Made by a program: the position numbers and the translations under genes. A stretch of DNA of 64,000 nt from Deltaproteobacteria bacterium (lineage in GTDB: Bacteria > Myxococcota_A > UBA9160 > SZUA-336). Below are positions 1-64,000 of the stretch, one piece after another (positions within the stretch are counted from its first letter, which is position 1; the number at the start of each line of letters is the position of its first letter). The notes under the pieces are model-generated. The model ran no database searches and was not told where the DNA came from. It saw only the letters and a list, made by a program, of their open reading frames with translations. Location: positions 5,121 through 69,120 of the forward strand of contig JAFDDB010000004.1 of NCBI GenBank assembly GCA_019311115.1, in the 5' to 3' direction.

Positions 1-647
1 CGCCTGTAGCGCGCGCGAACGCTGGCCATGCGGTCGCTGCGGATCGCCTGGGTCACTTCGGAAGTGAACTCCTCGCTCGACAGGAACGCCGTCTGCTCCG
101 GACGCGCCCCGCGGATGGCGCGGCACAGATGCGACTTGCCCGCTCCGCTCCTTCCCGTAAGCAGCAGCGGACTGCAGTGACCGGCCTCACCGCGCGCGAT
201 CGCCCGCGCGGCTTCCAACGCCAGGACGTTGGCGGGGTCCGCTACGAAGCTGTCGAAGCCGGGCTCGGTCCGCGCCCTCGCGCTGTCGCGCGGGGGCGCC
301 GGCGCCGGAGCCGAACTCCCGTCCGCTCTCGCCCGCCCTTGCGAGGCCGGGCTCGCCACGGACGCGGGAGTCCGCGCCCGTACCGTGGACGCCGGCTCGC
401 GGCAGCCGTGCTCGTCGACACGAAACACCACGTGCTCGACGGCAGCGTCGATGGCGCGCGCGGACTCGAGCAGCACGTTCCCGTGCCGACGCGAGATCCA
501 GTCGCGGCTGAAACGATCCGGACACTTTACGACGAGGCTGCGTCCGTCAACGTCGCCTTCGAGCCCGCTGAACCAGGCGTCGAACGCAGACTGACCTACG
601 CGCGCCCGGACCGCGGTCCGGACGGCCTCCCACCCCCCAGTGAGCAT
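1..647 (-). CDS. dnaA: Chromosomal replication initiator DnaA, N-terminal ~215 aa; C-terminus continues beyond window start
   Basis: Minus-strand frame open from 776 to <1; absent from ORF track because it has no in-window stop. Hand translation: domain I-like WEAVRTAVRARVGQSAFDAWFSGL...LVVKCPDRFSRDWI, then FDSFVADPANVLALEAARAIA, Walker A LLLTGRSGAGKSHL and DnaA-typical FLSSEEFTSEVTQAIRSDRMASVRARYR. ATG at 647-645. Confidence 0.8.
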   Translation of the reverse strand, partial: MLTGGWEAVRTAVRARVGQSAFDAWFSGLEGDVDGRSLVVKCPDRFSRDWISRRHGNVLLESARAIDAAVEHVVFRVDEHGCREPASTVRARTPASVASPASQGRARADGSSAPAPAPPRDSARARTEPGFDSFVADPANVLALEAARAIARGEAGHCSPLLLTGRSGAGKSHLCRAIRGARPEQTAFLSSEEFTSEVTQAIRSDRMASVRARYR

Positions 648-930
648 TCCTGCGATATCTCCCCGTATGAGCCGATCCGCCGGGGTTCCAGCGGAAGGCG
701 ACTCTCCCACGACTTCCGGCCGACGGGCAAACTCGATTCGCGAGAGTTCAGCTTTCGCTTGAGCTTTCGGGCGGCGTCACCGTGGGAGTGGAACGGTTGC
801 GGGCGTGCACCGTCGGAAACGGGGCCCTCTCGCCGGATCCGTGCAACTACGGTTACACCTGTGTGAGACCGGGGCGTTACCGTGCACAGGATTGCACACA
901 GCGAATCGGCACAGCGCAGTGTGGAGCGAT

Positions 931-965
931 CGGCGAATTTCGCGGGAATTCGACGAAATTCGAAC
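931..965. promoter_or_regulatory. Nested palindromic motif cluster CGAATTTCG-cggGAATTCGa-CGAAATTCG in a low-GC region upstream of dnaA
   Basis: Sequence ggcGAATTTCGcgggaattcgaCGAAATTCGaacc; the arms are reverse complements and the centre contains palindromic GAATTC. Sits in the 648-979 AT-richer intergenic island. Confidence 0.4.
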
Positions 966-979
966 CGTTGCTATGTGAT

Positions 980-1648
980 CTAGTTGACGTTCTTGGGAGT
1001 GAAAGAGAGCTGTGACTCGGCCTCGCGGAACTCGAAGAGACGCCCCAGGAGGTGCGCGCGAGACAGTGGGTCGGGCGCTTCGAGCAGGCCCTGCTTCTCG
1101 AGCGGCCCGCAGTCGAGCCCGAAGGCGATCGCGTGCAGCAACGCGATCGGGTCGAGCGCCCGCATGCGGTCGGCGAGCAGGCGCGCCGCGTCGGGCCGGT
1201 GCGTGCGCGCGATCGAGAGCATGCGCCTCTCGAGCTCCCCACGCGCGCGCGTCAAGGTGAAGCGTGTCGCTTCGTCGAGCGCGTCAAACGCCGGGTCGGG
1301 AAGAAGCTCGGCCCGAACACTGCGGTAGGGAGCGTCGGAGTCCTCTTCGCACTCGATGCGGAATCGGCGTTCACCCTCGAGCACGAGCATGAACCGCCCG
1401 TCCGACAGCTCTTCGTGCTTCACGATGCGTCCGAGGCAGCCGGTGTCGAAGATCGGTGCGCAGGTCTCGCGCGGATCGACGTCGGGTTGGAGCAGCACCA
1501 TGCCGATCGCTCCCTCCCCGTCGATCGCGTCGCGCGTCATGGCGCGGTAGCGCGGCTCGAAGATGTGAAGCGGCAGGCGCACGTCCGGGAACAGCACCAC
1601 GTCGGGCAACGGAAAGATCGGGAATCGCGTCGGCAGTGGGGAGTTCAA
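980..1648 (-). CDS. Stand-alone Lon protease N-terminal (substrate-binding) domain protein
   Basis: PIFPLPDVVLFPDVRLPLHIFEPRYRAM matches the LON N-domain signature. ORF track 980..1879. Start is likely TTG at ~1648 (MNSPLPTRFPIFPLP); the upstream part of the ORF is low-complexity. Confidence 0.6.
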   Translation of the reverse strand: MNSPLPTRFPIFPLPDVVLFPDVRLPLHIFEPRYRAMTRDAIDGEGAIGMVLLQPDVDPRETCAPIFDTGCLGRIVKHEELSDGRFMLVLEGERRFRIECEEDSDAPYRSVRAELLPDPAFDALDEATRFTLTRARGELERRMLSIARTHRPDAARLLADRMRALDPIALLHAIAFGLDCGPLEKQGLLEAPDPLSRAHLLGRLFEFREAESQLSFTPKNVN

Positions 1649-1736
1649 CTCGGGCAGGGTATACTGACTTCGCCTTCCCCGGCCAGCGCTCTCGCGCGCC
1701 GATGCGCCCGCTCGCTGGTTCGTTGCGGGGGACCCG

Positions 1737-2300
1737 ATGGCCGGATACGGATCGAGGGGCAGCGCGGGGCGCGGTGAGTCACAGGCCGTGCTTCGGCGGC
1801 TGCGCCAGGACGGGCGGGTGCTGGCGCGCGCCTTCCGCCTGCCGCTGCGTGCGCTCGACGCCGAGCGCGCGAACGTCAAGCGGCGCTATGGCGTCTGCTA
1901 TGAGGATGGGAGCATTCGCATCCGGCTACGTCACGTCCGGACGCGCGAGCTGCTCAGGTACTCCGGGCTCGTGGACACGCTGTGTCATGAACTCGCACAC
2001 CTGCGCCACTTCGATCACGGGCCGCGCTTCCACGTGCTGTACCGCAGGATCCTGACTCACGCCCGGCGCCTCGGGATCTATCGTCCGGCGCCGCGCGCGG
2101 CGGCGTCCGGGCGGCGTCCCAGGAGCGGGGAGGGGCTGGTCCTGCGCGGCTCGTCGATCCTGCCGCTGGTGAGCCTCGAGCCACGGCGCATCCGGCGCCC
2201 TGGAGCGGGTCGGGCACGGCCGGACCCGGATGGACGAGCGGCCCGGGACCCGGGCGCCAGGCAGCGCCCGCGGCCGGAGCAGCTGGAGCTGTTCCGCTAG
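1737..2300 (+). CDS. DUF45/YgjP-like (M48-related) metal-dependent hydrolase
   Basis: HELAHLRHFDHGPRFH motif (HExxH...H...F) typical of the YgjP/DUF45 family. Confidence 0.55.
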   Translation: MAGYGSRGSAGRGESQAVLRRLRQDGRVLARAFRLPLRALDAERANVKRRYGVCYEDGSIRIRLRHVRTRELLRYSGLVDTLCHELAHLRHFDHGPRFHVLYRRILTHARRLGIYRPAPRAAASGRRPRSGEGLVLRGSSILPLVSLEPRRIRRPGAGRARPDPDGRAARDPGARQRPRPEQLELFR

Positions 2301-2314
2301 GTCCGGGGCAGGCC

Positions 2315-2515
2315 TCAGGCCGACTGCTTGTCGAAGTCCTCGAGGGTGTTCGGTCCCTCGATCACCTCGGCGGCGATATCCTCGAGCGCGATCGCCTTGT
2401 CCAGGACCTGCCGCACGAGCTCCGCAACCGTGAGCTCGTCGTACTCCTCGAGCGCGTCTTCGAGAGAAGACTCCTCAAGCGAGATGCTGACGTTGAGCTT
2501 GATGTCGATCGGCAT
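2315..2515 (-). CDS. Small (66 aa) highly acidic hypothetical protein
   Basis: Inner Met of ORF 2315..2677: MPIDIKLNVSISLEESSLEDALEEYDELTVAELVRQVLDKAIALEDIAAEVIEGPNTLEDFDKQSA. Preceded by a low-GC promoter-like island. Confidence 0.45.
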   Translation of the reverse strand: MPIDIKLNVSISLEESSLEDALEEYDELTVAELVRQVLDKAIALEDIAAEVIEGPNTLEDFDKQSA

Positions 2516-2610
2516 GGTTCCTCTGGCCTCCGAGGCGCACGGCCTTCTTTGGGGCGGGGAGTCTAACGTCGCCCGAACGGATTGCCAGCACTTTTTCGCG
2601 GCAAAACCCC

Positions 2611-2650
2611 TGAAATTGCGGCGGTTTGGCCGAATTCGTGCAGAATTCGC
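2611..2650. promoter_or_regulatory. GAAATTGCG / CGAATTCG / GAATTCGC motif cluster in a low-GC island upstream of the acidic protein gene
   Basis: tGAAATTGCGgcggtttggcCGAATTCGtgcaGAATTCGCa; the same motif family as at 931-965. Confidence 0.35.
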
Positions 2651-2693
2651 ACGACTCGCGCCTCGCTGGCGAGGCAAGAAATATCCAGCCCGT

Positions 2694-3713
2694 TCAGCCT
2701 AGAAGCAGCTCCACGCCGATTTCGAGAGCGACCTCGGCCGCGGCCGGGCCGGCGACACTGGGCAGCCGGGCCGCACCGATGGTGCGCCGGAGGATCTCGA
2801 CGCCCGCGTAGCGCCGGGCCAGGGCCACGTCCTCCGCCCTCCCACCCGACCGGCGATAGCCCTCGACCAGGCGCTCCGCGCCGCGGCTCCAGCGCGAGGA
2901 GTTCTCCATGGGCCCGCCCGCTGCGCAGATGAGCAGGTGGGCCAGGGCAGTCCCCAGGTCGAAGGCCGGGTCTCCCACGTGCGCGATCTCGGCGTCGATC
3001 AGCCGCGGCTTGCCGCGCTGCAGCATGACGTTGCCGGGCTGGGGGTCGCCGTGGACCAGAGCCGAGGCCTCGGCGTAGTAGCGCGCGCGCAGCTCCGAGA
3101 TCGCCTCGCGAACACCCGGCCGGGCGAGTCTACGATCGGCGGCCTTTCGGACGGCAGGCTCGAGCGGGAACGCGTCGGGCTCGTAGGGCAGCGCGAAGAT
3201 GTGCTCGCCGTGCAGGCGCCGCATTTCGTCGTTGGCGAACTGTGCCGCCAGCTGTGACGCGCCCTCGCGAGTCGCGGCGTGGACTCTACCCAGGTAAGTG
3301 CCGAGCGCGTCGAGCGCGTCATAGGGAACGTGGCCTGCGTCGAGCGCATCCGAGAGGCGCTCCGAGCCCAGGTCCTCCATCACCAGCACGCGAGAGTCCG
3401 CGTCGAACGCCAGGATGCCCGGAAGGACGGGCGCACACTCCGGTGCGCGCTCTGAGACGCAGGCCGCGTAGCGCCGCTCGAAGACGATTCGCTCGGTCGT
3501 GACGCGGTACTCGGGGAAGCGCTCCAGCGCCTCGCGAGCCTGCTTCACGATCCAGCTCGTGCCGGCATCCGGGCCACCGGTCACGCGCACGCGGCGCACG
3601 TAGTTGATGTTGCCGTCGCCGGCGGGCTCGACCCGGGCGTCCGCGGGTTGCGGAAGCAGTCCTCGGCTCGCAAGGTACTCGGGAAGGTTCTCGTCGGAGA
3701 GCCGCATCGCCAT
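2694..3713 (-). CDS. APH-family phosphotransferase, methylthioribose kinase (MtnK)-like
   Basis: GDGNINYV N-terminal motif, catalytic HGDPQPGNVM, and DAEIAHVGDPAFDLG resembling MtnK/APH kinases. Confidence 0.5.
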   Translation of the reverse strand: MAMRLSDENLPEYLASRGLLPQPADARVEPAGDGNINYVRRVRVTGGPDAGTSWIVKQAREALERFPEYRVTTERIVFERRYAACVSERAPECAPVLPGILAFDADSRVLVMEDLGSERLSDALDAGHVPYDALDALGTYLGRVHAATREGASQLAAQFANDEMRRLHGEHIFALPYEPDAFPLEPAVRKAADRRLARPGVREAISELRARYYAEASALVHGDPQPGNVMLQRGKPRLIDAEIAHVGDPAFDLGTALAHLLICAAGGPMENSSRWSRGAERLVEGYRRSGGRAEDVALARRYAGVEILRRTIGAARLPSVAGPAAAEVALEIGVELLLG

Positions 3714-3734
3714 CGGCAGTACGGGGAGTATGAC

Positions 3735-4298
3735 GTGGGAAGACAGGGCCTGCTGCCGTCCATCCTGGCCTTCGCCGTGCTGCTGGCGGCGAGCGCCTGT
3801 GACCGCCGCGTCGAGCCCTTCGTGGCGCTCGAAGACGAGCCCCCGGCCTCGGAGCGGCCCGTGCGCATCCCGGGTCTCGAGCAGGCCAAGCCGAGCGCTG
3901 CGGTACCGCCGATGGTGCGCCGGGGCAACCCGCCGCCCGGCGGCGAGACGGCGTCGGTACCCGGGGTCGAGATCCGCGGCACGATAGAGCTGGCGCCAGG
4001 CGCACCGGCCGGCGGCGAGGGCGTGTTGTTCGTGATCGCGCGCTCGGGCGCGGGGGGGCCCCCGCTGGCCGTCCGGCGCCTGCCGGTCGGACCGTTCCCG
4101 CTGGAGTTCTCGCTGGGTCCGGGCGACGTGATGATGCAGGGACGCCGCTTCGAGGGAGAGCTGACGCTGACCGCGCGCGTGGACCGCGACGGCAACCCGT
4201 TGACGCGCGGCGAGACCGATCTCTCGGGCAGCGCCCCGGGCCCGGTGACACCGGGCCAGACCGGCATCTCGATCCGGCTCTCGCCGGGCGGCGGCTGA
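3735..4298 (+). CDS. Predicted lipoprotein, hypothetical
   Basis: Probable GTG start with GGGGAG RBS; signal peptide plus lipobox LLAASAC; Gly/Pro-rich mature part. The upstream part of ORF 3648..4298 overlaps the divergent kinase gene. Confidence 0.4.
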   Translation: MGRQGLLPSILAFAVLLAASACDRRVEPFVALEDEPPASERPVRIPGLEQAKPSAAVPPMVRRGNPPPGGETASVPGVEIRGTIELAPGAPAGGEGVLFVIARSGAGGPPLAVRRLPVGPFPLEFSLGPGDVMMQGRRFEGELTLTARVDRDGNPLTRGETDLSGSAPGPVTPGQTGISIRLSPGGG

Positions 4299-4339
4299 TC
4301 GGGCTAAAGGCGTGGCGGATCCACCACGAAGCGGAAGAG

Positions 4340-5326
4340 GTGATGAGCGGAGCTTCTCTTCACGTCCACAGCGCCGCCGGCGTCGAGATGATCATCGCGA
4401 TCGATTCGACCGCGCGGGGTCCTGCCCTTGGGGGGTGCCGCTGGCGGAGCTACGAGGATCCGCTGGAAGCGCGCCGCGAGGCGCGCGCGCTGGCCCAGGC
4501 CATGACGCGGAAGGCCGCGCTCGCGGGCCTGGCCCTTGGTGGCGGCAAGGCGGTCGTCTGCGGTGACGCACGCCTCCGCACCCGCGATCAGTTGCTCGTC
4601 TTCGGCGACTTCGTCTCGTCGCTCGACGGCCGCTACATCACCGCGGCCGACATGGGTACCGGCGAGCAGGAGATGGCGGTCATCGCGGAGAAGACCTCGC
4701 ACGTGGTGGGCCTGCCACGCGAGCGCGGCGGCTGCGGTGATCCGGGTCCCTTCACGGCCCTGGGCGTCCGCATGGCGATGGAGACCGCGCTCCGGTCGCG
4801 CGGTCTCTCGCTGGCGGGCGCGCGGATCGCGGTCCAGGGCGTCGGCAGCGTGGGTGGATTCCTGGTGCGTTATCTCTGTGAGGCCGGTGCGGTCGTGATC
4901 GCCGCGGACCCCGACCTGGAGCGCCTTGGCGAACTTCCCGACGGCGTGGCCGTCGTGACGCCGGGCGAGATCCTCGACGTGGAGTGCGACGTGCTGGCGC
5001 CTTGCGGTCCCGCGCGTGTCATCGATGCGTCAAGAGCTGACGCGCTGCGTTGCGCCATCGTGTGTGGCGCGGCGAACAACACGCTGGCCGGCGACGAGGC
5101 CGCGGCCGTCATGCACGGGAGGGGCGTTCTGCTGGTACCGGACTACCTGGCGAACGCGGGCGGCCTGATCCACCTGGCCGTGTCGCGCGAGGGAGGCAAT
5201 GACGCTGCATCGCGGGAGCGGCTGCGCGTCATCCCCGAGAACCTCGACCGGGTCCTGGCGCGCTGCCAGGAGCGGGGCCTCGAGCCGATGCAGGCCGCGG
5301 AAGAGCTGGTCGAAGACGCGCTCTGA
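4340..5326 (+). CDS. Glu/Leu/Phe/Val-family amino-acid dehydrogenase (leucine/valine dehydrogenase-like)
   Basis: GGCR and GGGK motifs, Rossmann fold GVGSVGG; 328 aa. Confidence 0.65.
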   Translation: MMSGASLHVHSAAGVEMIIAIDSTARGPALGGCRWRSYEDPLEARREARALAQAMTRKAALAGLALGGGKAVVCGDARLRTRDQLLVFGDFVSSLDGRYITAADMGTGEQEMAVIAEKTSHVVGLPRERGGCGDPGPFTALGVRMAMETALRSRGLSLAGARIAVQGVGSVGGFLVRYLCEAGAVVIAADPDLERLGELPDGVAVVTPGEILDVECDVLAPCGPARVIDASRADALRCAIVCGAANNTLAGDEAAAVMHGRGVLLVPDYLANAGGLIHLAVSREGGNDAASRERLRVIPENLDRVLARCQERGLEPMQAAEELVEDAL

Positions 5327-5336
5327 GTGGCTGCGC

Positions 5337-6338
5337 TCAGCGGGTCTCGCAGGCCTGCGACATGCGTCGCACCTTGGGCGAGAAGCGGTCCGGATCCAGC
5401 GTCGCGTCATCGAGCCGCCCGCGCAGCTGCGTCCAGCTGTCGCAGGTCGCCTGCGCGTCATCGAAGGCGACGTGGACCAGCAGAAGGTGGCTGAAGAGGA
5501 TGCGCTGCTGGCGCTCGGTCCCGAAGGCGAGCAGGTCGGGCCGCAGCTCCTCGAGGGTCTCGCGCGCCACGTCGAACTCGCCCTGGTAGTAGGCCTCGAC
5601 CGCATCGGAGAGGACCTGCGTCATGTCTTCCTCGGGGGGTCTTCGCCTGAGGGGCGCCGGCGCGACGGGGGCGGGCGCCTCGGCTGCGGCGAGCGGCTCC
5701 TCGGGTGCCAAGGGCGCGATCGGCGGCTGCGGTGCTGGCGCGGCGGACACCGGGGGGAGTGACCCGGTCGTGGCCGATCCGCCCAGCGGCGCGTCATGCT
5801 CCGGGATGTCTCCGAACACCGGCAGCCGGAGCGCCTGCCGCTCGCCGATGCGGCTCGGGTTGTCGATCCCGTTCAGCAGCGCGAGAGCCGGGATGCGCTC
5901 GGGACTTCCGTACGTGCGCCGCGTCAGCACGGCCATGGTCTCGCCGCGCCGCACGCGGTGATGGAGCAACGCGGGGATCCGCAGTCGCGTCCCGGGCTCC
6001 AGCTTCGCGCCCGCGGGCTCCACGAGCAGCGCCAGCGCCGCCCCGAGCTCCCAGTCTCCCCAGTAACGATCCGCCAGCCCGGACCACTCGTCGCCGTTCG
6101 CGACCGTGTGGTCGTCGGCCAGCGGGATCTCGATGACGCTCCCCGCGCTGAGATGCCCTCGACCCAGCGAGTTGTGCACGCGCAGCGACTCTCCGAGCTC
6201 GGCCACTCCGTAGTAGCGCAGCGCGATCGACTCGAGCGTGTCGCCGGGCGCCGCGTTGTGCACGACCTGACGCGCTGCGGCAGACTGGGGCCACGCCAGC
6301 GTCAAGAGGACGGCGAAGACGAGTCCGGGTCGTGTCAT
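5337..6338 (-). CDS. Secreted LysM-domain protein (two LysM repeats)
   Basis: Signal peptide MTRPGLVFAVLLTLAWPQSAAA; LysM-like HNAAPGDTLESIALRYYG and HHRVRRGETMAVLTRRTYG. Start codon overlaps the upstream gene's stop. Confidence 0.6.
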   Translation of the reverse strand: MTRPGLVFAVLLTLAWPQSAAARQVVHNAAPGDTLESIALRYYGVAELGESLRVHNSLGRGHLSAGSVIEIPLADDHTVANGDEWSGLADRYWGDWELGAALALLVEPAGAKLEPGTRLRIPALLHHRVRRGETMAVLTRRTYGSPERIPALALLNGIDNPSRIGERQALRLPVFGDIPEHDAPLGGSATTGSLPPVSAAPAPQPPIAPLAPEEPLAAAEAPAPVAPAPLRRRPPEEDMTQVLSDAVEAYYQGEFDVARETLEELRPDLLAFGTERQQRILFSHLLLVHVAFDDAQATCDSWTQLRGRLDDATLDPDRFSPKVRRMSQACETR

Positions 6339-7615
6339 TCCGTGCTCCAGGGCGTCTCGCGCGGAATGAACGTGTGACGCAGTGTTCGCCGCTCGCCGGC
6401 GCGTAGCTCGAGCACGCGCCGCACCTCGCCGTGCGACGGGTGGTCGAGCACCACCTCGTGGGGTCCGGGCACCAGCTCCAAGGGCTCGGCCCGCGGTGTG
6501 TAGAAGGGCTCGCGGCCGTCGATCTCGACACGTGCCCACGGGTACACCGCCAGGGTCAGGGTGGCGGCCTGCGGCGGAGGCGGGAGCGCCGCAGACACGG
6601 CCGGAAGCGGCTCGGGCTCAGGGCCGGCGCTCACCCGGCCCAGCAGCACCGCGCCCAGTGCCAGCAGCCCCATCGCGCCGGCGGCCGCCAGCGCACGGTG
6701 GCGGCCCGCGCGGAGCGGCGGCCGGATCTGCATCGCAGGCGGCCTCGCCGGGTCGTCGTCGGCTTCGCCCGGCCGCAGGGACCGGGCCCGGCTGCGCACG
6801 CGGACCTGCCACATCCAGGTCGCGACCTCGGCGCGCTGGGTGCGGGCGTCCACCGGCCCGGCGGCCTCGCGAAGCCGGTGCATGACCTCTGCCAGGTCCG
6901 GGCGCAGCGCCGGTGACGGCGCACGGCAGGCGCGGATCAGCCGCTGCAGGCGGCGTGGCGCGTGGGCCACCTCGGCGTAGGCCGATCCCGGCCGGCGTCC
7001 GCTGACCAGCTCCTCGAGCAGGGCTCCCAGCGAGTGCACGTCGGCCCGGGCATCCACCCGCGCGCCGCGGCCGAGTTCGGGAGCCGCATAGGTGGGGTCG
7101 AGCTCCGAGGCGTCCACCGGCAGCTCGCCGGGCTCGCGGGCGCCGCCGAGTCCGTCCAGCTTCAGCTCTCCCCGACGGCTGACCAGGATGTGCTCCGGCC
7201 GCAGGTCCGTGTGGACCACCGAGTGCAGGTGCAGCTGCTCCAGCGCGACGGCCAGCTCGAGCGTGATGCGGGCCGCCAGCTGGGGCCGCAGGCGTTGGGA
7301 GCCGGTCTCGCGGGCCCGGTCGAGCACCTCGCGGAGCGAGCCCCCGTCCACGTACTCGCGCACCAGGTAGACGTCGCCGTCGCGCGCCAGGCAGTCGAAG
7401 ACCTGGAGCACGTTCGGGTGGGCGATGCGGGCGGCGAAGCGGGCCTCGCGCCAGAAGTGCTCGGCCCGTGGGCCGCTGCGGTCGCGGGGCAGGACGCGGA
7501 CCACGACCTCGCGCTCGAGTCCGCGCTGGCGACCCCGGTACAGATCCGAGCGCCCGGAGTCGAGTGGCTCGTCCACCACCACGCTGCCGATGGCCGTTCC
7601 CCTGGGAATACCCAT
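6335..7615 (-). CDS. Membrane Ser/Thr protein-kinase-like protein with a degenerate catalytic motif and a C-terminal PEGA domain (probable pseudokinase)
   Basis: Kinase fold: VVVRVL in place of VAIK, HTDLRPEH in place of HRDLKPEN, DGL in place of DFG, YAAPE; TM helix ALAAAGAMGLLALGAVLLG; PEGA-like TLTLAVYPWARVEIDGREPFYTPRAEPLELVPGPHEVVL. Confidence 0.65.
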   Translation of the reverse strand: MGIPRGTAIGSVVVDEPLDSGRSDLYRGRQRGLEREVVVRVLPRDRSGPRAEHFWREARFAARIAHPNVLQVFDCLARDGDVYLVREYVDGGSLREVLDRARETGSQRLRPQLAARITLELAVALEQLHLHSVVHTDLRPEHILVSRRGELKLDGLGGAREPGELPVDASELDPTYAAPELGRGARVDARADVHSLGALLEELVSGRRPGSAYAEVAHAPRRLQRLIRACRAPSPALRPDLAEVMHRLREAAGPVDARTQRAEVATWMWQVRVRSRARSLRPGEADDDPARPPAMQIRPPLRAGRHRALAAAGAMGLLALGAVLLGRVSAGPEPEPLPAVSAALPPPPQAATLTLAVYPWARVEIDGREPFYTPRAEPLELVPGPHEVVLDHPSHGEVRRVLELRAGERRTLRHTFIPRETPWSTE

Positions 7616-7664
7616 GGTTCGACGAGCACCATACTGGGCGCAGGAGCCTTGGCAAGGATCCCGC

Positions 7665-9005
7665 TCACTCCGTGGGACGCGGCTCCCCTGGCGGCTCGAG
7701 AGCCCCCGGGATCGAGCGGTAGAGCCAGTAGGCCGCCAGGTAGTCGAGCCCCGTGTAGCCGCGCTCCGGATCGTCCCGCCCATCGAGCCGGTACGGGTTC
7801 GACTTCCACTCGAAGCTGCTCCGCGGCCGGTCCGCGATGGGCACGATCACCGATGCCTGCGCCCTCCACTTGCGGCCGGGGATCCACCGCCGGGGCAGGG
7901 CCGCCAGCCGTTCGGGCGAGGGAATCACGGCACGCTTGTCGATCGGGAAGTCCTCGAGCACGGCGCGGCCGGCAGCCAGGGCCGCGCGATCGCAGGACTC
8001 GGGCTCGATCCGGCAGAGCAGGGCGGCGAAGTAGGCGTTGGGCTCGCCCCGGCCGCGCAGCCGCGCGCGGTGCAGGCCGTGGCGCAGCTCCGCCAGGGCC
8101 GGGTCCCCGTTGCGCCGCGCGATCGGCACCAGCGCGCGGTACAGGTTCCAGCTCATCAGGTCGTTCGAGTAGTTCGTCACGCCGAGGATCCGCAGGTTGG
8201 TGCGGCGGCTGCGCGCGGGAACGCGGAGGCGGTCGCGCAGCCGGTCGCGCTGGTGCGCCCAGCGCGGGTCGGGATCGAGCTCGGCCGCTAGCACGAACGC
8301 GGCCCATCCCGTCAGCTGGAAGATCGAGTTGAAGCCCGCCCCCGAGCGGTACGACAGGTCGCCGAAGCGCGTCTGCACGCCGCGTGCGTCGACCAGCCGC
8401 ATGTCGTTGCGGACCAGGTGCGAGGCGAAGTCGACCGCGAGTCTCCGCGTGCGCTCGGGAAACAGGTCCGCGCACTCCGCTATGGCGGGCACCAGCCCGC
8501 TCGCGTACTGGTCGGCGGACACGTCGGCCCGGTACACGTAGCGCTCGAAGCCCGGCGCCCCCGGCAGCCAGGGCCGGTCCTGCGGTGGCATCACGAGGCC
8601 CTCGTCGCGGCGCACGCCGCGCGCCATCAGGCCCTGCACGCCGGTCACGTCCATCAGGAAACGCAGCCCGTCGAGGGCACGGCGAGCGTCGGCCATGGCC
8701 GCGGCACGCTCGGGCCCCGCGGGCTCGACGCGCGCGCGCGTGCAGGACGTGGCTGCCCAGCTGCCGTTGAAGAAGGGCGTGTCGGCCAGGCGCGGATACG
8801 TGCCGCGCGCCAGGTCGTCCTCCCACGTCGGCAGGTGGATCTTGTAGATCACGAGTCCTTCACGCGACACGTGGCGCTCGTGCAGCGCAGCACGGAACAG
8901 CCTCGCCTTCTCCGCCAACTCGAGCGTCGCAGCGCCGACTTCGGCCACGGGCAGGGCGGCGCCGGCCGGGGTCAGCAGGAGGACGAGCAGCAGCCGCGCG
9001 ATCAT
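7665..9005 (-). CDS. Secreted hypothetical protein (~446 aa)
   Basis: Signal peptide MIARLLLVLLLTPAGAALP; no recognisable family; same strand and tightly spaced with flanking genes. Confidence 0.45.
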   Translation of the reverse strand: MIARLLLVLLLTPAGAALPVAEVGAATLELAEKARLFRAALHERHVSREGLVIYKIHLPTWEDDLARGTYPRLADTPFFNGSWAATSCTRARVEPAGPERAAAMADARRALDGLRFLMDVTGVQGLMARGVRRDEGLVMPPQDRPWLPGAPGFERYVYRADVSADQYASGLVPAIAECADLFPERTRRLAVDFASHLVRNDMRLVDARGVQTRFGDLSYRSGAGFNSIFQLTGWAAFVLAAELDPDPRWAHQRDRLRDRLRVPARSRRTNLRILGVTNYSNDLMSWNLYRALVPIARRNGDPALAELRHGLHRARLRGRGEPNAYFAALLCRIEPESCDRAALAAGRAVLEDFPIDKRAVIPSPERLAALPRRWIPGRKWRAQASVIVPIADRPRSSFEWKSNPYRLDGRDDPERGYTGLDYLAAYWLYRSIPGALEPPGEPRPTE

Positions 9006-9997
9006 CGCCCGCTGAGTTCGTCGGCCAGGTCGCGCGCCTCGTCGAGACGGGGGTCGCCCGCCGAGGCGTCCCGATCGTACGCGCCCCGGTACTCGATGGG
9101 CAGCGTGTCCGCGATCAGGTAGCCCACGATGTGCATCGCGCGCTCGCGGCGCCCCCCTGCGCGCTCGAGCAGCTTCGCGGCGGGAACCGGCACGCCGATC
9201 CGGCCACGTACGATGCAGGGGTGCGCGTGGTCTTCCTCGAGCGGGACGAGCTTCTCGCACCCGGCGAGTCCGAACGGAACGACCACCGCGTCTGGGTGTC
9301 CGAGATACCGGGCCACCGCCGCGAGACAGGGCTGCATCGCACCGTCGCGGCTGCGCGAGCCTTCGGGAAAGACCAGCAGGTGCTCGCCCGCCTTCAGGCG
9401 CTCGTCCGCCGCCTCGAAGATCCCGCGAGCGATCTTCGCGACCTCGCGCGCCGACATCACCGCCTCGCCTGACGCGCGGCTCGTGCTCTGGGGCATCTTG
9501 ATCGTGCCGAACGTCATGCTGGCGAGCCTGCGCACTGGATGGGTGTAGACCTTGGGACCGACCAGCGTCGTGAGAATGCTCGACACGTCGCCGTAGCCGG
9601 CGTCGGCCATCAGGTAGTCGAGCACGTTCACGTCGACGAACGACAGGTGGTTGCCCAGGAATACCGCGGGCCGCTCCCTGGCCACGTCGAGCCGCCCGGT
9701 ATCGTCGAGCGCGGAGCCGTCGAGCACGACCCTGCCCATGATCGCTCGCGACACGCTGCGCGCCAGTGGGTCGGAAGGGTGGAATCCCCAGGTCGCCCCG
9801 GTCTTTCGCGCGCGCTGCAGGAAGGCCTCGAAGCCGGCCTCGCCGTAGTCACTCGTGCACGCGTCGATGAGTGAGTACAGGTCCGGCGCGTCGCCGGCAC
9901 CCCAGTCGCTCAGCAGGCGGGACATCTGCGACACGAGACCCGCGCGGTCGAGGGCGATGTCGCTGGCTTCCGGGGACGTGGCCATGGCCGCGAGCAT
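9002..9997 (-). CDS. PlsC/LPLAT-family acyltransferase (1-acylglycerol-3-phosphate acyltransferase-like)
   Basis: HxxxxD box FLGNHLSFVDVNV and FPEGSRS motif; ~110-aa N-terminal extension; stop overlaps the next gene's start. Confidence 0.65.
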   Translation of the reverse strand: MLAAMATSPEASDIALDRAGLVSQMSRLLSDWGAGDAPDLYSLIDACTSDYGEAGFEAFLQRARKTGATWGFHPSDPLARSVSRAIMGRVVLDGSALDDTGRLDVARERPAVFLGNHLSFVDVNVLDYLMADAGYGDVSSILTTLVGPKVYTHPVRRLASMTFGTIKMPQSTSRASGEAVMSAREVAKIARGIFEAADERLKAGEHLLVFPEGSRSRDGAMQPCLAAVARYLGHPDAVVVPFGLAGCEKLVPLEEDHAHPCIVRGRIGVPVPAAKLLERAGGRRERAMHIVGYLIADTLPIEYRGAYDRDASAGDPRLDEARDLADELSGR

Positions 9998-10129
9998 AGC
10001 AACGGACCGCGGCGGGGCACCTTGCTCTGGCGTCGTCTCTGTCTCGGGCTGGCGCTGGCCGGTCGCGCATGACGCCGCTCCGGCGCCTGCGGTTTGCGCC
10101 GCTGTCCGAGCCCCCTAGAGTGCCGCGCG

Positions 10130-10888
10130 ATGCGGGATAGAGTGTTGGCTGGGCGGCGGGTCGCGGAGTTCAACCGGCTCTACACCAGGGATTTCGATCG
10201 CGACGTGGCGATCTACCTGGACCTGGCCTCCAAGTACCCGGGCCCCGTGCTCGAGCTCGGTTGCCAGACGGGCAGGGTCACGGCGCGCTTGGCACAGGCG
10301 GGCCACGAAGTCGTCGGGATCGACACGAACCGGCCGATGCTCGAGATCGCGAGCGCGCGGGTCGAGCCCTGGTCGGAGCGCGGCCGGGTCATGGACTTCG
10401 ACCTGCGGCACGCCGCGCTGGCCGAGCGGTACCAGGTCTGCATCGCGCCCCTCTACGCCTTCAACTCGCTGATCGACGTCGAAGAGCAGCGCCTCTACCT
10501 GCGCCACCTGCAGTGTTCGATGCGCTCGCCGGGCATCGTGGCGTTCGACCTGTTCTGCCCGCTCTCCTTCGTGCGTCCCGAGGAGACCGGCGAGTGGCGG
10601 GTGATCGAGCGCGAAGTCGAGGGCAGCCGCCTGGTGGTGCGCGATCGGCGCGAGATGCTCACTCCGCTGCTGGAGCGCCGGATCCAGGCGTTCCGGATCG
10701 ACGGTTCGACCGAGCACGAGAGCGAGACTCACCGCCGCTACCTGCCGCCGCAGAGTGCCGCGAGCCTGCTGCTCGAGAGCGGCTTCGAGAGCGTGCGCTG
10801 GCTCGACGGCTACGACCTGTCGACCCTCCGGCCGGTCGAGGACGACGCGCGCCCGCAGGGGCCCTTCATGGTGATTGCCGAGCTATAA
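10130..10888 (+). CDS. Class I SAM-dependent methyltransferase
   Basis: VLELGCQTGRVTARLAQAGHEVVGIDTNRPML motif I/II. Confidence 0.6.
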   Translation: MRDRVLAGRRVAEFNRLYTRDFDRDVAIYLDLASKYPGPVLELGCQTGRVTARLAQAGHEVVGIDTNRPMLEIASARVEPWSERGRVMDFDLRHAALAERYQVCIAPLYAFNSLIDVEEQRLYLRHLQCSMRSPGIVAFDLFCPLSFVRPEETGEWRVIEREVEGSRLVVRDRREMLTPLLERRIQAFRIDGSTEHESETHRRYLPPQSAASLLLESGFESVRWLDGYDLSTLRPVEDDARPQGPFMVIAEL

Positions 10889-11008
10889 TCCGGCCGACCC
10901 GCCCCACCCCCCGAGCCCGTGCGCGCCCTGTCTTCCGGTCCCGTCCGGCCCGGGCTGCGCTCCGCCGCTCGCGGCCTTCCCCGGGGCGCGAATCTCCAGG
11001 GAGCCGGC

Positions 11009-12406
11009 ATGGGCGAGAGCCTCTTCAACAAGGTCTGGGACCTCCACGCGGTCCGCGAGCTGCCGACGGGGCAGACGCAGCTCTTCATCGGGCTGCACTT
11101 GGTCCACGAGGTCACGAGCCCGCAGGGCTTCCAGATGCTGCACGACGCCGACCTCGGGGTCCTGTGCCCCGAGCGGACCTTCGCGACGGTCGACCACATC
11201 GTCCCTACCGACACGCACGCGCGTCCGTTGGCCGACGGGCTCGCCGAGCAGATGCTCCAGGCGTTGGAGCGCAATGCCAAGCGGCACGGGATCGAGTTCT
11301 TCGACATCGGCTCGGGCGACCAGGGGATCGTGCACGTGATCGGTCCCGAGCAGGGACTGACGCAGCCGGGCATGACCATCGCCTGCGGTGACAGCCACAC
11401 CTCGACTCACGGCGCGTTTGGTGCCGTGGCCTTCGGCATTGGCACGACGCAGGTGCGCGACGTGCTGGCGACGCAGTGCCTGGCGCTCGCGCGTCCCGCG
11501 GTGCGGCGAGTCGAGGTCGACGGCCCCCTGGGTCCCGGCGTGTACGCGAAGGACGTCGTCCTGCACGTGATTCGGGTGCTCGGCATCCAGGGCGGCGTCG
11601 GCTACGCCTACGAGTTCGCGGGCTCCACCTTCGACGCCATGTCGATGGAGGAGCGCATGACCGTCTGCAACATGGCGATCGAGGGCGGAGCGCGTGTGGG
11701 CTACGTGAACCCGGACGAGACGACCTTCGACTTCCTGCGCGGGCGCCCGCACGCTCCCGCGGGTGACGACTTCGAGAACGCGATCGGCTGGTGGCGCAGC
11801 ATGGCCAGCGATGCCGACGCCCCGTACGACGATCGCGTCGCGATCGACGCCCGGCAGATCGGCCCGACCGTCACCTGGGGCATCAACCCCGGACAATCGG
11901 TCGGCGTAGACGAGACGCTGCCCGCGCTGTCGGAGTTTCCCGACGGCGACCGCGCCACGGCCGAGGAGGCCTACGGCCACATGGGCCTGCGGCCCGGGGA
12001 CAAGATCCTGGGCACGAAGATCGACGTCGCCTTCATCGGCTCGTGCACCAACTCGCGCCTCTCCGACCTGCGCGAGGCGGCACGCGTGGTGCGGGGACGG
12101 AGCGTCGCCCCCGGCGTGCGGGCGCTCGTGGTGCCCGGCTCGGAGGCGATCAAGCGCGAGGCCGAGCAGGAGGGTCTGCACGAGGTCTTCCGGGCGGCCG
12201 GCTTCGAGTGGCGCGAGGCGGGCTGCTCCATGTGCCTGGCCATGAATCCCGACAAGCTGGTCGGGAACGAGCTTTGCGCATCGAGCTCGAACCGGAACTT
12301 CAAGGGGCGGCAGGGCAGCCCCACCGGGCGTACCCTGTTGATGAGCCCCGCCATGGTGGCCGCTGCGGCGGTCGGCGGCCGCGTGGCCGACGTGCGGGAC
12401 CTGTGA
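11009..12406 (+). CDS. leuC: 3-isopropylmalate dehydratase large subunit
   Basis: [14 protein letters not shown]-terminus, aconitase-family Cys motifs GSCTNSR and CSMC. Confidence 0.85.
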
Positions 12407-12416
12407 GGAAGCCGGG

Positions 12417-13037
12417 ATGAGTTCGGAAGTCGAGAAGATCGAGCGGCGCGAGGGACGTGGCATCGTCGTGCGCGGCGACGACATCGACACGGATCGGGTC
12501 ATCCCCGCCCGCTACATGAAGTCGATCAGCTTCGCCGGGCTCGAGGAGTTCGTCTTCGCCGACGCGCGCCGCGCGCAGGACGGAACGCCCAAGGATCACC
12601 CGTTCAACGAGGCACGCTTCGAGGGGGCCTCGATCCTCGTAGTGAACAAGAACTTCGGCTGCGGCAGCTCGCGAGAGCACGCGCCACAGGCGCTGATGCG
12701 CTGGGGGATCCGCGCGATCGTCGGCGAGAGTTTCGCGGAGATCTTCGCCGGAAACTGCACGGCCATCGGCCTACCGGCCGTGACGGCGGCTGGCGACGAC
12801 GTGGCCGCGCTGATGGACGTCGTCGAACTCGATCCGGCGTCGCCCGTCGTCGTCGACCTGACGGCGGGCAAGCTGACCTCGCGTGCGGGCAGCGCGCCGA
12901 TCACCATGCCGGCGGGCGCGCGCGGACAGCTGCTCGACGGCAGCTGGGACGCCATGCGGACGTTGCTCGCCGCGCGCGACGAGATCGAGCGCAAGGCCGG
13001 CAGCCTTCCCTATCCCGGGAATTTCCCCGCCCGCTAG
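12417..13037 (+). CDS. leuD: 3-isopropylmalate dehydratase small subunit
   Basis: GCGSSREHAPQAL motif; immediately follows leuC. Confidence 0.85.
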   Translation: MSSEVEKIERREGRGIVVRGDDIDTDRVIPARYMKSISFAGLEEFVFADARRAQDGTPKDHPFNEARFEGASILVVNKNFGCGSSREHAPQALMRWGIRAIVGESFAEIFAGNCTAIGLPAVTAAGDDVAALMDVVELDPASPVVVDLTAGKLTSRAGSAPITMPAGARGQLLDGSWDAMRTLLAARDEIERKAGSLPYPGNFPAR

Positions 13038-13888
13038 TTCGAGCCGGCGCCCCCGCCCGTCGTGGGCGTGCGCAGGCTGCTGGGATCGAAGCGGTCTGCG
13101 GGGAAGTCCATGTGCGTTTCGACGCTCTCGACCAACAGCTGCGTCTCGGTGTAGTCGCGCACGTCCTTCATCAAGGCGTGGTGCGCGATCCAAACGTCTC
13201 CCCGCTTCTGGATCTGGTTCGGGTCGACGTTCAGCACCTTGCGCACCCGGCCGCCCGGCGCGTACATCTCGATCTTGAGCGCGATGCACGTCTTCTTGTC
13301 GATGGACGTGACGACGGACTCGTAGGCCGACGAGTCCGCGTCCTCGGGCAGCGTCTCGACCACCCAGACATCGTGCCCCGAGACCTTCGAGTCGGCCAGC
13401 TGCTTCGAGTGGCCCGGGCGGTTGAACGACTGCAGGTTCTGGAAGTCCTCGAACGAGAAGTCGGTGCCGAAGAGCGTCATCGCCTGGTCGCGCCCGCTGA
13501 TCAGCTTGGGCTCCGAGAGCTCAGGCGTCTTGAAGTAGAGCTCGTTGTCGCCGTCGCGCTCGATCATCAGCAGCATCGTGCCGGCCATTTCGGGCGGTGC
13601 GAGGAAGCGGGCCAGGATCCTGCGCGAGCCGTCCTCGGCGCGCTTGCCCGAGATGCGGACGCGCGTGACCTTGGTGTTTCCTACGCGGTCCCGCGAGGTG
13701 AAGCGCATGGCGCGGATCGCGCCGGGATCCGGGACGTTGCTGCGAGCGCACGCCTTGATGTGCTCGATCGCCGACGTGTTCTCGGCACGCGCCGCCTGAG
13801 GTGTGAGCGCGCCCGCCAGGAGCGCGCCCATCGAGAGGGCGAAGGTGGCGACCAGGAGACCTGCCGGGGTAGTCCACGCGGGTTTCAT
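13034..13888 (-). CDS. LolA-like outer-membrane lipoprotein-sorting family protein (secreted)
   Basis: Signal peptide MKPAWTTPAGLLVATFALSMGALLAGA; sequence features of the lipoprotein-sorting/LolA-like fold family. Confidence 0.4.
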   Translation of the reverse strand: MKPAWTTPAGLLVATFALSMGALLAGALTPQAARAENTSAIEHIKACARSNVPDPGAIRAMRFTSRDRVGNTKVTRVRISGKRAEDGSRRILARFLAPPEMAGTMLLMIERDGDNELYFKTPELSEPKLISGRDQAMTLFGTDFSFEDFQNLQSFNRPGHSKQLADSKVSGHDVWVVETLPEDADSSAYESVVTSIDKKTCIALKIEMYAPGGRVRKVLNVDPNQIQKRGDVWIAHHALMKDVRDYTETQLLVESVETHMDFPADRFDPSSLRTPTTGGGAGSN

Positions 13889-13943
13889 GCCGGCAGATGA
13901 TACACGGCCGGGCCCCGCGTCCAACATCCCGTCGTCCAGGGCT

Positions 13944-14489
13944 TCAGGATCGCGAAGGACGCCCGGCTCCAGCCCAGGTTCTTGCCGCCCAGACCTTGAG
14001 GTCGATGCGGACGTCCTCCTGGCCCCGCTCGCGGAGCCAGGTCTCGACCTCCTGCAGGGGAACTTCGTGCACCCGGATGTCCTCCGCCCCGACGCCCCCG
14101 CCTTCCCCGATCTTGCGCAGGTCGCGGGCCCGCAGCACGTGCACGGACTCGCAAGATGAGCCCGGCGAGACCGTACCCGAGGTGAGCCGTTCCATCGTCC
14201 CCGCCTCGTAGCCGGTCTCCTCCCGCAGTTCGCGGCGCGCGGCGTCTTCGAGCGCCTCGTCCTCGTGCCCGGCCTCGTCGCCGACGAGGCCCGCGGGCAG
14301 CTCGATCACCCGCGCCTGGACCGCCGGCCGGTACTGCTCCACCAGCACGAGACGGCCTTCGTCGGTCACCGCCACGATCATCACGACGCCGCGCGAGCCG
14401 ATCCGTTCGACGAACTCCCATCCCCCGCGCGAGAGCAGCCGCAGCCAGCTGCCCTGACCCAGGACCTCAGCGTTCTTCGGGGAGGACAT
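13944..14489 (-). CDS. NUDIX hydrolase (ADP-ribose pyrophosphatase-like)
   Basis: NUDIX box GLVGDEAGHEDEALEDAARRELREETG. Confidence 0.7.
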   Translation of the reverse strand: MSSPKNAEVLGQGSWLRLLSRGGWEFVERIGSRGVVMIVAVTDEGRLVLVEQYRPAVQARVIELPAGLVGDEAGHEDEALEDAARRELREETGYEAGTMERLTSGTVSPGSSCESVHVLRARDLRKIGEGGGVGAEDIRVHEVPLQEVETWLRERGQEDVRIDLKVWAARTWAGAGRPSRS

Positions 14490-15267
14490 TCTGGAAGAGC
14501 GGGACGAGGTCGGGGCCCTGGCGTATGTCGTGGCCGCCATCGACCCCGATGCACTGTCCGGTCACCCAGCCCGCTTCGTCCGACAGCAGGAAGGCGACCG
14601 CAGCGGCGATGTCGGCCGTGGTGCCGATCCGCCCGATGGGGATGCGCCGCAGGTACTCCTCGACGGCCGGCTCCGCGCCCGCCAGCGGCGCGGCCAGGTC
14701 GGTCGGCACCAGGCTCGGCCCGACCGCGTTCACCCGGATGCCGTGTTCGCCCAGGTCGTCGGCCGCGCAACAGGTGAGCATGTTGAGCCCGGCTTTCGAT
14801 GCGCAGTACGCGGACATCCAGCGGTGCGTGCGCGTGCCGGCGATCGAGCTGATGTTCACGATACTGCCGCCGCCAGCGGCCTTCATGACCCGCGCCTCGG
14901 CGCGCAGGCAGCGGAACACCCCCGTCAGGTTGGTGTCGAGCGTGCGGCTGAACTCCTCGGGCGTCGAGTTCAGCACGGACCCGATCGAGCCGACGCCGGC
15001 GCAGTTCACGGCCAGCTCGAGCCCGCCGAACTGCTTCGCAGCGAAGTCGACCGCGGCGTCGACTGACTCGTCGTCCGTCACGTCGCAGCGCGTGAAGGCA
15101 GCGGCGGAGCCCAGCGACTCCGCGGCCTGCTTCAGGACGTCCTCGCGGCGTCCGCCGAGGACGACCGAGCCGCCTCCTTCGACGATCGCGCGCGCGCAGG
15201 CCAGTCCGATCCCGGTCCCGCCGCCCGTCACGAAGCCCATCTTTCCCTCGAATCCAGCCATCCGCTC
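14467..15267 (-). CDS. Short-chain dehydrogenase/reductase (SDR)
   Basis: Only the C-terminal 266 aa of ORF 14467..16488 are real: MAGFEGKMGFVTGGGTGIG (TGxxxGxG), catalytic YCASKAG; GGAGGAG RBS upstream of the ATG. Confidence 0.75.
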   Translation of the reverse strand, partial: ERMAGFEGKMGFVTGGGTGIGLACARAIVEGGGSVVLGGRREDVLKQAAESLGSAAAFTRCDVTDDESVDAAVDFAAKQFGGLELAVNCAGVGSIGSVLNSTPEEFSRTLDTNLTGVFRCLRAEARVMKAAGGGSIVNISSIAGTRTHRWMSAYCASKAGLNMLTCCAADDLGEHGIRVNAVGPSLVPTDLAAPLAGAEPAVEEYLRRIPIGRIGTTADIAAAVAFLLSDEAGWVTGQCIGVDGGHDIRQGPDLVPLFQNVLPEER

Positions 15268-15357
15268 CTCCGGGGGCCATTCTATCCACACCCGCGAGCC
15301 GGTACACTGGCTGCTCAAGTCCCGTCCACCTGAACGAGGACTCCGGAGGATCCCCCC

Positions 15358-16446
15358 ATGAAGGCCGTCGTCTGCCACGAACTCAACAAGATCTCCGTCG
15401 AGGACGTCACCATCGACCCCCCCAAGGCGGGAGAGGTAGGCATCAAGATGTCCGCGACCGGTGTCTGTCACTCGGACCTCAGCGTGATCAACGGGACGAT
15501 CCCGGCCATGCTGCCCTGCGTGCTCGGCCACGAGGGTGCGGGGGTCATCGAGACCGTGGGCGAGGGCGTGACGAACGTCGTGCCGGGCGACCACGTGATC
15601 ATGTCCTTCGTCCCGAACTGCGGGGAGTGCTTCCACTGCCTGCGCGGGCAGGCCTTCCTGTGCACCGCGCTCCCGCCGACCGGCCGCCAACTCGATGGCA
15701 CCACGCGCCTTCACCTGGGTGACCAGGACCTTGGCGCCATGACCGCACTCGGCAACATGGCCGAGCAGGTGGTCTGCCCGGCGATGAACGTGGTGAAGAT
15801 CGATCCCGAGGTTCCGCTCAAGACCGCGTCGCTGGTCGGCTGCGGCGTAGCCACGGGCGTTGGCGCAGCGATCAACACTGCCAAGGTCGAGCCGGGCTCG
15901 AACGTTGCGGTCTTCGGCTGCGGCGGTGTAGGGCTCAGCATCATCCAGGGCGCCCGCATCGCGGGTGCGGACCGCATCATCGCCGTCGACCTGGCCGCCA
16001 ACAAGCTCGAGATGGCGACGCGCTTCGGCGCCACCGACACCGTGGACGCGAGCGACGGCGATCCCGTGGCGAAGATCATGGAGATCACCGGCGGCGTCGG
16101 CGCCGACTACGCCTTCGAGGCGATCGGCGTGCCGGCCGTCGTGCAGCAGGCCTACACGGCGACGCGCCGCGGCGGCTCGACCGTCGTCGTCGGCGTGGGC
16201 AAGGTGGTCGAGCAGATCTCCTTCAACGCCCTGATGATGTCTCTCGAGGGCAAGACGGTGTACGGCTGCATGTACGGCAGCGTGAACCCGAAGGTCGACT
16301 TTCCGAAGCTGCTCGGCCTGTCGGCGAGCGGCAAGCTCGACCTCGACGGCATGGTCACCAACACCTACACGATCGACGAGGCTCCGCAGGCGTTCGAGGA
16401 TCTCGAGAAGGGGATCAACGCGCGCGGCGTGATCGTCTTCGACTAG
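15358..16446 (+). CDS. Zn-dependent alcohol dehydrogenase (class III-like)
   Basis: GHEGAG(V)IE zinc motif and [11 protein letters not shown] motif; divergent from the SDR gene. Confidence 0.8.
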
Positions 16447-16468
16447 CGGACAGCTCCGAGGCCCGGCC

Positions 16469-17362
16469 ATGCCGGAGCTTCCCGACATCGTCGTCTACAG
16501 CGAGGCCATCGAACGCCACTTCGGTGGCGAGCGGCTGGAGTCGCTGCGCATCGCGAGCCCCTTCTTGGTGCGGTCGGTGGACCCGCCCGTCTCGGACCTC
16601 GAGGGGCGGCGGCTGGTCGGCGTCCGGCGGCTCGGCAAGCGCATCGTCTTCGAGTTCGAGGACGCGCACTTCGCCGTGCTGCACCTGATGATCGCGGGGC
16701 GGCTCCGTCTGAAGAAGCGCGGCGCAAAGCCTCCGGGCCGCAATGGGCTGGCGGCCTTCGACTTCCCCGAGGCCACGCTGATCCTGACCGAGGCCGGGTC
16801 GCACAAGCGGGCGTCGCTCTTCGTGGTGCGCGGCGAGGACGGCCTGGTCGAGCACGACCCCGGCGGGCTCGAGGTGTTCGACGCCGACGCCGCAGCGTTC
16901 GCCGAGGTGCTGCGCCGCGAGAACCACACCACCAAGCGCGCCCTCACGGACCCCCGGCTCTTCAGCGGCATCGGAAACGCCTACTCGGACGAGATCCTGC
17001 ACCGCGCGCGCCAGTCCCCGGTCAAGCTGACTCAGCGCCTCGACGACGACGAGGTGCGCACTCTCTTCGAGGCGACCGTCGAGGTTCTACGAGAGTGGGT
17101 CGAGCGGCTGCGTGAGCAGACTGGCCAGGGCTTTCCCGACAAGGTCAAGGCCTTCCACCCCGAGATGGCCGTGCACGGCCGCTTCCGCGAGCCCTGTCCG
17201 GTCTGCGAGGCCCCGGTGCAGCGCATCGTCTACTCGAAGAACGAGTCGAACTACTGCGCGCGCTGCCAGACCGGCGGCAAGCTGCTCTCGGACCGCGCGC
17301 TGTCGCGGCTGCTGAAGAGCGACTGGCCGCGGACGCTCGACGAATTGGAACGGCGGGGCTGA
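16469..17362 (+). CDS. Formamidopyrimidine-DNA glycosylase / endonuclease VIII family DNA glycosylase
   Basis: N-terminal MPELPDI and C-terminal zinc finger [25 protein letters not shown]. Confidence 0.75.
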
Positions 17363-17381
17363 GCCCTGAGCCCGCTCCGGG

Positions 17382-18017
17382 TCAGGTCGCCAGCCAGGTT
17401 CCCAGCTCGAAGTGGCGGCCCGACGCCAGGGCGGCGCCGCTCGTCACCGGGTTCACCAGGTCGCGGAAGCCGGGGCCGTCGACGGCGCTGCGCGCCGCGG
17501 CGACCGCGTCCGCAGCATCGAAGTCGCAGACCTGCGCTTCGCTCACGTCGTCGGCCTCGTAGGTCGCGAGCCACGCCGCGCGGCCGGCCACTAGCGGGAC
17601 CGCCTTCACGACCAGCGCGTCGTGGCGCACGATCCCGAGCCAGGCGGTGTCGCCCTCGAGCGGCACCGCGGCGGCGATCCGCGGGGTGGAGTAGTCGTCC
17701 TTCTCGTAGTCGAGCGTCAGCAGCGCCGCGGCGAAGGCGTCGCGCACGGGCATGCCCGCCTCGACCTTCTCGGCGATCGGGTCGGTCTGGCTGCCGTTGG
17801 TCGCTATGGCCCATGCGCCGGCAATGCGCAGGCAGTTGTAGGCGATGTACGGGTTCTTGTGTACGTCGCCCTCGTGGCCTTCCCGGGGCACGATGGCGAG
17901 CTTGCCGCCCAGGTCGACGCAGGTGCGGCTCGGGAACGAGCGCGACGACACGCGATAGAGGGCCGCGTTGGCGCCCCCTGTCGTCCGGCCCACGGCGACG
18001 ATGCGTCCGACGTACAT
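17382..18017 (-). CDS. IMP cyclohydrolase PurO-like protein (archaeal-type)
   Basis: MYVGRIVAVGRTTGGANAALYRVSSRSFPSRT closely resembles the PurO N-terminus (MYLGRILAVGR...YRVSSRSFPNR). Confidence 0.55.
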   Translation of the reverse strand: MYVGRIVAVGRTTGGANAALYRVSSRSFPSRTCVDLGGKLAIVPREGHEGDVHKNPYIAYNCLRIAGAWAIATNGSQTDPIAEKVEAGMPVRDAFAAALLTLDYEKDDYSTPRIAAAVPLEGDTAWLGIVRHDALVVKAVPLVAGRAAWLATYEADDVSEAQVCDFDAADAVAAARSAVDGPGFRDLVNPVTSGAALASGRHFELGTWLAT

Positions 18018-18261
18018 GCTCCCCTCCATCCCGATGAGGAACGGATCCTCGCACGCGTCCCCCGGGCGGACAAGGCGGGCCGGGAGTTCTTGACCGCGAG
18101 TCACGCGGGAACGCGCTCAACCGCCGGGGGTCTCCGGCCGATCCGGGGACTGTCGCCCGTGGCGGGCCCGGCACTTCGGGCCGCCGGGCGCTCGCGCCGC
18201 AACGCGGCGCAGTCTAGAGTTCGCCTGTCCAACGGCTTGGGGTGGGCTTCGGAGGATCGCC

Positions 18262-19992
18262 ATGGCGAGCTACCTGCACGACGGAATCCTCGTGTACCTC
18301 GAGGGTCTGGTCGACTGGGACCATTACTTCCACTACCGGAAGGGTGACGGAGTCGACGTCGACGCCGAGCGCGCGGCGCTGCGGGGCGTGCTCGAGACCT
18401 GCGGCGAGGTCTGTGCCGAGATCGAGCCGATGGCACGCGAGGGCTGGGAGAAGGCGGCCGTCCTCGAGGACGGCGAGGTCGTCAAGCCCGAGCACATCCG
18501 CCGCGGCTACGAGATGCTCCGCGACGCGGGGCTGGTGTCGCTGAGCGTCAAGGAGGAGCACGGAGGCTTCGAGCTGCCCGCGCTCCTCTCGAACATCGTG
18601 CTGCAGATGGTGTCGCGTGCGGACGCCGGGCTCATGACCATCGTCGGGCTACAGGCCGGTGTGGCCGAGGACATCCAGAGCTACGCGTCCGACGAGCTGT
18701 GCGCGCAGTACCTGCCCGGCTTCGCGAGCGGCGAGTTCCAGGGAGCCATGGACCTGACCGAGCCACGGGCCGGCTCGGATCTGGGCGGCATCACGACGCG
18801 CGCCACGCAGGAGGGCGAGCGCTGGTTCGTCGACGGCGAGAAGATCTTCATTACGAACGGCGGCGCCGAGGTCCACCTGGTGCTGGCGCGCGACGACGAC
18901 ACGTTCGACCAGAGCAAGGGCACCACGCGGGGTCTCTCGCTCTTCCTGTGCCCGCGCACCATGCCCGACGGCTCGCGCAACCCGATCTCGATCGAGCGGC
19001 TCGAGCACAAGCTCGGCATCCACGGCTCGCCGACTGCGGTGGTCCGCTTCGAGCGCGCCGAGGGATTCCTGGTCGGCAAGAAGGGCGACGGCTTCAAGGC
19101 CATGCTCCAGCTGATGAACAACGCCCGGCTCGGCGTGGCCGCGCAGGGCGTAGGGATCGCGGAGGCCGCGCTCGAAGAGGCCGTCCGCTACGCGCGCGAG
19201 CGCAAGCAGTTCGGCGCGGCCATCGCCGACCAGCCGCTGATGAAGAACATGCTGGCGCGCATGGTGCTGGGCGTCGAGGGATCACGCGCGCTGCTGTACC
19301 GCTGCTGCGCGCTGATCGACCGCAACAGCGCGATCGAGGCGTACCTGGCCCGTGAGGGCGACCGCGTTCCCGACGCCGAGCGCGCGGATCTGCAGCGCGT
19401 CCTCGAGCGGAACACGGTGCGGACCCGGCTGATGACGCCGCTCGCCAAGTACCTGGCCACCGAGACGGCCGACACGGTGTCGCGCATGGCCGTGCAGGTG
19501 CACGGAGGACTCGGCTTCATGGCGGAGTCCGTGGTCGGGCGCCTGCACCTCGACGGGATCATCACGACCATCTACGAGGGCACCTCCGAGATCCAGATCT
19601 CCTTCGCGCTCAAGGAGATCGGCAAGGGCGCACTCGGCATCGTCTTCGAGGAGATCTCGGCCGATCTCGACAAGCTGGCCGAGGAGCCGCTCGCGGGACT
19701 CGCGGAAAAGGTCCGCGAGGGCATCGCGCGCATCAACGAGTCGTCCGTCGCCCTGATGCAGGACTTCAACTACGCGCTGCTCTGCGCCCGGCCCGTGGCC
19801 GAGATGGTGATCGACGTGATTGTGGCGGCCGAGCTGCTGCGGCAGGCCCACGTCCGGCCCGAGCGCACGGACCTGGCCGCGAGCTGGGTCAACCGCCGCA
19901 TGCTCGAGGTCGAGCTTCACGCCCGGCGGGTGGCCGAAGGCACGGTCGACCGGATCGCCCGCTGCGAGCGAATCATTTCTCTCGTAGACTAG
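18262..19992 (+). CDS. Long acyl-CoA dehydrogenase (576 aa)
   Basis: ACAD-typical FITNGG, TSEIQ and YEGT motifs. Confidence 0.8.
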   Translation: MASYLHDGILVYLEGLVDWDHYFHYRKGDGVDVDAERAALRGVLETCGEVCAEIEPMAREGWEKAAVLEDGEVVKPEHIRRGYEMLRDAGLVSLSVKEEHGGFELPALLSNIVLQMVSRADAGLMTIVGLQAGVAEDIQSYASDELCAQYLPGFASGEFQGAMDLTEPRAGSDLGGITTRATQEGERWFVDGEKIFITNGGAEVHLVLARDDDTFDQSKGTTRGLSLFLCPRTMPDGSRNPISIERLEHKLGIHGSPTAVVRFERAEGFLVGKKGDGFKAMLQLMNNARLGVAAQGVGIAEAALEEAVRYARERKQFGAAIADQPLMKNMLARMVLGVEGSRALLYRCCALIDRNSAIEAYLAREGDRVPDAERADLQRVLERNTVRTRLMTPLAKYLATETADTVSRMAVQVHGGLGFMAESVVGRLHLDGIITTIYEGTSEIQISFALKEIGKGALGIVFEEISADLDKLAEEPLAGLAEKVREGIARINESSVALMQDFNYALLCARPVAEMVIDVIVAAELLRQAHVRPERTDLAASWVNRRMLEVELHARRVAEGTVDRIARCERIISLVD

Positions 19993-19998
19993 CTCCCC

Positions 19999-20415
19999 GT
20001 GAAGATCGCCCTGCGCATCGTCCTGGGGTTCGTGGGCCTGGTCCTCCTGCTCGTCGTCCTTCAGGTCGTCGCGTCGGAGACGGGCGAGGTCGTCGTCGTC
20101 CACACCGTGGACGATGCCGGCGAGCCGCGCGAGACGCGGATCTGGGTACTCGAGGACCGGGGCCGCACCTACATCCGCGGAGGAGAAGGCGGCTGGACGT
20201 CGCGCGTCATTGCGAGTCCCGACATCACAGTCGAGTCCGGCGGCCAGCAGCGCGACGTGCGCGGCGTGCTGCAGACGGACGACGGTACACGCATTCGCGT
20301 CAATCGCCTCTTCCGCGAGAAGTACGGCTGGCGCGACTCCTACATTTCGGTGCTGCTCGGCGACCCGGGGCGCGAGGGGGCCGTCGTGATCGAGGTCGTT
20401 CCCCGCACGCCGTGA
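19999..20415 (+). CDS. Small N-terminally membrane-anchored hypothetical protein
   Basis: GTG start 7 nt after the ACAD stop; TM helix IALRIVLGFVGLVLLLVVLQVV. Confidence 0.4.
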   Translation: MKIALRIVLGFVGLVLLLVVLQVVASETGEVVVVHTVDDAGEPRETRIWVLEDRGRTYIRGGEGGWTSRVIASPDITVESGGQQRDVRGVLQTDDGTRIRVNRLFREKYGWRDSYISVLLGDPGREGAVVIEVVPRTP

Positions 20416-20469
20416 CGCGGCACGTCTGCGGGCGGGCCACTTGAAGCGCCACGTCTGCGGAGCGGCCGC

Positions 20470-21021
<552 letters not shown>

Positions 21022-21022
21022 G

Positions 21023-21847
21023 GTGAGCGAGGTCCAGTCGATCCTGTCGGACGCGAGCCACGTTCGCGAGCAGTACCGCGACTCCTCGAAGCTCGACGCG
21101 CGCGTCCGCATCTACGACCTGTACGCGCAGCGGCCGGAGTCATTCCAGACCTGGGTCTTCGACCGCATGCAGCTCCGCTCCGGCGACCGCGTGCTCGACG
21201 TGGGTGCGGGTACGGCGAACCTGTGGCGCGAGAATGCGGCTCGCGCCGCCGGCCTCTCGCTGCTGCTGGGCGACCGCTCGCCGGGCATGCTGCGGACGGC
21301 CCGCGACCGGCTCGCCGGGACGGGACTCGCCTGCCGGCGCGCGCAACTCGACGCGCAGGCCCTGCCCTTCGCCGACGCGTCGTTCGGGATCGTGGTCGCG
21401 AACCACATGCTCTACCACGTGCCGGATCGCGCTCGCGCCCTCTCCGAGATCCGCCGCGTGCTCGTCCCGGGCGGGCGCTTCTACTCGACCACGAACGGCT
21501 GGTCGCACCTGCTCGAGATGCGGGAGCTCGTGCGGCGCTTCGGTCTGGCGTCGGCCATGCGCAGCGCGGTCTCGGCGTCGGGCGCCTGGGACCTGGAGGA
21601 GGCCGCGCGCGAGTTCGGCGCGCGCTTCGAGGACGTACGTCTCGAGAGCTGTCGCGACGTCCTGCGCGTGACCGACGCCGGCCCGCTGGTCGACGCCATC
21701 CGTTCGATCGGCTCCACGTCCGGCGACGCACCGCCGGACGAGCGGGTGCTGCGCGAGATCTACGACCACGTCGAGTGGATGATCCGGCTCGAGGGCTGGT
21801 TCCACGTATCGACGTGGGCGGGCCTGGTCTCGGGCCGCCGCCCCTGA
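21023..21847 (+). CDS. Class I SAM-dependent methyltransferase
   Basis: VLDVGAGTANL motif I; GTG start directly after the DUF427 stop. Confidence 0.6.
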   Translation: MSEVQSILSDASHVREQYRDSSKLDARVRIYDLYAQRPESFQTWVFDRMQLRSGDRVLDVGAGTANLWRENAARAAGLSLLLGDRSPGMLRTARDRLAGTGLACRRAQLDAQALPFADASFGIVVANHMLYHVPDRARALSEIRRVLVPGGRFYSTTNGWSHLLEMRELVRRFGLASAMRSAVSASGAWDLEEAAREFGARFEDVRLESCRDVLRVTDAGPLVDAIRSIGSTSGDAPPDERVLREIYDHVEWMIRLEGWFHVSTWAGLVSGRRP

Positions 21848-21853
21848 TGCGGC

Positions 21854-23011
21854 TCAGCTCGCGGGCAGTCCCAGCCCGCGCTGCGAGATGATGTTGCGGA
21901 GGATCTCGTTCGTGCCGCCCTGGATGGTGTAGGCGGGCGCGTAGAGCAGTGCGCGAGCCGCGCGGCCGCCGAGCGGTGCGCGCTCGGAGCCGAGCGCGAG
22001 CTGCGACGCGGGTCCGACGATGCGGGCGATCAGGCCGGCGATGCGCTGCTCGAGCGAGGTGCAGAAGACCTTGGCCACGGCGGCTTCGTGGCTCGGCATG
22101 CGGCCTTCGGACAGGATGCCGGCCACCCGGTAGATCATGCCGCGCCCGGCGTGGAGTGCGGTCTCGATCCCGGCGATCTCCTGGCGGAGTACCGGGTCCG
22201 CGGTCGCGCCGGTCTCCCGGGCCAGGGCGACGGCGTCTCGCCACAGCGGCCAGTTCGAGATCAGCCGCTCGATGCCGCTCCGCTCGTAGTCGAGCTGCTG
22301 CATGATCTGATAGAAGCCGCGGTCGAGCGTCCCGATCAGCCAGCGCCGCGGGACGCGGACCTCGTCGAAGAACACCTCGCCAAAGTGCGACTCGCCGACC
22401 ATGTCGGGGATCGGGCTGACCGTGATGCCCGGCGCGTCCATCGGCACCAGGATCTCGCTGATCCCCCGGTGTGGAGCCGCCTCGGGGTCGGTGCGCGCGA
22501 CCAGGTAGCAGAACTCCGCATCGCTGGCGAAGCTGGTCCAGATCTTCTGGCCGCTGACCACGAAGTCGTCGCCGTCGGCGACCGCGCGCGTGGAGAGGCC
22601 CGCCAGGTCGCTGCCCGCTCCGGGCTCGCTCATGCCGACGCAGAAGCAGACGTCGGCACGCACGATGCGCGGCAGCAGCTCTTCGCGCTGCTCGTCGGTG
22701 CCGTGGGCGAGGAGCGCCGGCCCGATCTGGCGGTCGCCGAACCAGTGCGCCGCGACCGGCGCGCCCGCGCGCAGCAGTTCCTCGGTGACGATCAGCCGGT
22801 CCAGGTAGCTGCGCTCGCCGCCGCCGTAGCGGGCGGGCCAGGTCAGGCCGATCCAGCCGCGCTCGCCCAGTCTGCGCGAGAAGTCGCGGTCGAAGCCGGC
22901 GATCCAGCCGTCCTCGGAGAACGCGCGGCCCTGCGGGGCGGGGTCGGACGCCAGGAACTCCCGCAGCTCGCTGCGCAGCCGCTCCTGCTCGGGCGAGGGC
23001 CGGAAGTCCAT
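21854..23011 (-). CDS. Acyl-CoA dehydrogenase
   Basis: Inner Met MDFRPSPEQERL; GMSEPGAGSD and QGGTNEI ACAD motifs. Confidence 0.75.
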   Translation of the reverse strand: MDFRPSPEQERLRSELREFLASDPAPQGRAFSEDGWIAGFDRDFSRRLGERGWIGLTWPARYGGGERSYLDRLIVTEELLRAGAPVAAHWFGDRQIGPALLAHGTDEQREELLPRIVRADVCFCVGMSEPGAGSDLAGLSTRAVADGDDFVVSGQKIWTSFASDAEFCYLVARTDPEAAPHRGISEILVPMDAPGITVSPIPDMVGESHFGEVFFDEVRVPRRWLIGTLDRGFYQIMQQLDYERSGIERLISNWPLWRDAVALARETGATADPVLRQEIAGIETALHAGRGMIYRVAGILSEGRMPSHEAAVAKVFCTSLEQRIAGLIARIVGPASQLALGSERAPLGGRAARALLYAPAYTIQGGTNEILRNIISQRGLGLPAS

Positions 23012-23021
23012 CGCTCGCGCG

Positions 23022-24257
23022 TCAGCTGCCGAAGGCCTGGCGGATGCGGTCGATCGCCTCCTTGATCGCGTCCTCGCGCCCGAACGCGGAGAGGCGGAAG
23101 AAGCCCTCGCCGCAGGCGCCGAAGCCCGCGCCGGGTGTCCCGACCACGTTCGCGCGTTCGAGCATCGCGTCGAAGAAGTCCCACGATCCCGCACCCCCGG
23201 GCGTCTTGAGCCACACGTACGGCGCGTTCACGCCGCCGTAGACCGTGAACCCGAGCTCGTCGAGCCCTTGGCGGATCTGCCGCGCGTTGGCCATGTAGTA
23301 GTCGCGGTTGGCGAGGATCTCGCGGCGGCCGGCGTCGGTGTAGACCGCAGCCGCGCCGCACTGCACCGGGTAGGACGCGCCGTTGAACTTGGTGTTGCTG
23401 CGCCGCGCCCACAGGCCGTGCAGGCCGACGGCCCGGCCCGACTCGTCGCGTCCCTCGAGCTCGCGTGGGATCACGACGTACCCGCAGCGCACGCCGGTGA
23501 AGCCCGCGCTCTTCGAGAAGCTCCGGAACTCGATCGCGCACTCGCGCGCTCCCTCGATCTCGTAGATCGAGTGGGGGAGTTCCGGCTCGCCGATGTAGAG
23601 CTCGTAGGCGGCGTCGAATAGCAGGACCGCACCGTTCTCGCGCGCCCACGCGACCCAGCGCCCGAGCGCCGCGCGGTCGGCGACGGCGCCCGTCGGGTTG
23701 TTGGGGAAGCAGAGGTAGACCAGGTCGACCGGTCGCGACGGAGGCTCGGGCAGGAAGCCGTTCTGCTCGGTACAGGGCAGGTACTCGATGCCCTGGTAGC
23801 GGCCGTCGGCGTCGGCCACGCCGGTCCGGCCCGCCATCACGTTGGTGTCGACGTAGACCGGATAGACCGGGTCCGGGACCGCGATCGTCGCGCTCTGCGC
23901 GAAGATCTCCTGGATGTTCGCGCTGTCGCACTTGGAGCCGTCCGAGACGAAGATCTCGTCCGGCGACACCTCGACGCCGCGACTGCGAAAGTCTCCCTCG
24001 GCGATCGCCTCGCGCAGGAAGTCGTAGCCTTCGTAGGGCCCGTAGCCGCGGAAGCCCTCGTCGGTCCCGAGTTCGTCCACGGCGCGGTGCATCGCGTCGC
24101 GAACGCTCTGCGGCAGGGGGAGTACGACGTCGCCGATCCCCAGGGGGATGATGGCGGCGTCGGGGTGGGATTCGCGAAAGGCGTCGACCCGCCGGCTGAT
24201 CTCCGGAAACAGGTACCCCGCCGCGAGCTTCAGGTAGTTGTCGTTGATGCGCGCCAT
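23022..24257 (-). CDS. dapL: LL-diaminopimelate aminotransferase
   Basis: [20 protein letters not shown] is the DapL N-terminus; PLP lysine [10 protein letters not shown]. Confidence 0.8.
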
Positions 24258-24345
24258 CGCCGGACGATATCGAGGAACGCATCGGCGATCAATCACGTCC
24301 CTCCCCCGGCGGAGGCTGCCCTGGCCGGAGGCGTCGGCCCGCTGC

Positions 24346-24876
24346 CTAGCGGGCAGCGTCTGCGACGGGCGGGCTGCCGACTCGCAGGTCGATGCGCTCG
24401 AGCTTCCGGGCGCCGTCGGCGGCGTCGTGGAGCACGTCGATCGTCCAGCGGCCGGGGCGGTCGAGCTTGAACCGCTTCCAGGTCCGGAAGCGGATCCCGC
24501 TCGACAGCGAGACCTCGCGCGCCTGCCGCGTCAGGCCGTCGTGGTTGAACTGGATCAGCACCTTCGGCTCCTTCGCTTGCTTGGGAACCAGGAAGTTCAG
24601 CCACAGGTAGGTGTCGGTGTCGGCCAGGATCGTGTCCGGGTCCAGCTCCCCCGTGCACTCGTTCTTCGACTCGCCCTCCGTGGCGATGTCGGAGCAGAGC
24701 CGCGTCTCGATCAGCAGCGGTGCCGACGAGTCTTCGGCGAAGTAGTAGCCGAGGACACGGCGGACCTCGTCGCCGCTCGGCGAGCCGTCCGGCGCGGCCG
24801 AAGAGCCGGCGAGCGCCTCTACGGTTCCGGTGTTCGCGATCCCCAGGGCCAGCAGTACGAACAGAACGCGCTTCAT
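24346..24876 (-). CDS. Secreted hypothetical protein
   Basis: Signal peptide [21 protein letters not shown]; no family assigned. Confidence 0.4.
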
Positions 24877-24987
24877 GTCTTCCCCCGCGGTGGGTCCCGG
24901 CGGCGGAGGCGCGACGTGCGCACCGCGCCGAGTCCAGGACTCGCGGGACCTATCGGCGCCTGGGTGCGGGAGAGTGCGTGACTCGGG

Positions 24988-25365
24988 TCACTCTTCGCCG
25001 GAGGACGCATCCTGGAGCGTCGCCAGCACGAGGCTCGCGAGCTCCGGGCGATCGCCGATCGGCTCGAGCACCCGGATGCGCAACTCGGGGTGGCGCCCGG
25101 CGGCCTCGGCGACGATCTCGGGGATGTCGCGCGCCACGTGGTTGCCCGGGATCAGGAAGAGCGGGTGGATCGCGACCTCGGCGTGTCCGGCCTGCACGCA
25201 GGCGCGGATCGCGTCCGCGAGCGACGGTTCGGCGAGCTCCAGGTGCGCGGTGAAGACCGAGAGCGAGGCGTCGCGGGCGCGCACGCGGTCCGCCAGCCCC
25301 TCCAGGTGTAGGTGGGCCTCGGGACGGCGGCTGCCGTGGTCCAGGATGATGAGCGCGCGAGTCAC
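24988..25365 (-). CDS. cbiX: CbiX (small) sirohydrochlorin chelatase-like protein
   Basis: ALIILDHGSRRPEA...HLEL...HPLFL pattern of the CbiX/SirB chelatase domain; GTG start overlaps the upstream stop. Confidence 0.6.
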   Translation of the reverse strand: MTRALIILDHGSRRPEAHLHLEGLADRVRARDASLSVFTAHLELAEPSLADAIRACVQAGHAEVAIHPLFLIPGNHVARDIPEIVAEAAGRHPELRIRVLEPIGDRPELASLVLATLQDASSGEE

Positions 25366-25670
25366 ACGTCACCCCAGTAGTCCGCGGTGATTTCCAGGTC
25401 GTCGTGGACCCGCACCGCACAGGCCAGGCGCAGCGAGGCGTCGATGCGGTTGCGCAGCTTGGCGCGGCGCTCGATCGGCGCCTCGCGGGTGACGCGTCCC
25501 GACAGGATGCGCACGCCGCAGCGGCCGCAGATCAGGTCGTCGCCGCAAGGGCTGGCGATCGGCAGTCCCGCGCCGCGGACCGCGTCGATCAGCAGGGTCC
25601 CCTTCTTGACGTCGGCGGAGCGGCCTCCGGGGCGAAACAGCACGACGGGCACCGAGCCAGGGTAGGACAT
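25362..25670 (-). CDS. 2Fe-2S ferredoxin-like protein
   Basis: Only the last 102 aa of ORF 25362..27278 are real: CGDDLICGRCGV cysteine cluster. Confidence 0.5.
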   Translation of the reverse strand: MSYPGSVPVVLFRPGGRSADVKKGTLLIDAVRGAGLPIASPCGDDLICGRCGVRILSGRVTREAPIERRAKLRNRIDASLRLACAVRVHDDLEITADYWGDV

Positions 25671-25724
25671 CGCGCCATGGGCGCGGGAGCCGCTGGTTGA
25701 ACCCCGGACGCGCCGCCGTCTAAC

Positions 25725-26474
25725 ATGCCTGTTGTGAGCCAGGAAACCTCCACCGCCGGCATCCTGATCATCGGCAACGAGATCCTCTCGGGGAAGTTCC
25801 CGGACGAGAACGCTCCCTTCCTGTTGAAGGAGCTTCGCGTTCAGGGCGTGGACGTCGAGCGCGTCCACACCATCCCGGACGAGATCGACGTCATCGCCGA
25901 CGAGGTCGCCCGCTTCGCCAGGGACTTCACGTACGTCATCACGACCGGCGGCGTGGGCCCGACGCACGACGACGTGACCCTCGATGGAGTGGCGCGGGCC
26001 TTCGGCGAGAGCCTGGTCCGGCACGAGCAGATGGAGCGGATGCTGCGGGAGGCCATGCGCGACGGCGAGCCGAACGCGAGCCTGCTGAAGATGTGCGACC
26101 TGCCCGAGAGCGCGGAGCTGCTGACCTCGCCGGACCTGTGGTTCCCGCTCGTGCGCGTGCGCAATGCCTACGTGTTCCCGGGCGTACCCCGGCTGCTCAA
26201 GCTCAAGTTCGAGTCGAGTCGCGAGCTCTTCGTGGGCCGACCGATCTCGATCCGGCGGATCTTCCTGAGCTGCAACGAGCACGACGTGGCGCAGCACCTG
26301 CACGACCTGCTCGAGATCTTCCCCGAGGTCATGATCGGTAGCTACCCGCGCTTCGAGGAGACCGAGTTCCGGACCCTGCTGACGCTCGAGTCGCGCGACA
26401 GCGACTACCTGGGACGCGCGGTCGATTCCCTGGTCGGGAAGATCCCCGCCGACGACCTGGTCCGCGTCGAGTAG
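25725..26474 (+). CDS. MoCF-biosynthesis/CinA-like molybdopterin-binding domain protein
   Basis: GILIIGNEILSGK...TGGVGPTHDD pattern of the MoaB/MogA/CinA N-domain. Confidence 0.55.
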   Translation: MPVVSQETSTAGILIIGNEILSGKFPDENAPFLLKELRVQGVDVERVHTIPDEIDVIADEVARFARDFTYVITTGGVGPTHDDVTLDGVARAFGESLVRHEQMERMLREAMRDGEPNASLLKMCDLPESAELLTSPDLWFPLVRVRNAYVFPGVPRLLKLKFESSRELFVGRPISIRRIFLSCNEHDVAQHLHDLLEIFPEVMIGSYPRFEETEFRTLLTLESRDSDYLGRAVDSLVGKIPADDLVRVE

Positions 26475-27238
26475 CCGAGCGCGGCGGCCGCCGCGGGCTC
26501 GCGCTCGCGTGCGATCAGGATCGCGAGGCGCTTGCCCGCGATCGTGTGGTTCATCACGCTGACTTCGGTGGACACGGTACCGCCGTCGCCGCGCAGGAAG
26601 ACCAGCGGAGTCAGCCCCGACTCCTCTTCGGCGTCGAGCCGCGCCTCGAAGTGCCGGAACGCGGGCCGCGCGTCGTCGGGCACGAGCTCGATCAGCGGCC
26701 GCCTCAGGATGCGGCCGGCCTCGATCCCGAGCAGCGTCTCGGCGGCCGGATTCAGGTCGTAGACGAGGCCGGTGTCCAGGCAGAGCGCCACGTAGGCGTC
26801 GCCGATGCGGTCGATCGCGCCGCGCACGCGCTTGCCGGCGTTCGCCGTCTTGCGCCGCTGCTTCTTCGGCCCGGATTCTTTCGGCGTCATGATGCGGCGC
26901 AGTCCCGCCCGGAAGCGCAGCTCCATGTCGCGGAGCGTCTGCTGGATCGCGTCGTCGTCGGCGCATTGCACGGCCACGTCCACCGCGATGGCGACCGCGC
27001 GCTCGAGTCCCGCCGGGTCGTTTCCGGCCAGCCCGTCGAGAGAGGGACGTGCGGCCGTACGATCGATGCTGGCGAGACGGCAGAAGCTGCGGAAGCGCCG
27101 GACGATCTCGGCGCGAGCGTGGGGCGTCGGCTCGGCCCGGCCGATACGCCGGTCGACTTCGCTCGCAATCGTGCTCCGGTAGCGATCCAGATGCACTGCG
27201 GTCGCGCGCAGAAGCGCTCGCTCGCTCCCCCCACCCAT
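26405..27238 (-). CDS. PAS-domain sensor-like protein without an output domain
   Basis: PAS-like VYDLNPAAETLLGIEAGRILRRPLIELVPDD; 70-nt convergent overlap with the MoCF gene. Confidence 0.4.
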   Translation of the reverse strand: MGGGSERALLRATAVHLDRYRSTIASEVDRRIGRAEPTPHARAEIVRRFRSFCRLASIDRTAARPSLDGLAGNDPAGLERAVAIAVDVAVQCADDDAIQQTLRDMELRFRAGLRRIMTPKESGPKKQRRKTANAGKRVRGAIDRIGDAYVALCLDTGLVYDLNPAAETLLGIEAGRILRRPLIELVPDDARPAFRHFEARLDAEEESGLTPLVFLRGDGGTVSTEVSVMNHTIAGKRLAILIAREREPAAAAALGYSTRTRSSAGIFPTRESTARPR

Positions 27239-27360
27239 CGCGAGCAAGGTAAGTGACTCCGGCTCCGCCGACCACCACCCGGCGCTATAGACCCGGACGG
27301 CGCTGCGGACCCGGACGGCGCTGTGGACCAGGGAAGTGGCCGAGGTTACGCTCGCGCCGC

Positions 27361-27780
27361 ATGCGCTGGCTCGCATACGTCCACCCGGCCGCGATGCTGG
27401 TCCTGCTGGTTCTCGCCGTGTGGGTGCTGCGGCTCGGACTCGGAGTCCGCCGCGCTCGGCTGAGCGGCCGGCGCGCCGATTCGGCACGCCACCGCGCCGT
27501 CGCGCGCTGGGTCGTCCCGCTGCTGGTCCTCGGCTGGGGTGCGGGGCTGGGCTCGATCCTCTGGCTGCGCGGGCTGGCGCCGTTCGAGTCGGTGCATTTT
27601 CCGCTCGCGACCGCCGCCGTCCTGGGCATGGCTGGGGCGGGGGTGCTGGGCTTCGTCCTCGAGCGGCGGGTCCGGCCCGCGGCCCTGCCCGCGGCGCGGA
27701 GGGCCCACGCGCTGCTCGGGGCGGGCGGCCTGCTGCTGGCGCTCGCCGCCGCGATCGCCGGAATGGCGATCCTGCCGTAG
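27361..27780 (+). CDS. Polytopic membrane protein (DUF4079-like)
   Basis: Four hydrophobic helices starting at MRWLAYVHPAAMLVLLVLAVWVL. Confidence 0.45.
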   Translation: MRWLAYVHPAAMLVLLVLAVWVLRLGLGVRRARLSGRRADSARHRAVARWVVPLLVLGWGAGLGSILWLRGLAPFESVHFPLATAAVLGMAGAGVLGFVLERRVRPAALPAARRAHALLGAGGLLLALAAAIAGMAILP

Positions 27781-27782
27781 AC

Positions 27783-28874
27783 CTACTCGAGCGAGCCGGG
27801 AGCCGGATCTTCGGCCTCGCCGGGCGTGGCCGGCAGGCTGAACCCCGGCTCGTCGGCGGGAGCCGGGACGGGGGCCTCGGCCTGCACCTCGTCGAGCGGC
27901 TCGGCGCTCGGCTCCGGAGGCCCGTCCAGGATGTTCCGCAGGACGCGGCGGAACCTGGCGTTGGTCAGCAGTGCCATCGTGTCGCCCGACGAGATCGCCG
28001 CCGCGATCTCCGGATCGTCCATCAACCCGCGCAGCTCGGGGTCGTCGCGCAGCCCCTTGATGCGCGGGCTCACCGCCATGAGCACCTCGCGTGCCTTGTT
28101 CCGGAACAGGCGCGGGTCCGAGGCGGCCGCGTCATTGATCAGTCCCAGCTCGAACAGCTGCCGCCGGAAGCTGGAGTCGTAGGCGGCGCCGAGGAAGCTG
28201 CCCCGGTTCAGCGCCGTGTCGATCGCTCCGTTCTCGACGTAGCTCCAGAACAGGCGGTCCTGCTGCAGCGTACGCATGCGCGGTCCGCTGGCCAGGTCGC
28301 TCACGTTCGAGATCGTCTCGGCCGGCCGCACGGCCGCGCGGATCGCCGCTCGTGCGGCGGTGTCGTCCTCGGACAGGATCGCCGCGGCGCCGGTCTCGAC
28401 CACCACCTGCGTCAGGAACGGGACCCGGGAGTCGCTCGTGTCGGGCAAGGCTTCGAGCGCGCCGCCCCCTCCACTTGCCCGGCCCGCCTGCATCCAGAGG
28501 CCGAGCCAGCCGATCAGGACCACGAGAATGGCGCCCTGCGCCGCGCCGAGCAGCGCGCCCCCGGCGCGGTCGGCGGCCGTTCGGGGGGCCCCGCGTCGGC
28601 GCCGCTTCTCCCAGCTCGTGATCACCTTCGAGACGACGCCGAGTCCGAGCCAGGCGACGATGAACGTGGCCGAGCCGGCCGCCGCCATTCCCAGCACGCG
28701 GGGGACGTTGAGCTGTGCTGCGGCGAGCTCAGCGAATACGGAAGAGCCGATGACCGCCGCCCAGTACGCCGCGATCAGCGAGGCGATGCGAAGCCCGGTC
28801 GAGAGCGTTCCCCGCACCAGTCCGAGCGTGGAGAGCCCGGCGAGCGCCGCGAACGCGAGAACGTCCAACCACAT
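27783..28874 (-). CDS. cvpA: CvpA-family membrane protein with a C-terminal soluble extension
   Basis: N-terminal MWLDVLAFAALAGLSTLGLVRG and four TM helices characteristic of CvpA. Confidence 0.55.
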   Translation of the reverse strand: MWLDVLAFAALAGLSTLGLVRGTLSTGLRIASLIAAYWAAVIGSSVFAELAAAQLNVPRVLGMAAAGSATFIVAWLGLGVVSKVITSWEKRRRRGAPRTAADRAGGALLGAAQGAILVVLIGWLGLWMQAGRASGGGGALEALPDTSDSRVPFLTQVVVETGAAAILSEDDTAARAAIRAAVRPAETISNVSDLASGPRMRTLQQDRLFWSYVENGAIDTALNRGSFLGAAYDSSFRRQLFELGLINDAAASDPRLFRNKAREVLMAVSPRIKGLRDDPELRGLMDDPEIAAAISSGDTMALLTNARFRRVLRNILDGPPEPSAEPLDEVQAEAPVPAPADEPGFSLPATPGEAEDPAPGSLE

Positions 28875-28925
28875 GTACTCGCAATCGGCTCTCGGCGGCC
28901 CGCGCTTTACGTCGCGAACCCCCGG

Positions 28926-30008
28926 TCAGGGCTTCGATATCGCCTTCTGCCGCAGCAGGTGATCGCACAGCACCAGGGCAACCATCGCCTCCACCATCGG
29001 GACCGCGCGCGGCAGGACGCAGGGGTCGTGGCGGCCCGAGGCGGCCAGGCGCGCCGGCTCCAGGTTCTGGTTCACCGTCTCCTGCTCGATCCGGATGGTG
29101 GCCGTGGGCTTGAAGGCCACGCGGATCACCACCGGCTCGCCGTTCGAGATGCCCCCCTGCACGCCGCCCGAGCGGTTGTCGCGCGTGCGGACCTGTCCCT
29201 CTTCGGCGTAGAAGGCGTCGTTGTGCTCGCTTCCCTTGAGCCGGGTGCCGGCAAAGCCGGAGCCGATCTCGAAACCCTTGCAGGCCGGCAGCGAGAGCAT
29301 GCCCTTGGCCAGGTCGGCCTCGAGCTTGTCGAAGACCGGATCGCCGAGTCCGGGGGCGACGCCGAGTGCCACGCAGCTGACGGTTCCGCCCAGCGAGTCG
29401 CCGGCGCGGCGAGCCTCGTCGATCTGCGCCTCCATGGCCGCCGCAGCCTCCGCGTCGGGACAGCGCGTCGGTCCCGCGTCCACGTCGGCGCGGGTGACCG
29501 TCAGCGGGTCGACCCGGGCCTCGGTGTCGCGCACGCGGCTGACCCACGCCGTGATCGGTCCGTACCCGTGCATCTCGAGCACCTTCCGCGCGATCGCACC
29601 GGCCGCGACGCGGCCGATGGTCTCTCTCGCGCTGGCGCGGCCGCCGCCCATCCAGGCGCGAATGCCGTACTTGGCCTGGTAGGTGTAGTCGGCGTGCGAG
29701 GGACGGTACACGTCCTTGAAGTCTTCGTACGCCTCGGGCCGCGCGTCGCGGTTCCGCACCAGCACGGCGATCGGCGTACCGAGCGTCTGGCCCTCGAACA
29801 CGCCGGAGAGGATCTCGGCGCGGTCCTCCTCCTGCCGGGGAGTGGTGAGCCGGCTCTGTCCGGGGCGACGCCGGTCCAGGTCGACCTGCAGGTCCTCGGC
29901 CGCGAGCGGTACGCGGGGCGGACAGCCGTCCACCACCACGCCGACCCCGCCGCCGTGGGACTCACCCCAGGTCGAGATGCGGAAGAGCTGTCCGAAGCTG
30001 GAGCCCAT
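28926..30008 (-). CDS. aroC: Chorismate synthase
   Basis: Inner Met [19 protein letters not shown]...; GRSSARET-like and GGISNGEP motifs. Confidence 0.85.
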
Positions 30009-30018
30009 GGGGCGGAGC

Positions 30019-30675
30019 TTAGCGCCTCTTCCGGCGGCCCCGCCTCCGTCCCTTCCTCTTTCCGCCTCCCTTCCCGTTCCCGGAGGAGTCATCCGATGGT
30101 CGCGGTGGCGGGGACGCGCCGCGGAGCAGCACGTAGGTTGCCCCCGCCCCGCCGTCGCGCTGCGGCGCCGTCGTGTACGCCAGCATCAGCCGGCGGGCCG
30201 CCCCCCGCGCGAGCCAGCGCGGCAGGCTCGGCTTGAGCACGGCCTGCCCGCCCGGCGAATTCCGCCCGTGCCCGTGAACGATGCGCACGCAGCGCAGCCC
30301 GCGTCCGTGTGCGTCCTCGAGGAACGCGTCGACGCGGCGCCGCGCGTCGTCCGCCGTCAGGCGGTGCAGGTCGACCTCCGCCTGCATCGCGAAGTCGCCG
30401 CGTCGCAACTGACGGAGTACGCGGGGATCGAGGCCGGGAACGCTGCCCTCGATCACGTCCATCGGGTCGAGCGAGTCGAACTCACCTTCTCCCGCCACCA
30501 GGGCGTCGAGTTCGCGGAGCGCATTGCGCTCCCCTTCCGCGACCGGGGGCATGACGGGAAGGGAGCCGGGCGGCGCCGGTTCGGGCCGGTGCCCGTCGCG
30601 CTTAGCGCGATCGACGTCGGACATCGCCTCTTCGAAGAGCGACTCGTCCCCGTCTCCGTCACGCCCCGGCGCCAT
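30019..30675 (-). CDS. Smr-domain protein
   Basis: Smr domain [11 protein letters not shown]...[10 protein letters not shown]; basic C-terminal tail. Confidence 0.6.
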
Positions 30676-30705
30676 GCGGAGAGGGTAACGAAAGGGGAGT
30701 GCGCG

Positions 30706-31752
30706 TTAGCGGCCGGCGAGCGCGAGCGTCTTGCGCATCAGTACGGACAGCGGCAGGTCCGCTACCTCGGCCGAGGAGCAGAAGCGCGCGGCGTCGCGGG
30801 ACGCCCTCCTCAGCCGGCCAGGTTCGGGCTGCAGCGAGACGACGCGTAGCGTCAGCGCGCGGTGCGTGAACGCGTGCCGGACCGAGCCGACCGGCCGCGG
30901 GTCCCGAGTGCGCAGCCCGGTTCGTCGTTCGATCTCTGCGACCAGGCCGGACAGCGAGTCGCCGCCGACGCAAGGGACTTCCCAGAGTCCGCCGAGCATT
31001 CCCTTCGACGGTCGGCGCGTCAGCAGCAGGCGGCCCCGGCGGCTGACGATCGCGCCCAACGCCTCGACCTCGCGCGGGCTCGCGCGGCGCGCGGGACGCG
31101 GGAACGCCTCGGGCGTGCCGCGCTCCGCCGCGCGGCAGAGCGAGCGTACCGGGCAGTCCGTGCAGCGAGGACTGCGCGGCGTGCAGACGGTGGCTCCCAG
31201 CTCCATGAGCGCCTGGTTGAACTGGTCCGGGCGCCCCCGGGGCCGCGAAGGGGGCACGAGCGCCTCGGCCAGGTCCCAGTTCTCTGCGTCGCCGAGTTCG
31301 GCCTCGGCGGTCAGGCGCGCGAGTACGCGCTTCACGTTGCCGTCGACGATGGGCGCGTGCTCGCCGAACGCGATGCTTCGCACCGCTCCCGACGTGTAGC
31401 GTCCCACTCCGGGCAGTCCTTCGAGCGCGCTGGCCTCGCTCGGCACCCGGCTGCCGTGGTCGCGCACGATCTGCTCGGCCGCGCGCTTCAGGTTGCGTGC
31501 GCGAGCGTAGTAGCCGAGGCCGGCCCACTCCTTGAGCACATCCTGCTCGTCGGCGCAGGCCAGCGCGTCGACGCTGGGAAAGCGTTCGAGGAAGCGCTCG
31601 TAGTACGGGATGACCGTGTCGACGCGTGTCTGCTGGAGCATCGTCTCCGACAGCCAGATGCGGTACGGGTCGTCGGTCCGGCGCCAGGGCAGATCACGGC
31701 GCTCCCGCCGGTACCAGGCGAGAAGCGCCCGCCGGAGTCGGGCCACGGGGAC
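30706..31752 (-). CDS. mutY: A/G-specific adenine DNA glycosylase
   Basis: HhH-GPD with Fe-S cluster CTPRSPRCTDCPVRSLC; a start later than ORF start 31833 avoids overlap with the M23 gene. Confidence 0.8.
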   Translation of the reverse strand, partial: VPVARLRRALLAWYRRERRDLPWRRTDDPYRIWLSETMLQQTRVDTVIPYYERFLERFPSVDALACADEQDVLKEWAGLGYYARARNLKRAAEQIVRDHGSRVPSEASALEGLPGVGRYTSGAVRSIAFGEHAPIVDGNVKRVLARLTAEAELGDAENWDLAEALVPPSRPRGRPDQFNQALMELGATVCTPRSPRCTDCPVRSLCRAAERGTPEAFPRPARRASPREVEALGAIVSRRGRLLLTRRPSKGMLGGLWEVPCVGGDSLSGLVAEIERRTGLRTRDPRPVGSVRHAFTHRALTLRVVSLQPEPGRLRRASRDAARFCSSAEVADLPLSVLMRKTLALAGR

Positions 31753-31765
31753 GCGCTCTGCGGGA

Positions 31766-33091
31766 TCAGGAGCCCGGCGGCTCTTCGATCGTGAGCTTGG
31801 CCTCGACGTGTTCCTTGATCCACTTGCCGTCAAACCACTCCAGAGGGTCGACGAAGACTCCGCCGACCAGCATCGCGAAGTGCAGGTGATCGCCGCCCGC
31901 GAGTCCGGTCGTTCCAGTCCTGCCGATCGTGTCGCCCCGGCTCACCGGCTTTCCGTGCTCGACGCCGATCTCCGACAGGTGTCCGTACAGGCTGAACAGC
32001 GAGAGTCCGTGGTCGATGATCACCGCCTGCCCGTAGATCCCCAGGTCGTCGGCAAAGACCACCACGCCGTCGTTCGCCGCGGGCACCGCCGCGTGCGACG
32101 TCGAGGCCAGGTCGTAGCCCATGTGCACCTGGGTATCGACGGTACGCCCCTTGTACTGGTAGCTGCGCCGCTCGCCGAAGCGCGCGCCCACGCGCGAGTT
32201 CGGCATCTGCAGGAAGGACTCGCTCCACAGCCGCTCGCCGCTCGACCGCTCGCAGATCTGGCGGATGGTCGCGGCGTTCTCCGCGCGCATGTCGCGGTTG
32301 ATCTCGAGGTAGGCCGCCAGCAGGTCGGTGCGCTCGCCGCCCAGGATCTCGGCGATCTTCAGCTCCATGAAGCCGTCCGAGAGGACGATCACGTCCTCGG
32401 GAAAGCCCTTCTCGATGATCGAGATCGAGACGGGCACGACCGTGCGGTTCCCGGCGCGGTCCTCGGCCACGATGCGCGGCGAGTCCGTGGCGGCGGTGTC
32501 CGGCGGCAGCGCGTAGAGCGCGGTGAACCGCTCGGGGCGCGTGGGGTGCGGGAAGCCCGCGAAGAGAAACTCGCCGACCAGGACGCCGTGGCTGTCGACG
32601 GGCTCGTCGATTTCGTAGACGACGGCCTCGGCCCCCCCGCGGCGCACGTACGTCAGCCCGGTGAGCAGGCTGATGCGCGGCGCCTTCGCGTCGATCACCA
32701 GGGGTACCTCGACGAGGGTCGAGTTCCCGCTCCACGAGAAGTCGTACGCCTCTGCGTAGAGGGTCGCCTCGCCGGGGCCGAGCCCCATCTCCTTGGGTTC
32801 GATGGTCACCTCGATCCGCCGCGGCAGCTGCAGGGCCGCACCGCTCCAGAGGTTCCCGTCGTAGGTCTCGTCGTGCAGTTCGATCTCGACGTCGCCGCTC
32901 ACGAGCCAGATGCGCACGCGCTCGATGCCCATGCCCTCGTCGGAGACACGGAACTGGTGCGCGTGCTCCTTTCCCACGTACGCTACCTGCGTCCGCGTGT
33001 CGATTACGGGAGCGTCGGACTCGAAGCGCGTGATCAGCGCTCCCGTCATCACTCCCGCCAGCACCAGGATCAGCAGCCAGACGATGCGCAA
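31766..33091 (-). CDS. M23/LytM-family metallopeptidase with an N-terminal TM anchor
   Basis: HMGYDLA...GDHLHF LytM motifs; TM MRIVWLLILVLAGVMTGALI. Confidence 0.75.
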   Translation of the reverse strand: MRIVWLLILVLAGVMTGALITRFESDAPVIDTRTQVAYVGKEHAHQFRVSDEGMGIERVRIWLVSGDVEIELHDETYDGNLWSGAALQLPRRIEVTIEPKEMGLGPGEATLYAEAYDFSWSGNSTLVEVPLVIDAKAPRISLLTGLTYVRRGGAEAVVYEIDEPVDSHGVLVGEFLFAGFPHPTRPERFTALYALPPDTAATDSPRIVAEDRAGNRTVVPVSISIIEKGFPEDVIVLSDGFMELKIAEILGGERTDLLAAYLEINRDMRAENAATIRQICERSSGERLWSESFLQMPNSRVGARFGERRSYQYKGRTVDTQVHMGYDLASTSHAAVPAANDGVVVFADDLGIYGQAVIIDHGLSLFSLYGHLSEIGVEHGKPVSRGDTIGRTGTTGLAGGDHLHFAMLVGGVFVDPLEWFDGKWIKEHVEAKLTIEEPPGS

Positions 33092-33101
33092 GGCTTCCTC
33101 C

Positions 33102-35075
33102 TCACGCCTCGTCGGATTCGCGCAGGCGAGCGAGCACCGACAGGTCCTCGAGTGTGGTGGTGTCCTGTGACGTCTCGCGGCCGGCTGCGATGTCGCGCAG
33201 CAGCCGCCGCATGATCTTGCCGGACCGCGTCTTCGGCAGCGCGTCCGTAAAGCGGACCTCGTCGGGCCGCGCGACCGGGCCGATCTCCTTTCCCACGTGC
33301 TTTCGTAGCTCGACGCCCATCTCGTCGCTGGCCTCGACGCCGCCCTCGAGCGTCACGAAGCAGACCACCGCTGTCCCCTTGATGTCGTCCGGCCGCCCGA
33401 CCACCGCGGCTTCGGCCACGGCGGGGTGCGAGACCAGGGCGGACTCCACTTCCATGGTCGAGAGTCGGTGCCCCGCCACGTTCATCACGTCGTCGACGCG
33501 GCCCATGACCCAGAAGTTCCCGCTCTTGTCGCGGCGCGCGCCGTCCCCGGCAAAGTAGATGCCCTTGTCCGGGAACTTGGACCAGTATTGCTCGACGTAA
33601 CGCTCCGGGTCTCCGTAGATGCCGCGCAGCATCCCCGGCCAGGGCTTCGTGATCGCCAGGAACCCGCCTTCGTTCGGCCCGACGGGATTGCCGTCGTGGT
33701 CGAGGATGTCTGCGCTGATTCCCGGGAAAGGCAAGGTGGCCGAGCCCGGCGTCGTGGTGACGCCGCCCGGAACCGGCGAGATCATGATTCCGCCCGTCTC
33801 GGTCTGCCAGTAGGTGTCGACGATCGGACAGTGGTTGCGTCCGATCACGCGGCGGTACCACATCCACGCCTCGGGGTTGATCGGCTCGCCGACCGTGCCG
33901 AGCAGGCGCAGCGAAGCGAGCGAGTACTTCTTGATGTGGTCGTCGCCCCACTTCATGAACGTGCGGATCGCCGTCGGCGCGGTGTAGAACACCGTGACCT
34001 TGTACTTGTCGATGATCCGCCAGAAGCGCTCCTCGTCGGGCCAGTTCGGGGCGCCCTCGTACATGAGGCTGGTCGCCCCGTTCGCGAGGATGCCGTAGAC
34101 GACGTAGGAGTGACCGGTGACCCAGCCGATGTCGGCCGTACACCAGTAGGTGTCCTCGTCCTTCAGGTCGAAGATGTACTTCGCCGTGGTCGCCACGTGC
34201 GTCAGGTACCCGCCGGTAGTGTGCAGGATGCCCTTGGGCTTGCCGGTCGAGCCCGACGTGTACAGGATGAAGAGCGGCGCCTCGGAGTCGAGCTTCGCCG
34301 GCTTGCAGTCGGCGCTGGCCTCGGCCATCAGGTCGTCCCACCACAGGTCGCGGCCGTCCTTCATGTTCACCGAGTGGCCGGTGCGCTTGTAGACGACGAC
34401 CTTCTCGACGCAGTCCGTTTTCTCGAGCGCCTCGTCGACGATGCCCTTCAGTTGGACGATCGATCCGCGCCGCCAGCCGCCGTCGGCGGTGACGATGAGC
34501 TTGGCCTGCGCGTCGTTCACCCGGTCCGAGATCGAGTCGGCGGCGAAGCCCCCGAAGATGATCGAGTGGACCGCACCGATCCGCGTGCACGAGAGCATGG
34601 CGATCGCCAGTTCGGGGACCAGCGGCATGTAGAGGATGACGCGGTCGCCCTTCTTCACGCCCAGTCCCTTGAGGACGTTGGCGAACTTGCAGACTTCGCG
34701 GTGCAGGTCGCCGTAGGTCAGCACGCGCTCGTCGCCGGGCTCGCCCTCCCAGATGAGCGCCGCCTTGTTCTTGCGCCAGGCGTTTTCGCCTTCCAGGTGA
34801 CGGTCCAGGCAGTTGTAGCTGACGTTGGTCTTGCCGCCGATGAACCACTTGGCGTAGGGCGGCTTCCAGTCGAGTACCTTCTTCCAAGGCGTGAACCAGC
34901 TGACGTGCTCCTTGGCCATGCGCGCCCAGAATCGCTGCGGGTTCTTCGCCGCGTCCTTGGCCATGCGTTTGTACGCCGCCTGCCCGGGCACGTTGGCGCG
35001 GCGAGCCCACGCCGCGTCCGGCTTGAACTTCCGAGTCTCCTTCAGGGTCGACTCGATCTCGATCTCGTGCGTCAT
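33102..35075 (-). CDS. acs: Acetyl-CoA synthetase
   Basis: [14 protein letters not shown]-binding motif and Acs-specific N-terminus ([11 protein letters not shown]). Confidence 0.9.
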
Positions 35076-35228
35076 CCTCTATTCCCTCACGCGCGCCTCG
35101 ACGTCGCGAACGTTGCGGCGCAGGGAAGCGCCCGGGCGCGAGGGTACCCCACAGCCCCGTCTGCGGGTACACGGAGCTGCAGATACAGCAGCCGCGGGTG
35201 CGGCCGTCGCCGGCGCGCGGCGTACCGG

Positions 35229-36458
35229 TCAGCTGGTCGAGGGCGTCTTCGCTCCGTGCTTGCGCCGGCCGCCCCCCGAGCGCGGCGTTGTGGCCTCGCC
35301 CTCTTCTGCGGCGGGTGCGGCGTGGACGGTCTCGATCACCTCCTGGCCGAAGCTTCGCGCCCACCAGCCCTTGACGGGACCCAGTTCGAGCAGGTCGTCG
35401 GGGCTTTCCGGGTTCGCCCATGCGACCTCTTCGAGCGTGACGTTCGGACAGAACACGCCGGGGTCCATGCTCAGCTCCTTGGCCCGGCGCGCGCGCCAGC
35501 GCTTCAAGCGGTCGAGGCGCGCCTCGGCGCGGCGGTCGAGCCGGCGTCGCGGGGCGCCCGACGGTTTCTTCTCGGGCGGCGGCTGCTCCGGCCCCTCGAG
35601 ACCGCGGTTGACCGCGTCGAGGACCTCTTGCCCCAGGCGGCGCACGACCAGTTCGGTCATGCCCTTGCGGCCGGACAGGGCGCGCTTGGAGCGCGGAGGC
35701 TTCTGGGCCAGCTCGAGCAGCGTCCCGTTGCCCATCACCTTGAACGGTGGACGGTCCAGCTCGCGAGCGCGGGCGTCGCGCACCAGGAAGACCTCGCGCA
35801 GGACTGCGAGTCCGCGCGGCGAGAGCTTCTTGGCGCCCTTGATGCGCATGTAGCCCGTCGCGTCGAACTCGCGCTCGGACCACTCCTTTTCCTCGAGCGA
35901 AAGGAACTCCTCCTGCGCCCACTCGAGCCGCTTCTTGGCGCGAAGCTCCTTCTCGAGGATCGCCGTCAGCTCGACCAGGTAGCGCACGTCGGATGCCGCG
36001 TACTCGACCTGGGCGTTCCGCAGGGGACGCCGCGACCAGTCGGTGCGCTGCTGGTCCTTCGAGAGCTTTACGCCGAAGTGGCGCTCGACCAGCGCCGCCA
36101 GCCCGACCGCGGGATAGCCCAGCAGCTGCGCCGACGCCATGGTGTCGAACAGGTTCCGGACGCGGAACCCGCCGTAGCGGTTCAGCACGTACAGGTCGTA
36201 CTCCGCCGCGTGCAGGATCTTGCGCACGTTCGGGTCGGCGAAGATCGGCGCCAGCGGCTGCAGCCCCTTCGGCGGAAGCAGCAGCGGGTCGACCAGCGCG
36301 ATCCCGCCGCGGTAGCCGATCTGCACCAGGCAGAGCTTTTCGTGATAGTGGTAGAAGCTGTCGGCTTCGGTATCGACAGCGATCACCTTCTCGCGGCTCA
36401 GGCGCCTCGCCAGCACCTCGAGTTCTTCGGGCGACTCGATCAGCGAATGGTCAGCCAT
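35229..36458 (-). CDS. rnd: Ribonuclease D (3'-5' exonuclease plus HRDC)
   Basis: DEDD exonuclease motifs VIAVDTEADSF and YAASDVRYL; HRDC-like C-terminus. Confidence 0.75.
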   Translation of the reverse strand: MADHSLIESPEELEVLARRLSREKVIAVDTEADSFYHYHEKLCLVQIGYRGGIALVDPLLLPPKGLQPLAPIFADPNVRKILHAAEYDLYVLNRYGGFRVRNLFDTMASAQLLGYPAVGLAALVERHFGVKLSKDQQRTDWSRRPLRNAQVEYAASDVRYLVELTAILEKELRAKKRLEWAQEEFLSLEEKEWSEREFDATGYMRIKGAKKLSPRGLAVLREVFLVRDARARELDRPPFKVMGNGTLLELAQKPPRSKRALSGRKGMTELVVRRLGQEVLDAVNRGLEGPEQPPPEKKPSGAPRRRLDRRAEARLDRLKRWRARRAKELSMDPGVFCPNVTLEEVAWANPESPDDLLELGPVKGWWARSFGQEVIETVHAAPAAEEGEATTPRSGGGRRKHGAKTPSTS

Positions 36459-36627
36459 AGAAGTTCACGAATCCCAAGCGGCAGTTTCGACCCGGTCGAC
36501 TGACTCGGGGAAGCCGCCCGAAGGGGGCGTGGAAGGCTGAGGGGGCCCCGGCCCTGACCCAGCCGAGCATTCTAACGCGCTGCCCGGAACCGGCCAGTCG
36601 GCGCCCATTCTGGGGGGACGATCCCAC

Positions 36628-36648
36628 GGCGAGGCGACCCGCCTCGCC
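36628..36648. other. Perfect 9-3-9 GC hairpin GGCGAGGCG-ACC-CGCCTCGCC in the rnd/proS divergent intergenic region
   Basis: Inverted repeat read directly; ~85 nt upstream of the proS start. Confidence 0.3.
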
Positions 36649-36730
36649 TTCCTCGCCCGTCGTTCGGTGCGGGCCCGTGTCGGGGCCGGGACGGGACTGA
36701 TCCCGCGCGGAACCTTAGACTCACGCGCCC

Positions 36731-38449
36731 ATGCGCTGGTCCCAGTCCTTCCTTCCCACGTTGCGAGACGACCCCGCCGGGGCCGAGGCGGCGAGCCACA
36801 TCCTGATGGTCCGCGCCGGCCTGATCCGGCAGCTCGGGGCCGGGCTCTACTCCTACCTGCCTCTGGCGACGCGCGTCATGGCGCGGATCGAGGCGATCGT
36901 GCGAGAGGAGATGACGGCGATCGGCGGCCAGGAGCTTCGGCTGCCGGCGCTCCACCCGGCCGAGATCTGGAAGGAGAGCGGCCGCTGGGACCAGGTCGAC
37001 GCCACGCTCTTCCGGCTCCAGGACCGCCGCGGCGCCGACATGGCCCTGGCGATGACGGCCGAAGAGGTCTTCACCAGCATCGCCCGCGACGACCTGGCTA
37101 GCTACCGCCTGCTGCCGCAGATCTGGTACCAGATCCAGCCGAAGTTCCGCGACGAGCCGCGGCCGAAGTCCGGTGTGCTGCGGGGCCGGCAGTTCCTGAT
37201 GAAGGACTCGTACTCCTTCGACCTGGACGAGGCGGGCCTCGCGGAGTCGTTCCAGAAGCACCACGACGCTTACCGGCGAGTGTACGAGCGCTGCGGGCTC
37301 GAGCCGATCCCGGTCGAGGCGTCGTCGGGGACCATGGGCGGCAGCGAGTCGGTCGAGTTCATGGCGGTCTGCGATGCGGGCGAGGACTGGATCGTCACCT
37401 GCGATGGCTGCGGCTACGCCGCGAACCTGGAGAAGGCGACGTCCCGACACGGTGGGTGCGGCGAGGCCGACGACCCCGACTCCTGTCCCGCGCCGGAGAA
37501 GTTCGCGACGCCCGACCAGCGCACGATCGAGGAGCTTGCGCAGGCCTTCGACTTTGCACCGGCGACCCGCCAGATCAAGACCTTGGTCCAGGTCGTCGAC
37601 GGCCAGCCTGTCCTCTTCCTGCTCCGCGGCGACTACGAGTTGAACGACGTGAAGCAGGCCGATGCGCTCGGCACCACCGACCAGCGTCCCGCTCGCCCCG
37701 AGGAGATCGAGAAGGTGCTCGGCGCGCAAGCCGGCAGCCTCGGAGCCGTCGGCGTCGAGGAGATCGAGGTGTACGCCGACGAGTCGCTGCGAGGGCGCCG
37801 CGGCATGGTCACGGGCGCGAACGAGGACGGTTTCCACCTGCGTCACGTCGACGTCGAGCGCGACCTGCCGCAGGTCAAGTGGGTCGACGTGCGCAGCGTC
37901 GTCGAGGGCGAGGGCTGCTCGAATTGCGGCGAGCCCATCGCGTTGAAGAAGACGATCGAGATCGGGCACATCTTCAAGCTGGGGGTGCGCTACAGCGAGC
38001 CGATGCGCGCGCGCGTGCTGACCGCCGAGGGCAAGGAGACGCCGCTCGTCATGGGCAGCTACGGCATCGGCATCGACCGCATCATGGCGGCGGCGATCGA
38101 GGCGCACCACGACGACGACGGCATCGTCTGGCCGAAGTCGATCGCGCCCTTCGACGTGGTGGTCTCTCCGGTCAAGATGAAGGACGAGGTGCAGCGCGAC
38201 GCTGCCGAGAAGCTGTACGCCGAGCTCCGCGAGGCCGGCTTCGAGGTCCTGCTCGACGACCGCGACGAGCGGCCCGGGGTCAAGTTCAAGGACGCGGACC
38301 TGATCGGCGTGCCGTTCCGGATCGTCCCGGGGCCCCGCGCGCTCGTGAACGGGAACGTCGAGTTCGTGACGCGGGGGGACAGGAGCGGCGAGAAGGAGGA
38401 GGTCCCCTTGGGGGACGTCGTGGAAGAGCTGCGGAGACGCCTGGCTTGA
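36731..38449 (+). CDS. proS: Prolyl-tRNA synthetase (bacterial type with editing domain)
   Basis: Class II aaRS motifs and a ProRS-typical N-terminus. Confidence 0.9.
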   Translation: MRWSQSFLPTLRDDPAGAEAASHILMVRAGLIRQLGAGLYSYLPLATRVMARIEAIVREEMTAIGGQELRLPALHPAEIWKESGRWDQVDATLFRLQDRRGADMALAMTAEEVFTSIARDDLASYRLLPQIWYQIQPKFRDEPRPKSGVLRGRQFLMKDSYSFDLDEAGLAESFQKHHDAYRRVYERCGLEPIPVEASSGTMGGSESVEFMAVCDAGEDWIVTCDGCGYAANLEKATSRHGGCGEADDPDSCPAPEKFATPDQRTIEELAQAFDFAPATRQIKTLVQVVDGQPVLFLLRGDYELNDVKQADALGTTDQRPARPEEIEKVLGAQAGSLGAVGVEEIEVYADESLRGRRGMVTGANEDGFHLRHVDVERDLPQVKWVDVRSVVEGEGCSNCGEPIALKKTIEIGHIFKLGVRYSEPMRARVLTAEGKETPLVMGSYGIGIDRIMAAAIEAHHDDDGIVWPKSIAPFDVVVSPVKMKDEVQRDAAEKLYAELREAGFEVLLDDRDERPGVKFKDADLIGVPFRIVPGPRALVNGNVEFVTRGDRSGEKEEVPLGDVVEELRRRLA

Positions 38450-39594
38450 CTCCGCTCACCGTACTCAGCGAGGAAGAGGAGATCTTCCGCGCGACGATCC
38501 GCGAGTTCTGCGACCGTGAGCTCGTGCCGCGCGCGGCGAAGATGGACGCGCAGGGTCACTACGACCCGGAGATCCTGCCGATGCTCTTCGAGCTCGGCGT
38601 CATGTCGATCGAGACGCCCGAGGACCTCGGCGGCTCCGGCGGCAGCTTCTTCCTGTCGGTGCTCGCCGTCGAGGAGGTGTCGCGTGCCGACGCCGCCGTC
38701 GGAGTGCTGGTCGACGTGCAGAACACGCTGGTGGCGAACGCGATCCTGAACTACACGACGGATCCCCTGCGCGAGACCGTTCTGCGCCGCATGGCAGGGG
38801 GAGCGGTCACCTCGTACGCGCTCTCCGAAGCCGGGTCGGGCAGCGACGCCTTCGCGTTGCGCTGCCGGGCCGTCGCCGACGGCGACGACTTCGTCCTGAC
38901 GGGCCGCAAGCTCTGGATCACCAACGCGGCCGAGGCCGAGCTCTTCCTGGTCATGGCGAACGCGGACCCCGACGCGGGGTACCGCGGCATCACGAGCTTC
39001 CTCGTCGAGCGCGGAACTCCGGGCTTCGAGATCGGCAAGAAGGAGGACAAGCTCGGCATCCGCGCCAGCTCGACCTGCGAGCTGATTCTGGAGTCCGTGC
39101 GCGTGCCGCGCGGGAACGTCGTCGGCGAGATCGGACAGGGCTACAAGATCGCGATCGAGACGTTGAACGAGGGTCGCATCGGAATCGGCGCGCAGATGGT
39201 CGGGATTGCACAGGGCGCGCTCGACGACTGCCTGGCCTATTCGGCCGAGCGCCAGCAGTTCGGCCAGCCGATCGGCCAGTTCCAGTCGGTGCAGTTCGAG
39301 TTGGCGCAGATGGCGACCGAGATCGAGGCCGCGCGGCTGCTGGTGTACAACGCGGCGCGGCTCAAGGACGCGAAGCGGCCGTTCCTCACCGAGGCGGCGA
39401 TGACCAAGCTCTTCGCGTCGCAGGTGGCCGAGCGGGTGACCTCGCTGGCCATCGAGATCCACGGTGGGGTCGGCTACACGCGCGAGTACCCCGTCGAGAA
39501 GCGCTTCCGCGACGCGAAGATCGGCAAGATCTACGAGGGCACGAGCCACATGCAGCTGCAGACGATCGCGCGGCAACTCCAGCGCGGCGCATGA
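38446..39594 (+). CDS. Acyl-CoA dehydrogenase (short/branched-chain type, ~382 aa)
   Basis: TTG start overlapping the proS stop (TTGA); LSEEEEIFRATIREF N-terminus, YEGTSHMQ and GGVGY motifs. ORF 37456..39594 is an artefactual upstream extension. Confidence 0.75.
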   Translation: MTPLTVLSEEEEIFRATIREFCDRELVPRAAKMDAQGHYDPEILPMLFELGVMSIETPEDLGGSGGSFFLSVLAVEEVSRADAAVGVLVDVQNTLVANAILNYTTDPLRETVLRRMAGGAVTSYALSEAGSGSDAFALRCRAVADGDDFVLTGRKLWITNAAEAELFLVMANADPDAGYRGITSFLVERGTPGFEIGKKEDKLGIRASSTCELILESVRVPRGNVVGEIGQGYKIAIETLNEGRIGIGAQMVGIAQGALDDCLAYSAERQQFGQPIGQFQSVQFELAQMATEIEAARLLVYNAARLKDAKRPFLTEAAMTKLFASQVAERVTSLAIEIHGGVGYTREYPVEKRFRDAKIGKIYEGTSHMQLQTIARQLQRGA

Positions 39595-40475
39595 GCCGTC
39601 GCCCGAAGGTCTGGCTGATCGACGGGCACTACCAGATCTTCCGCGCCTACTACAGCATGCCCGACCTGCGCGCGCCCGATGGCACGCCGGTCGGGGCATT
39701 CCGCGGGTACGCGTCTACGCTGATCAAGTTCGTGCGCGAGGAGCAACCGACGCACGTGGGCGTGGCCTGGGACCACGCCATGACGAGCTTCCGCAACGAG
39801 CTTTGGTCGGAGTACAAGGCGGGCCGCACCGAGGCACCGGACGACCTGGAGCCGCAGTTCGGCCTCTGCGCCGAGGTCACGCGGGCGCTCGGCCTTCCGG
39901 TCTACTCGCTCGAACGCTTCGAGGCCGACGACGTCATCGCCACCATGACGCGCAAGCTCCTGGCCAAGGGGGCCGACGTCGTGATCGTGACCGCCGACAA
40001 GGACCTCGGCGCCCTGGTCTCGGACCGGGTCAGGCTCTACGACCTGAAGAAGCAGGAGAGCCAGGGACCCGACGAGCTGCGCGAACGCATGGGCGTGCCC
40101 CCGGAGCGGATCAGCGAGTTCCTGGCGTTGGTCGGCGACGCCGTCGACAACGTGCCGGGCGTGGCCGGCATCGGCGCAAAGACGGGTGCCGCGCTGCTGA
40201 ACCACTTCGGGTCGCTCGCGGACATTCCGAGCGACTTCGAAGACTGGAAGGAGCTGGAGCTGCGCGGGAAGCGGCGCGCGTTCGACTGCCTGGCGGCGGG
40301 GACCGAGCAGCTCGAGCTGTCGCAGCGCCTGGTCGAGCTGCAGCGCGACCTGCCCGTCGACGTGAAGCTCCGCGAGCTGCAGTACCGCGGCGCGCGTCGC
40401 GAGCCGCTCGAAGAGCTGCTCGGAAGACTGGGGGCGGACGCGCTGCTCGACCGCGTGACCCGCTTCGCTTCGTGA
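39591..40475 (+). CDS. Stand-alone 5'-3' exonuclease (Pol I N-terminal / FEN-like)
   Basis: VWLIDGHYQIFRAYYS and helix-3-turn-helix GVPGVAGIGAKTGAALL; ATGA overlap with the upstream stop. Confidence 0.75.
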   Translation: MSRRPKVWLIDGHYQIFRAYYSMPDLRAPDGTPVGAFRGYASTLIKFVREEQPTHVGVAWDHAMTSFRNELWSEYKAGRTEAPDDLEPQFGLCAEVTRALGLPVYSLERFEADDVIATMTRKLLAKGADVVIVTADKDLGALVSDRVRLYDLKKQESQGPDELRERMGVPPERISEFLALVGDAVDNVPGVAGIGAKTGAALLNHFGSLADIPSDFEDWKELELRGKRRAFDCLAAGTEQLELSQRLVELQRDLPVDVKLRELQYRGARREPLEELLGRLGADALLDRVTRFAS

Positions 40476-41032
40476 TCGCGCACCTGCTCACCGGCACGCG
40501 CCTCGTACTGGTGGCTCCGTTCGCGCTCCTCATGCTGCGCGACGATGCCGCCGCGCGCTGGCTCGCGGCAGGATCGCTCGTCCTCGCCATCGCCACCGAC
40601 CTGCTCGACGGGCCGGCGGCGCGCCGCGCGGCGCTGCGCAACGGACGCGGCGAGAGCGCCTGGGGACGCGCGTTCGACCACGGGACCGACTTCTTGTTCG
40701 TCACGGCGGGGCTCTTCGCCATGGCGGCGCGAGGCGCGGCCCCCTGGCTGCTGCCCGTGCTGATCTGTCTGGCCTTCGCGCAGTACGTGGTGGATTCGTA
40801 CTGGCTCGGGCGGCAACGGCAGCTGCGCATGAGCACGCTGGGGCGTTGGAACGGGATCTTCTACTTCGTGCCGCTCTGCGCCGACGTGGGCTCACGCGCG
40901 CTGCTCGGCGGCGCGCTCGCGCAGCCCGTGCTGTGGCTCGGTTGGGCGCTGGCGGCGAGCACCCTGCTCTCGATCGCCGACCGCTTGCTCGCTCTCAGGC
41001 GGAGTCCAGCAGTTCCCGCGTCGCGCGCCTGA
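40472..41032 (+). CDS. CDP-alcohol phosphatidyltransferase-family protein (186 aa)
   Basis: GTG start overlapping the exonuclease stop; motif DLLDGPAARRAALRNGRGESAWGRAFDHGTDFLF matches the D(x)2DG(x)2AR...G(x)3D(x)3D signature. Confidence 0.65.
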   Translation: MIAHLLTGTRLVLVAPFALLMLRDDAAARWLAAGSLVLAIATDLLDGPAARRAALRNGRGESAWGRAFDHGTDFLFVTAGLFAMAARGAAPWLLPVLICLAFAQYVVDSYWLGRQRQLRMSTLGRWNGIFYFVPLCADVGSRALLGGALAQPVLWLGWALAASTLLSIADRLLALRRSPAVPASRA

Positions 41033-41935
41033 GGAAGAGCAGGCCGATGGCCGCGTTGAAGAAGATGAAGAAGTTGTGCATGACGAAGCCGAACGCCGTC
41101 ATCTCGGCTTCGCGTCCCGGAAACAGCTCCACCCAGAGCACGATCGCGACCGAGCGCATCGGGCCCGGCGTGGCCGCACCGAAGAAGATCACGGGCAGGT
41201 AGCCCAGCATCTCGCCGAACTCGACGTCTACCCCGAAGAGCCCAAGCGCCAGCGTGTAGATCACGACGGCGGCGAGCAGCGCCGGAGAACGCAGCAGCAC
41301 GATCGTCCCGTACTTCCGCAGGTTCGCGCGCCGGAACGCCAGCAGGATAGGCCGGTCGCGCAGCGCGACCCCGGGCAGGATGCGGCCCTGGAAGTAGAGC
41401 ACCCACAACGCCAGGAACGCGGCGGCGGCGAGCGCCAACACGGGGATCCAGTGAAAGACCGCGGGCAGACTGTCCCAGCGCATGGCGACGCCGAGCGTCG
41501 CCCAGGCCAGCAGGTAGTAGAACTCGCAGAACATGATGAAGAGCATCGACGAGCCGACCTCCCAGCCGGGAACGTCGTCTCGCCGGTTCAAGTAGAGCGC
41601 CATCGCTCCCTTGCCGATCTGCTCGTTGATGATCGACAGGATGTAGGCGCTGCCGCGGATCGGCAGGATGTCCAGGTAGCGAACGGGAGCGTTGAACCAG
41701 CTGACTACGCGCCACACGACGAGCGTGTCGATGGCGAAGAAGAAGAGCGAGTACGGGATCATCATCCCGATCCACAGCACCCAGTTGACGTCCTGCAGGA
41801 TCCCGACCAGGTAGGTGGCCGGCGTCGCGCCGGCGCGCGCGGCCGCGGCACCGACGCGCCCGTACAGGTACCAGAAGCAGGCGAACGTGATCGCCCAGGG
41901 GAGCAGGCGGAACGCGATGGCGCGCGCTCGCCTCA
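40995..41935 (-). CDS. Polytopic membrane protein of the flippase-like / LPG-synthase-TM (UPF0104) type
   Basis: Last ~313 aa of ORF 40995..42755; eight predicted TM helices; GTG start overlaps the stop of the NmrA-like gene. Confidence 0.45.
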
Positions 41936-42856
41936 CGATGCTTCCAGGCTCCGGCGCAGCATGTCGTCGAGCGGTGTGAGATCGAGACCGAGCGCGTCGC
42001 AGGCGGGCTTCGGGTCGACGTCGGTGTCGGTCGTAATCACGTCGAGCGCGTCGGCCGAGAAGCCGGACGCACCGACCGCTCCGCGCAGCCGCAGCAGCAG
42101 GCGCAGCATGACGAGTGGGGCCGACCGCACGCGCACTTCGTGCCCCAGCTCGCGTGCCGCACGGCGCACCAGGTCCGCGTCGCTGAGTCCGTCGCGGCCC
42201 GCCACGTCGAGCACGGTGGAATCGGCGAGCCCCGGCTCGGCGGCGCGGAACGCCGCGCGCGCCAGGTCGGCCACGTCGAGCGGCTGCTGCCGCTGCCGGC
42301 CTCCGCCGGGGAGTGCCACGCTGGAGCCGCTCGCATTGCGGCGAAGCGCGGCGGCCCCCTCGGTTCCCGGTCCGAGCACGAGTGGCGCGCGCAGGATCGT
42401 CCAGGCGAGACCCGCGTCGCGGACCAGCGACTCGGCCTCGCCCTTGGTGCGGTAGTAGCGGTTCGCCGAGCCCGGGTCCGCGCCGAGTGCGCTCACCAGC
42501 ACCAGCTTGCGCACGCCCGCGGTGCGCGCCGCGTCGACGACCGCGCGGGTCGTCGCGACGTTGGCGCGTTCGTAGGTCGAGCCGGGCGACTCGACGAGGA
42601 CGCCGGGCAGGTGCACGACGCTCTCGACTCCCCCGTTCTCGACTCCCCGGAAGGCGCTGACCAGGCTGTCGGCGTCGTCGTAGTCCACGCGCGCGACCCG
42701 CGTCGCGGGTCCCAGGGCCGGGAGTTGGCTCTCCGCGCGTTCGGACCGGACGCACGCGACGATCTCACCGGCCAGCGCGTCTGCGCCGCCGGAGGCCAGC
42801 TGCAACATCGCCCGGCCGACCGCGCTGTTCGCACCGGTGATCGCGACAGGTCCCAT
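41933..42856 (-). CDS. NmrA-like / atypical SDR NAD(P)-binding protein
   Basis: MGPVAITGANSAVGRAML Rossmann N-terminus; ~300 aa. Confidence 0.55.
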   Translation of the reverse strand: MGPVAITGANSAVGRAMLQLASGGADALAGEIVACVRSERAESQLPALGPATRVARVDYDDADSLVSAFRGVENGGVESVVHLPGVLVESPGSTYERANVATTRAVVDAARTAGVRKLVLVSALGADPGSANRYYRTKGEAESLVRDAGLAWTILRAPLVLGPGTEGAAALRRNASGSSVALPGGGRQRQQPLDVADLARAAFRAAEPGLADSTVLDVAGRDGLSDADLVRRAARELGHEVRVRSAPLVMLRLLLRLRGAVGASGFSADALDVITTDTDVDPKPACDALGLDLTPLDDMLRRSLEAS

Positions 42857-42880
42857 GGCGTGAACGGCTCCAGCGAGGCC

Positions 42881-43954
42881 CTAGCGGAACTTGCCGCGCG
42901 CCGAGATCGGCCAGGTGGTCTCGAGCCGGTCTCCGCGCATCACGTGGTAGGTGTCGTGGAGGTTGATCGTGGTGTCGCCGTGCGAGGGCAGCAGGCGGAT
43001 CTTGTCGCCCGGCGCCAGGTCCAGCTCTTCGCCCTCGTCGATCTGCACGTGCCCGTGCTCTTCCGACAACCCGACTACCGCCAGGGGAAGATCCGCGCCC
43101 GTCGGCATTCCGAAGTCCCGCGACAGTGCCTTGGAGCCGCAGTCGGTGATCAGGAGCTGCCCGCGGCGGCGCAGGACCGTAGTCAGGATCGTCAGCGCGG
43201 GCTCGAACTCGTCTCGTACGCGGGAGTAGGCGCCGTCCATGAAGACGTAGCTTCCGGCCTGGATCTCGGTGATGCCCGGCGCGACGCCGCTGATGTCGTG
43301 TGTGCCCGTGCCGCCCGCACTCACGATGCCGGGCTCGAGCCCCGCGTCGACGAGCGCCTGCCGGTGCGCCTGCAGCGTGGCGACCGCCTGGCCGGCCAGG
43401 GCGGCGCGCTTCTCCGCGTCGGGAATCAGCACGGCGTGCCCTTCGTAGCCCATCAGCCCGCGGTACTCGACGCGGCTCCGCTCCAAGGCGCGTGCGAGTT
43501 CGACCGTCTCCTCTGGCGCGTCCGTCCCGCAGCGGTGCATCCCGGTGTCGGCCTCGACGAGCGCGCCGATCCGTGCGCCGCTCTGCGCGACCGCCTCGTC
43601 CAGGGCGTGGACCTGCTCGGCGGAGTCGACCGCGACGATCAGCTCGGGAAGCCGTCCGGCCAGCTCGACCAGGCGTGCCAGCTTCGGCGCGCCGACGATC
43701 TGGTTCGCGATCAGCACCGACGCGTCGAGTCCGGCCTTCGCGATCTCCTCGGCCTCGCCGATCTTCGCGCAGGTGATGCCGATCGCACCCGCTTCCAGCT
43801 GGAGCTTCGCGACCTGCGGACACTTCGGCGTCTTGAAGTGCGGTCGCAGGTTCGCGCGCTGTCCGGCGAAGAAGGCGGCCATCGTCGCGATGTTCCGCTC
43901 GACGCGGTCGAGGTCGAGCAGCAGTGCCGGCGTGTCGATCTCGGCCCAGGGCAT
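42881..43954 (-). CDS. PLP-dependent enzyme with an alanine-racemase-N-like fold (DSD1 / D-threonine aldolase / D-serine deaminase-like family)
   Basis: LRPHFKTPKC (lysine in the HxK[TS] context) and C-terminal domain typical of the D-TA/DSD1 family. Confidence 0.55.
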   Translation of the reverse strand: MPWAEIDTPALLLDLDRVERNIATMAAFFAGQRANLRPHFKTPKCPQVAKLQLEAGAIGITCAKIGEAEEIAKAGLDASVLIANQIVGAPKLARLVELAGRLPELIVAVDSAEQVHALDEAVAQSGARIGALVEADTGMHRCGTDAPEETVELARALERSRVEYRGLMGYEGHAVLIPDAEKRAALAGQAVATLQAHRQALVDAGLEPGIVSAGGTGTHDISGVAPGITEIQAGSYVFMDGAYSRVRDEFEPALTILTTVLRRRGQLLITDCGSKALSRDFGMPTGADLPLAVVGLSEEHGHVQIDEGEELDLAPGDKIRLLPSHGDTTINLHDTYHVMRGDRLETTWPISARGKFR

Positions 43955-43976
43955 GCGCAGATGCTAGCATGCGCCC

Positions 43977-45524
43977 GTGACCGGACGGCTCGTCTACGGA
44001 GCGGCCGCGCTCCTGCTCGCGGTCTCGTTGCTGGGTCTCGGATCGGCGACGCGTGCGGTGCATCACTACGCGGTCGAGATGCCGGGCGGAGTTCCCGCGA
44101 TCGTGTACGAGCCCGGTCCCGCGCGGCCGGTCCCGGGTCCGCCGCGCACCGGCGAGCCCGTTCCCGTCGTCGTGCTGGCGCACGGTTACATGGGCAACAC
44201 GTCGATGATGAGTTCACTCGCGCGGCGCCTGGCCCGGGCGGGCTACGCCTCGGTCGTGCTGGCGTTCCGCGGACACGACCGCAACCCGCGGCCGTTCTCG
44301 ACCGGCGGCTTCGACTTCGAGGGAATCCACCAGGACCTGGCGGCGGCCGTTCGCTTTGCACGTTCGCAGCCCGGCTTCGATCCCGAGCGCACCGCGGTGG
44401 CGGGCCACTCGATGGGCGCGTTCACCGCGCTCGAGTGGGCGAGCCGCGACCCCGCGGTCGACGCCGTGATCGCCATCGCGGGCGGCGCCCCGCCAGGTGG
44501 ACCCTATCCACCGCCGAACGTGCTGCTGGTCTGGGCGTCGGGAGACCCGAAGATGCTCCGCGACGGCGCGCGCGAGGCGGCCGCGTCGCTGGCGGGACTC
44601 CAGCGCGTCGTCCTCGACCGCACCTACGGCGAGTTCGCACGCGGCTCGGCGGTGCGCGCCAGCGAGGTGGACGGCGTCGACCACCTGACCATCCTCTACT
44701 CCGCGGACATGGCGCAGCGAGTCGTCGACTGGCTCGGGCAGACGCTCGGACCGGGCGTCGACGCGAGCGGCGCCACGGGCGACGGCCGCTTCGGTTGGAC
44801 GGGGCTCGGTCTCGTCTCCGCGCTGGTCCTGCTCTGGGGACTGGTCGGTCTGCTCGCGCCGTTCGTTCCGCGGGTCGAGAATCCCGTGACCACGTCGTCG
44901 CTGGGTGCGCTCGGCACACTGGCCGGAGCAATGACCGCGGGCGCGGTGCTGCTCGCGGGCGTCGACGCGGGCTCGCCCGGCGGCCCCTTCGGCTTCCTGC
45001 CTCTCGCCGTGTCGGCCCCCGTCTCGGGCTACCAGGCGCTCTGCGGAGTGCTGTTGCTGCTGGTGCTGGCGCACGGCGGCGCGCTCCGGCCCGGCCTGCG
45101 CGACTCGCGGATGTGGACCTGTGCGGGCGTCCTGCTGCTCGCGACCTACTTGATGATGGGGACGTTCCTCGAGCCCTACGCCTGGCGTTGGCTGACGCCG
45201 CAGCGCGCGCTGCACGCGTTCGTGCCGTTCGCGCTCATGCTGCCCTTCTTCGCCGCATTCGAGCTGCTGCTGCGCGGCGCGCGGCCGTGGGTGCCCATCG
45301 CCGGACGCATCGTCATCCTGGGCGTGATGGCGCTGGCCACGATCCTGCAACTGCTGCCGTTCGAGTTGTTCCTGGCGCTCGGCGGGTTCGTGGTCTTCTT
45401 CGCGCTCTTCGAGGCGATCGGCTACCGGGCGTCGCGCGTGGCGCCGAACCCGTGGCTCATGGGCGTGTACCAGGCGGGCTGGAGCGCGCTCGCGCACGCG
45501 TCGCTCTTCCCCGTCCTGGCGTAG
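43977..45524 (+). CDS. Alpha/beta-hydrolase fused to a C-terminal polytopic membrane domain (possibly CPBP/Abi-like)
   Basis: Signal peptide; nucleophile elbow GHSMG; C-terminal ~250 aa with six or more TM helices and an EExxxR-like FELLLRG. Confidence 0.55.
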   Translation: MTGRLVYGAAALLLAVSLLGLGSATRAVHHYAVEMPGGVPAIVYEPGPARPVPGPPRTGEPVPVVVLAHGYMGNTSMMSSLARRLARAGYASVVLAFRGHDRNPRPFSTGGFDFEGIHQDLAAAVRFARSQPGFDPERTAVAGHSMGAFTALEWASRDPAVDAVIAIAGGAPPGGPYPPPNVLLVWASGDPKMLRDGAREAAASLAGLQRVVLDRTYGEFARGSAVRASEVDGVDHLTILYSADMAQRVVDWLGQTLGPGVDASGATGDGRFGWTGLGLVSALVLLWGLVGLLAPFVPRVENPVTTSSLGALGTLAGAMTAGAVLLAGVDAGSPGGPFGFLPLAVSAPVSGYQALCGVLLLLVLAHGGALRPGLRDSRMWTCAGVLLLATYLMMGTFLEPYAWRWLTPQRALHAFVPFALMLPFFAAFELLLRGARPWVPIAGRIVILGVMALATILQLLPFELFLALGGFVVFFALFEAIGYRASRVAPNPWLMGVYQAGWSALAHASLFPVLA

Positions 45525-45527
45525 CCG

Positions 45528-45959
45528 TCAGGCCAAACCCGCGCGCGCGCCGAGTGCCTGGCCGTGCGAGAACTCGCACGTATTGCCCGACGGGTCGCGC
45601 ACCATCGTCAGGTAGCCCGCGACCTCGCCCGCATGGAGAGGCGCGAGCTTGAGCACGCCGTCCTCGCGTGCCAGGTCCGCGATGCGGTCGACGGCCTCGC
45701 GCGACTCGACGGCGAAGCCCAGGTGATCGCATGGAGGAGGCTCGAGCACGCGCTCGTGCGGCATGCTGAGCAGCACGATCGCCAGCTCGGGCTCCTGCTT
45801 CTCGTGCGACAGCCAGACCACGCGGATGCCGTCGTCCTCGCGCTCGTGCACCAGGTGGAGTCCGGCGTACTTCTGGTAGAAGGCGATCGACGCGTCGATG
45901 TCGTGGGTGCGCACCGCGACGTGGGTCAGCTGCGCGGCGGCCTGGCTCGGTTCACTCAT
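45528..45959 (-). CDS. VOC/glyoxalase-family protein
   Basis: THVAVRTHDIDASIAFY...HLGFAV beta-alpha-beta-beta-beta VOC pattern; last gene of the coupled operon. Confidence 0.6.
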   Translation of the reverse strand: MSEPSQAAAQLTHVAVRTHDIDASIAFYQKYAGLHLVHEREDDGIRVVWLSHEKQEPELAIVLLSMPHERVLEPPPCDHLGFAVESREAVDRIADLAREDGVLKLAPLHAGEVAGYLTMVRDPSGNTCEFSHGQALGARAGLA

Positions 45960-45993
45960 CCGGTTCTCCCCGGGCAGGTGGCGTCTCCTCTGG

Positions 45994-47139
45994 TCACGTC
46001 TGCGGGACGACGGGCTGGAGCGCGCCCATGCCGTCGTGGGGCCAGTCGATCGGTGGAAGCTGCATGCGGCCGAGTGCGCAGACCCGCGAGCCGCCGCCAG
46101 CGCGCGCGACCTCGAGCAGTCGCCGCTCCCCGCCGAAGCCCTCGTGACCCAGCGAAGATAGACCAGGTGCCAGCGAGGTGCAGCGCGCGGCGAGTCCGTC
46201 GATCCCCTCGACGGACACGAGGGGGACGTTGCGCAGCGTGCCCGGAGCGGCCGCTTCCCCGCCGGCGACGAAGACACCCCAGTCGCTGGAGCCCTCGCCG
46301 GACGGGAACCAGCACGCGGGGCTGCGCAACGCCTCTCTCGCACGCCGCTCGCGCAGCGCGACGGCCTCGCCGGCCTGCAGCGCCCCGCGTGGGATGTCGG
46401 TGCGCAGGCGCTCGAGCGCGGTCGAGAGCGCCTCGCCGAACGCCCCGGTGCGTTCTCCATCGGGGTCGTCGACGAAGATCCAGGCGGGCGACAGGCAGCC
46501 GCGACCGTCCCAGAGACAGACGTCGAGTGCGGCGCGTTCCGCCGCGCCGGCCAGGTCCGCGTCGCGTCCGACCGCGGCGGCCGAGAGCTTGTGTCCGTAG
46601 CCGACGAACGGGCGCGCTCCCGCGCGCCCGCGCAGGATCCGAACCGTCTCGTCGCTGCCGTACGCGACGACCGCGTCGGCCTCGTCGAGCGCGGAGTCGT
46701 CCGCGTCCAGCGCCAGCGCGTCCGCCACGCCCGCATCGCACTCCCGCAGCGAGGCGGCGAAGAGCCGGGGAGTCTCCGGATCGGACGACGCGGGCTTCGC
46801 CTGCACGGCGCAGCCCGCCAGCAGCGGAAGGGCGAGCGCGGAAAAGGTGCCGGTCGGCACGGTCCCGGCCAGCCAGACGGCGGCGAGCGCGGGTGCCCGC
46901 GCGTTCTCGAGTTCGCGGCGGCGCAGTGCGCGCAGGACGTCCGCAGTCCAGCCGTCGAGTCCGTCGCAGACGCCCCGTTCGATCGCGGCGCGCGACCAGA
47001 CCGGACACGCGCGGGCCAGCGCATCGCGCCACGCCGAGCCGGGAGCGCGCCAGGCCGCAAAGGTGCCCTCGAGCGCGGCGATCACCCGCTCCGCCGGCAG
47101 GACGCAGGCGGCCTCGCGTAGCGCCGCCGGGTCGCTCAC
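45994..47139 (-). CDS. LuxC-family acyl-CoA/acyl-protein reductase (fatty aldehyde-forming)
   Basis: YGSDETV...FVGYGHKLS...DVCLWDGRGCLSP, with the catalytic Cys in a GC(L)SP context as in LuxC (PF05893); GTG start overlaps the LuxE-like stop. Confidence 0.6.
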   Translation of the reverse strand: MSDPAALREAACVLPAERVIAALEGTFAAWRAPGSAWRDALARACPVWSRAAIERGVCDGLDGWTADVLRALRRRELENARAPALAAVWLAGTVPTGTFSALALPLLAGCAVQAKPASSDPETPRLFAASLRECDAGVADALALDADDSALDEADAVVAYGSDETVRILRGRAGARPFVGYGHKLSAAAVGRDADLAGAAERAALDVCLWDGRGCLSPAWIFVDDPDGERTGAFGEALSTALERLRTDIPRGALQAGEAVALRERRAREALRSPACWFPSGEGSSDWGVFVAGGEAAAPGTLRNVPLVSVEGIDGLAARCTSLAPGLSSLGHEGFGGERRLLEVARAGGGSRVCALGRMQLPPIDWPHDGMGALQPVVPQT

Positions 47140-48227
47140 CCTCCCCCCAGCAGCGCGTCGGCCGCGATCGAGCAGCCGCGCGCCTCGGCGCCGGCGATGC
47201 GTCCGCGCACCTCCAGGCCTTCCGCCGTTAGCGTGCCTTCGTCCGCGGTCTGTACCGCGAGGACCGATCCGGTGTTCGCCAGGTCGTAGTGGACCAGCAG
47301 TCCGGGCTCGCCTTCGGGGACGTCGCGCAGGTGTTCGGGGTCCACGACGCGCGTGCGTACCCAGGGAGGGATCCGCTTGCGCGTCGTGACGACGCCCGTG
47401 CGCAGCGTCGGCTCGTAGAACTGGCTGCCGAGCTCGCACATGCCGTACTGGTTGAGGATGGCGTCGGGGGGGACACCGAGCGCCTCGCTGATCCCCCCGT
47501 GCAGCTCTTCGCGCGAGAGCTCGCGCGACCGTCCCTTGAAGCCGCCGGTCTCCATCACGCGGCTGCCGTCGGGGAGCGCGAGCTTCAGGCCGACGGCGCG
47601 CATGCCGTCGATCAGGTGCACGAAGGCGAACGCGGTGCCGCAGATCGCCACCGGCGTGCGCGCGCGCTGCAGCGCCGTCATCGCGATCGCCATGTCGAGA
47701 CCGCCGTGGCCGAAGAGCATGGCGCTGTCGTCGGAGCCCAGGTCGCGGACCGCCGCGTCGAACATGTACGACAGCGACGAGTCGGGCGCGTCCCGCAGCG
47801 GCGTCGCCATCACCAGGATTCGCACGGGCTCGGGATCGGGACAGACCCAGGCGCGGAACGTCGCGCGGAGAGACGCGTCGTACAGTGCCAGTGTGTCCAG
47901 GTGCAGCTCGCCGCGGCGTTCGGTGGTGCTTCCGCTGGTCCGGAACACGCGCACGGTCTCCGCCTCGGGGAACGCCGCGAGCCGCGCCTCCTTGAACGCG
48001 CCCGTCGGCACCGACGGGATCTCCGACCAGTGTCCGACGCCTTCCGGCGCGCGTCCGAAGGCCGTGCAGAGCCTTCGGTACGGCTCGTTGTACTCGAACT
48101 GGTGCAGGAAGAGGGCGCGGGCCAGCGCGTCGAAGCGCGCTTCGTCGGCGGGCGCGTCCACGCCATCGGCGATCCAGGCCAGGACCTGGTCGTCCAGGTC
48201 CTTCCGGCTCTCGCGCGCCGCGCTCAC
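47136..48227 (-). CDS. LuxE-family acyl-protein synthetase (adenylate-forming)
   Basis: FRTSGSTTERRGELHLD (SSGTTG-like P-loop) and overall LuxE/PaaK-like topology; real start is an inner GTG of ORF 47136..49397, overlapping the aminotransferase stop. Confidence 0.6.
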   Translation of the reverse strand: MSAARESRKDLDDQVLAWIADGVDAPADEARFDALARALFLHQFEYNEPYRRLCTAFGRAPEGVGHWSEIPSVPTGAFKEARLAAFPEAETVRVFRTSGSTTERRGELHLDTLALYDASLRATFRAWVCPDPEPVRILVMATPLRDAPDSSLSYMFDAAVRDLGSDDSAMLFGHGGLDMAIAMTALQRARTPVAICGTAFAFVHLIDGMRAVGLKLALPDGSRVMETGGFKGRSRELSREELHGGISEALGVPPDAILNQYGMCELGSQFYEPTLRTGVVTTRKRIPPWVRTRVVDPEHLRDVPEGEPGLLVHYDLANTGSVLAVQTADEGTLTAEGLEVRGRIAGAEARGCSIAADALLGGG

Positions 48228-49480
48228 GCGGACAGCAGCTCCGCGAGGCGCGCGGTCGCGCCCTCGAGCAGGCTCTCCGCCACGTTGAGCGGCGGCGTCA
48301 GCGACAGCACCCGCCCGTCCGGACCCTCCTGGATCAGGATCCAACCCGACGCCAGCGCGTCTTCGACGACGCGCGCGGCGCGCGCGGCGGTGTCTAGTTC
48401 GATGCCCAGCATGAGCCCGCGGCCGCGCACGTCGACGACGCCGGGCAGTGGCGCCAGGGCGGAGCGAAGGTTCGCGAGCCAGCGCTCTCCGACCTCGGCG
48501 GCGCGGCCGGGCAGGTCGTCGCGCGCGAGCACGTCGAGCACCGCGCACGCCACGGCGCAGCCGAGCGGGTTCCCGAGGTGCGTGCTGGTGTGCCGCGCCT
48601 CCTCGCCGCGCTCTCCCCAGCCCTTCATCACGCCGGGGCGACCGGCGCAGGCCGAGATCGGAAAGCCGCCGCCGAGCGCCTTGCCGACCGTCACCAGGTC
48701 GGGAACCACGCCGTCGTGCTCGCACGCCAGCCAGCGTCCGGTGCGTCCCAGTCCGGTGTAGACCTCGTCGGCGATCAGCAGCGCGTCCTCGTCGTCGGCG
48801 ATCGCGCGCAGGTCGGACAGGAACCCGGCGGGCGCGGGGTGCGCGCCGCCTCGCCCCTGGACCGGCTCGACCAGGATCGCGCCCGCCGCGTCGGCGCGGA
48901 CGGCACGCCGCACGGCGTCGGCGTCTCCGAAGCGCACGAAGGTGGTGCGCCCGGGCAGCCGCTCGGCGAAGGGCTCGCGGAACAGCGCAGCGTGCGTCGC
49001 GTCGAGGGCTCCGAGTCCCAGCCCGTGGTACGCATCCTCGAACGCCACCACGTGTGCGCGTCCCGTCACGACGAGGGCGGTCTTGAGCGCGGACTCGACC
49101 GCGTCCGATCCCGAGGCCGACAGGATCGGCATGCCCAGGTCGGCCGGCAGCCGCCTCGTGAGCGACTCCAGCAGAGCCACGCGCACCGTCGCCGGGTGGA
49201 CGTCGGAGAGCGCGTGCGGGAGCACCGCGGCCTGCTCCTGCAGCGCGCGGGTGGCCTCGGGGTGGGCATGGCCGATCGCGGCCACCCCGAATCCGGCGAG
49301 CAGGTCGACGTAGCGGTTGCCGTCGGCGTCCCAGACGTTGGAGCCGTTCGCCCGCTCCCAGAAGATCGCCCCCGGCATCGCGCTGACCTCGGGGCACTCG
49401 ACGTGGTGCAGGCGCTCGAGCAGGGCCTGCGAGGACTTGCCGGGGACTTCGCCGCGGATCTCCGGGGGCTGCTGGCTCAT
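48224..49480 (-). CDS. Class III (omega-type) PLP aminotransferase
   Basis: GSDAVESALK, DEVYTGLGRTG and TVGKALGGG (PLP lysine) motifs. Confidence 0.75.
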   Translation of the reverse strand: MSQQPPEIRGEVPGKSSQALLERLHHVECPEVSAMPGAIFWERANGSNVWDADGNRYVDLLAGFGVAAIGHAHPEATRALQEQAAVLPHALSDVHPATVRVALLESLTRRLPADLGMPILSASGSDAVESALKTALVVTGRAHVVAFEDAYHGLGLGALDATHAALFREPFAERLPGRTTFVRFGDADAVRRAVRADAAGAILVEPVQGRGGAHPAPAGFLSDLRAIADDEDALLIADEVYTGLGRTGRWLACEHDGVVPDLVTVGKALGGGFPISACAGRPGVMKGWGERGEEARHTSTHLGNPLGCAVACAVLDVLARDDLPGRAAEVGERWLANLRSALAPLPGVVDVRGRGLMLGIELDTAARAARVVEDALASGWILIQEGPDGRVLSLTPPLNVAESLLEGATARLAELLSA

Positions 49481-49607
49481 CACTCCGCGGATGCTAGCCG
49501 GAAAGCGCGCGGCAGCGCCCGCGCAGTCGGCGCGCACGCCTGCCCGTGTCGCGTCCCGCTCAAGTCGGGACCGGATGACGCCGATGTCCGGGTCGGGAGG
49601 TCTCTAC

Positions 49608-49922
49608 ATGCAGTGGTTCGGAATGCTCCTGGTCGTGGCTTCGCTGGTGCTCGGCAGCGGTGGAGTCGCCTATCGCTCGCATGCGAGCAGCGTGGTGGGC
49701 GGACACGAGCAGTTCGGCATGACACCGGCCCAGGGCCTCGGGACCCCGGCCACCGCGCCCGTGGTCCGGGCGGCGGCGTGCCCGGCCCCGCAACCGCTCG
49801 AGATCCGGCTGCCGAAGCGCGCACGCCGGCACGTCGTGAGCCTGACCAACCGCGGCTACAACTACCGCGGCGGGCTCGCCGACCTCTCGCGCACGCAGCC
49901 TCCGGCCAGTCCGCGCGACTAG
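49608..49922 (+). CDS. Small secreted hypothetical protein
   Basis: GGAGG RBS then MQWFGMLLVVASLVLGSGGVAYRS signal-like N-terminus. Confidence 0.35.
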   Translation: MQWFGMLLVVASLVLGSGGVAYRSHASSVVGGHEQFGMTPAQGLGTPATAPVVRAAACPAPQPLEIRLPKRARRHVVSLTNRGYNYRGGLADLSRTQPPASPRD

Positions 49923-50401
49923 CCGGTAGACCGCGTCCCGCCCGGGGAAGGCCTGGGCTCCGGCGGAGCGGCATCGAGTCCGCGCCGCAGTCCGCGCCAC
50001 AGCAGTCCGTGCGCCACCCCGACCGCGACCACCGCAGGCAGGTCTCCGGCCCCGAGCCAGCCGGCCCCGAGCCAGCGAAAGGGCGCGGCGCAGAGAAGCG
50101 GGAGCGCCAGCGCCCAGAGTGAGACGCGCTGGTACTGCCAGGGAGCGAGGCGCGGTGCGCGCCCGACGAAGTGCCCCGCCACCGAGAGCAGCGCATGGCA
50201 TGCGAGCGGGACGGCGAGGGAGCCCAGCGGGACGGCGAGCAGCGTCGCCGCCAGTGCCAGCAGCGCGCCGTAGCGTCCACCCCGGCGCGCTCCCAGGATC
50301 CGCCGCAGCGCGACGCCGTCGCCGGCCACCACCCCGCGCAGGAGGCGCGGCACCTCGGCGCGGGCGACGAAGACCCGGCGCTCGGGGGTCCGCGCGCTCA
50401 C
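49919..50401 (-). CDS. Small polytopic membrane protein
   Basis: C-terminal part of ORF 49919..51445; GTG start overlapping the upstream stop; three hydrophobic helices. Confidence 0.35.
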   Translation of the reverse strand: MSARTPERRVFVARAEVPRLLRGVVAGDGVALRRILGARRGGRYGALLALAATLLAVPLGSLAVPLACHALLSVAGHFVGRAPRLAPWQYQRVSLWALALPLLCAAPFRWLGAGWLGAGDLPAVVAVGVAHGLLWRGLRRGLDAAPPEPRPSPGGTRSTG

Positions 50402-51246
50402 CGCAGCTCCGCCCGCAGCTCGGACTCGAGCTCGGCCAGCGAGCGGTGGTAGGTCCGGTCGAGTGCCCGGTCGAGGTTCCGCGTGCGCGCGAGTTCCTGG
50501 CAGAGCCAGCGCAGCTTCTGCTCGCCGTGGCGCCGGGCCAGGTACTCGATCATGCCGTGCGACTCCAGGTAGGCGAGCGAGGCGCTGTCCCCGGAGAGGT
50601 GCGCGAAGCTCGGGCCGGCCAGCGACTCGAGAGGCAGCCAGGTCCCCTGGCGCGAGGCTTCGGTCAGCACACGGTACTGCCCCGGGCCGAGCCGCCGGCC
50701 CATGGCCTGCGCCTCGACGTACTCGGCCAGCCCCTCGTTGAGCCAGGCCGGGAAGAGCCCGGGGCCGACCTCGGCCTGGATCGCCGCGTGGGTGTACTCG
50801 TGGTTGAGCGTCCCCGCGAGGGCGGCGTCGACCCGGGTCGCGCCGCGCACGTGGATGGCCCCGTCGAAGAACCCGACCGCCCGGAATCCGAAGTAGCCCT
50901 GGTACTTGGCGTCGAAGACCCCCGGGTCGTAGACCGACACGCGAACGTGGTGACCCGGCCAGATCCCGAGGAGGTTTCCGACCCGGTCGTAGGCGCGCTC
51001 GAGGATGTCGAGAAGCTGCAGCTCGAAACGGCGCCAGCCGTGGGGGCCCGAGTACTTCTCGATGTCCACGTCCTGGTACAGACGGAAGTGCGCCGACTTT
51101 CGCTCCTGGAAGTGGCCGTCCGGCTCGGCCCGGGCTTCGGGTGCGAGGGTCGAGGCGAAGCCCGCTGTGACGAGGGCCACCGACAGGAGGACGAGCCACA
51201 CCCCCCGCGTTGTCTGGATCGAAGCTCGGCGGCTGGGGGTCGGCAT
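50398..51246 (-). CDS. Secreted putative Zn-metallopeptidase (HExxH)
   Basis: Signal peptide VWLVLLSVALVTAGFAST; HEYTHA (HExxH) plus downstream NEGLAEY. Confidence 0.5.
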   Translation of the reverse strand: MPTPSRRASIQTTRGVWLVLLSVALVTAGFASTLAPEARAEPDGHFQERKSAHFRLYQDVDIEKYSGPHGWRRFELQLLDILERAYDRVGNLLGIWPGHHVRVSVYDPGVFDAKYQGYFGFRAVGFFDGAIHVRGATRVDAALAGTLNHEYTHAAIQAEVGPGLFPAWLNEGLAEYVEAQAMGRRLGPGQYRVLTEASRQGTWLPLESLAGPSFAHLSGDSASLAYLESHGMIEYLARRHGEQKLRWLCQELARTRNLDRALDRTYHRSLAELESELRAELR

Positions 51247-51359
51247 CGCAACTCCGGGGAAATGGCCTCGCGCCCTTGCGCTCGGTTCCGTGCATGTTAT
51301 CTGACGAACTGCGCGTTCTGACCTTCAGCGAGCGCGCTGAATGGGGAGGAGGAGTCCAC

Positions 51360-51560
51360 ATGGCAGCGAGGAAGAAGGCGAAGAAGGCCGGCGACCCGAT
51401 GATCATCTCGAAGTCGCGCGTCAAGGCGGCCGTCAAGAAGTGCAACGTTGGTGCAGAGTTCTACGGCGCGCTCGAGGGCGAGGTCCGCGACCTGATCAAG
51501 AAGGCCGAGGCCCGGTGCACGGGCAACAAGCGCAAGACCCTGCGCGCCGCCGACGTATAG
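51360..51560 (+). CDS. Bacterial singlet histone-fold protein (HBb/DUF1931-like) with a lysine-rich N-terminal tail
   Basis: Strong RBS GGGAGGAGGAG; MAARKKAKKAGDPMIISKSRVKAAVKKCNVGAEFYGALEGEVRDLIKKAEARCTGNKRKTLRAADV has the alpha1-L1-alpha2-L2-alpha3 histone-fold pattern, including the RKT-x-x-AxD ending. Confidence 0.6.
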   Translation: MAARKKAKKAGDPMIISKSRVKAAVKKCNVGAEFYGALEGEVRDLIKKAEARCTGNKRKTLRAADV

Positions 51561-51687
51561 AGTCGACGGAGAATCCGATCGACCGGGCGCCGGAGGGGAC
51601 GACCCCACCGGCGCTCGATTCGTTTGGGCCCAGCGCGTCGAGCCGTCCGAGCGGCTAGAATTGCCGCATCCGGCCCCGATCGTCCTG

Positions 51688-51735
51688 CCCACCGCGCTGC
51701 CCACCGCGCTGCCCACCGCGTTACCCACCGCGTTA
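51688..51735. repeat. Perfect 12-bp tandem repeat x4 (CCCACCGCGCTG x2, CCCACCGCGTTA x2) immediately upstream of the ECF sigma gene
   Basis: Read directly: CCCACCGCGCTGCCCACCGCGCTGCCCACCGCGTTACCCACCGCGTTA. Confidence 0.85.
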
Positions 51736-51758
51736 CCGAAGGGGCCTCCGGAGCGTAG

Positions 51759-52331
51759 ATGTCGGAGGAACGAGACGAACGGCGGGCCCGGGAGGGTCGC
51801 TGGTCGGAGCTGATGGCTGCCGGCCAGGACGGCGACGCCCCGGCGTACGAGCAGCTTCTCCGCGAGCTGCTGATCCCCCTGCGGGCCTTCGCCATGAGCC
51901 GGCTCGGAGATCCCGCCAGTGTCGACGACGTCGTGCAGAACGTATTGCTCTCCATCCACCGCGCGCGCCACAGCTACCGGCCCGAACGTCCGTTCGGTCC
52001 CTGGCTCTGGACGATCGCGCGCAACGCGGTCACCGACTCGCTGCGTGCGCGCTCGACGCGCCTGCGGCGCGAGCTGCCGATCGACGAGCTCGAGGGAATC
52101 GACGAGCCCTCGGTCGAGCAGCAGCCCCAGCTCGCCCTCTCTCCGGCGTTGCGGGCCGCCCTCGACGGACTGCCGCCGGCGCAGCGCCAGGCGGTCGAGC
52201 TGATGCACGTGCACCAGCTCAGCGTGGCCGAGGCGGCGGAGCGCGCGGGGGTGAGCCCCGGCGCGCTCAAGGTGCGCGCGCACCGCGGCTACAAGGCGCT
52301 GCGCGTGGCGCTGGCGGACGAGAAGCCATGA
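51759..52331 (+). CDS. ECF (group IV) RNA polymerase sigma factor
   Basis: Region 2 DVVQNVLLSIHRARHSY and region 4 LPPAQRQAVELMHVHQLSVAEAAERAGVSPGALKVRAHRG. Confidence 0.8.
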   Translation: MSEERDERRAREGRWSELMAAGQDGDAPAYEQLLRELLIPLRAFAMSRLGDPASVDDVVQNVLLSIHRARHSYRPERPFGPWLWTIARNAVTDSLRARSTRLRRELPIDELEGIDEPSVEQQPQLALSPALRAALDGLPPAQRQAVELMHVHQLSVAEAAERAGVSPGALKVRAHRGYKALRVALADEKP

Positions 52332-53005
52332 GCCGCTCGACCGATTCGCTGATCCGCGAGCTGAGCCGCGGGCTCCAGCCGGTCCGACGCGTCCCGCCGC
52401 TCCACCGCGTCGCGGCGCTCGCCGCCGCGCTGGCCCTGGCCACCGCCGCGATCGCGCTGGTGACCTGGGGACTCAACGAGACGTTCCGAGGCTTGAATCC
52501 CGAGCCGCGCTATTGGGTGGCCATCGCGGGGCTGCTCTCGTTCGCGGCGGGCGGAGCCGCCGCCGCGCTCGGCTCCACGGTTCCGGGCAACGATCCGCTG
52601 ATCCGCGGTGGGGTCGCGGCGATGGTCGCCGGCGCCATGCTGACCCTGCTCGGGAGCGCTCTCTTCCTGGCCCGCATCTCGGCCGGCGAGCCCGCGGGGT
52701 CGTTCTGGTCCGCGCTGTCGCTGGTCTGCCTGGGCCGCTCGAGCCTGGTCGCGATCCCGGCCGCCGCCCTGCTCACGCTGTTCGCGGCGCGCGGCTTCCC
52801 GCACCGGCCGTGGCTCACGGTCGGCTTCGGCACCCTGGGACTCGTCGCCTTCGGCGCGCTCCCGGTGACCATGAGCTGTGGGTCGGAGAGCATCTTCCAC
52901 ATCGTCTTCGCGCACGTCCTCGCGCCAGCCACGGCCGGCCTTGGGCTGTGGGCGGTTCTGTGGCTGCTCTACGCGCTGCTCCGTTCGCGCCGCGAGCAGT
53001 CCTAG
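52328..53005 (+). CDS. Polytopic anti-sigma factor (NrsF/DUF1109-like)
   Basis: ATGA overlap with the sigma gene; N-terminal LIRELSRGLQPV then six TM helices. Confidence 0.6.
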   Translation: MSRSTDSLIRELSRGLQPVRRVPPLHRVAALAAALALATAAIALVTWGLNETFRGLNPEPRYWVAIAGLLSFAAGGAAAALGSTVPGNDPLIRGGVAAMVAGAMLTLLGSALFLARISAGEPAGSFWSALSLVCLGRSSLVAIPAAALLTLFAARGFPHRPWLTVGFGTLGLVAFGALPVTMSCGSESIFHIVFAHVLAPATAGLGLWAVLWLLYALLRSRREQS

Positions 53006-53030
53006 GCGTCTTGGCGCCGGATCGCGGGGC

Positions 53031-53894
53031 TCACGCTCCCTGACCCCGGCGCAAGCGGGGCGGCGGCTCCGAGACGGCCTCGAAGCCGCCGATGCGAATC
53101 CGCTCCGCGTGCAGCCAGTGGCGCGAGCAGCGGGTCTTCGACCCGTAGCTGGCGTCGCCGACGACCGGGTGTCCGAGTTCTGCGAGCGTGGCGCGGATCT
53201 GGTGCATCAGTCCCGTGGTCGGCCGCGCCTCGACCAGCGTCGACCCGCTCCGCGCCTCGAGGGCCCGCAGCCGCGTCACCGCCTCGCGGCCTCCGCGCTC
53301 GACCACCCGCATGCGCGGTCCGCGGTGATCGAGCCTCAGCGTGACGGTGCGCTCGCCCTCGAAGGTGCCGTGCACGAGCGCGCGGTAGAGCTTGTCGACC
53401 CGGCGCGCGTCGAACTCGGCGCGTGCCATCTCCCACGCCGCCTCCGTCTCGGCGAAGACCAGCACCCCCGAGGTCTCGCGGTCCAGCCGGTGTACGACGC
53501 CCGACATCAGCCCGCCCTCGCCGACGCCGCGCACTTCGGGGAACCGGTCGAGGACCGCGTTCAGCACGGTCCCGGTCTCCTCGTAGTCGAGCGGCTGGGT
53601 CGCGCGGCCCGCGGGCTTGTCGATCGCGATCAGACCCCCGGCGCGCGACAGGACGTCCAGGTCGAACTCCGCGCGCGCGATGGGACCCTCGTCGGGGTGC
53701 CGGAAGGCGTCGACGTCCACGCGGTCGTCCGCGCGCAGCACGGTTCCCTTGACTGCGGGCAGCCCGTTCACGCGTACCCGCTCGCGCGCCAGCAGCCGGC
53801 GCACGTAGCCGCGCGACAAGCGGAACTCGCGAGCGAGCCACACGTCGAGCCGCTGGCCCGCGTCCGCGTTCCCTACCTGGAGTGCCTTCGCCAT
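53031..53894 (-). CDS. RluA-family pseudouridine synthase
   Basis: S4-like N-terminus and catalytic HRLDRETSG. Confidence 0.75.
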   Translation of the reverse strand: MAKALQVGNADAGQRLDVWLAREFRLSRGYVRRLLARERVRVNGLPAVKGTVLRADDRVDVDAFRHPDEGPIARAEFDLDVLSRAGGLIAIDKPAGRATQPLDYEETGTVLNAVLDRFPEVRGVGEGGLMSGVVHRLDRETSGVLVFAETEAAWEMARAEFDARRVDKLYRALVHGTFEGERTVTLRLDHRGPRMRVVERGGREAVTRLRALEARSGSTLVEARPTTGLMHQIRATLAELGHPVVGDASYGSKTRCSRHWLHAERIRIGGFEAVSEPPPRLRRGQGA

Positions 53895-53941
53895 GGGCGG
53901 AGATCATGCACCGCGCGGCCCGGCTCGTGTAGTCTCGGCCC

Positions 53942-54817
53942 ATGGCGAACCACAGCGGTCTGGGATTCGGAGCCGAAGAGCGCGTCGTCGTGGTCCACGT
54001 CGACGACGTCGGCATGTCGAACGCGGCGAACGAGGGAGCGTTCCGCGCGCTCGAGGCCGACGCCACCTGCGGGAGCGTGATGGTCCCCTGTCCGGCCTTC
54101 GAGGCGGCGGCCGAGATCGCGAGCGGCCGCGACGATCTCGACCTGGGCGTCCACCTGACGCTGAACGCCGAGTACGAGACGTGGCGCTGGGGCACGGTGA
54201 GCGACGACGCTCCGAGCCTGCTCTCGCCCGACGGCGGCATGTGGCGCACGACGGTCGAGACCGTCGAGCACGCGAGCGCCGAGGACGTCGAGACCGAGCT
54301 GCGCGCGCAGGTCGAGCGCGCGCTCGAGGCCGGAGTCGACGTGACGCACCTCGACAGCCACATGGGCACCGTCTTCGATCCGAAGTTCGTCGACGTATAC
54401 GTGCAGCTCGCGCGCCACTACCGGCTGCCGGTCTTCATTCCGCGCGTCGACCGCAGCGTCGCGGAGCGGCGCGGGCTGTCCGGAGGGCTCAAGCATTACG
54501 TCGAGATGATCGACGAGGCCGAGGCGGACGGCTTCCCGATTTTCGAGGGCTTCAACGCCGACTCGCTCGAGTTCGAGCCGGGCACCGGCCTGGCGCACAA
54601 CACGGCGCGCGTCGCGAGCCTGCCGCCCGGCCTCTCGTACCTGATCACGCACTGCGCGCAGGGTGGAGACGAGCTGCGCTCCATCACGCACGACTGGCGG
54701 CAACGCGACGAGGAGAGCCGGATCTACTCCGATGGCTCGATGGGTCGCGCGTTCCGGGAGCAGGGCGTGCACACGATCGGAATGCGCGAACTGCGCGACC
54801 TGCTGCGGGATCGCTAG
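53942..54817 (+). CDS. YdjC/ChbG-family carbohydrate deacetylase-like protein
   Basis: VVVHVDDVGMS...GVHLTL...HLDSHM metal-binding pattern of YdjC. Confidence 0.6.
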   Translation: MANHSGLGFGAEERVVVVHVDDVGMSNAANEGAFRALEADATCGSVMVPCPAFEAAAEIASGRDDLDLGVHLTLNAEYETWRWGTVSDDAPSLLSPDGGMWRTTVETVEHASAEDVETELRAQVERALEAGVDVTHLDSHMGTVFDPKFVDVYVQLARHYRLPVFIPRVDRSVAERRGLSGGLKHYVEMIDEAEADGFPIFEGFNADSLEFEPGTGLAHNTARVASLPPGLSYLITHCAQGGDELRSITHDWRQRDEESRIYSDGSMGRAFREQGVHTIGMRELRDLLRDR

Positions 54818-55317
54818 GGCGCGTCCATCCGGAAGAGCATGCCGCGCTCGCGTTCCTCTTCGCTCGGCATGTCGAAGTCGTACTTGGCCACGAACATGCG
54901 GAGCGCGGCGTCGGCCTCGCTGGAATCGGTCACGTGCACGGCCTTGCGCTCGTAGAGCTTGCCGTCGATCAATACGCGTGCGCGTGGGTCGTCAACCAGG
55001 TTCCGTGCCCAGGTGCTCTCCTTGCCGCGAGCCGCGGCGATGTAGAGCTGCCCCTCGTTCGTCGCGCACCACAGCGTGACGGAGTACGGATCGTCGAGCG
55101 CGGTCTCGATCTGGATGTTCTTGAACTCGTCGCTGAACGACCAGTCGGACACGGGATCCGTGACGAGTTCGCCCGAGAGCTGGCCGCCCGGGATCGGGCC
55201 GACGGGTCCGCAGGCGCAGAGCAGAGCTGCGGCGGCACACACGGCGCGCAAGCCCGCCGCCTGCCCGGTGGACGCTCGCCTCGCCGGGTACTCGCTCGCG
55301 GACAGGTTTACCGCCAT
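54814..55317 (-). CDS. Secreted/lipoprotein hypothetical
   Basis: Signal peptide with LLCACG; no confident family. Confidence 0.35.
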   Translation of the reverse strand: MAVNLSASEYPARRASTGQAAGLRAVCAAAALLCACGPVGPIPGGQLSGELVTDPVSDWSFSDEFKNIQIETALDDPYSVTLWCATNEGQLYIAAARGKESTWARNLVDDPRARVLIDGKLYERKAVHVTDSSEADAALRMFVAKYDFDMPSEEERERGMLFRMDAP

Positions 55318-55420
55318 ACGTTCCTCGTGCGCACTTCCATCTCTTCCGCCGTCGGGTCCGCCTGATCGGGAGGGTGCCGCTTCGGCGCGGCAGTTTACAC
55401 CCCCGCGCCCGGGGTTCGGC

Positions 55421-56422
55421 TCAGTGCTGCAGGACGCGGACGCCGCGCTTGTCGAGCGCGTCGAGCGCCGCCGCCGGGCTCAGGGCCTCGTGGGGGCGCA
55501 ACACTCCCGCGGGGACCGATCCGTCCAGGATGCGCCGGACCAGCAGGGCCGCCGTGGCCGCGGCGGCGCGCTCGGGGCTCTCGGCCCGCACGACCACCCG
55601 GCCGGCGGGCTCCCGGCCGCTCCCCACGAATGCCTCGGCGACGAGCGTGAACGACTCGGGGTTGCGCCAGCCGAACAGTGCGGCGGCCGCCTTGCCGATC
55701 GGTCCCCGGTCCGGCTCGCAGTAGCGCACTGCGTCGACCTGGTGGCTCTGTTCGAACCCGGCCAGGTCCAGGCTGGAGCCGAGCGACACCAGGCGGACTC
55801 CGCCCGGAAATCGGAAGCGCTGCGGGAGACGCCAGGCCGCGACGGCGCGGAAGTCGCGGCGCGCGATCGTGTCGCGAAGCGCGTCGCCCCAGCTCTCCGG
55901 CTCGGGCGTTCCGATGCCGGTCGACGCGATGCGCAGCGCGCGCACCTCGTCGAAGCGACGCAGCAGCGCGTCGGCGGCGATGCCGGGCAGTCCCGGGACC
56001 GCGCCGGCGTGAACGACGATCGGCGTCTGTGCCTCCCAGGCGCGCTCGCCGAGCTGCCGGAGACGGCTCTCCGCCAGTCCCATCCGCGTCACCGATACGA
56101 AGGGGGTCCGCGTCTCGAGCGCGTACTCGAGCGCCGCCAGTGGCGGAGACGACGCACAGGAGACGATCGCGGCTGCGCCACCCAGCGCATCGCCGAGTGC
56201 GCGCGGGTCGGCCGCGTTCGCGTACGCGCCGCAGGCGCGCGGCCCCCGGGTCAGCGCGGCACGTTCGGCTCGCTGCACGCTAGGCCCGGCGATCACCACG
56301 CGGCAGCTCGTCGTCGAGATCAACTCGTCGACGCACGCGCTGCCCACACGGCCGTAGCCGCCGAGCACGACGACGTCCCTCAATTCCCCTCCACCGCTTC
56401 CGAAGCCCGCAGCCGGGCCCAC
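55421..56422 (-). CDS. Saccharopine dehydrogenase NADP-binding domain protein
   Basis: VVVLGGYGRVGSACVDEL Rossmann N-terminus; family-typical length. Confidence 0.5.
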   Translation of the reverse strand: MGPAAGFGSGGGELRDVVVLGGYGRVGSACVDELISTTSCRVVIAGPSVQRAERAALTRGPRACGAYANAADPRALGDALGGAAAIVSCASSPPLAALEYALETRTPFVSVTRMGLAESRLRQLGERAWEAQTPIVVHAGAVPGLPGIAADALLRRFDEVRALRIASTGIGTPEPESWGDALRDTIARRDFRAVAAWRLPQRFRFPGGVRLVSLGSSLDLAGFEQSHQVDAVRYCEPDRGPIGKAAAALFGWRNPESFTLVAEAFVGSGREPAGRVVVRAESPERAAAATAALLVRRILDGSVPAGVLRPHEALSPAAALDALDKRGVRVLQH

Positions 56423-56431
56423 GCCGGGAAG

Positions 56432-57241
56432 CTAGCCCGACTCGCGCCCGACCACCTCGTACGAACGCGGATAGCCGGCCTCTTCGGGAATGGTCAGCCG
56501 CCGTTCGCCGTCCTTCTCGACGAACACCGGCAGGCACGGCACGACCGGACGCTCTCGCGCCGCGGCCAACGCCGCTTCGGCGGTGTCGAAACCGACGAGC
56601 GTCTCGAGCGTGCAGGCGGTCGGGAAGATGATGCGGAGCTTCCCCTCGCGCCCCTGTTCGAGGGCGTTCTCGGGCCGCGTCCACACGTGGTCGGTGCTCT
56701 CGACCCCATCGTGTGCGGCGAGCTGTCCCGGGGGAGCGAGCGTGGCGAAGAAGAGCGTGTCGAAGCGGCGCGGTACCGCCTCGGGCGTGATCCAGTGTCC
56801 GTGCACTGCCAGCCGGTCGGCGGCCAGGATCAGGTCCTCGGACTCGACCAGGTCGCGGAACGAGCGGCTCCCTGCCTGGACTTCGAGCCGGTGGCGGCTC
56901 AGCTCGGCCGCGTGCTCACCGCCGATCAGCTGGTCGCTTCCACGGCGCGAGGCCAGCAGGATCCCGGACTCCTCCCAGGTCTCGCGAATGGCGGCCACCA
57001 CGAAGCCCATGGCGTGGTCGGGATCCACGGTCGTGAGCAGCGCCGCCGCTCCGCGGTCCGTCAGGCCCTGGACGCGGTCCGAGAGGGCGTAGTCGCTCTC
57101 CTCGACCCGCCCGCCGGGAAACACGTACATGTCGGGCAGGAAGTCGCTCTTGCCGTGCCGCTCGAGCATCAGCACCTCGGGCGAGCGGCTCCCGTCCCTG
57201 ATCAGGATGACCGTCGAGGCTGGAAGGGGCTGGACCGGCAT
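56432..57241 (-). CDS. NUDIX hydrolase (CoA pyrophosphatase-like)
   Basis: Inner Met MPVQPL...; NUDIX box GGRVEESD...AAIRETWEESG. Confidence 0.65.
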   Translation of the reverse strand: MPVQPLPASTVILIRDGSRSPEVLMLERHGKSDFLPDMYVFPGGRVEESDYALSDRVQGLTDRGAAALLTTVDPDHAMGFVVAAIRETWEESGILLASRRGSDQLIGGEHAAELSRHRLEVQAGSRSFRDLVESEDLILAADRLAVHGHWITPEAVPRRFDTLFFATLAPPGQLAAHDGVESTDHVWTRPENALEQGREGKLRIIFPTACTLETLVGFDTAEAALAAARERPVVPCLPVFVEKDGERRLTIPEEAGYPRSYEVVGRESG

Positions 57242-57328
57242 GCGGACCAATCCTACCCGTGGGCGGTCTTCCGGTACAAGCGAGGGCCGGTCTTGGAAGC
57301 GGACGCGTCCATCGTCTAGGATGCCTGC

Positions 57329-57868
57329 ATGGCGGCGCCCGACCCCAAGCTGCGCGAGATCGTCTCGGCCGAGGCGGTGCGCGCCCGGATCGACGAGATC
57401 GGCGAAAGGCTCTACCGCGACTACGCCGACACCCCGGCCGTCTTCGTGGTGATCGCCGAGGGCGCGCGGCGCTTCGCCAAGGCGCTGGTCGACGGCCTCA
57501 CCGCGCGCAACGTCCATCCCGACGTGATCTTCCTGCGCGCGCACCGAACGGTCGGATCGGCGCTCGGCGAGGTCCAGGTACACGGCGCGGACCCCACCGT
57601 CTTCGAGGATCGCGACGTGCTGATCCTGGACGACATCGCCGACGAAGGTCGGACGCTCGAGGCCGTCTCGGCGCTGGTGGAAGAGGGCGAGCCGCGCACG
57701 CAGAGCGTGGCCGTGCTGGTGAGCAAGCTCTCGCGCCGCAAGGTCGACATCCCGCTCGACTACGTGGGCTTCGAGGTGGACGACGGCTGGGTCGTCGGCT
57801 TCGGCATGGACCTGGACGAGCGCTACCGCGACCTCGACTACCTGGCCGTGGTCGACGGCGTCGACTGA
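57329..57868 (+). CDS. hpt: Hypoxanthine-guanine phosphoribosyltransferase
   Basis: PRPP motif VLILDDIADEGRTL. Confidence 0.8.
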   Translation: MAAPDPKLREIVSAEAVRARIDEIGERLYRDYADTPAVFVVIAEGARRFAKALVDGLTARNVHPDVIFLRAHRTVGSALGEVQVHGADPTVFEDRDVLILDDIADEGRTLEAVSALVEEGEPRTQSVAVLVSKLSRRKVDIPLDYVGFEVDDGWVVGFGMDLDERYRDLDYLAVVDGVD

Positions 57869-57872
57869 GCGC

Positions 57873-58592
57873 TCAGGGCTCGAGCAGCAGGACCGTGCTG
57901 TTGTCCGGGCCGCCGTGGCGGTTCGCAGCCTCGACGAGCGCGCGCGCTGCGGCGTCGAGGCTGGGGCGCGTCGCCAGGTCGAGGATCTCGTCCTCGGGGA
58001 CCAGGTCGTGCATTCCGTCGGTGCTCAGCAGCAGGCGCGAGCCGCGCGGAATGCGCGCGTGCACGGCGTCTACCCGCACGTCGGCCTCCGAGCCGATCGC
58101 GCGCGTGAGCAGGTGGCGGTCGGGGTGGACGTGCGCGTCCTTCGGGTGGACCGCGCCGGCGTTGACGAGCATGGCGACCATCGTGTGGTCCTTGGTGATC
58201 TGGTCGAGCTTGTCCCGCTCCACGACGTAGAGCCGCGTGTCGCCCACGTGCGCGGCCACCACCGTGCGGTTGCGGATGCGGATCAGCGTGAGGGTGGTCC
58301 CCATGCCCTCGAGGCCGCGGACCTCGCCCTCGCGGACCACCGCGTCGTTCGCGGCACTGACCGCGGAGGAGAGGAGACTGCGCTCCTCGGCGATGTTCCG
58401 CGGCCTGCGCGCGCTGTCCACGACGTCGAAGACTGTCTGCAGCGCCACGTGGCTCGCCACCTCGCCGGCGACGTGTCCACCCATGCCGTCGGCGATCGCG
58501 AACAGGTGCATGTCGGGCCACGCGTTCGCCGCGTCCTCGTTGTTGTCGCGGACCAGGCCCGTGTCGGTGGCCAGCGCCCAGGGACAGCTCAC
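57873..58592 (-). CDS. PP2C-family Ser/Thr protein phosphatase
   Basis: DGMGGH, GDTRLY and STDGM motifs. Confidence 0.8.
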   Translation of the reverse strand: MSCPWALATDTGLVRDNNEDAANAWPDMHLFAIADGMGGHVAGEVASHVALQTVFDVVDSARRPRNIAEERSLLSSAVSAANDAVVREGEVRGLEGMGTTLTLIRIRNRTVVAAHVGDTRLYVVERDKLDQITKDHTMVAMLVNAGAVHPKDAHVHPDRHLLTRAIGSEADVRVDAVHARIPRGSRLLLSTDGMHDLVPEDEILDLATRPSLDAAARALVEAANRHGGPDNSTVLLLEP

Positions 58593-59194
58593 GATCCCTC
58601 TCCCGGGACGCGATCGGACGCGAGCATCGAGTACTGCACGTGGTCGAGGTACTCGCCGGCCACGCGCTCGATGCCGCGGGCGAGCCCCTCGCGCCGGCAG
58701 CCGAGCTTCTCGGCCACGCGGTGACTGGCTCGGTTGTCGACTGCGACCAGCACCTCGACGCGGTGCAGTTCCAGGTCGACGAAGGCGTGGCGGAGCAGCT
58801 CGGCGGCCGCCTCGGTCGCGTAGCCCTTGCCGTCACAGGTGGAGCGCACCCAGTAACCGAGTCCGGCCGCCCGCCGGGCCCAGTCGATGCGATGCAGGCT
58901 GGCCATGCCGATCAGAGCCTGCGTGGCGCGGTCCTCGACGGCGAACTCGAAGGCGGTGCGGTTCGAGCGCGCCGCCTGCGCGCCACGGATGTAGCGACGC
59001 GAGTCCGCGCGCGAGTGGTTCGGATGCGCCCACGGCAGCCACTGGATCAGCTGGGGGAGGCTCTCGTGCACGGCGGCGTCGAGCGCATCCAGATCGCTGC
59101 GGCCCGGCGGGCGAAGCCTCAGCCGCTCGGTATTGAGCGCGCCCGCGTCCTTGTCTCCACCGAGTCCACCGAGCAGCACCCGTTTCCCCCGCAC
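58589..59194 (-). CDS. GNAT-family N-acetyltransferase (RimJ/RimL-like)
   Basis: ERLRLRP N-terminal pattern and acetyl-CoA motif RVAEKLG. Confidence 0.6.
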   Translation of the reverse strand: MRGKRVLLGGLGGDKDAGALNTERLRLRPPGRSDLDALDAAVHESLPQLIQWLPWAHPNHSRADSRRYIRGAQAARSNRTAFEFAVEDRATQALIGMASLHRIDWARRAAGLGYWVRSTCDGKGYATEAAAELLRHAFVDLELHRVEVLVAVDNRASHRVAEKLGCRREGLARGIERVAGEYLDHVQYSMLASDRVPGEGS

Positions 59195-59210
59195 TCCCCT
59201 ACGCGCGCCC

Positions 59211-61547
59211 CTACGGGAGCATGCGCAGCTGCGCGTAGCGCAGCACGATCGTCTTCATGCCCGCCCGGTCGAAGCGGATGCGCAGCTTCGTGCCGGCGCC
59301 AGCACCCGAGACCTCGACGATGGTACCGGCTCCGAAGACCGGATGCTCCACTCGCGTCCCCGTCGCTCCACTCGTACCTGCCCCGGGGCTCTCATCGGCC
59401 GGAAGCTGTGAGTCGCTGTAGTCGACGCGTGGCTCGCCCGGACCGGCGCCGCTCGAGCGCGGCGAGTCGAAGCTCTCGGACCGGCCGGGCCGGGGCCGCC
59501 CGACGCCGAACTCCGCGGGGATTTCGGCGAGGAAGCGGCTCGGCGGGTTGTAGCGGACCGAGCCGTGCATGCGGCGCATGGTGGCGTGGGTGATGTAGAG
59601 CCGGTCCATGGCCCGGGTCATGCCCACGTAGCAGAGGCGCCGCTCCTCCTCGAGCGCGGCCGGGTCGCTCTGCGAGGCGAAGTGCGGCACGAGGCCCTCT
59701 TCGACGCCGACCAGGAAGACCGTGGGGAACTCGAGACCCTTGGCGACGTGAGCCGTCATGAGCGGGAGGCGGTCGTCGTCCTCGGTCAGGTTGTCGACCG
59801 CGGCGAACAGGGTGACCTGCTCCAGGAACAGGTCGATCAGGTTCTGCGGGCCCTCGTCCAGGTCCAGTTCGCCGACCGGATCGCCCTCGGCTCGTGGGCC
59901 CGCAGCCGCGTCGCTCTGTGTCGCGTCGCGTTGAGAGGCGTCGCGTTGGGAGGCGGCGGCGCGGTTGGCGCGCTCGAACTCCTCGGCCGCCGAGAGCAGT
60001 TCCTGCAGGTTCTCGAGCCGCGCCTCGGCCTCGACCGAGGTGTCCTGCTGGAGCGCGCGCAGGTAGCCCGTCTGCTCGAGGATCGCGGCCAGGAGCGTTG
60101 CGACCGAGTCGTCGTACGCGGACTGGTCGCGCAGGCGGTCGAGGACGGCCAGGAACGCGGGCACGCGCTTCGCGGCTGCGCCCGAGAGCAGACGCTCGTC
60201 GCGCGCGCGCTCGACCGCGCGGTGGAGGCTGGTCCCGTCCTCTTCCGACAGCATGAGCAGGCGCTCCACCGTCGTGCGTCCGATTCCGCGCGCCGGCCGG
60301 TTGATGATGCGCATCAGGCTCTCGGTGTCGTCGGGATTCCGCAGCACGCGCAGGTAGGCGAGGGCGTCCTTGACCTCGGCGCGGTCGTAGAACCGGGTCC
60401 CGCCGACGACCACGTACGAGACGTTGTACTTGAGCAGCTCTTCCTCGAACGGTCGTGACTGGGCGTGCGTGCGGTAGAAGATGGCGGAGTCGCCGAGCGA
60501 GGCTCCCGCGTCCACGCTCTTCAGCAGCTCCGACACCACGAAGGCCGCCTCGGCGCGCTCGTCGGCCGCCTCGTAGAATCGGATGGGCTCGCCCCCCTCG
60601 CGATCGGTATAGAGCGTCTTGCCCTTGCGCTCGGTGTTGTTGGACACGACCGCCGTCGCGGCATCGAGGATGGCCTGTGTCGAGCGGTAGTTCCGCTCGA
60701 GCCGCACCACCTTGGCGCCCGGAAAGTCCTTCTCGAAGTCGAGAATGTTGCGGATGTCCGCCTCGCGGAAGCGGTAGATCGACTGGTCCTCGTCCCCCAC
60801 CACGCACAGGTTCTGGCTGTCGCCGGTCAGCAGCCGCAGCAGCCGGTACTGGACGGGGTTCGTGTCCTGGTACTCGTCGACCAGGATGTGCTGCCAGCGG
60901 CGCCGGTAGGTCTCGAGCACGCCGGGGTGGTTCTCGAAGAGGCGCACCGTCAGCAGGATCAGGTCGCCGAAGTCGAGCGCGTTCGCGCGCCGCAGCTCCG
61001 TCTGGTACTGGCGGTAGATCTGGCCGATCTGCTCGTCGTGGAGCGAGCCGTCGGCGATCACCTCGTTCGGCAGCATGCCCCGGCTCTTGAATCGGTCGAT
61101 CTCGGACCGGACCGAGCGGGGCGGCCAGCCCTTCTCGTCTATGTTCATGGACCGGAGCACTCGCTTCACCAGCGCCAGCGAGTCGGACTGGTCGTAGATG
61201 GCGAAGCTCGTCTGGTAGCCCAGCTGCGTGATCTCGCGGCGCAGGATCCGCACGCAGGTCGAGTGGAAGGTGGCCACCCAGACGCGCTGGTCTCGGGAAT
61301 CGAGCAGCGATTCGACGCGCTCGCGCATCTCTCGCGCGGCCTTGTTCGTGAACGTGACCGCCAGGATCTGCGAGGGCCAGGCCCGGCGCGTGGCGATCAG
61401 GTGCGCGATGCGGTGCGTGAGCATGCGCGTCTTGCCCGATCCCGCGCCGGCCAGCACGAGCAGCGGGCCGTCGCCGTACGCCACGGCCTCCCGTTGCTCG
61501 GGATTCAGTCCTTCGAGAGTCCGTTCCGCTGATTCGGGCGACGACAA
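59211..61547 (-). CDS. uvrD: UvrD/PcrA-family ATP-dependent DNA helicase
   Basis: GAGSGKT Walker A, DEYQDTN motif II, and C-terminal tail VEHPVFGAGTIVEV. Confidence 0.85.
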   Translation of the reverse strand: MSSPESAERTLEGLNPEQREAVAYGDGPLLVLAGAGSGKTRMLTHRIAHLIATRRAWPSQILAVTFTNKAAREMRERVESLLDSRDQRVWVATFHSTCVRILRREITQLGYQTSFAIYDQSDSLALVKRVLRSMNIDEKGWPPRSVRSEIDRFKSRGMLPNEVIADGSLHDEQIGQIYRQYQTELRRANALDFGDLILLTVRLFENHPGVLETYRRRWQHILVDEYQDTNPVQYRLLRLLTGDSQNLCVVGDEDQSIYRFREADIRNILDFEKDFPGAKVVRLERNYRSTQAILDAATAVVSNNTERKGKTLYTDREGGEPIRFYEAADERAEAAFVVSELLKSVDAGASLGDSAIFYRTHAQSRPFEEELLKYNVSYVVVGGTRFYDRAEVKDALAYLRVLRNPDDTESLMRIINRPARGIGRTTVERLLMLSEEDGTSLHRAVERARDERLLSGAAAKRVPAFLAVLDRLRDQSAYDDSVATLLAAILEQTGYLRALQQDTSVEAEARLENLQELLSAAEEFERANRAAASQRDASQRDATQSDAAAGPRAEGDPVGELDLDEGPQNLIDLFLEQVTLFAAVDNLTEDDDRLPLMTAHVAKGLEFPTVFLVGVEEGLVPHFASQSDPAALEEERRLCYVGMTRAMDRLYITHATMRRMHGSVRYNPPSRFLAEIPAEFGVGRPRPGRSESFDSPRSSGAGPGEPRVDYSDSQLPADESPGAGTSGATGTRVEHPVFGAGTIVEVSGAGAGTKLRIRFDRAGMKTIVLRYAQLRMLP

Positions 61548-61578
61548 GGGGATGAGCTTAGCAGAGCGCGCCGTCTCC

Positions 61579-63414
61579 TCACTCGACGGTCACGCTCTTC
61601 GCCAGGTTGCGTGGCTGGTCGACGTCGGTGCCCTTCAGGGTGGCCACGTGGTAGGCGAAGATCTGCAGCGGGATGGTGGCCACGACCGCGGAGAGCGGGT
61701 CGCCGATCGCCGGTACGCGGATCACGTCGTCGGCGTAGCTCTCGGCCTCGTCATCGCCCTCCTCGGCGACGGCGATCACCCGGGCGCCGCGCGACCGCGC
61801 CTCCTCGGCGTTCGAGATCAGCTTGGCCCGCGTCGCGCGCTGGTTCGCGACCGCCACGACCGGCACACCGTCCTCGATCAGCGCGATCGGCCCGTGCTTC
61901 ATCTCTCCGGCCGCGTAGCCTTCGGCGTGGATGTACGAGAGTTCCTTCAGCTTGAGCGCACCCTCGAGCGCCACCGGAAAGCCGACCCCGCGTCCCAGGA
62001 AGAGGAAGTCGCGGGCGTGCAGGTACTTGCGGGCAATCGCCTCGATCCCGTCCCAGCCCGAGATGCACCGCTCGACCAGCCGCGGGAGCCGCCGCAACGA
62101 CTCGATGTGCCCGCGCACGGCGTCATGATCGAGCGTACCGCGGAGCAGCCCCAGCTTGAGGGCGATCAGGTAGAGCGCCGTGACCTGCGTAGTGAAGCAC
62201 TTGGTCGACGCGACGCAGATCTCGGGGCCCGCGTGCGTGTACAGCACGTCGTCGGCGTCGCGCGCGATCGTGCTGGCGTGGCCGTTGCACACGGCCAGCG
62301 ACCGCGCGCCGAGACCCTGTCCCTCGCGAAGCGCCGCCAGCGTGTCGGCCGTCTCGCCGGACTGCGACATGGCGATCAGCAGGTGGTTCGGCCCGAGCAG
62401 CGGGTCGCGGTAACGGAACTCGCTGGCCAGGTCGACGTCGGTCGGAATGCGCGCGAAGCCCTCGAGCATGCTGCGTCCGAGCAGGCCCGCGTGCCAGGCC
62501 GTGCCGCAGGCCACGATCTGTATGCCGCGCAGCCCGCGGACCCAGGCTTCGTCGAACTCGATGCCGTCGAGGTCGATGTCGCCGTCCTCTTCGAGCACTC
62601 GCGTTCCGATGGTGTCGCTGATCGCGCGCGGCTGCTCGTGGATTTCCTTCTCCATGAAGCGGCTGTAGCCGCCCTTCTCGGCCTGGACCGGATCCCAGTG
62701 GATCCGCAGCGCCTCGCGCTCGACGCGCGCGCCGTGGCGGTCGAAGATGGCCGCACCCTGCGTGTCGAGCAGCGCGATCTCGCCGTCCTCGAGCGGCATG
62801 ATGACGCGGCAGTACGGCAGGATGGCCGGGATGTCCGAGGCGACGAAGTTCTCGCCGTCTCCGAGGCCGAGGATGCAGGGGCTGCCGCCCTCCTTGGCCG
62901 CGACGATGCGCCCGGGTTCGCTCTCGTCGATCACGGTGATCGCGTAGGAGCCTTCGAGCTGGCCGACGGCGCCGCGCACCGAGTCGAGCAACGAGACGCC
63001 GCGTTGGCGCTCGGCGTGGATCAGGCACGCGATGATCTCGGTGTCGGTGTCGGACCGGAACTCGAAGCCCTGCGCGATGAGTTCGGCGCGGAGCGCGCGG
63101 TGGTTCTCGACAATGCCGTTGTGGATCAGAGCGATCGTGCCTACGCGGTGCGGGTGTGCGTTCTCTTCGGTCGGCTTGCCGTGCGTCGCCCAGCGCGTGT
63201 GCCCCATCCCGGTCGCGCCGTGCACGGGCACGTCGCGCAGCGCCGACTCCAGGTTGACGAGCTTTCCGACCGCGCGGACCACCCGGAGCTTCCCGTCTTC
63301 TATGACCGCGATGCCGGCCGAGTCGTAGCCGCGGTACTCGAGCCTGCGCAGCCCGTCGAGCACGACGTCCTGCGCGCGCTCCTCGGACCCCACGTAGCCC
63401 ACGATTCCGCACAT
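61579..63414 (-). CDS. glmS: Glutamine--fructose-6-phosphate aminotransferase
   Basis: MCGIVGYVG N-terminal nucleophile and two SIS domains. Confidence 0.9.
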   Translation of the reverse strand: MCGIVGYVGSEERAQDVVLDGLRRLEYRGYDSAGIAVIEDGKLRVVRAVGKLVNLESALRDVPVHGATGMGHTRWATHGKPTEENAHPHRVGTIALIHNGIVENHRALRAELIAQGFEFRSDTDTEIIACLIHAERQRGVSLLDSVRGAVGQLEGSYAITVIDESEPGRIVAAKEGGSPCILGLGDGENFVASDIPAILPYCRVIMPLEDGEIALLDTQGAAIFDRHGARVEREALRIHWDPVQAEKGGYSRFMEKEIHEQPRAISDTIGTRVLEEDGDIDLDGIEFDEAWVRGLRGIQIVACGTAWHAGLLGRSMLEGFARIPTDVDLASEFRYRDPLLGPNHLLIAMSQSGETADTLAALREGQGLGARSLAVCNGHASTIARDADDVLYTHAGPEICVASTKCFTTQVTALYLIALKLGLLRGTLDHDAVRGHIESLRRLPRLVERCISGWDGIEAIARKYLHARDFLFLGRGVGFPVALEGALKLKELSYIHAEGYAAGEMKHGPIALIEDGVPVVAVANQRATRAKLISNAEEARSRGARVIAVAEEGDDEAESYADDVIRVPAIGDPLSAVVATIPLQIFAYHVATLKGTDVDQPRNLAKSVTVE

Positions 63415-63427
63415 GCCCGGCTTCCCC

Positions 63428-64000
63428 TCAGTCCTCGGAGTCGTCTGCACCGAAGCGCCGCTCGAACCAGCCCTCGATGTTCCGCTGCTTCGCCCGCGCC
63501 ACGGCCAAGGATCCCGCCGTCACCTTCTTGGTGATCGTCGAGCCGGCGGCCACGTAGCTCCGGGGCTCGATCTCGATGGGCGCGATCAGGTTGGCGTTGC
63601 AGCCGATGAAGGAGCCGTCCCCGATCACCGTCCGGTTCTTGGTCGTCCCGTCGTAGTTTACCGTGATCGCCCCGCAGGCGATCGTGCAGCCCGCGCCGAC
63701 GTCGCTGTCGCCGATGTAGGACAGGTGGTCCGCCTTGGTCCCGCGGCCGATCGTGGAGTTCTTGACCTCGACGAAGTTGCCGATCCGCACCGAGTCCTCG
63801 AGCTTCGAGCCGGGGCGCAGGTGCGCGGCCGGCCCCACGGTGCAGTCGTTGCCGAGCGTCGATTCCTCGATGTGGCAGAGCGGCTTCACGAACACGTCGT
63901 CACCAAGTGTCGAGCTCTCGATCACGACCTGCTCGCCGATGCGGCAGCCGCTGCCGACCTGCGTGCGTCCGCGCAAGCTGGCGCCGGGCGCTATGCGGGT
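63428..64000 (-). CDS. glmU: Bifunctional GlmU, C-terminal left-handed beta-helix acetyltransferase domain; N-terminus beyond window end
   Basis: Hexapeptide repeats in IGDSDVGAGCTIACGAITVNYDG...; frame runs to the window edge. Confidence 0.8.
   Translation of the reverse strand, partial: TRIAPGASLRGRTQVGSGCRIGEQVVIESSTLGDDVFVKPLCHIEESTLGNDCTVGPAAHLRPGSKLEDSVRIGNFVEVKNSTIGRGTKADHLSYIGDSDVGAGCTIACGAITVNYDGTTKNRTVIGDGSFIGCNANLIAPIEIEPRSYVAAGSTITKKVTAGSLAVARAKQRNIEGWFERRFGADDSED

Follow-up and report, generated by a model that had tools for sequence, protein, structure and literature searches.

Four open reading frames, g1 to g4, lie on the minus strand of the stretch of DNA analysed here (the window; 64,000 nucleotides), which belongs to a metagenome-assembled genome (MAG) from an uncultured Myxococcota clade. 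Several relatives carry the four genes together. An open reading frame check confirmed the genes with the boundaries and ATGA overlaps that the original prediction had assigned to them. The gap between g2 and g3 had been put at 50 nt; the short spacer is real and measures 49 nt. The features are as follows.

9002..9997, minus strand: g1, 331 aa, predicted LPLAT/PlsC-type acyltransferase
7665..9005, minus strand: g2, 446 aa (start taken at the ATG overlapping the g1 stop), predicted exported six-hairpin-like protein
7616..7664, minus strand: spacer between g2 and g3, 49 nt
6335..7615, minus strand: g3, 426 aa, predicted transmembrane pseudokinase
5337..6338, minus strand: g4, 333 aa, predicted triple-LysM protein

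Overlaps of 4 nt (ATGA) join g1 to g2 at 9002/9005 and g3 to g4 at 6335/6338. Ortholog alignments back the start codons of the cluster, and independent gene calls on two related contigs (L048 and L050) likewise have overlaps of 4 nt and a spacer close to 50 nt. No terminator-like sites were found in positions 4800-10600. The g2/g3 spacer holds the sole sigma70-like match, a weak one (TTGCCA-16-TATGGT, 7655..7628) whose hexamers are not kept in the orthologous spacers of 28-46 nt, and it was therefore not counted as an internal promoter. No Shine-Dalgarno sequence precedes the g3 ATG in this spacer. An Rfam search over 4800-10600 returned one chance-level miRNA match (E 0.2) and nothing else, and a repeat scan gave only short GC-rich matches at chance level. 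g1-g4 share a strand, overlap or lie close together and have no terminator-like site among them; they have the layout of an operon, and this tight spacing by itself suggests that they are transcribed together in this genome.

g1 is a predicted member of the LPLAT/PlsC superfamily. Residues 103-243 match PF01553 (Acyltransferase) with 38.4 bits (cut-off 23), and both catalytic motifs are present, HX4D as HLSFVD (aa 117-122, nt 9649-9632) and FPEG at aa 210-213 (nt 9370-9359), where the stretch FPEGSRSRDG begins. N-terminal to the catalytic domain, g1 has about 100 aa of additional conserved sequence, in agreement with the claim of an acyltransferase with an extended N-terminus. Thus g1 shares the Pfam domain and both motifs with LPLAT/PlsC enzymes such as T. 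maritima PlsC (5kym), its sole match in a PDB sequence search (E 0.022). It differs from them in the additional N-terminal region, in having no transmembrane segment by hydropathy, and in a TIGR00530 score (1-acylglycerol-3-phosphate O-acyltransferase) of 26.9 bits, far under the cut-off of 102.95. This score argues against g1 being a canonical housekeeping PlsC. Homologs at 85-100% query coverage, mostly at least 88%, are automatically named 1-acyl-sn-glycerol-3-phosphate acyltransferase; because the TIGR00530 score is below its cut-off, we treat these 'PlsC' names as unverified.

The second gene had been described as encoding an unclassifiable secreted protein. Searches of Pfam, NCBIfam and PDB sequences with g2 gave no match, nor did a 26-sequence g2 profile against PDB and Pfam, and hydropathy reveals a hydrophobic, signal-like segment at aa 1-26 (some homologs have lipobox-like N-termini); to this extent the description holds. 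However, g2 belongs to a large family, which comprises 1,394 clusters at 50% identity (E <= 1e-3). An AlphaFold2 model of g2 (pLDDT 90.4, pTM 0.89) has the predicted fold of a six-hairpin (alpha/alpha)6 barrel. Foldseek searches of PDB with this model retrieved GH9, GH76, AGE/cellobiose 2-epimerase and GH88 proteins (E ~1e-3, TM 0.43-0.47, identity 9-17%), a weak fold match. Four cysteines are invariant across the Myxococcota set, and two motifs are invariant throughout the family, R-x-D-V-S-x-D-Q-Y (aa 159-167, nt 8531-8505) and EWKSxPYR (aa 399-406, nt 7811-7788). Invariance also nominates D75, D161, D165, D421, R129, R159, R393, Y54 and Y167 as candidate catalytic residues.

Paralogs of g2 adjoin genes for ArnT-like GT-C transferases, EptA/LtaS-like sulfatase-family enzymes, a DegT aminotransferase and a PEP mutase. 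Distant members are fused to alpha/beta-hydrolase domains and to BNR/Sortilin or Reg_prop propellers, and one has a weak GH127 match. Because these relatives adjoin, or are fused to, envelope glycoconjugate enzymes, we infer that g2 may itself be a glycan or glycolipid enzyme. Like the six-hairpin enzymes of the GH9, GH76, GH88, GH127 and AGE groups, to which its predicted fold is weakly similar, g2 is exported, with relatives fused or adjacent to carbohydrate-active, envelope-modifying enzymes; yet sequence searches place it in none of these groups, and its TM values against them are low. We take g2 to be a predicted exported member of a large unannotated six-hairpin (alpha/alpha)6 family.

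g3 matches Pkinase (PF00069) with 103.8 bits, and its closest solved kinase domains by sequence are those of PknB (E 2e-21) and StkP. It has a single-pass architecture: a Hanks-type kinase-like domain in the cytoplasm (about aa 1-270), one transmembrane segment by hydropathy (aa 306-331, nt 6700-6623) and, as ectodomain, a PEGA-like beta-domain (about aa 350-417, nt 6568-6365). The claim that this protein is a pseudokinase was borne out by an alignment with PknB and a motif table of 16 orthologs. At the beta3 (VAIK) site g3 reads VVVRV (aa 37-41), with Arg at the position of PknB K40, and Arg or Glu replaces the beta3 Lys in all 16 g2-linked orthologs. The catalytic loop HTDLRPEH (aa 135-142) retains its Asp, while the Arg, Lys and Asn of HRDxKxxN are substituted (Asn by His); among orthologs the position of the Asp is taken by D, N, A, E or G. 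The sequence DGLG (aa 154-157) places GLG where DFG is expected, with Asp changed to Gly, and the DFG Asp is absent in 14 of the 16 orthologs. Likewise, the Gly-rich loop (GxGxxG) is degenerate, reading DSGR-SD. By motif loss g3 is a predicted Hanks-type pseudokinase, and all g2-linked copies have lost kinase catalytic residues. In the window, g3 still has the HRD Asp and the alphaC Glu, and it may therefore have residual or non-canonical nucleotide binding.

The motif pattern of g3 (VxVR, HxD, GLG) is unlike that of ActPs3, and it fits none of the seven families of bacterial pseudokinases that have been described. Assignment to the 'GLW' pseudokinases was rejected, as that family has GLW in place of HRD and g3 has GLG in place of DFG. 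The PEGA domain that had been proposed for g3 stands in part: PEGA (PF08308) is the top Pfam match of the C-terminal domain searched by itself, but its 16.2 bits (E 0.0099) fall below the cut-off of 20.8, and the ectodomain of a second ortholog gave E 0.13. A profile search of PDB gave no informative match. A motif in the ectodomain, PWAE...F.TPRA...HP..G, is conserved across g3 orthologs.

The kinase domain of g3 also matches PD-T4-6 and mad6 of PADLOC (E 1e-38 to 1e-37), and g3 scores 87 bits against NCBIfam MAD6. Taken at face value, these matches would place g3 among the PD-T4-6 or MADS Mad6 kinases and make the cluster an anti-phage defence island. We discarded this reading as extremely improbable, since the matches are generic to the kinase domain and far under the family cut-offs (460 bits for MAD6), g3 lacks the catalytic residues, and g1, g2 and g4 have no PADLOC match. 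Moreover, the housekeeping neighbourhood is stable, with no sign of mobility.

g4 is a predicted periplasmic triple-LysM protein. Its N-terminus is hydrophobic and signal-like, with AAA followed by RQ near aa 22. Three LysM repeats (about aa 27-73, 77-123 and 127-175; nt 6260-5814) are followed by a disordered, Pro/Ala-rich linker (aa 183-231) and by a five-helix, weakly TPR-like C-terminal domain (aa 236-332, nt 5633-5343) that contains two invariant cysteines. The identification as a LysM protein was confirmed and extended: repeat 1 matches PF01476 with 39.6 bits, and two further repeats, 2 and 3, jointly reach 29.2 bits. In the AlphaFold2 model (pLDDT 75 overall, above 85 in the LysM repeats) the repeats form three beta-alpha-alpha-beta units. 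Foldseek retrieved the triple-LysM ectodomains of Ecp6, CEBiP and NFP (E 3e-5 to 3e-3) and TPR proteins (E 0.07-0.3).

We examined synteny in related genomes, the check that had been proposed with the original prediction. The arrangement recurs, and an outright absence of synteny was not what we found. The order g1-g4 is repeated in at least 15 loci, in some species with a g2 only 52-60% identical, and the four-gene layout is identical, overlaps included, in L048 and L050-52. In nine loci (L002, L006, L007, L009, L010, L027, L055 and L056/L057), g2 and g3 are separated by an FHA ORF. In four of them, with three arrangements (L002, L009 and L056/L057), g2 stays with FHA, g3 and g4 despite the absence of g1 and a different upstream context. 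In addition, g2 and FHA occur as fused ORFs (P0016, P0020 and P0028). Together with the stop/start overlaps, the 49-nt spacer and the lack of terminator-like sites, the repeated order, the g1-less loci and the fusions favour a single obligate operon, in which the four products would form one envelope sensing or remodelling machine and the LysM/pseudokinase pair would control the acyltransferase and the exported protein.

Nevertheless, we regard such an obligate operon as rather unlikely. Among 22 informative orthologous species loci, g3-g4 are present in 10, whereas g1-g2 occur without g3-g4, lost or never acquired, in the other 12. A metagenome scan was queried with a five-sequence alignment of g3 ectodomains; on the metagenomic contig L054, FHA, kinase and LysM genes form a cassette without g1 and g2. 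Paralogs and distant homologs of g2 were never found near g1, g3 or g4. Furthermore, because the whole neighbourhood (leuDC, a methyltransferase and a Leu-type dehydrogenase) is collinear in the lineage over at least eight genes, the synteny is partly inheritance and not evidence of functional coupling. The cluster is not a single obligate unit, and g1-g2 and g3-g4 are separable. The envelope operon originally envisaged thus keeps its gene content, its envelope flavour and its spacing, and loses its unity.

The FHA gene is present in 6 of the 10 species loci that bear g3-g4. No FHA ORF was found in the window, neither in the 49-nt spacer nor elsewhere in the 64 kb. According to a neighbour-joining tree of g2, g3-g4 were lost on at least two occasions and FHA on several. 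From these comparisons, the ancestral cassette appears to have had an FHA gene that was lost in this genome. Locus L056 has no g1 and a g2-FHA fused ORF, and keeps the 4-nt g3/g4 overlap. The g1-less loci and the g2-FHA fusions hint that g2 is perhaps more closely tied to the cassette than two independent modules would be. The kinase of L054 is canonical, with GEGGMG, VVLKK, HRDLKPAN and DFG.

Collinearity that includes housekeeping leuCD is also what would be expected if g1-g2 and g3-g4 were unrelated neighbours in a stable gene order, with g3-g4 a decaying relic of little or no function. The repeated losses of g3-g4 and FHA, a g3 kinase without catalytic residues and a fast-evolving g4, for which a word-based search found only 10 homologs, point the same way. 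We judge this reading unlikely. The ORFs remain intact in orthologs of g3 (32-46% identical to the window g3) and of g4 (27-39%), which keep the domain-specific residues and the LysM cores with the Cys pair, respectively, and the 4-nt g3/g4 overlap was seen in every gene call inspected. The conserved residues and the constant overlap therefore favour purifying selection over decay. g3 and g4 always co-occur; no link of either to g1 or g2 follows from this co-occurrence and overlap.

We consider it somewhat probable that the locus is a lineage-specific composite, in which a core g1-g2 enzyme pair is accompanied by an accessory, degenerate FHA-kinase-LysM cassette. The two halves of the cluster can exist and function apart. 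In such a composite, g2 would act outside the inner membrane, cutting or remodelling a glycan or the head group of a glycolipid, and g1 would acylate a lipid on the inside, in the cytoplasm. g3-g4 would be the accessory remnant of a three-gene signalling cassette made of FHA, a triple-LysM protein and a Hanks kinase whose ectodomain is PEGA-like. g4 would bind peptidoglycan with the three LysM repeats, and its TPR-like domain might, quite speculatively, touch the PEGA-like ectodomain of g3. g3 would then act as a catalytically dead transmembrane scaffold that links the state of the cell wall to cytoplasmic partners; candidates for these are FHA proteins or active kinases whose genes lie elsewhere.

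Gee et al. 2012 reportedly deal with the pseudokinase domain of MviN (MurJ) in M. tuberculosis, together with FhaA and PknB. This pseudokinase domain recruits FhaA (PMC12599244), and MviN-FhaA is, by analogy, the closest precedent for a scaffold role of g3. In both systems a membrane-anchored dead Hanks-type domain would face the cytoplasm with an extracytoplasmic domain opposite, an FHA-domain partner is at hand (it adjoins g3 in the nine orthologous loci) and the context is peptidoglycan-related. In contrast to MviN, g3 has no fused flippase; it crosses the membrane once and carries a PEGA-like ectodomain in place of a carbohydrate-binding module, the glycan-binding LysM repeats are in a separate protein, and the window has no FHA gene. 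The PASTA kinases PknB, PrkC and StkP, which include the nearest solved kinase domains to that of g3 (PknB and StkP), are likewise single-pass and read wall fragments through extracellular repeats. However, g3 has no PASTA repeats, wall binding presumably being left to the separate LysM protein. Its catalytic Lys, Asn and DFG Asp are gone, and it scores 121 bits against NF033483, for which the cut-off is 450.

Plant CEBiP/CERK1 and the LYR pseudokinases also pair a kinase-less triple-LysM protein with a single-pass kinase or pseudokinase, and the LysM block of g4 resembles the CEBiP, Ecp6 and NFP ectodomains by Foldseek. This is an analogy only, with bacterial domains in g3 and g4, their pairing taken from gene adjacency and no shared ancestry implied. 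Carried further, it would make FHA, the PEGA-like kinase and the triple-LysM/TPR protein a novel peptidoglycan-sensing receptor pair, a bacterial counterpart of CEBiP/CERK1, turned in this Myxococcota lineage into a pseudokinase scaffold that positions or gates g2 and the atypical LPLAT for local remodelling of envelope glycolipids or glycans. We regard this extension as decidedly unlikely.

Taken alone, the locus is unremarkable: its parts are of familiar classes, and the four-gene 'operon type' resolves into two separable pieces. If the wiring proposed for g3 is true, it would bring a Gram-negative case to the short list of bacterial pseudokinases for which a role has been proposed. If the contrast between the canonical kinase of L054 and the dead g2-linked copies is what it appears to be, a transition from kinase to pseudokinase would have taken place within one cassette. 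g2, for its part, represents a large unannotated exported family (about 1,400 clusters at 50% identity) with recurrent links to envelope glycoconjugate enzymes.

All four minus-strand reading frames of the original prediction were found in the ORF list of the window, where the cluster region has a G+C content of ~72%, and the sequence bears out both ATGA overlaps (g1/g2 and g3/g4). The cluster and its neighbors are:

9997-9002, minus strand: g1, acyltransferase, 331 aa (ORF list)
9005-7665, minus strand: g2, exported protein, 446 aa (length from the ATG overlapping the g1 stop)
7615-6335, minus strand: g3, pseudokinase, 426 aa (ORF list)
6338-5337, minus strand: g4, LysM protein, 333 aa (ORF list)
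4340-5326, convergent with g4: Glu/Leu-type dehydrogenase gene, 10 nt from the end of g4
10094-13037, divergent from g1: SAM-methyltransferase-leuC-leuD unit

The spacer between g2 and g3 measures 49 nt. Ortholog alignments back the chosen start codons of the cluster genes, and independent gene calls on the related contigs L048 and L050-52 reproduce the 4-nt overlaps and the ~50-nt spacer. No intrinsic-terminator-like sites were found in 4800-10600. We infer that g1-g4 are co-transcribed. A search for sigma70-like sequences returned one match, against 0.1 expected by chance (TTGCCA-16-TATGGT, window 7628-7655, minus strand), ending 13 nt before the g3 ATG; the orthologous spacers (28-46 nt) show no conservation of its hexamers, and no Shine-Dalgarno sequence precedes this ATG. 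In many Myxococcota MAGs the cluster keeps collinear flanks (2694-5326 and 10094-13037 in the window), which comprise genes for an APH-family phosphotransferase, an Ig_CycH-like protein, the Glu/Leu-type dehydrogenase, the SAM methyltransferase, leuC and leuD. The presence of leucine-related genes on either side (leuCD; the Leu-type dehydrogenase) beside an acyltransferase is suggestive.

Scanning one genome per species with a g2 profile yielded 47 loci, to which the window proteins were mapped by tblastn. The neighborhood is collinear throughout the 23 orthologous Myxococcota loci, running from leuD-leuC-methyltransferase through g1-g2 to the Leu-type dehydrogenase and the Ig_CycH-like gene. 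Adjacency of g1 and g2 is nearly universal in this species set, g1 being absent only from L002 and L009 (and, outside the one-genome-per-species set, from L056/L057). The pair g3-g4 is present in 10 and absent in 12 of the 22 orthologous loci with downstream sequence; in those 12, the dehydrogenase or the Ig_CycH-like gene directly follows g2. In 6 of the 10 g3-g4 loci, g2 and g3 are separated by an ORF of 120-150 aa that is clearly an FHA domain (E 4e-12), and FHA genes occupy the same place at three more loci (L055 and L056/L057). A short spacer lacking an FHA gene separates g2 from g3 in the window, in its closest relatives (L048 and L050-52) and in four other species, and no FHA gene was found elsewhere in the 64-kb window. 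Neither g1, g3 nor g4 was found near g2 paralogs (L013, L014, L021, L024) or at any locus outside the Myxococcota. A rough neighbour-joining tree of g2 does not group the loci without g3-g4, which occupy two or more distinct positions, nor the FHA-less loci, which occupy several. The simplest reading is that the ancestral order was g1-g2-FHA-g3-g4 and that genes were lost from it repeatedly.

Were g1-g4 one obligate four-gene machine, the tight spacing and the recurrence of the arrangement would be readily explained, as would the ORFs in which g2 is fused to an FHA domain and the four loci, in three arrangements (L002, L009, L056/L057), that keep g2-FHA-g3-g4 without g1. However, 12 species carry g1-g2 alone, and one contig, L054, carries alone the cassette of an FHA gene, a g3-type kinase or pseudokinase and a g4-type LysM protein. 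Thus, the proposal of a new type of four-gene envelope operon holds in that the four genes occur together and recur, but the unit is composite. The locus is best seen as built on a hub gene, g2, with g1 as its usual upstream partner and FHA-pseudokinase-LysM as an optional downstream cassette.

Some relatives encode g2 and an FHA domain as a single ORF of 560-591 aa (L056:8001-9776 and L057:2116-3891; proteins P0016, P0020 and P0028). These ORFs begin with a signal-like sequence and lack any membrane segment separating their two domains, which would place the FHA domain outside the cytoplasm, a topologically odd location. Instead of being true fusions, they may have arisen through loss of a stop codon or faulty assembly.

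The protein-kinase domain of g3 is clear (103.8 bits), with PknB as the closest match (E 2e-21). Residue-by-residue alignment with PknB confirmed that g3 is a pseudokinase: the beta3 Lys (PknB K40) is replaced by Arg (VVVRV), the catalytic loop HRDVKPAN reads HTDLRPEH, DFG reads GLG, and the Gly-rich loop is degenerate. Across 16 g2-linked g3 orthologs, the beta3 Lys is absent from all, the DFG Asp from 14, and the HRD Arg is kept in none. A single transmembrane segment (aa 306-331) lies between the kinase domain and an 80-residue C-terminal domain with the conserved motif PWAE...F.TPRA...HP..G. PEGA, the predicted identity of this domain, is indeed its best Pfam family, but the score of 16.2 bits is below the threshold of 20.8, leaving the assignment plausible only. 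A role for g3 as a defence kinase was rejected, generic kinase-domain matches being all that spoke for it.

In M. tuberculosis, the pseudokinase domain of MviN is phosphorylated by PknB and then recruits the FHA protein FhaA, restraining peptidoglycan synthesis (PMC12599244). This domain is the closest worked-out precedent for g3, although g3 is not fused to a flippase and the window has no adjacent FHA gene. Seven families of bacterial pseudokinases have been described, and the motifs of g3 match none of them. In the proposed model, g3 would serve cytoplasmic phospho-signalling partners as a scaffold.

Searching metagenomes with the ectodomain of g3 recovered the 12-kb contig L054. The segment L054:6445-9200 encodes an FHA protein, a triple-LysM protein and a kinase built like g3, with the same transmembrane segment and PEGA-like ectodomain. 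A subtilase gene and unknown genes surround this segment, and the contig has neither g1 nor g2. The L054 kinase keeps all canonical motifs (GEGGMG, VVLKK, HRDLKPAN and DFG). The cassette in the window is degenerate; that of L054 is probably its active, ancestral form. Together, the isolated L054 cassette and the motif survey indicate an independent signalling unit older than its association with g2, one that became catalytically dead in the g2-linked lineage, before the FHA losses. Purely historical adjacency, with g3-g4 now decaying, would agree with the losses of g3-g4 and with the dead kinase, but the ORFs are intact, the ectodomain and the LysM and Cys residues are conserved, and the 4-nt overlap is preserved.

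From its N-terminus, g4 comprises a signal-like segment, three LysM repeats, a disordered Pro/Ala-rich linker and a five-helix C-terminal domain with two invariant Cys. Foldseek comparisons show that the LysM block resembles the triple-LysM ectodomains of Ecp6, CEBiP and NFP, and that the tail weakly matches peptide-binding TPR domains. Plant CEBiP/CERK1 and LYR systems offer no more than a functional analogy to g3-g4. The predicted roles of g4 are peptidoglycan binding and contact with the ectodomain of g3.

The g1 protein scores 38.4 bits against the Acyltransferase family PF01553 (Pfam cut-off 23) and retains the HX4D (HLSFVD, aa 117-122) and FPEG (aa 210-213) motifs; hydropathy revealed no hydrophobic helix. 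Its first ~100 aa lie outside the Pfam domain yet are conserved among homologs, whose matches span 85-100% of the query (in most cases at least 88%). The NCBIfam PlsC model scores 26.9 bits, far under its cut-off of 102.95. We assign g1 to the LPLAT superfamily without calling it a verified PlsC; it presumably acts on a lipid.

The identical g2 sequence has a database entry, "hypothetical protein" (locus tag JRG76_01505), from a 'Deltaproteobacteria bacterium' MAG of an uncultured organism. Neither the single sequence nor a 26-sequence profile, which takes in homologs of 28-35% identity from Planctomycetota, Nitrospinota and Binatia, gave sequence matches in Pfam, NCBIfam or PDB. The family comprises 1,394 clusters at 50% identity with E <= 1e-3 (561 at 1e-10) and has no Pfam model. 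The N-terminus of g2 is a hydrophobic signal-like segment, and some relatives have lipobox-like N-termini. Four Cys are invariant in the Myxococcota set, though not outside it, which fits structural disulfides of an exported protein. A confident AlphaFold2 model built from 39 sequences (pLDDT 90.4, pTM 0.89) found as its best PDB matches by Foldseek exclusively six-hairpin (alpha/alpha)6 enzymes (GH9, GH76, GH88 and AGE/cellobiose-2-epimerases), all weak (E about 1e-3, TM 0.43-0.47, 9-17% identity).

At other Myxococcota loci (L013:4053-12482, L014:2899-9236 and L024:989-5251), g2 paralogs adjoin envelope-modifying enzymes. Their neighbors include ArnT-like GT-C transferases (PMT_2), EptA/LtaS-type membrane sulfatase-family enzymes, a DegT sugar aminotransferase, a PEP-mutase/cytidylyltransferase (phosphonate synthesis), an FkbM methyltransferase and a carbamoyltransferase. 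Distant relatives are fused to an N-terminal alpha/beta-hydrolase (DLH-like) or Reg_prop repeats, or to C-terminal BNR/Sortilin beta-propellers (multidomain proteins P0263, P0320, P0321, P0342, P0346, P0353, P0377 and P0395), and one has a weak GH127 catalytic-domain match. In parallel with the hydrolase fusions, five Planctomycetota loci (L028, L031, L032, L034 and L042) have an alpha/beta-hydrolase gene (~338 aa, weakly Peptidase_S9-like) immediately upstream of the g2 homolog on the same strand; in three of them (L028, L031 and L034) a SurA-like PPIase gene precedes the hydrolase, downstream of ribosomal protein S4 and rpoA. Genomic context and fusions point to extracytoplasmic glycoconjugate chemistry, and the substrate of g2 would be a glycan or glycolipid of the envelope.

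The individual components are all of familiar classes, and Hanks-type kinases or pseudokinases are already known to pair with FHA proteins in envelope control. What is new is the joint occurrence of a PEGA-like pseudokinase and a triple-LysM/TPR protein as separate proteins, a transition from kinase to pseudokinase visible within one cassette, and the large unannotated family represented by g2, with its predicted six-hairpin fold.

Follow-up and report, generated by a model that had tools for sequence, protein, structure and literature searches.

The window discussed here is the whole stretch of 64,000 nucleotides that was analysed, from a contig of a Deltaproteobacteria bacterium. Its reverse strand carries a co-directional cluster that starts with a gene for a PlsC-type acyltransferase and continues with an orphan gene, a gene for a kinase-like membrane protein, and a gene for a secreted LysM protein (Table 1). 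The mechanical ORF of the kinase-like gene covers 6335..7783. Its true start is taken to be the ATG at 7615, since the upstream gene has its stop at 7665, since an M-G/T/I-I/L-P N-terminus is common to all nine orthologue clusters (9/9), and since the resulting translation of 426 aa is identical to GenBank MBW2413159.1. The sole public label of this protein is 'serine/threonine protein kinase'.

Table 1. Genes and protein features of the pseudokinase locus (positions in the window).
Feature	Position	Strand	Basis or remark
PlsC-type acyltransferase gene, first in the co-directional cluster	9002..9997	-	ATGA overlap with the orphan gene
Upstream orphan gene, 446 aa, signal-peptide-like N-terminus	7665..9005	-	Syntenic neighbour
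Pseudokinase gene (kinase-like domain, TM helix, PEGA domain)	6335..7615	-	426 aa, GenBank MBW2413159.1
Predicted cytoplasmic Hanks-type kinase-like domain and juxtamembrane helix, residues 1-280	6776..7615	-	Pfam, PknB, AF2, Foldseek, dN/dS
Degenerate Gly-rich loop PLDSGRSDLY (canonical GxGxxGxV)	7538..7567	-	Alignments; variable, with indels across the family
Arg40, replacing the beta3 (VAIK) Lys	7496..7498	-	Alignments, codon check; Arg in 28/40 family representatives
Glu57, alphaC Glu, kept	7445..7447	-	Alignments; 37/40 family representatives
Catalytic loop HTDLRPEH (canonical HRDxKxxN)	7190..7213	-	H135-H142; PknB and MAFFT alignments
D154 followed by G155-L156-G157 at the DFG position	7145..7156	-	Gap-free PknB alignment; codon check
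APE motif A178-P179-E180, kept	7076..7084	-	Alignments, codon check
Single transmembrane helix, residues 308-326, predicted N-in/C-out	6638..6694	-	Hydropathy, charge bias, AF2 helix 306-325
Predicted periplasmic PEGA-type beta domain, residues 346-420	6356..6580	-	hhalign, AF2, sub-threshold Pfam, dN/dS
Partner gene, secreted 333-aa protein	5337..6338	-	Start overlaps the pseudokinase stop (ATGA)
Three LysM units of the partner	5817-6269	-	Pfam, model, Foldseek
TPR-like helical domain of the partner, two invariant Cys	5343-5633	-	Model, conservation

MBW2413159.1 is confidently predicted to form the bilobal fold of Hanks-type kinases. An earlier note on this DNA had claimed that the overall kinase fold is preserved and had proposed a comparison with the Pfam Pkinase profile (PF00069). 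The comparison bears the claim out, with a match to residues 24-215 at E=1.3e-29 and 103.8 bits against a gathering cut-off of 31.7. The closest PDB protein by sequence is PknB of M. tuberculosis (E=1.6e-21). The AF2 model has a mean pLDDT of 87.9, with values above 90 over residues 1-280, and its best Foldseek matches are the MST, Aurora, and PAK kinases (E about 1e-16, TM(target) 0.7-0.8).

The motifs were assigned from a residue-by-residue alignment to PknB and a 65-sequence MAFFT alignment, and the codons were checked. The Gly-rich loop is lost, the PknB sequence GFGGMSEV aligning to LDSGRSDL. In the beta3 strand the canonical VAVK has become VVVR, with R40 as the Arg, and HRDVKPAN has become HTDLRPEH, where T136 replaces the Arg, R139 the Lys, and H142 the Asn, while D137 is retained. 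The beta3 and catalytic-loop substitutions, as well as the retained APE, were read in the same way in the earlier note. It also read DFG as DGL; the motif is indeed altered, but the register was off by one. The gap-free pairing of KVMDFGIAR in PknB with KLDGLGGAR makes G155-L156-G157 the DFG triplet and places D154 at DFG-1, and since G155 occupies the Asp position the metal-binding DFG Asp is absent. D154 was rejected as the DFG Asp on the grounds of this pairing, and because it is not conserved beyond the nearest subclade. When it comes to catalytic competence, the HRD Asp (D137) is present, and what is missing is the VAIK Lys, the Lys and Asn of the catalytic loop (here R139 and H142), the Asp of DFG, and GxGxxG (LDSGRS instead). 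The alphaF Asp, R238, and the His of HRD are also retained. The losses are not a matter of chance. The 65-sequence alignment also contains 56 kinase homologues from outside the family, and every one of them (56/56) has the Lys in beta3, the Asp of HRD/HCD, the Asn of the catalytic loop, and the Asp of DFG/DLG.

A kinase homologue is classified as a pseudokinase by sequence if at least one of VAIK-Lys, HRD-Asp, and DFG-Asp is missing (bioRxiv 10.1101/2025.01.12.632604; PMC12599244). Having lost two of these three catalytic-triad residues, MBW2413159.1 is by this definition a pseudokinase, and it is presumably inactive. The label 'serine/threonine protein kinase' carried by this protein and its relatives is then probably wrong as to activity.

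The only hydrophobic segment of the protein (residues 308-326, Kyte-Doolittle 2.1) is flanked by five Arg/Lys on its N-terminal side and by none on its C-terminal side, and the AF2 model has a helix at 306-325, in agreement with the membrane anchor proposed earlier. The predicted topology is a cytoplasmic kinase-like domain (1-280), one transmembrane helix, and a periplasmic PEGA domain. The PEGA assignment, also made in the earlier note, holds at the profile level. With the single window sequence the Pfam match to PEGA (PF08308) stays below the cut-off (E=0.28, 11.5 bits against 20.8). Weak Pfam matches are found in 6/9 orthologues, the best family member reaching E=0.0053. An hhalign comparison of the C-terminal-domain profile of the family with a bona fide PEGA profile gives a probability of 98.4% (E=8e-15, 61 columns), and the AF2 model displays a confident small beta domain with its strands within residues 351-415 (pLDDT >90).

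The family survey comprised 40 representatives. The clade itself numbers 31 or more clusters when grouped at 50% identity, and the host genomes are Myxococcota/'Deltaproteobacteria' MAGs. The hallmarks of the clade are the beta3 Arg (28/40) and a Gly at the position of the DFG Asp (30/40). The HRD Asp is present in 26/40 representatives and is G, A, N, Q, or L in the other 14, while D154 is confined to the six closest relatives (6/40) and is A, R, T, K, S, or G elsewhere. Roughly half of the representatives have H, R, K, T, Q, or L at the position of the catalytic-loop Asn, and the Gly-rich loop varies in sequence as well as in length, with indels. The alphaC Glu, the HRD His, the APE Glu with R238, and the alphaF Asp are fixed elements of the fold across the clade. 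In a neighbour-joining tree, calculated without support values, the pseudokinases form one clade that is sister to seven canonical kinases, and these share the C-terminal 'PWAE...HP..G' domain with it. By this comparison the clade derives from active kinase-TM-PEGA kinases. The DFG Asp (now Gly) was lost and the beta3 Lys swapped for Arg first, and the HRD Asp, the Gly-rich loop, and the Lys and Asn of the catalytic loop drifted later. The fixed elements named above, which support the fold and its interaction surfaces, stayed in place throughout. A search of genome contigs with the family alignment, which settled on a generic kinase motif, found only ordinary kinases at 30-38% identity.

Both the kinase-like domain and PEGA are under purifying selection, with dN/dS values of 0.09-0.26 and 0.09-0.30, respectively, and 0.35-0.61 for the linker. 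The reading frame is unbroken in every locus, and the full architecture is kept in at least 31 clusters. The subclade of the window protein retains D137, an acidic residue (D154) beside the DFG position, and a strongly conserved beta3 Arg, which is a counterpoint to inactivity.

The partner protein consists of a signal peptide, three LysM units, a Pro/Ala linker, and a TPR-like domain, in this order. Its LysM match (PF01476) scores 39.6 bits against a gathering score of 20.9. The model contains three beta-alpha-alpha-beta LysM units (pLDDT about 90), and Foldseek relates it to the three-LysM ectodomains of Ecp6, OsCEBiP, CHIP13, NFP, and LYS11. An (A/G)TGA overlap between the stop of the pseudokinase gene and the start of the LysM gene is found in 10/10 loci (the window and nine related ones), and in L091 and L092, which are otherwise syntenic, both genes are missing together. 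The comparison of these loci indicates that the two genes are translationally coupled and are gained or lost as a pair. The acyltransferase gene and the orphan gene were rejected as obligatory partners, as both persist in L091 and L092 where the pair is missing.

A functional tie between the orphan gene and the pseudokinase is uncertain, and the orphan protein has no match in Pfam, NCBIfam, or a PDB profile search. The homologue found in some relatives has a C-terminal FHA domain, and L002, L003, L004, and L005 have FHA-coding sequence directly upstream of the pseudokinase gene. In L004 the pThr-binding residues of this domain are substituted. The pseudokinase gene of L005 is intact next to a decayed orphan gene. 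The FHA domain is absent from the lineage of the window, and neither a second kinase nor an FHA domain was found within the 64 kb.

The earlier note had predicted either a pseudokinase or an atypical mechanism. With neither a VAIK Lys nor a DFG Asp, and with the Gly-rich loop and both the Lys and the Asn of the catalytic loop gone as well, this prediction is supported, and the family-wide sequence data favour the former, because the HRD Asp is lost in 14/40 representatives, D154 is found in only 6/40, and the Gly-rich loop has indels, and yet the domain is under purifying selection. We regard it as rather probable that MBW2413159.1 is a catalytically inactive, but functional and conserved, Hanks-type pseudokinase that serves as a transmembrane scaffold or sensor together with its LysM partner. 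In the periplasm, the LysM protein would bind peptidoglycan or glycan fragments and dock onto the PEGA ectodomain by means of its TPR-like domain; adjacency and co-inheritance are compatible with such a coupling, but are no proof of binding. The pseudokinase domain would then relay the state of the ectodomain without phosphotransfer, either as a scaffold or as an allosteric partner. A candidate for the cytoplasmic partner is a degenerate FHA domain that basal relatives encode just upstream and that the lineage of the window has lost, and an active Hanks kinase encoded elsewhere is an alternative or additional candidate. Scaffolds with a pseudokinase domain, a TM segment, and an ectodomain are known to bind FHA domains in MviN-FhaA (PMC12599244) and in YukC/EssB-YukB (PMC9600267).

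It is possible, though unlikely, that the protein is instead an allosteric partner or decoy of an active Hanks kinase encoded elsewhere, and that the LysM gene is merely co-transcribed and its product makes no contact with PEGA. The two kinase domains would form a back-to-back heterodimer through their N-lobes, using the same interface as PknB and MviN, the latter being a pseudokinase that makes such dimers. The retained fold-stabilising residues are in keeping with this, and L33 and D74, which align to L33 and D76 of PknB and which we take to be dimer-interface positions, are invariant or nearly so; they are, however, conserved in ordinary kinases too and hence not specific. The absence of an active kinase from the 64-kb window also speaks against this reading, and the fact that the LysM gene is strictly co-inherited with the pseudokinase gene and translationally coupled to it points beyond co-transcription.

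That the protein is an active enzyme of an atypical kind, or a nucleotide-binding switch, we find highly doubtful. It would in that case hold metal-free ATP in a pocket lined by Arg residues (R40, R139, and R22, R27, and R29 of the G-loop), with D137 as the base and D154 standing in for the DFG Asp, and the precedents would be CASK, WNK, and ULK4 as well as the modelled DLHK, DYD, and ActPs2 families. None of D137, D154, R40, and R139 varies among the six closest clusters, and the beta3 Arg is conserved (28/40) rather than drifting, and with E57 kept an R40-E57 pair could form. Nucleotide is bound by some pseudokinases with a beta3 Arg, such as KSR1 and EphB6, and the same applies to models of ActPs2 and DYD (bioRxiv 10.1101/2025.01.12.632604; PMC12599244); Arg-rich pockets have also been noted in the literature. 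However, if the family had a catalytic or nucleotide-binding mechanism in common, the sites involved would be under constraint, and their variability across the family, described above for the HRD Asp, for D154 beyond the nearest subclade, for the catalytic-loop Asn position, and for the Gly-rich loop, therefore counts against such a mechanism. Replacing the beta3 Lys by Arg is, moreover, the classical kinase-dead substitution. That the protein is a decaying kinase relic without a function of its own, as the loss of several catalytic residues and the drift in the HRD and Gly-rich loop positions might suggest, already stands in contradiction to what selection and conservation show, namely the low dN/dS over the kinase-like domain, the intact frames, the architecture kept in so many clusters, the invariant structural residues, and the L005 locus where only the orphan neighbour has decayed.

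The inactive scaffold or sensor favoured here has the same fold, and the same order of kinase domain, TM segment, and C-terminal ectodomain, as the PknB/PASTA-type kinases and the myxobacterial kinase-TM-PEGA kinases (such as P0028 from Vitiosangium), and it has a PEGA-type domain in common with its nearest canonical relatives. These kinases keep the Gly-rich loop, the VAIK Lys, HRDxKxxN, and DFG, of which the window protein has lost the loop, the VAIK Lys, the Lys and Asn of HRDxKxxN, and the Asp of DFG. While PASTA is fused to the PknB-type kinase, the module of peptidoglycan-binding type (LysM) is here found on a separate secreted protein.

Seven families of bacterial pseudokinases have recently been catalogued, and almost none has been studied experimentally (bioRxiv 10.1101/2025.01.12.632604; PMC12599244). 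Judged by its sequence the window family fits none of them, and it is set apart by their descriptions. MviN (Rv3910)/FhaA, belonging to ActPs3 (PMC12599244), is a membrane-bound, cell-wall-linked pseudokinase scaffold that recruits an FHA protein, and the FHA domain encoded immediately upstream in the basal relatives of the window family is reminiscent of this. ActPs3 proteins are, however, actinobacterial, fused to the MviN/MurJ flippase, degraded in all three motifs, and marked by a deletion in the activation loop, whereas the window protein has a normal distance of 20 residues from GLG to APE and keeps the HRD His and Asp and APE, and its lineage has neither flippase nor FHA. ActPs2 and DYD share the beta3 Lys-to-Arg change and a C-terminal TM region with the window protein (bioRxiv 10.1101/2025.01.12.632604; PMC12599244). 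ActPs2 is also actinobacterial and has Asn for the HRD Asp, a DFG deletion, and insertions of 32 aa between beta3 and alphaC and of about 250 aa in the activation loop, while the window protein is not from an actinobacterium, has D137 and GLG, and aligns 1:1 with PknB without insertions. In the DYD family the alphaC Glu is missing and the motif reads DYD, where the window protein has an invariant E57 and GLG. In the GLW family GLW replaces HRD and the beta3 residue is Leu/Trp within LLLL/W; the window protein has HTD and R40, and its GLG sits at the DFG position and not at HRD. CP1 and DLHK are cytosolic proteins without TM that are fused to COG3899 or helicase/DNA2, in contrast to the TM helix and PEGA found here.

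EssB/YukC of type VIIb secretion has an identical topology, with a cytoplasmic pseudokinase domain, a single TM segment, and an extracellular domain; YukC is unable to bind ATP, and direct contacts with FHA domains are made by its pseudokinase domain (PMC9600267). The kinship with the window protein is limited to the fold. The YukC ectodomain is helical and not a PEGA beta domain, and neither the EssB/YukC family among the Pfam matches nor type VII genes among the neighbours were found.

In plants, LysM receptor (pseudo)kinases and receptor proteins (NFP/NFR5, LYK5, CEBiP) join three tandem LysM units on the outer side of the membrane to a kinase domain on the inner side that is inactive. The likeness to the pair described here, three LysM units outside and an apparently inactive kinase domain inside, is one of analogy and not of shared descent; the LysM units and the pseudokinase are here separate proteins, linked by inference, and the kinase domain is of the bacterial PknB type. 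A speculative and quite improbable extension is that the pair is a two-protein bacterial counterpart of the plant receptors, forming a phosphotransfer-free relay for cell-wall sensing in Myxococcota. The secreted LysM protein would sense glycans derived from peptidoglycan and dock on the PEGA ectodomain, and docking would toggle the pseudokinase domain, leading to phospho-independent recruitment of a (degenerate) FHA domain or to allosteric control of an active Hanks kinase. The family is conserved and previously undescribed, from uncultured Myxococcota, and its origin can be traced to active kinase-TM-PEGA kinases. Its obligatory secreted LysM partner gives rise to the concrete hypothesis of a bacterial pseudokinase that senses cell-wall glycans and signals without phosphotransfer.

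The change of the VAIK Ala to Val in the C-spine was rejected as a sign against ATP binding, as the active sister kinases carry Val too. The window pseudokinase contains one Lys and 61 Arg. GC-driven drift from Lys to Arg was nevertheless rejected as a sufficient cause of R40, since the beta3 Lys is kept in Streptomyces and other GC-rich Actinomycetota, and since K152 is invariant.

The protein encoded by the pseudokinase gene matches the Pfam Pkinase profile with an E-value of 1.3e-29 (103.8 bits, cut-off 31.7), and PknB from M. tuberculosis is its best solved sequence relative (1.6e-21). Its motifs were assigned from a residue-by-residue alignment with PknB, and the codon coordinates were verified by translation (see the table). 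As an earlier note made from the sequence had claimed, the beta3 Lys is replaced by Arg, HRD reads HTD, and the catalytic-loop Lys and Asn are Arg and His. The alphaC Glu is retained. The same note read DFG as DGL; the motif is indeed altered, but this reading is one residue out of register. The triplet aligns with GLG and D154 precedes it, so the metal-binding Asp is absent. In a 65-sequence alignment, beta3 Lys, HRD/HCD Asp, catalytic-loop Asn and DFG/DLG Asp are each present in all 56 kinase homologues from outside the family, showing that the deviations are specific and not alignment noise. An AlphaFold2 model based on this alignment has a mean pLDDT of 87.9 (above 90 for residues 1-280), and Foldseek matches it to the kinase domains of MST, Aurora and PAK (E around 1e-16). 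Together with the Pfam match and the APE motif, this agrees with the proposal that the motif and the overall fold are kept. By sequence, the protein is a pseudokinase, in which two of the three residues of the catalytic triad are missing, as are other nucleotide and metal ligands. The note left the choice between a pseudokinase and an atypical mechanism; the former is well supported.

The gene product is identical to MBW2413159.1, titled 'MAG: serine/threonine protein kinase [Deltaproteobacteria bacterium]' in GenBank. The window has a G+C content of around 71%, and spurious ORFs therefore crowd every frame. The mechanical ORF reaches 7783, and a start beyond 7615 was rejected since the added stretch lacks conservation and runs into the end of the upstream gene, whose stop is at 7665; the same start Met is found in all nine orthologue clusters.

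The membrane anchor proposed earlier was recovered as a single hydrophobic segment that coincides with a helix in the model. Arg is found on its N-side and not on its C-side, which predicts an N-in/C-out topology, with the kinase-like domain in the cytoplasm and the C-terminus, a PEGA ectodomain, in the periplasm. The PEGA assignment itself stands at the profile level, although the single sequence misses the Pfam threshold (11.5 bits vs. 20.8) and matches are weak in six of nine orthologues. When the family's C-terminal domain was turned into a profile and compared with one built from threshold-passing PEGA domains of other kinases, the two matched with 98.4% probability (E=8e-15, 61 columns), and the model contains a well-predicted small beta domain here.

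A word-indexed search found nine clusters of the same length (40-100% identity), below which the scores fall to generic kinases, while exhaustive profile searching across 1.84 billion representatives added many further matches of 390-460 aa, each full-length and in a single stretch. When 40 family representatives were aligned, the beta3 residue was Arg in 28 and Lys in nine, the DFG-Asp position was Gly in 30 (the motif mostly being GLG), and the HRD Asp was retained in just 26. Both the length and the sequence of the Gly-rich loop vary, the catalytic-loop Asn position is occupied by N, H, R, K, T, Q or L, and D154 is restricted to the six closest clusters. Little or no variation is seen at E57, H135, P140, APE, D192, and R238. 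The main rival explanation is a nucleotide-binding or atypical catalytic site that is lined with Arg and independent of metal; such sites have been discussed for the ActPs2, DYD, and DLHK families. It may still apply to the window's own subclade, which retains D137, D154, R40, and R139, but it fits poorly with how much these positions and the Gly-rich loop vary within the clade as a whole.

Seven of the 40 representatives have canonical motifs throughout (GGMG, VxLK, HRDLKPAN, DFG), and four of these (P0151, P0152, P0164, and P0209) also have the signature PWAE...HP..G at the C-terminus. A rough neighbour-joining tree of the kinase domain, made without support values, places the canonical representatives as sister to a single pseudokinase clade. 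The simplest history is one loss of the DFG Asp together with a Lys to Arg change in a kinase-TM-PEGA ancestor, after which constraint on the other catalytic residues relaxed. By the Nei-Gojobori method, the kinase-like domain has a dN/dS of 0.09-0.26 and PEGA one of 0.09-0.30, compared to 0.35-0.61 in the linker and TM region; the low values over the two domains show that the gene is not decaying. The pseudokinase domain is under purifying selection, while the catalytic sites drift clade-wide.

Seven bacterial pseudokinase families were defined in a 2025 atlas and review (bioRxiv 10.1101/2025.01.12.632604; PMC12599244). ActPs1 is described there as mainly actinobacterial with all three catalytic residues substituted. 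The GLW family has GLW at HRD and Leu/Trp at beta3, unlike the HTD and R40 found here. The actinobacterial ActPs2 shares only the beta3 Arg, and has an HRD Asn, a DFG deletion and two large insertions. ActPs3/MviN has an activation-loop deletion, whereas the present activation segment is of normal length; DYD lacks the alphaC Glu, which is invariant here (E57); CP1 and DLHK are cytosolic with other domains fused, in contrast to the TM helix and PEGA domain. Judged by these published defining features, the present family matches none of those compared and is apparently unclassified. Large bacterial kinomes commonly contain pseudokinases, and finding one here would thus not surprise a specialist; what is added is a conserved, apparently unclassified family with a clear origin from active kinase-TM-PEGA kinases.

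Features of the pseudokinase locus and protein (window positions unless a locus or residue is named)
Feature	Position	Strand	Remarks
PlsC-type acyltransferase gene	9002-9997	-	heads co-directional cluster
Orphan-protein gene, 446 aa	7665-9005	-	ATGA overlap with acyltransferase gene, 9002-9005
49-nt gap	between orphan and pseudokinase genes	-	
TTGCCA-16-TATGGT	7628-7655	-	in the 49-nt gap
Pseudokinase gene, 426 aa	6335-7615	-	
LysM protein gene, 333 aa	5337-6338	-	ATG overlaps pseudokinase stop (GAATGA), 6335-6338
Helical domain of LysM protein	5343-5633	-	invariant C299 and C330
FHA-bearing orphan gene	L002:6199-7974		basal relative
FHA-bearing orphan gene	L003:2116-3891		basal relative
FHA-bearing orphan gene	L004:6221-7963		basal relative
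Fragmented orphan gene	L005:6900-8000		internal deletion and frameshift
Gly-rich loop			PknB GFGGMSEV, here LDSGRSDL
beta3 motif	R40		PknB VAVK, here VVVR
alphaC Glu	E57		retained
Catalytic loop	H135-H142		PknB HRDVKPAN, here HTDLRPEH
DFG region	G155-L156-G157 (triplet)		PknB KVMDFGIAR, here KLDGLGGAR
APE	residues 178-180		PknB SPE, here APE
Hydrophobic segment	residues 308-326		
Model helix	residues 306-325		
Small beta domain	residues 351-415		

The ATGA overlaps point to translational coupling in the co-directional cluster of four genes. Beyond it, on the other strand, are genes for a methyltransferase, leuC-like aconitases, a Glu/Leu/Phe/Val dehydrogenase and an Ig_CycH protein. The LysM protein consists of a signal peptide, three LysM units (Pfam score 39.6 bits), a variable Pro/Ala linker and a conserved helical domain, whose two invariant Cys are consistent with a periplasmic disulfide. 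Its model displays three beta-alpha-alpha-beta units (pLDDT around 90) and a five-helix domain; Foldseek finds the three-LysM proteins Ecp6, OsCEBiP, CHIP13, and the NFP and LYS11 ectodomains, while TPR proteins match more weakly. The pseudokinase and LysM genes share an (A/G)TGA stop/start overlap in all nine related loci, and both are absent from two more distant Myxococcota contigs that keep the acyltransferase-orphan block, flanks included, intact, making them a two-gene unit. The association with this secreted triple-LysM/TPR-like protein is obligatory and translationally coupled. The acyltransferase and orphan genes were rejected as obligatory partners, since their block persists without the pair; they are neighbours only.

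The orphan protein has a signal-peptide-like N-terminus and four invariant Cys, and gave no sequence match in Pfam, NCBIfam or PDB. At least 120 clusters of it (50-100% identical) come from MAGs of uncultured Myxococcota, and all are labelled 'hypothetical'. Conservation is higher in the orphan protein than in the pseudokinase, and it also occurs in loci that lack the latter. In three basal relatives (L002, L003, and L004) it is 60% identical to that of the window and carries an extra C-terminal FHA domain ending just before the pseudokinase gene, an odd combination with such an N-terminus. In relative L005 the orphan gene is fragmented, but an FHA reading frame remains intact along with the pseudokinase and LysM genes, which suggests that selection in that lineage acts on these three as a unit and not on the orphan gene. 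When the L004 FHA domain is aligned with GarA, Gly-Arg and His are kept, while the Ser, Asn, and Thr that normally contact phosphothreonine are Glu, Ala, and Leu.

From these sequence features we infer that the pseudokinase does not transfer phosphate and would act as a scaffold or sensor across the membrane. Its LysM partner would bind peptidoglycan-type glycans and contact the PEGA domain, and the pseudokinase domain would relay the LysM/PEGA state to a cytoplasmic partner, which might be the degenerate FHA domain in the basal lineages or an active Hanks kinase encoded elsewhere; neither an FHA domain nor a second kinase was found within the window's 64 kb. MviN-FhaA is a precedent for such scaffold logic (PMC12599244), and in YukC/EssB-YukB-FHA a pseudokinase unable to bind ATP binds FHA domains directly (PMC9600267). 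The tightly coupled LysM partner makes the function testable.

The protein is extremely depleted in Lys, with one (K152) against 61 Arg among its 426 residues, and the gene has 74% G+C; K152 is invariant in the nine close orthologues and present in 36 of the 40 family representatives. Directly upstream of the start lies the sole sigma-70-like hexamer pair in 4200-10300 (9/12 consensus match), which may be an internal promoter of the pseudokinase-LysM pair. Synteny of the block around the pseudokinase extends to all relatives, with dnaA a few kb away. Window positions 1-4300 encode a LON substrate-binding domain protein, a WLM/SprT-like metallopeptidase and an Ig_CycH protein, a block found next to dnaA in L001, L002, and L092; the region of the chromosomal replication origin is probably a few kb away from the start of the window.

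Follow-up and report, generated by a model that had tools for sequence, protein, structure and literature searches.

The window, i.e., the whole stretch of 64,000 nucleotides analysed here, carries a group of membrane- and lipid-related genes, and its remainder consists of housekeeping genes. All genes were checked by GC3 frame analysis together with Pfam and NCBIfam scans. The features of the region are as follows.

36731 to 40475, forward strand: proS, acyl-CoA dehydrogenase and 5'-3' exonuclease genes (context only), running in the same direction as the transferase gene, with which they overlap
40472 to 41032, forward strand: CDP-alcohol phosphatidyltransferase, 186 aa, core trio, predicted head-group synthase (PF01066 CDP-OH_P_transf, E 3.8e-14)
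40995 to 41032: overlap (38 bp) between the converging 3' ends of the transferase and flippase-like genes, from their coordinates
40995 to 41936, reverse strand: MprF-flippase-like (PplT/PF03706-related) 8-helix membrane protein, 313 aa, core trio (AlphaFold fold match)
41933 to 42856, reverse strand: NDUFA9-like NAD(P)-binding SDR, 307 aa, core trio (NAD_binding_10/Epimerase/NmrA Pfam matches)
42881 to 43954, reverse strand: D-threonine-aldolase/3-hydroxy-D-aspartate-aldolase-like PLP enzyme, 357 aa (Ala_racemase_N and D-ser_dehydrat domains)
43977 to 45524, forward strand: membrane-embedded lipase/cutinase-like alpha/beta-hydrolase, 515 aa, accessory (Pfam matches)
45528 to 45959, reverse strand: VOC/glyoxalase-fold protein, 143 aa, last gene of the LuxCE operon (PF00903)
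45994 to 47139, reverse strand: LuxC-family acyl-thioester reductase, 381 aa (PF05893, E 1.4e-40)
47136 to 48227, reverse strand: LuxE-family acyl-protein synthetase, 363 aa (PF04443)
48224 to 49537, reverse strand: class-III aminotransferase, ArgD/LysJ-like, 437 aa, first gene of the LuxCE operon (PF00202, E 8e-89)

The five genes from the transferase to the hydrolase had been recognised in a preliminary description, and the frame analysis and domain scans confirmed their existence, positions and fold or family labels, apart from the end of the flippase-like gene, which was placed one base off (41936, noted as 41935). They do not constitute a single operon, being spread over three convergent and divergent transcription units, with the LuxE/LuxC/aminotransferase operon as a fourth. 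A forward-strand run of proS, the acyl-CoA dehydrogenase and the 5'-3' exonuclease, joined by 4-bp overlaps, ends in the transferase, which is co-transcribed with these housekeeping genes. Because the transferase is convergent with the SDR–flippase pair, the three genes are not an operon. The aldolase-like gene lies upstream of the SDR at the head of the SDR operon, and the hydrolase gene is divergent from that operon. Further along, the LuxE-family gene overlaps each of its neighbours by 4 bp.

The transferase, identical in sequence to the NCBI-annotated protein P0271, retains the complete catalytic signature D43xxD46G47xxA50R51...G65xxxD69xxxD73, and the pattern DxxDGxxAR...GxxxDHxxD is conserved in at least 90% of 62 homologues. 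Its top NCBIfam matches are pgsA and the CMP-forming cardiolipin synthase ClsA, with scores below both equivalog cut-offs (for pgsA, 27.8 bits against 109).

The flippase-like protein has no Pfam match and fails the PF03706 threshold, and distant members of its family exceed the PF03706 gathering score. In a PDB fold search with its AlphaFold model (pLDDT 86.6, pTM 0.83), the best five matches were all flippase domains of MprF, an aminoacyl-phosphatidylglycerol synthase plus flippase/scramblase (7DUW, 6LVF, 7F47, 9J8S and 9GOE; TM 0.64–0.68, the next at 0.25), with which it has an 8-helix domain fold in common. The family profile found no MprF among PDB sequences, and the proposed kinship with MprF is based on fold together with transitive homology.

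The closest solved relatives of the SDR in the PDB are NDUFA9-type subunits (NDUFA9 being the 39-kDa subunit of complex I), at a weak E of 1e-8 to 1e-12. It contains the motifs TGANxxxG, VRS, S122 and Y134xxxK138, and lacks a signal peptide. In the window it is translationally coupled to the flippase-like gene through a 4-bp GTGA stop/start overlap. Natural fusions of the two also occur, one as a 626-aa protein (P0122) with N-terminal SDR Pfam domains and a flippase-like region at 320–625 (452 bits), another as a single 648-aa ORF (locus L066). These features argue for a joint function of the SDR and the flippase-like protein.

How far this neighbourhood holds beyond the window was examined in two sets of loci. 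Of 82 loci anchored on the flippase-like gene in species-representative genomes, 75 carried the SDR, each time directly upstream of the anchor, and 62 the transferase; five of the seven SDR-less loci had too little upstream sequence, and L006 and L035 were fully flanked. Among 80 transferase-anchored metagenome loci, 54 had at least 1 kb of downstream sequence; the flippase-like gene was adjacent and convergent in all 54, mostly in the same tail-to-tail layout (−40 to +22 bp), and the SDR came next in 40 of 45 of these. One lineage (L106, L107, L109, L164, L165, L167) carries the transferase and flippase-like gene with no adjacent SDR. The trio is conserved in Myxococcota, Acidobacteriota (labelled so in L026, L070 and L076) and Rokubacteria, across unrelated genomic backgrounds; none of the retrieved loci could be traced to a cultured carrier. 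The co-location of these core genes is far beyond chance.

An alternative would explain the neighbourhood as a chance juxtaposition maintained by backbone synteny, in which the transferase is a housekeeping phospholipid synthase and the remaining genes are unrelated. It can point to the transferase overlapping the exonuclease gene downstream of proS, to a window otherwise filled with housekeeping genes, to the collinearity of the whole 20 kb in close relatives, and to proS itself, which is unrelated yet equally syntenic within the window's subclade and lies within 10 kb in 46 of the 82 Myxococcota flippase-anchored loci, nearly as often as the transferase. However, when the transferase is the anchor, proS is found upstream in just two of 36 metagenome loci, as opposed to the unbroken linkage with the flippase-like gene, and the trio occurs without proS in Rokubacteria (L086) and other backgrounds (L087, a 2.1-Mb contig of 57% GC). 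The known SDR–flippase fusions and the score of the transferase far below the pgsA cut-off also speak against it. We consider this alternative very unlikely, and for the trio the locus data largely refute it; proS is best regarded as genomic backbone and not as part of the module. A housekeeping PgsA role for the transferase was rejected because of that low score and the linkage in 54 of 54 loci. Neither PgsA nor Alr/DadX, the housekeeping roles that the preliminary description had named as examples, applies; the PLP enzyme is of aldolase type.

By analogy, the trio is best read as a lipid module of the MprF/GpgSDF kind in which enzyme and flippase are split and a dedicated head-group synthase is included. 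Its three proteins probably synthesise a membrane phospholipid, modify it and flip it. In MprF, as presumably here, a cytoplasmic lipid-modifying enzyme is physically coupled to a membrane domain, as separate proteins or one chain. The partner here is an NAD(P)-binding SDR instead of a tRNA-dependent aminoacyl transferase, and it sits at the N-terminal rather than the C-terminal end; a family profile detects no resemblance to MprF in sequence, and conservation within the present family greatly exceeds that of MprF flippase domains, whose sequence identity is described as low. A second precedent is provided by gpgSDF of Pseudomonas aeruginosa and hexSDF of Clostridioides difficile, each encoding a synthase, a deacetylase and a UPF0104 flippase (PMC12713373). 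They likewise combine a head-group-forming enzyme, a head-group modifier and a stand-alone UPF0104/PplT-type membrane protein, but their synthase is a GT4 glycosyltransferase in the same operon, whereas ours is a CDP-alcohol phosphatidyltransferase convergent to the other two genes, and their modifier is a deacetylase where ours is an SDR. A preprint describes YbhN (PplT) of E. coli together with ClsB, and many fused PplT architectures (bioRxiv 10.1101/2022.03.11.483950). There, too, a stand-alone MprF-type translocator domain is encoded beside a phospholipid synthase, although ClsB is PLD-type, PF03706 does not detect the window protein, and the prevalent architectures listed in the section of the preprint consulted do not include an SDR partner. 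The SDR further recalls the bacterial ceramide reductase CerR, a periplasmic protein described as NDUFA9-homologous and as a lipid reductase peripheral to the inner membrane (PMC11087976). Unlike the CerR setting, no spt or bcerS genes were found in the window by Pfam and NCBIfam scans, and the SDR, free of a signal peptide, is fused in P0122 to the cytoplasmic N-terminus of its membrane partner.

Another hypothesis accepts the trio as a true module but denies that it modifies and flips a glycerophospholipid. The flippase-like protein would then be a membrane enzyme or specific transporter, its substrate perhaps an envelope precursor, polyprenyl-phosphate-linked or otherwise, assembled with a CDP-alcohol donor, and the SDR would be an NADPH-binding regulatory or structural subunit, as NDUFA9 is in complex I. 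Several features are consistent with this. The mean pairwise identity of the flippase-like protein (0.68) is on par with that of ProS (0.70) across 42 genomes, and polar or charged helix residues are invariant in the family (D70, N104-E105-Q106, K109, R118-R119, E138, H287-N288); such conservation could indicate an enzyme or specific transporter and not a flippase. The family profile has only 733 representatives among 1.84 billion proteins, and the family is therefore a narrow offshoot rather than generic PF03706. Of 125 loci with a usable SDR match, 69 (Myxococcota-labelled, 58–74% GC) have the catalytic Tyr replaced by Cys, with the nucleotide-binding motifs invariant, so that a canonical dehydrogenase reaction is not guaranteed family-wide. 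Moreover, the weak scores of the pgsA, ClsA and PIP-synthase models do not allow the acceptor or donor of the transferase to be assigned. On the other hand, the sole structural relatives of the membrane protein are MprF flippase/scramblase domains, the window-type SDR retains the full S-Y-K set, and no glycosyltransferase, polyprenyl or cell-wall genes recur beside the trio in the neighbourhoods of the loci. Known UPF0104 partners, too, act on glycerolipids (PMC12713373; bioRxiv 10.1101/2022.03.11.483950). We regard this hypothesis as credible but unlikely.

The genes beyond the trio are distributed very differently. The preliminary description had proposed a coherent lipid-modification island of nine genes; the membrane-lipid theme is justified and the trio is conserved as a unit, but the nine genes are not one generally conserved island, as the 82 wider loci contained the hydrolase in 12, LuxC in nine, LuxE in four, the aminotransferase in one and the aldolase-like gene in none. 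Only the window's own Myxococcota subclade shows the full arrangement again (L083, L084, L088, L090, L110, L114, L169, L170).

The hydrolase consists of an alpha/beta-hydrolase domain followed by about 8–9 C-terminal helices (AlphaFold model with pLDDT 92.3 and pTM 0.91). Its catalytic domain resembles lipases, cutinases and monoacylglycerol lipase in structure, and the Ser-Asp-His triad is intact, with G-H-S145-M-G, D190 and H236 conserved. The gene adjoins the SDR in all three hydrolase-anchored loci, as it does in the 12 flippase-anchored ones (~15% of Myxococcota loci). In the lpiA-acvB operon, a Lys-PG synthase is paired with a Lys-PG hydrolase (PMC13197417), i.e., an alpha/beta-hydrolase is encoded beside an MprF-type lipid modifier. 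This analogy suggests a make-and-remove pair in which the hydrolase may be a turnover enzyme, as AcvB is for lysyl-PG, albeit that it is an integral membrane protein with a lipase/cutinase-like catalytic domain and of limited distribution.

The aldolase-like enzyme aligns over its full length with D-threonine aldolase (7DIB, E 2.5e-61; 4V15, 8.7e-59) and the 3-hydroxy-D-aspartate aldolase BhcC (6QKB, 1.2e-59). The RPHxKxxK motif with the PLP-lysine and the SH-x-D motif align with 4V15, and this His-x-Asp motif is of aldolase type, not dehydratase type. These matches and motifs led us to reject Alr/DadX. It is also unlike BhcC in scoring 272 bits against a 690-bit BhcC equivalog cut-off and in having no bhc-cycle context. 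The gene is a subclade-specific addition, carried by six loci (L083, L084, L110, L114, L169, L170).

In the LuxCE operon, the LuxC- and LuxE-family proteins score far below their equivalog cut-offs (31.5 bits against 750 and 62.9 against 550, respectively), and the top NCBIfam matches of the aminotransferase are acetylornithine and LysW-aminoadipate-semialdehyde transaminases; the substrate may therefore be something other than a fatty acid. The VOC gene is present in L083, L084, L088 and L170 and missing in L169. The operon would turn a carboxylate into an aldehyde and the aldehyde into an amine. Such a series of activation, thioester reduction and transamination is shared with LuxC/LuxE and with the TabE/TabA reductase-transaminase route to alkylamines (bioRxiv 10.1101/2025.08.11.669332). 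Apart from the low scores and the ArgD/LysJ-like transaminase, the cassette differs in lacking luciferase and luxD and in having the extra VOC-fold gene.

The island had been suggested to yield a sphingoid-like lipid without serine palmitoyltransferase (SPT), through the aldolase-like enzyme acting on glycine and a LuxC-derived fatty aldehyde. The aldolase-type motif would suit such a reaction. The six aldolase-bearing loci all belong to the hydrolase-bearing subclade, where LuxCE is present wherever the contig extends far enough (four full cassettes, one partial LuxC match, one contig too short), and the island stays intact although its flanks past the aminotransferase vary (L083, L169, L170, L088). 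However, LuxCE also occurs without the aldolase-like gene (L088, L090), the two belong to different transcription units with the hydrolase gene between them, and Rrf2, GST and Metallophos genes intervene between the aldolase-like gene and the SDR in other loci. The distance of LuxC and LuxE from the fatty-acid equivalogs is equally unfavourable, and the cassette has an aldehyde sink of its own in the aldehyde-consuming transaminase. The product of such an aldolase is a D-configured amino acid that retains its carboxylate, not a sphingoid base. The proposal thus found no direct support, and we consider it highly improbable.

The three-gene membrane-lipid module, in which head-group formation, a redox step and flipping are divided among the transferase, the SDR and the flippase-like protein, is in our view reasonably likely. 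With its catalytic signature intact, the transferase would build a lipid head group, linked through a phosphodiester, on the cytoplasmic side. The cytoplasmic SDR, which would dock on the flippase-like protein at its N-terminus, where the two are fused in some genomes, would probably perform a redox step on the lipid made by the transferase or a related one, and by analogy with MprF and GpgSDF the flippase-like protein may transfer the resulting lipid to the outer leaflet. Within the Myxococcota subclade of the window, the only one in which the LuxCE cassette accompanies the trio, this module has gained the hydrolase, the aldolase-like gene and the neighbouring LuxCE operon.

The sequence belongs to a Myxococcota ("Deltaproteobacteria") MAG. 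Genes in this region were resolved by third-position GC analysis together with Pfam and NCBIfam scans; at a window G+C of about 71% most of the listed ORFs are spurious. The region comprises four transcription units, and the NCBI and JGI protein records match the gene calls made here exactly. The coordinates and labels of the preliminary description are correct throughout, except for a single end that was off by one base.

Genes of the region (window positions, strand, product)
36731-38449, plus strand: proS, backbone
38446-39594, plus strand: acyl-CoA dehydrogenase, backbone
39591-40475, plus strand: 5'-3' exonuclease, backbone
40472-41032, plus strand: CDP-alcohol phosphatidyltransferase, 186 aa
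40995-41936, minus strand: polytopic (MprF-like) protein, 313 aa
41933-42856, minus strand: SDR
42881-43954, minus strand: D-threonine-aldolase-like PLP enzyme, in the same unit as the SDR and polytopic genes
43977-45524, plus strand: hydrolase, 515 aa, divergent from the aldolase unit
45528-45959, minus strand: VOC/glyoxalase-fold gene, end of the LuxCE operon
45994-47139, minus strand: LuxC-family gene
47136-48227, minus strand: LuxE-family gene
48224-49537, minus strand: class-III aminotransferase

The plus-strand run from proS through the dehydrogenase and exonuclease to the transferase is joined by 4-bp overlaps, and the SDR stop and polytopic start share GTGA, likewise a 4-bp overlap in the window. 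The LuxCE operon converges on the hydrolase, with a gap of 3 bp to the hydrolase stop. The convergent 3' ends of the transferase and polytopic genes overlap by 38 bp (40995-41032), and a tail-to-tail spacing of -40 to +22 bp is kept in most of 54 metagenome loci; with such an overlap, antisense coupling or transcriptional interference is conceivable. Aldolase and hydrolase have divergent start codons 22 bp apart, and the octamer GCATGCGC occurs twice in their spacer, at 43951 and 43967, the first copy overlapping the aldolase start codon; the repeat may be an operator. At one homologous locus (L084), an Rrf2 regulator gene lies directly downstream of the aldolase. Upstream of the aminotransferase operon are ORFs without a Pfam match (approximately 49560-50280), a Peptidase_MA_2/DUF1570-like gene (50398-51246, minus strand), which also adjoins the operon at locus L083, and an ECF sigma factor gene (51759-52331, plus strand). 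The remaining window encodes housekeeping functions, namely chorismate synthase, an M23 peptidase, acetyl-CoA synthetase, RNase D, a pseudouridine synthase, UvrD and GlmS. Rfam returned no match in the window at gathering thresholds, and the promoter and terminator scan gave fewer sites than expected from shuffled sequence.

Gene neighbourhoods were compared among 82 loci anchored on the polytopic gene, 80 from species-representative genomes plus two further contexts. The SDR lies immediately upstream of the polytopic gene in 75 of them; five of the other seven lack upstream sequence, and two (L006 and L035) have full flanks. The transferase is found convergent and downstream in 62/82 loci, often less than 300 bp away, and is present in 42 of the 49 loci with at least 7 kb available. 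Because proS is nearly as frequent (46/82), a reverse test was anchored on the transferase, using 80 metagenome loci, mostly from soil and of 54-60% GC. Here the polytopic gene is tail-to-tail adjacent at every locus with at least 1 kb downstream (54/54), the SDR follows next in 40/45, and proS stands upstream in only 2/36. The trio also occurs in unrelated surroundings, in one Rokubacteria genome and on one 2.1-Mb contig of 57% GC, and SDR and polytopic protein form single chains in the homologue P0122 (626 aa) and at L066. On the strength of this adjacency, the unrelated backgrounds and the fusions, transferase, SDR and polytopic genes are a functional module, while proS belongs to the backbone, as do the exonuclease and dehydrogenase genes. 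Chance synteny is largely refuted for the trio but may explain the position of the aldolase and the LuxCE cassette. At least 274 species-level genomes encode the trio, which also appears in thousands of metagenomic proteins. In the polytopic-anchored set, LuxC is present at 9/82 loci, LuxE at 4/82, the aminotransferase at 1/82 and the aldolase at 0/82.

Several other genes adjoin the trio in particular lineages. An MFS_1 gene immediately precedes the SDR on the same strand in L001 (7699-9060), where it overlaps the SDR start, and in about 14 further Myxococcota loci; an MFS transporter homologue is found within 10 kb in 30/80 loci, in Myxococcota only, between the suf operon and the SDR, and is possibly accessory or backbone. 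A protein of about 1,010-1,040 aa without a Pfam domain is encoded between the polytopic gene and the transferase in eight Myxococcota loci (for example, L001 10932-13973 and L008 10942-14061). Individual loci have Metallophos, GST or Rrf2 genes between aldolase and SDR or next to the transferase; these were considered as further members, and none recurs.

The transferase belongs to the CDP-alcohol phosphatidyltransferase superfamily, with a PF01066 score of 53.8 bits against a 22-bit cut-off and the complete signature D1xxD2G1xxAR...G2xxxD3xxxD4 (D43, D46, G47, A50, R51, G65, D69, D73), whose residues persist in 90% or more of 62 homologues. It scores far below the equivalog cut-offs for PgsA (TIGR00560, 27.8 bits vs 109), ClsA (NF053678, 30.4 vs 240), PssA and PIP synthase, and all 25 family members examined match NCBIfam equivalogs weakly (best E 4.7e-16). 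A phmmer search of the PDB with the transferase gave no match, and the family profile gave weak, motif-limited matches to CPT1/CEPT1, PgsA, PssA and PI-phosphate synthase.

The nearest solved relatives of the SDR are NDUFA9-type proteins, and its motifs (the glycine-rich NAD(P) motif T7-G-A-N-S-A-V-G14, V36-R37-S38, and the catalytic-type S122 and Y134-x3-K138) place it in the SDR superfamily, among the extended/atypical members. Two types can be distinguished within the module. The Tyr-type (NxY[YFW]xxKGxAE) occurs at 50 loci; the window is one of them, as are the Acidobacteria-like loci, L086 from Rokubacteria and the fusion P0122. In the Cys-type (NACLASKGRAE), seen at 69 Myxococcota loci, Cys stands in place of the catalytic Tyr. 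The nucleotide-binding motifs are invariant in both; the two types may differ in catalysis, or the Cys-type may merely bind nucleotide. Pairing of a cytoplasmic enzyme with an MprF-type membrane domain is seen as adjacency, as a 4-bp overlap and as outright fusion, and in P0122 the membrane protein, which itself starts with a basic stretch, carries the SDR at its N-terminus. In a lineage of 67-69% GC (L106, L107, L109, L164, L165 and L167), transferase and polytopic genes stand tail to tail with no recognisable SDR upstream, and the ORFs in the SDR position have no Pfam match.

The window's polytopic protein has no Pfam or NCBIfam match, PF03706 being absent even at E 10; homologue P0057 reaches 20.3 bits against the gathering score of 33.4, P0148 falls just below it (33.3 bits), and four distant relatives (P0173, P0186, P0208 and P0246) exceed it at 36.6-43.8 bits. 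An AlphaFold model built from 27 homologues (pLDDT 86.6, pTM 0.83) was compared with the PDB by Foldseek, and the best five matches were all MprF flippase domains (probability 1.00, TM 0.64-0.68), followed by a sixth at TM 0.25, which points to a predicted eight-helix MprF flippase-domain fold. A profile search of 1.84 billion representatives recovered 733 relatives only, and the broadened family profile gave no sequence match in the PDB. Because the modelled fold matches MprF only, the family is small and its distant full-length members pass PF03706, the protein is placed in the MprF-flippase/PplT superfamily, as a narrow branch that has diverged from the rest. Across one set of 42 genomes, mean pairwise identity is 0.68 for the polytopic protein and 0.70 for ProS, compared with 0.54 for the SDR and 0.51 for the transferase, and polar clusters within its helices are invariant (D70, N104-E105-Q106-x-x-K109, R118-R119, E138 and H287-N288). 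Conservation at the level of ProS and many invariant polar residues inside helices are unusual for MprF flippase domains; the protein may instead be an enzyme or a transporter of high specificity.

Known systems offer a frame for the module. Head-group enzymes coupled to MprF-type translocators have established precedents: MprF itself, reported for P. aeruginosa to be a promiscuous scramblase (PMC11980842), the gpgSDF and hexSDF systems (PMC12713373), and YbhN, which is encoded next to ClsB, together with numerous fused architectures (bioRxiv 10.1101/2022.03.11.483950). For an SDR of the NDUFA9 kind with a membrane lipid as its substrate, CerR is the precedent (PMC11087976). The trio would fall within this MprF/PplT-coupled lipid modification; it differs from MprF, GpgSDF and HexSDF, which so far perform aminoacyl or sugar transfer, in combining an NAD(P) oxidoreductase with a dedicated CDP-alcohol phosphatidyltransferase. 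A limited full-text search of the literature for this set of genes turned up no account of the trio. By analogy with MprF, gpgSDF/hexSDF and YbhN-ClsB, the trio probably makes, modifies and translocates a membrane lipid: the transferase would make a phosphodiester-linked lipid, the NAD(P)-dependent SDR would then modify this product at the cytoplasmic face, and the membrane protein would finally move the modified lipid across the membrane. Folds, motifs, gene coupling, fusion and co-location across phyla are established directly, whereas the substrate, the SDR reaction, the direction of transport and the part played by the neighbouring hydrolase are inferred. Going further, we consider it conceivable, with rather low confidence, that the product is an undescribed phospholipid class whose head group or backbone is redox-modified by an NAD(P)H enzyme wired to an MprF-type translocator, and which would be made by abundant uncultured bacteria, or, in view of the ProS-level conservation and the invariant polar helix residues, that the membrane protein is itself a novel lipid enzyme, integral to the membrane and with the MprF flippase fold as its scaffold.

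The hydrolase forms an outer layer around this core. It is encoded divergently beside the SDR operon in 12/82 loci and in all three hydrolase-anchored contexts, one of which (L171) has no LuxCE, and it therefore tracks the trio, not LuxCE. Its AlphaFold model (pLDDT 92.3, pTM 0.91) consists of an N-terminal helix, a lipase/cutinase/monoacylglycerol-lipase-like domain and eight further helices. Across 29 homologues, the nucleophile elbow G143-H-S145-M-G147 and the residues D190 and H236, which complete a Ser145-Asp190-His236 triad, vary little or not at all, as befits an alpha/beta-hydrolase, and the fold matches are lipases, cutinases and monoacylglycerol lipase (E 1e-8 to 1e-9). The confidently modelled C-terminal eight-helix domain (residues 271-510) has no Pfam match, nor any PDB match among the matches listed, all of which cover the hydrolase domain. 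AcvB acts on lysyl-PG (PMC13197417), and the lipase-like hydrolase could by analogy act likewise on the trio's product. In a few genomes, a different, secreted PAF-acetylhydrolase-like hydrolase occupies its position.

The aldolase carries PF01168 (93.7 bits) and PF14031 (66.8 bits), which assigns it to the D-threonine aldolase/DSD1 group, and its alignments with D-threonine aldolases and BhcC span the full length (E 1e-59 to 1e-61). Against the BhcC equivalog NF045642 it scores 272.5 bits, below the 690-bit cut-off. Its RPHFKTPK corresponds to RPHAKAHK of structure 4V15 and its PSHGD to PSHVD, which we take to be the PLP-lysine and the aldolase-type His-x-Asp metal motifs, respectively. Two housekeeping identities had been named beforehand as alternatives, and neither fits: PgsA is rejected for the transferase by its sub-cut-off scores, and alanine racemase for the PLP enzyme by the NCBIfam scan and by PDB matches that align it with aldolases.

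A bona fide fatty-acid Lux system was likewise rejected for the LuxCE cassette. LuxC- and LuxE-family genes match the respective Pfam families and score far below the NCBIfam equivalog cut-offs (31.5 bits vs 750 and 62.9 vs 550), no luxD or luxAB was seen among the window genes scanned, and ArgD and LysJ are the nearest matches of the aminotransferase. Because of this distance and the ArgD/LysJ-like transaminase, the cassette resembles a route from a carboxylate through a semialdehyde to an amine, whose substrate may be non-fatty; TabE/TabA follow a parallel logic (bioRxiv 10.1101/2025.08.11.669332). The earlier proposal that the aldolase condenses a LuxC-derived fatty aldehyde with glycine, to a sphingoid-like product, is improbable and gains no direct support from these scores or from the transaminase; moreover, an aldehyde sink already exists within the cassette, and the cassette also occurs without the aldolase. 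Among bacterial ceramide partners, no alpha-oxoamine synthase (spt) or bCerS-type gene was found in the window genes scanned or the recurrent neighbours, and a sphingolipid pathway was therefore rejected.

The full order, aminotransferase, LuxE, LuxC, (VOC), hydrolase, (aldolase), SDR, polytopic gene and transferase, is confined to the Myxococcota subclade of the window (L083, L084, L088, L090, L110, L114, L169 and L170), whose ProS is 65-81% identical to that of the window, compared with 55-61% in other Myxococcota. The aldolase is the most restricted layer, being absent from L088 and L090 although both carry the hydrolase and LuxCE. Among these relatives, the island persists despite insertions (Rrf2, GST, Metallophos and small ORFs), loss of VOC and differing flanks beyond the aminotransferase. 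This persistence hints weakly at selection for the gene order, but proS is retained equally there. The idea of one coherent island thus survives as a membrane-lipid theme with a conserved trio at its core and fails as a nine-gene unit; co-occurrence with LuxC and LuxE, proposed as a check, holds in this subclade and is rare across the polytopic-anchored loci.

The analysis shows which of the nine genes merit joint cloning. Systems that couple a head-group enzyme to a UPF0104/PplT flippase, such as MprF, GpgSDF and HexSDF, alter the membrane surface and antimicrobial resistance. The hosts of the trio are uncultured soil and marine Myxococcota, Acidobacteriota and Rokubacteria, groups almost without lipid biochemistry, and the lipid made by the trio may be a new environmental lipid biomarker.
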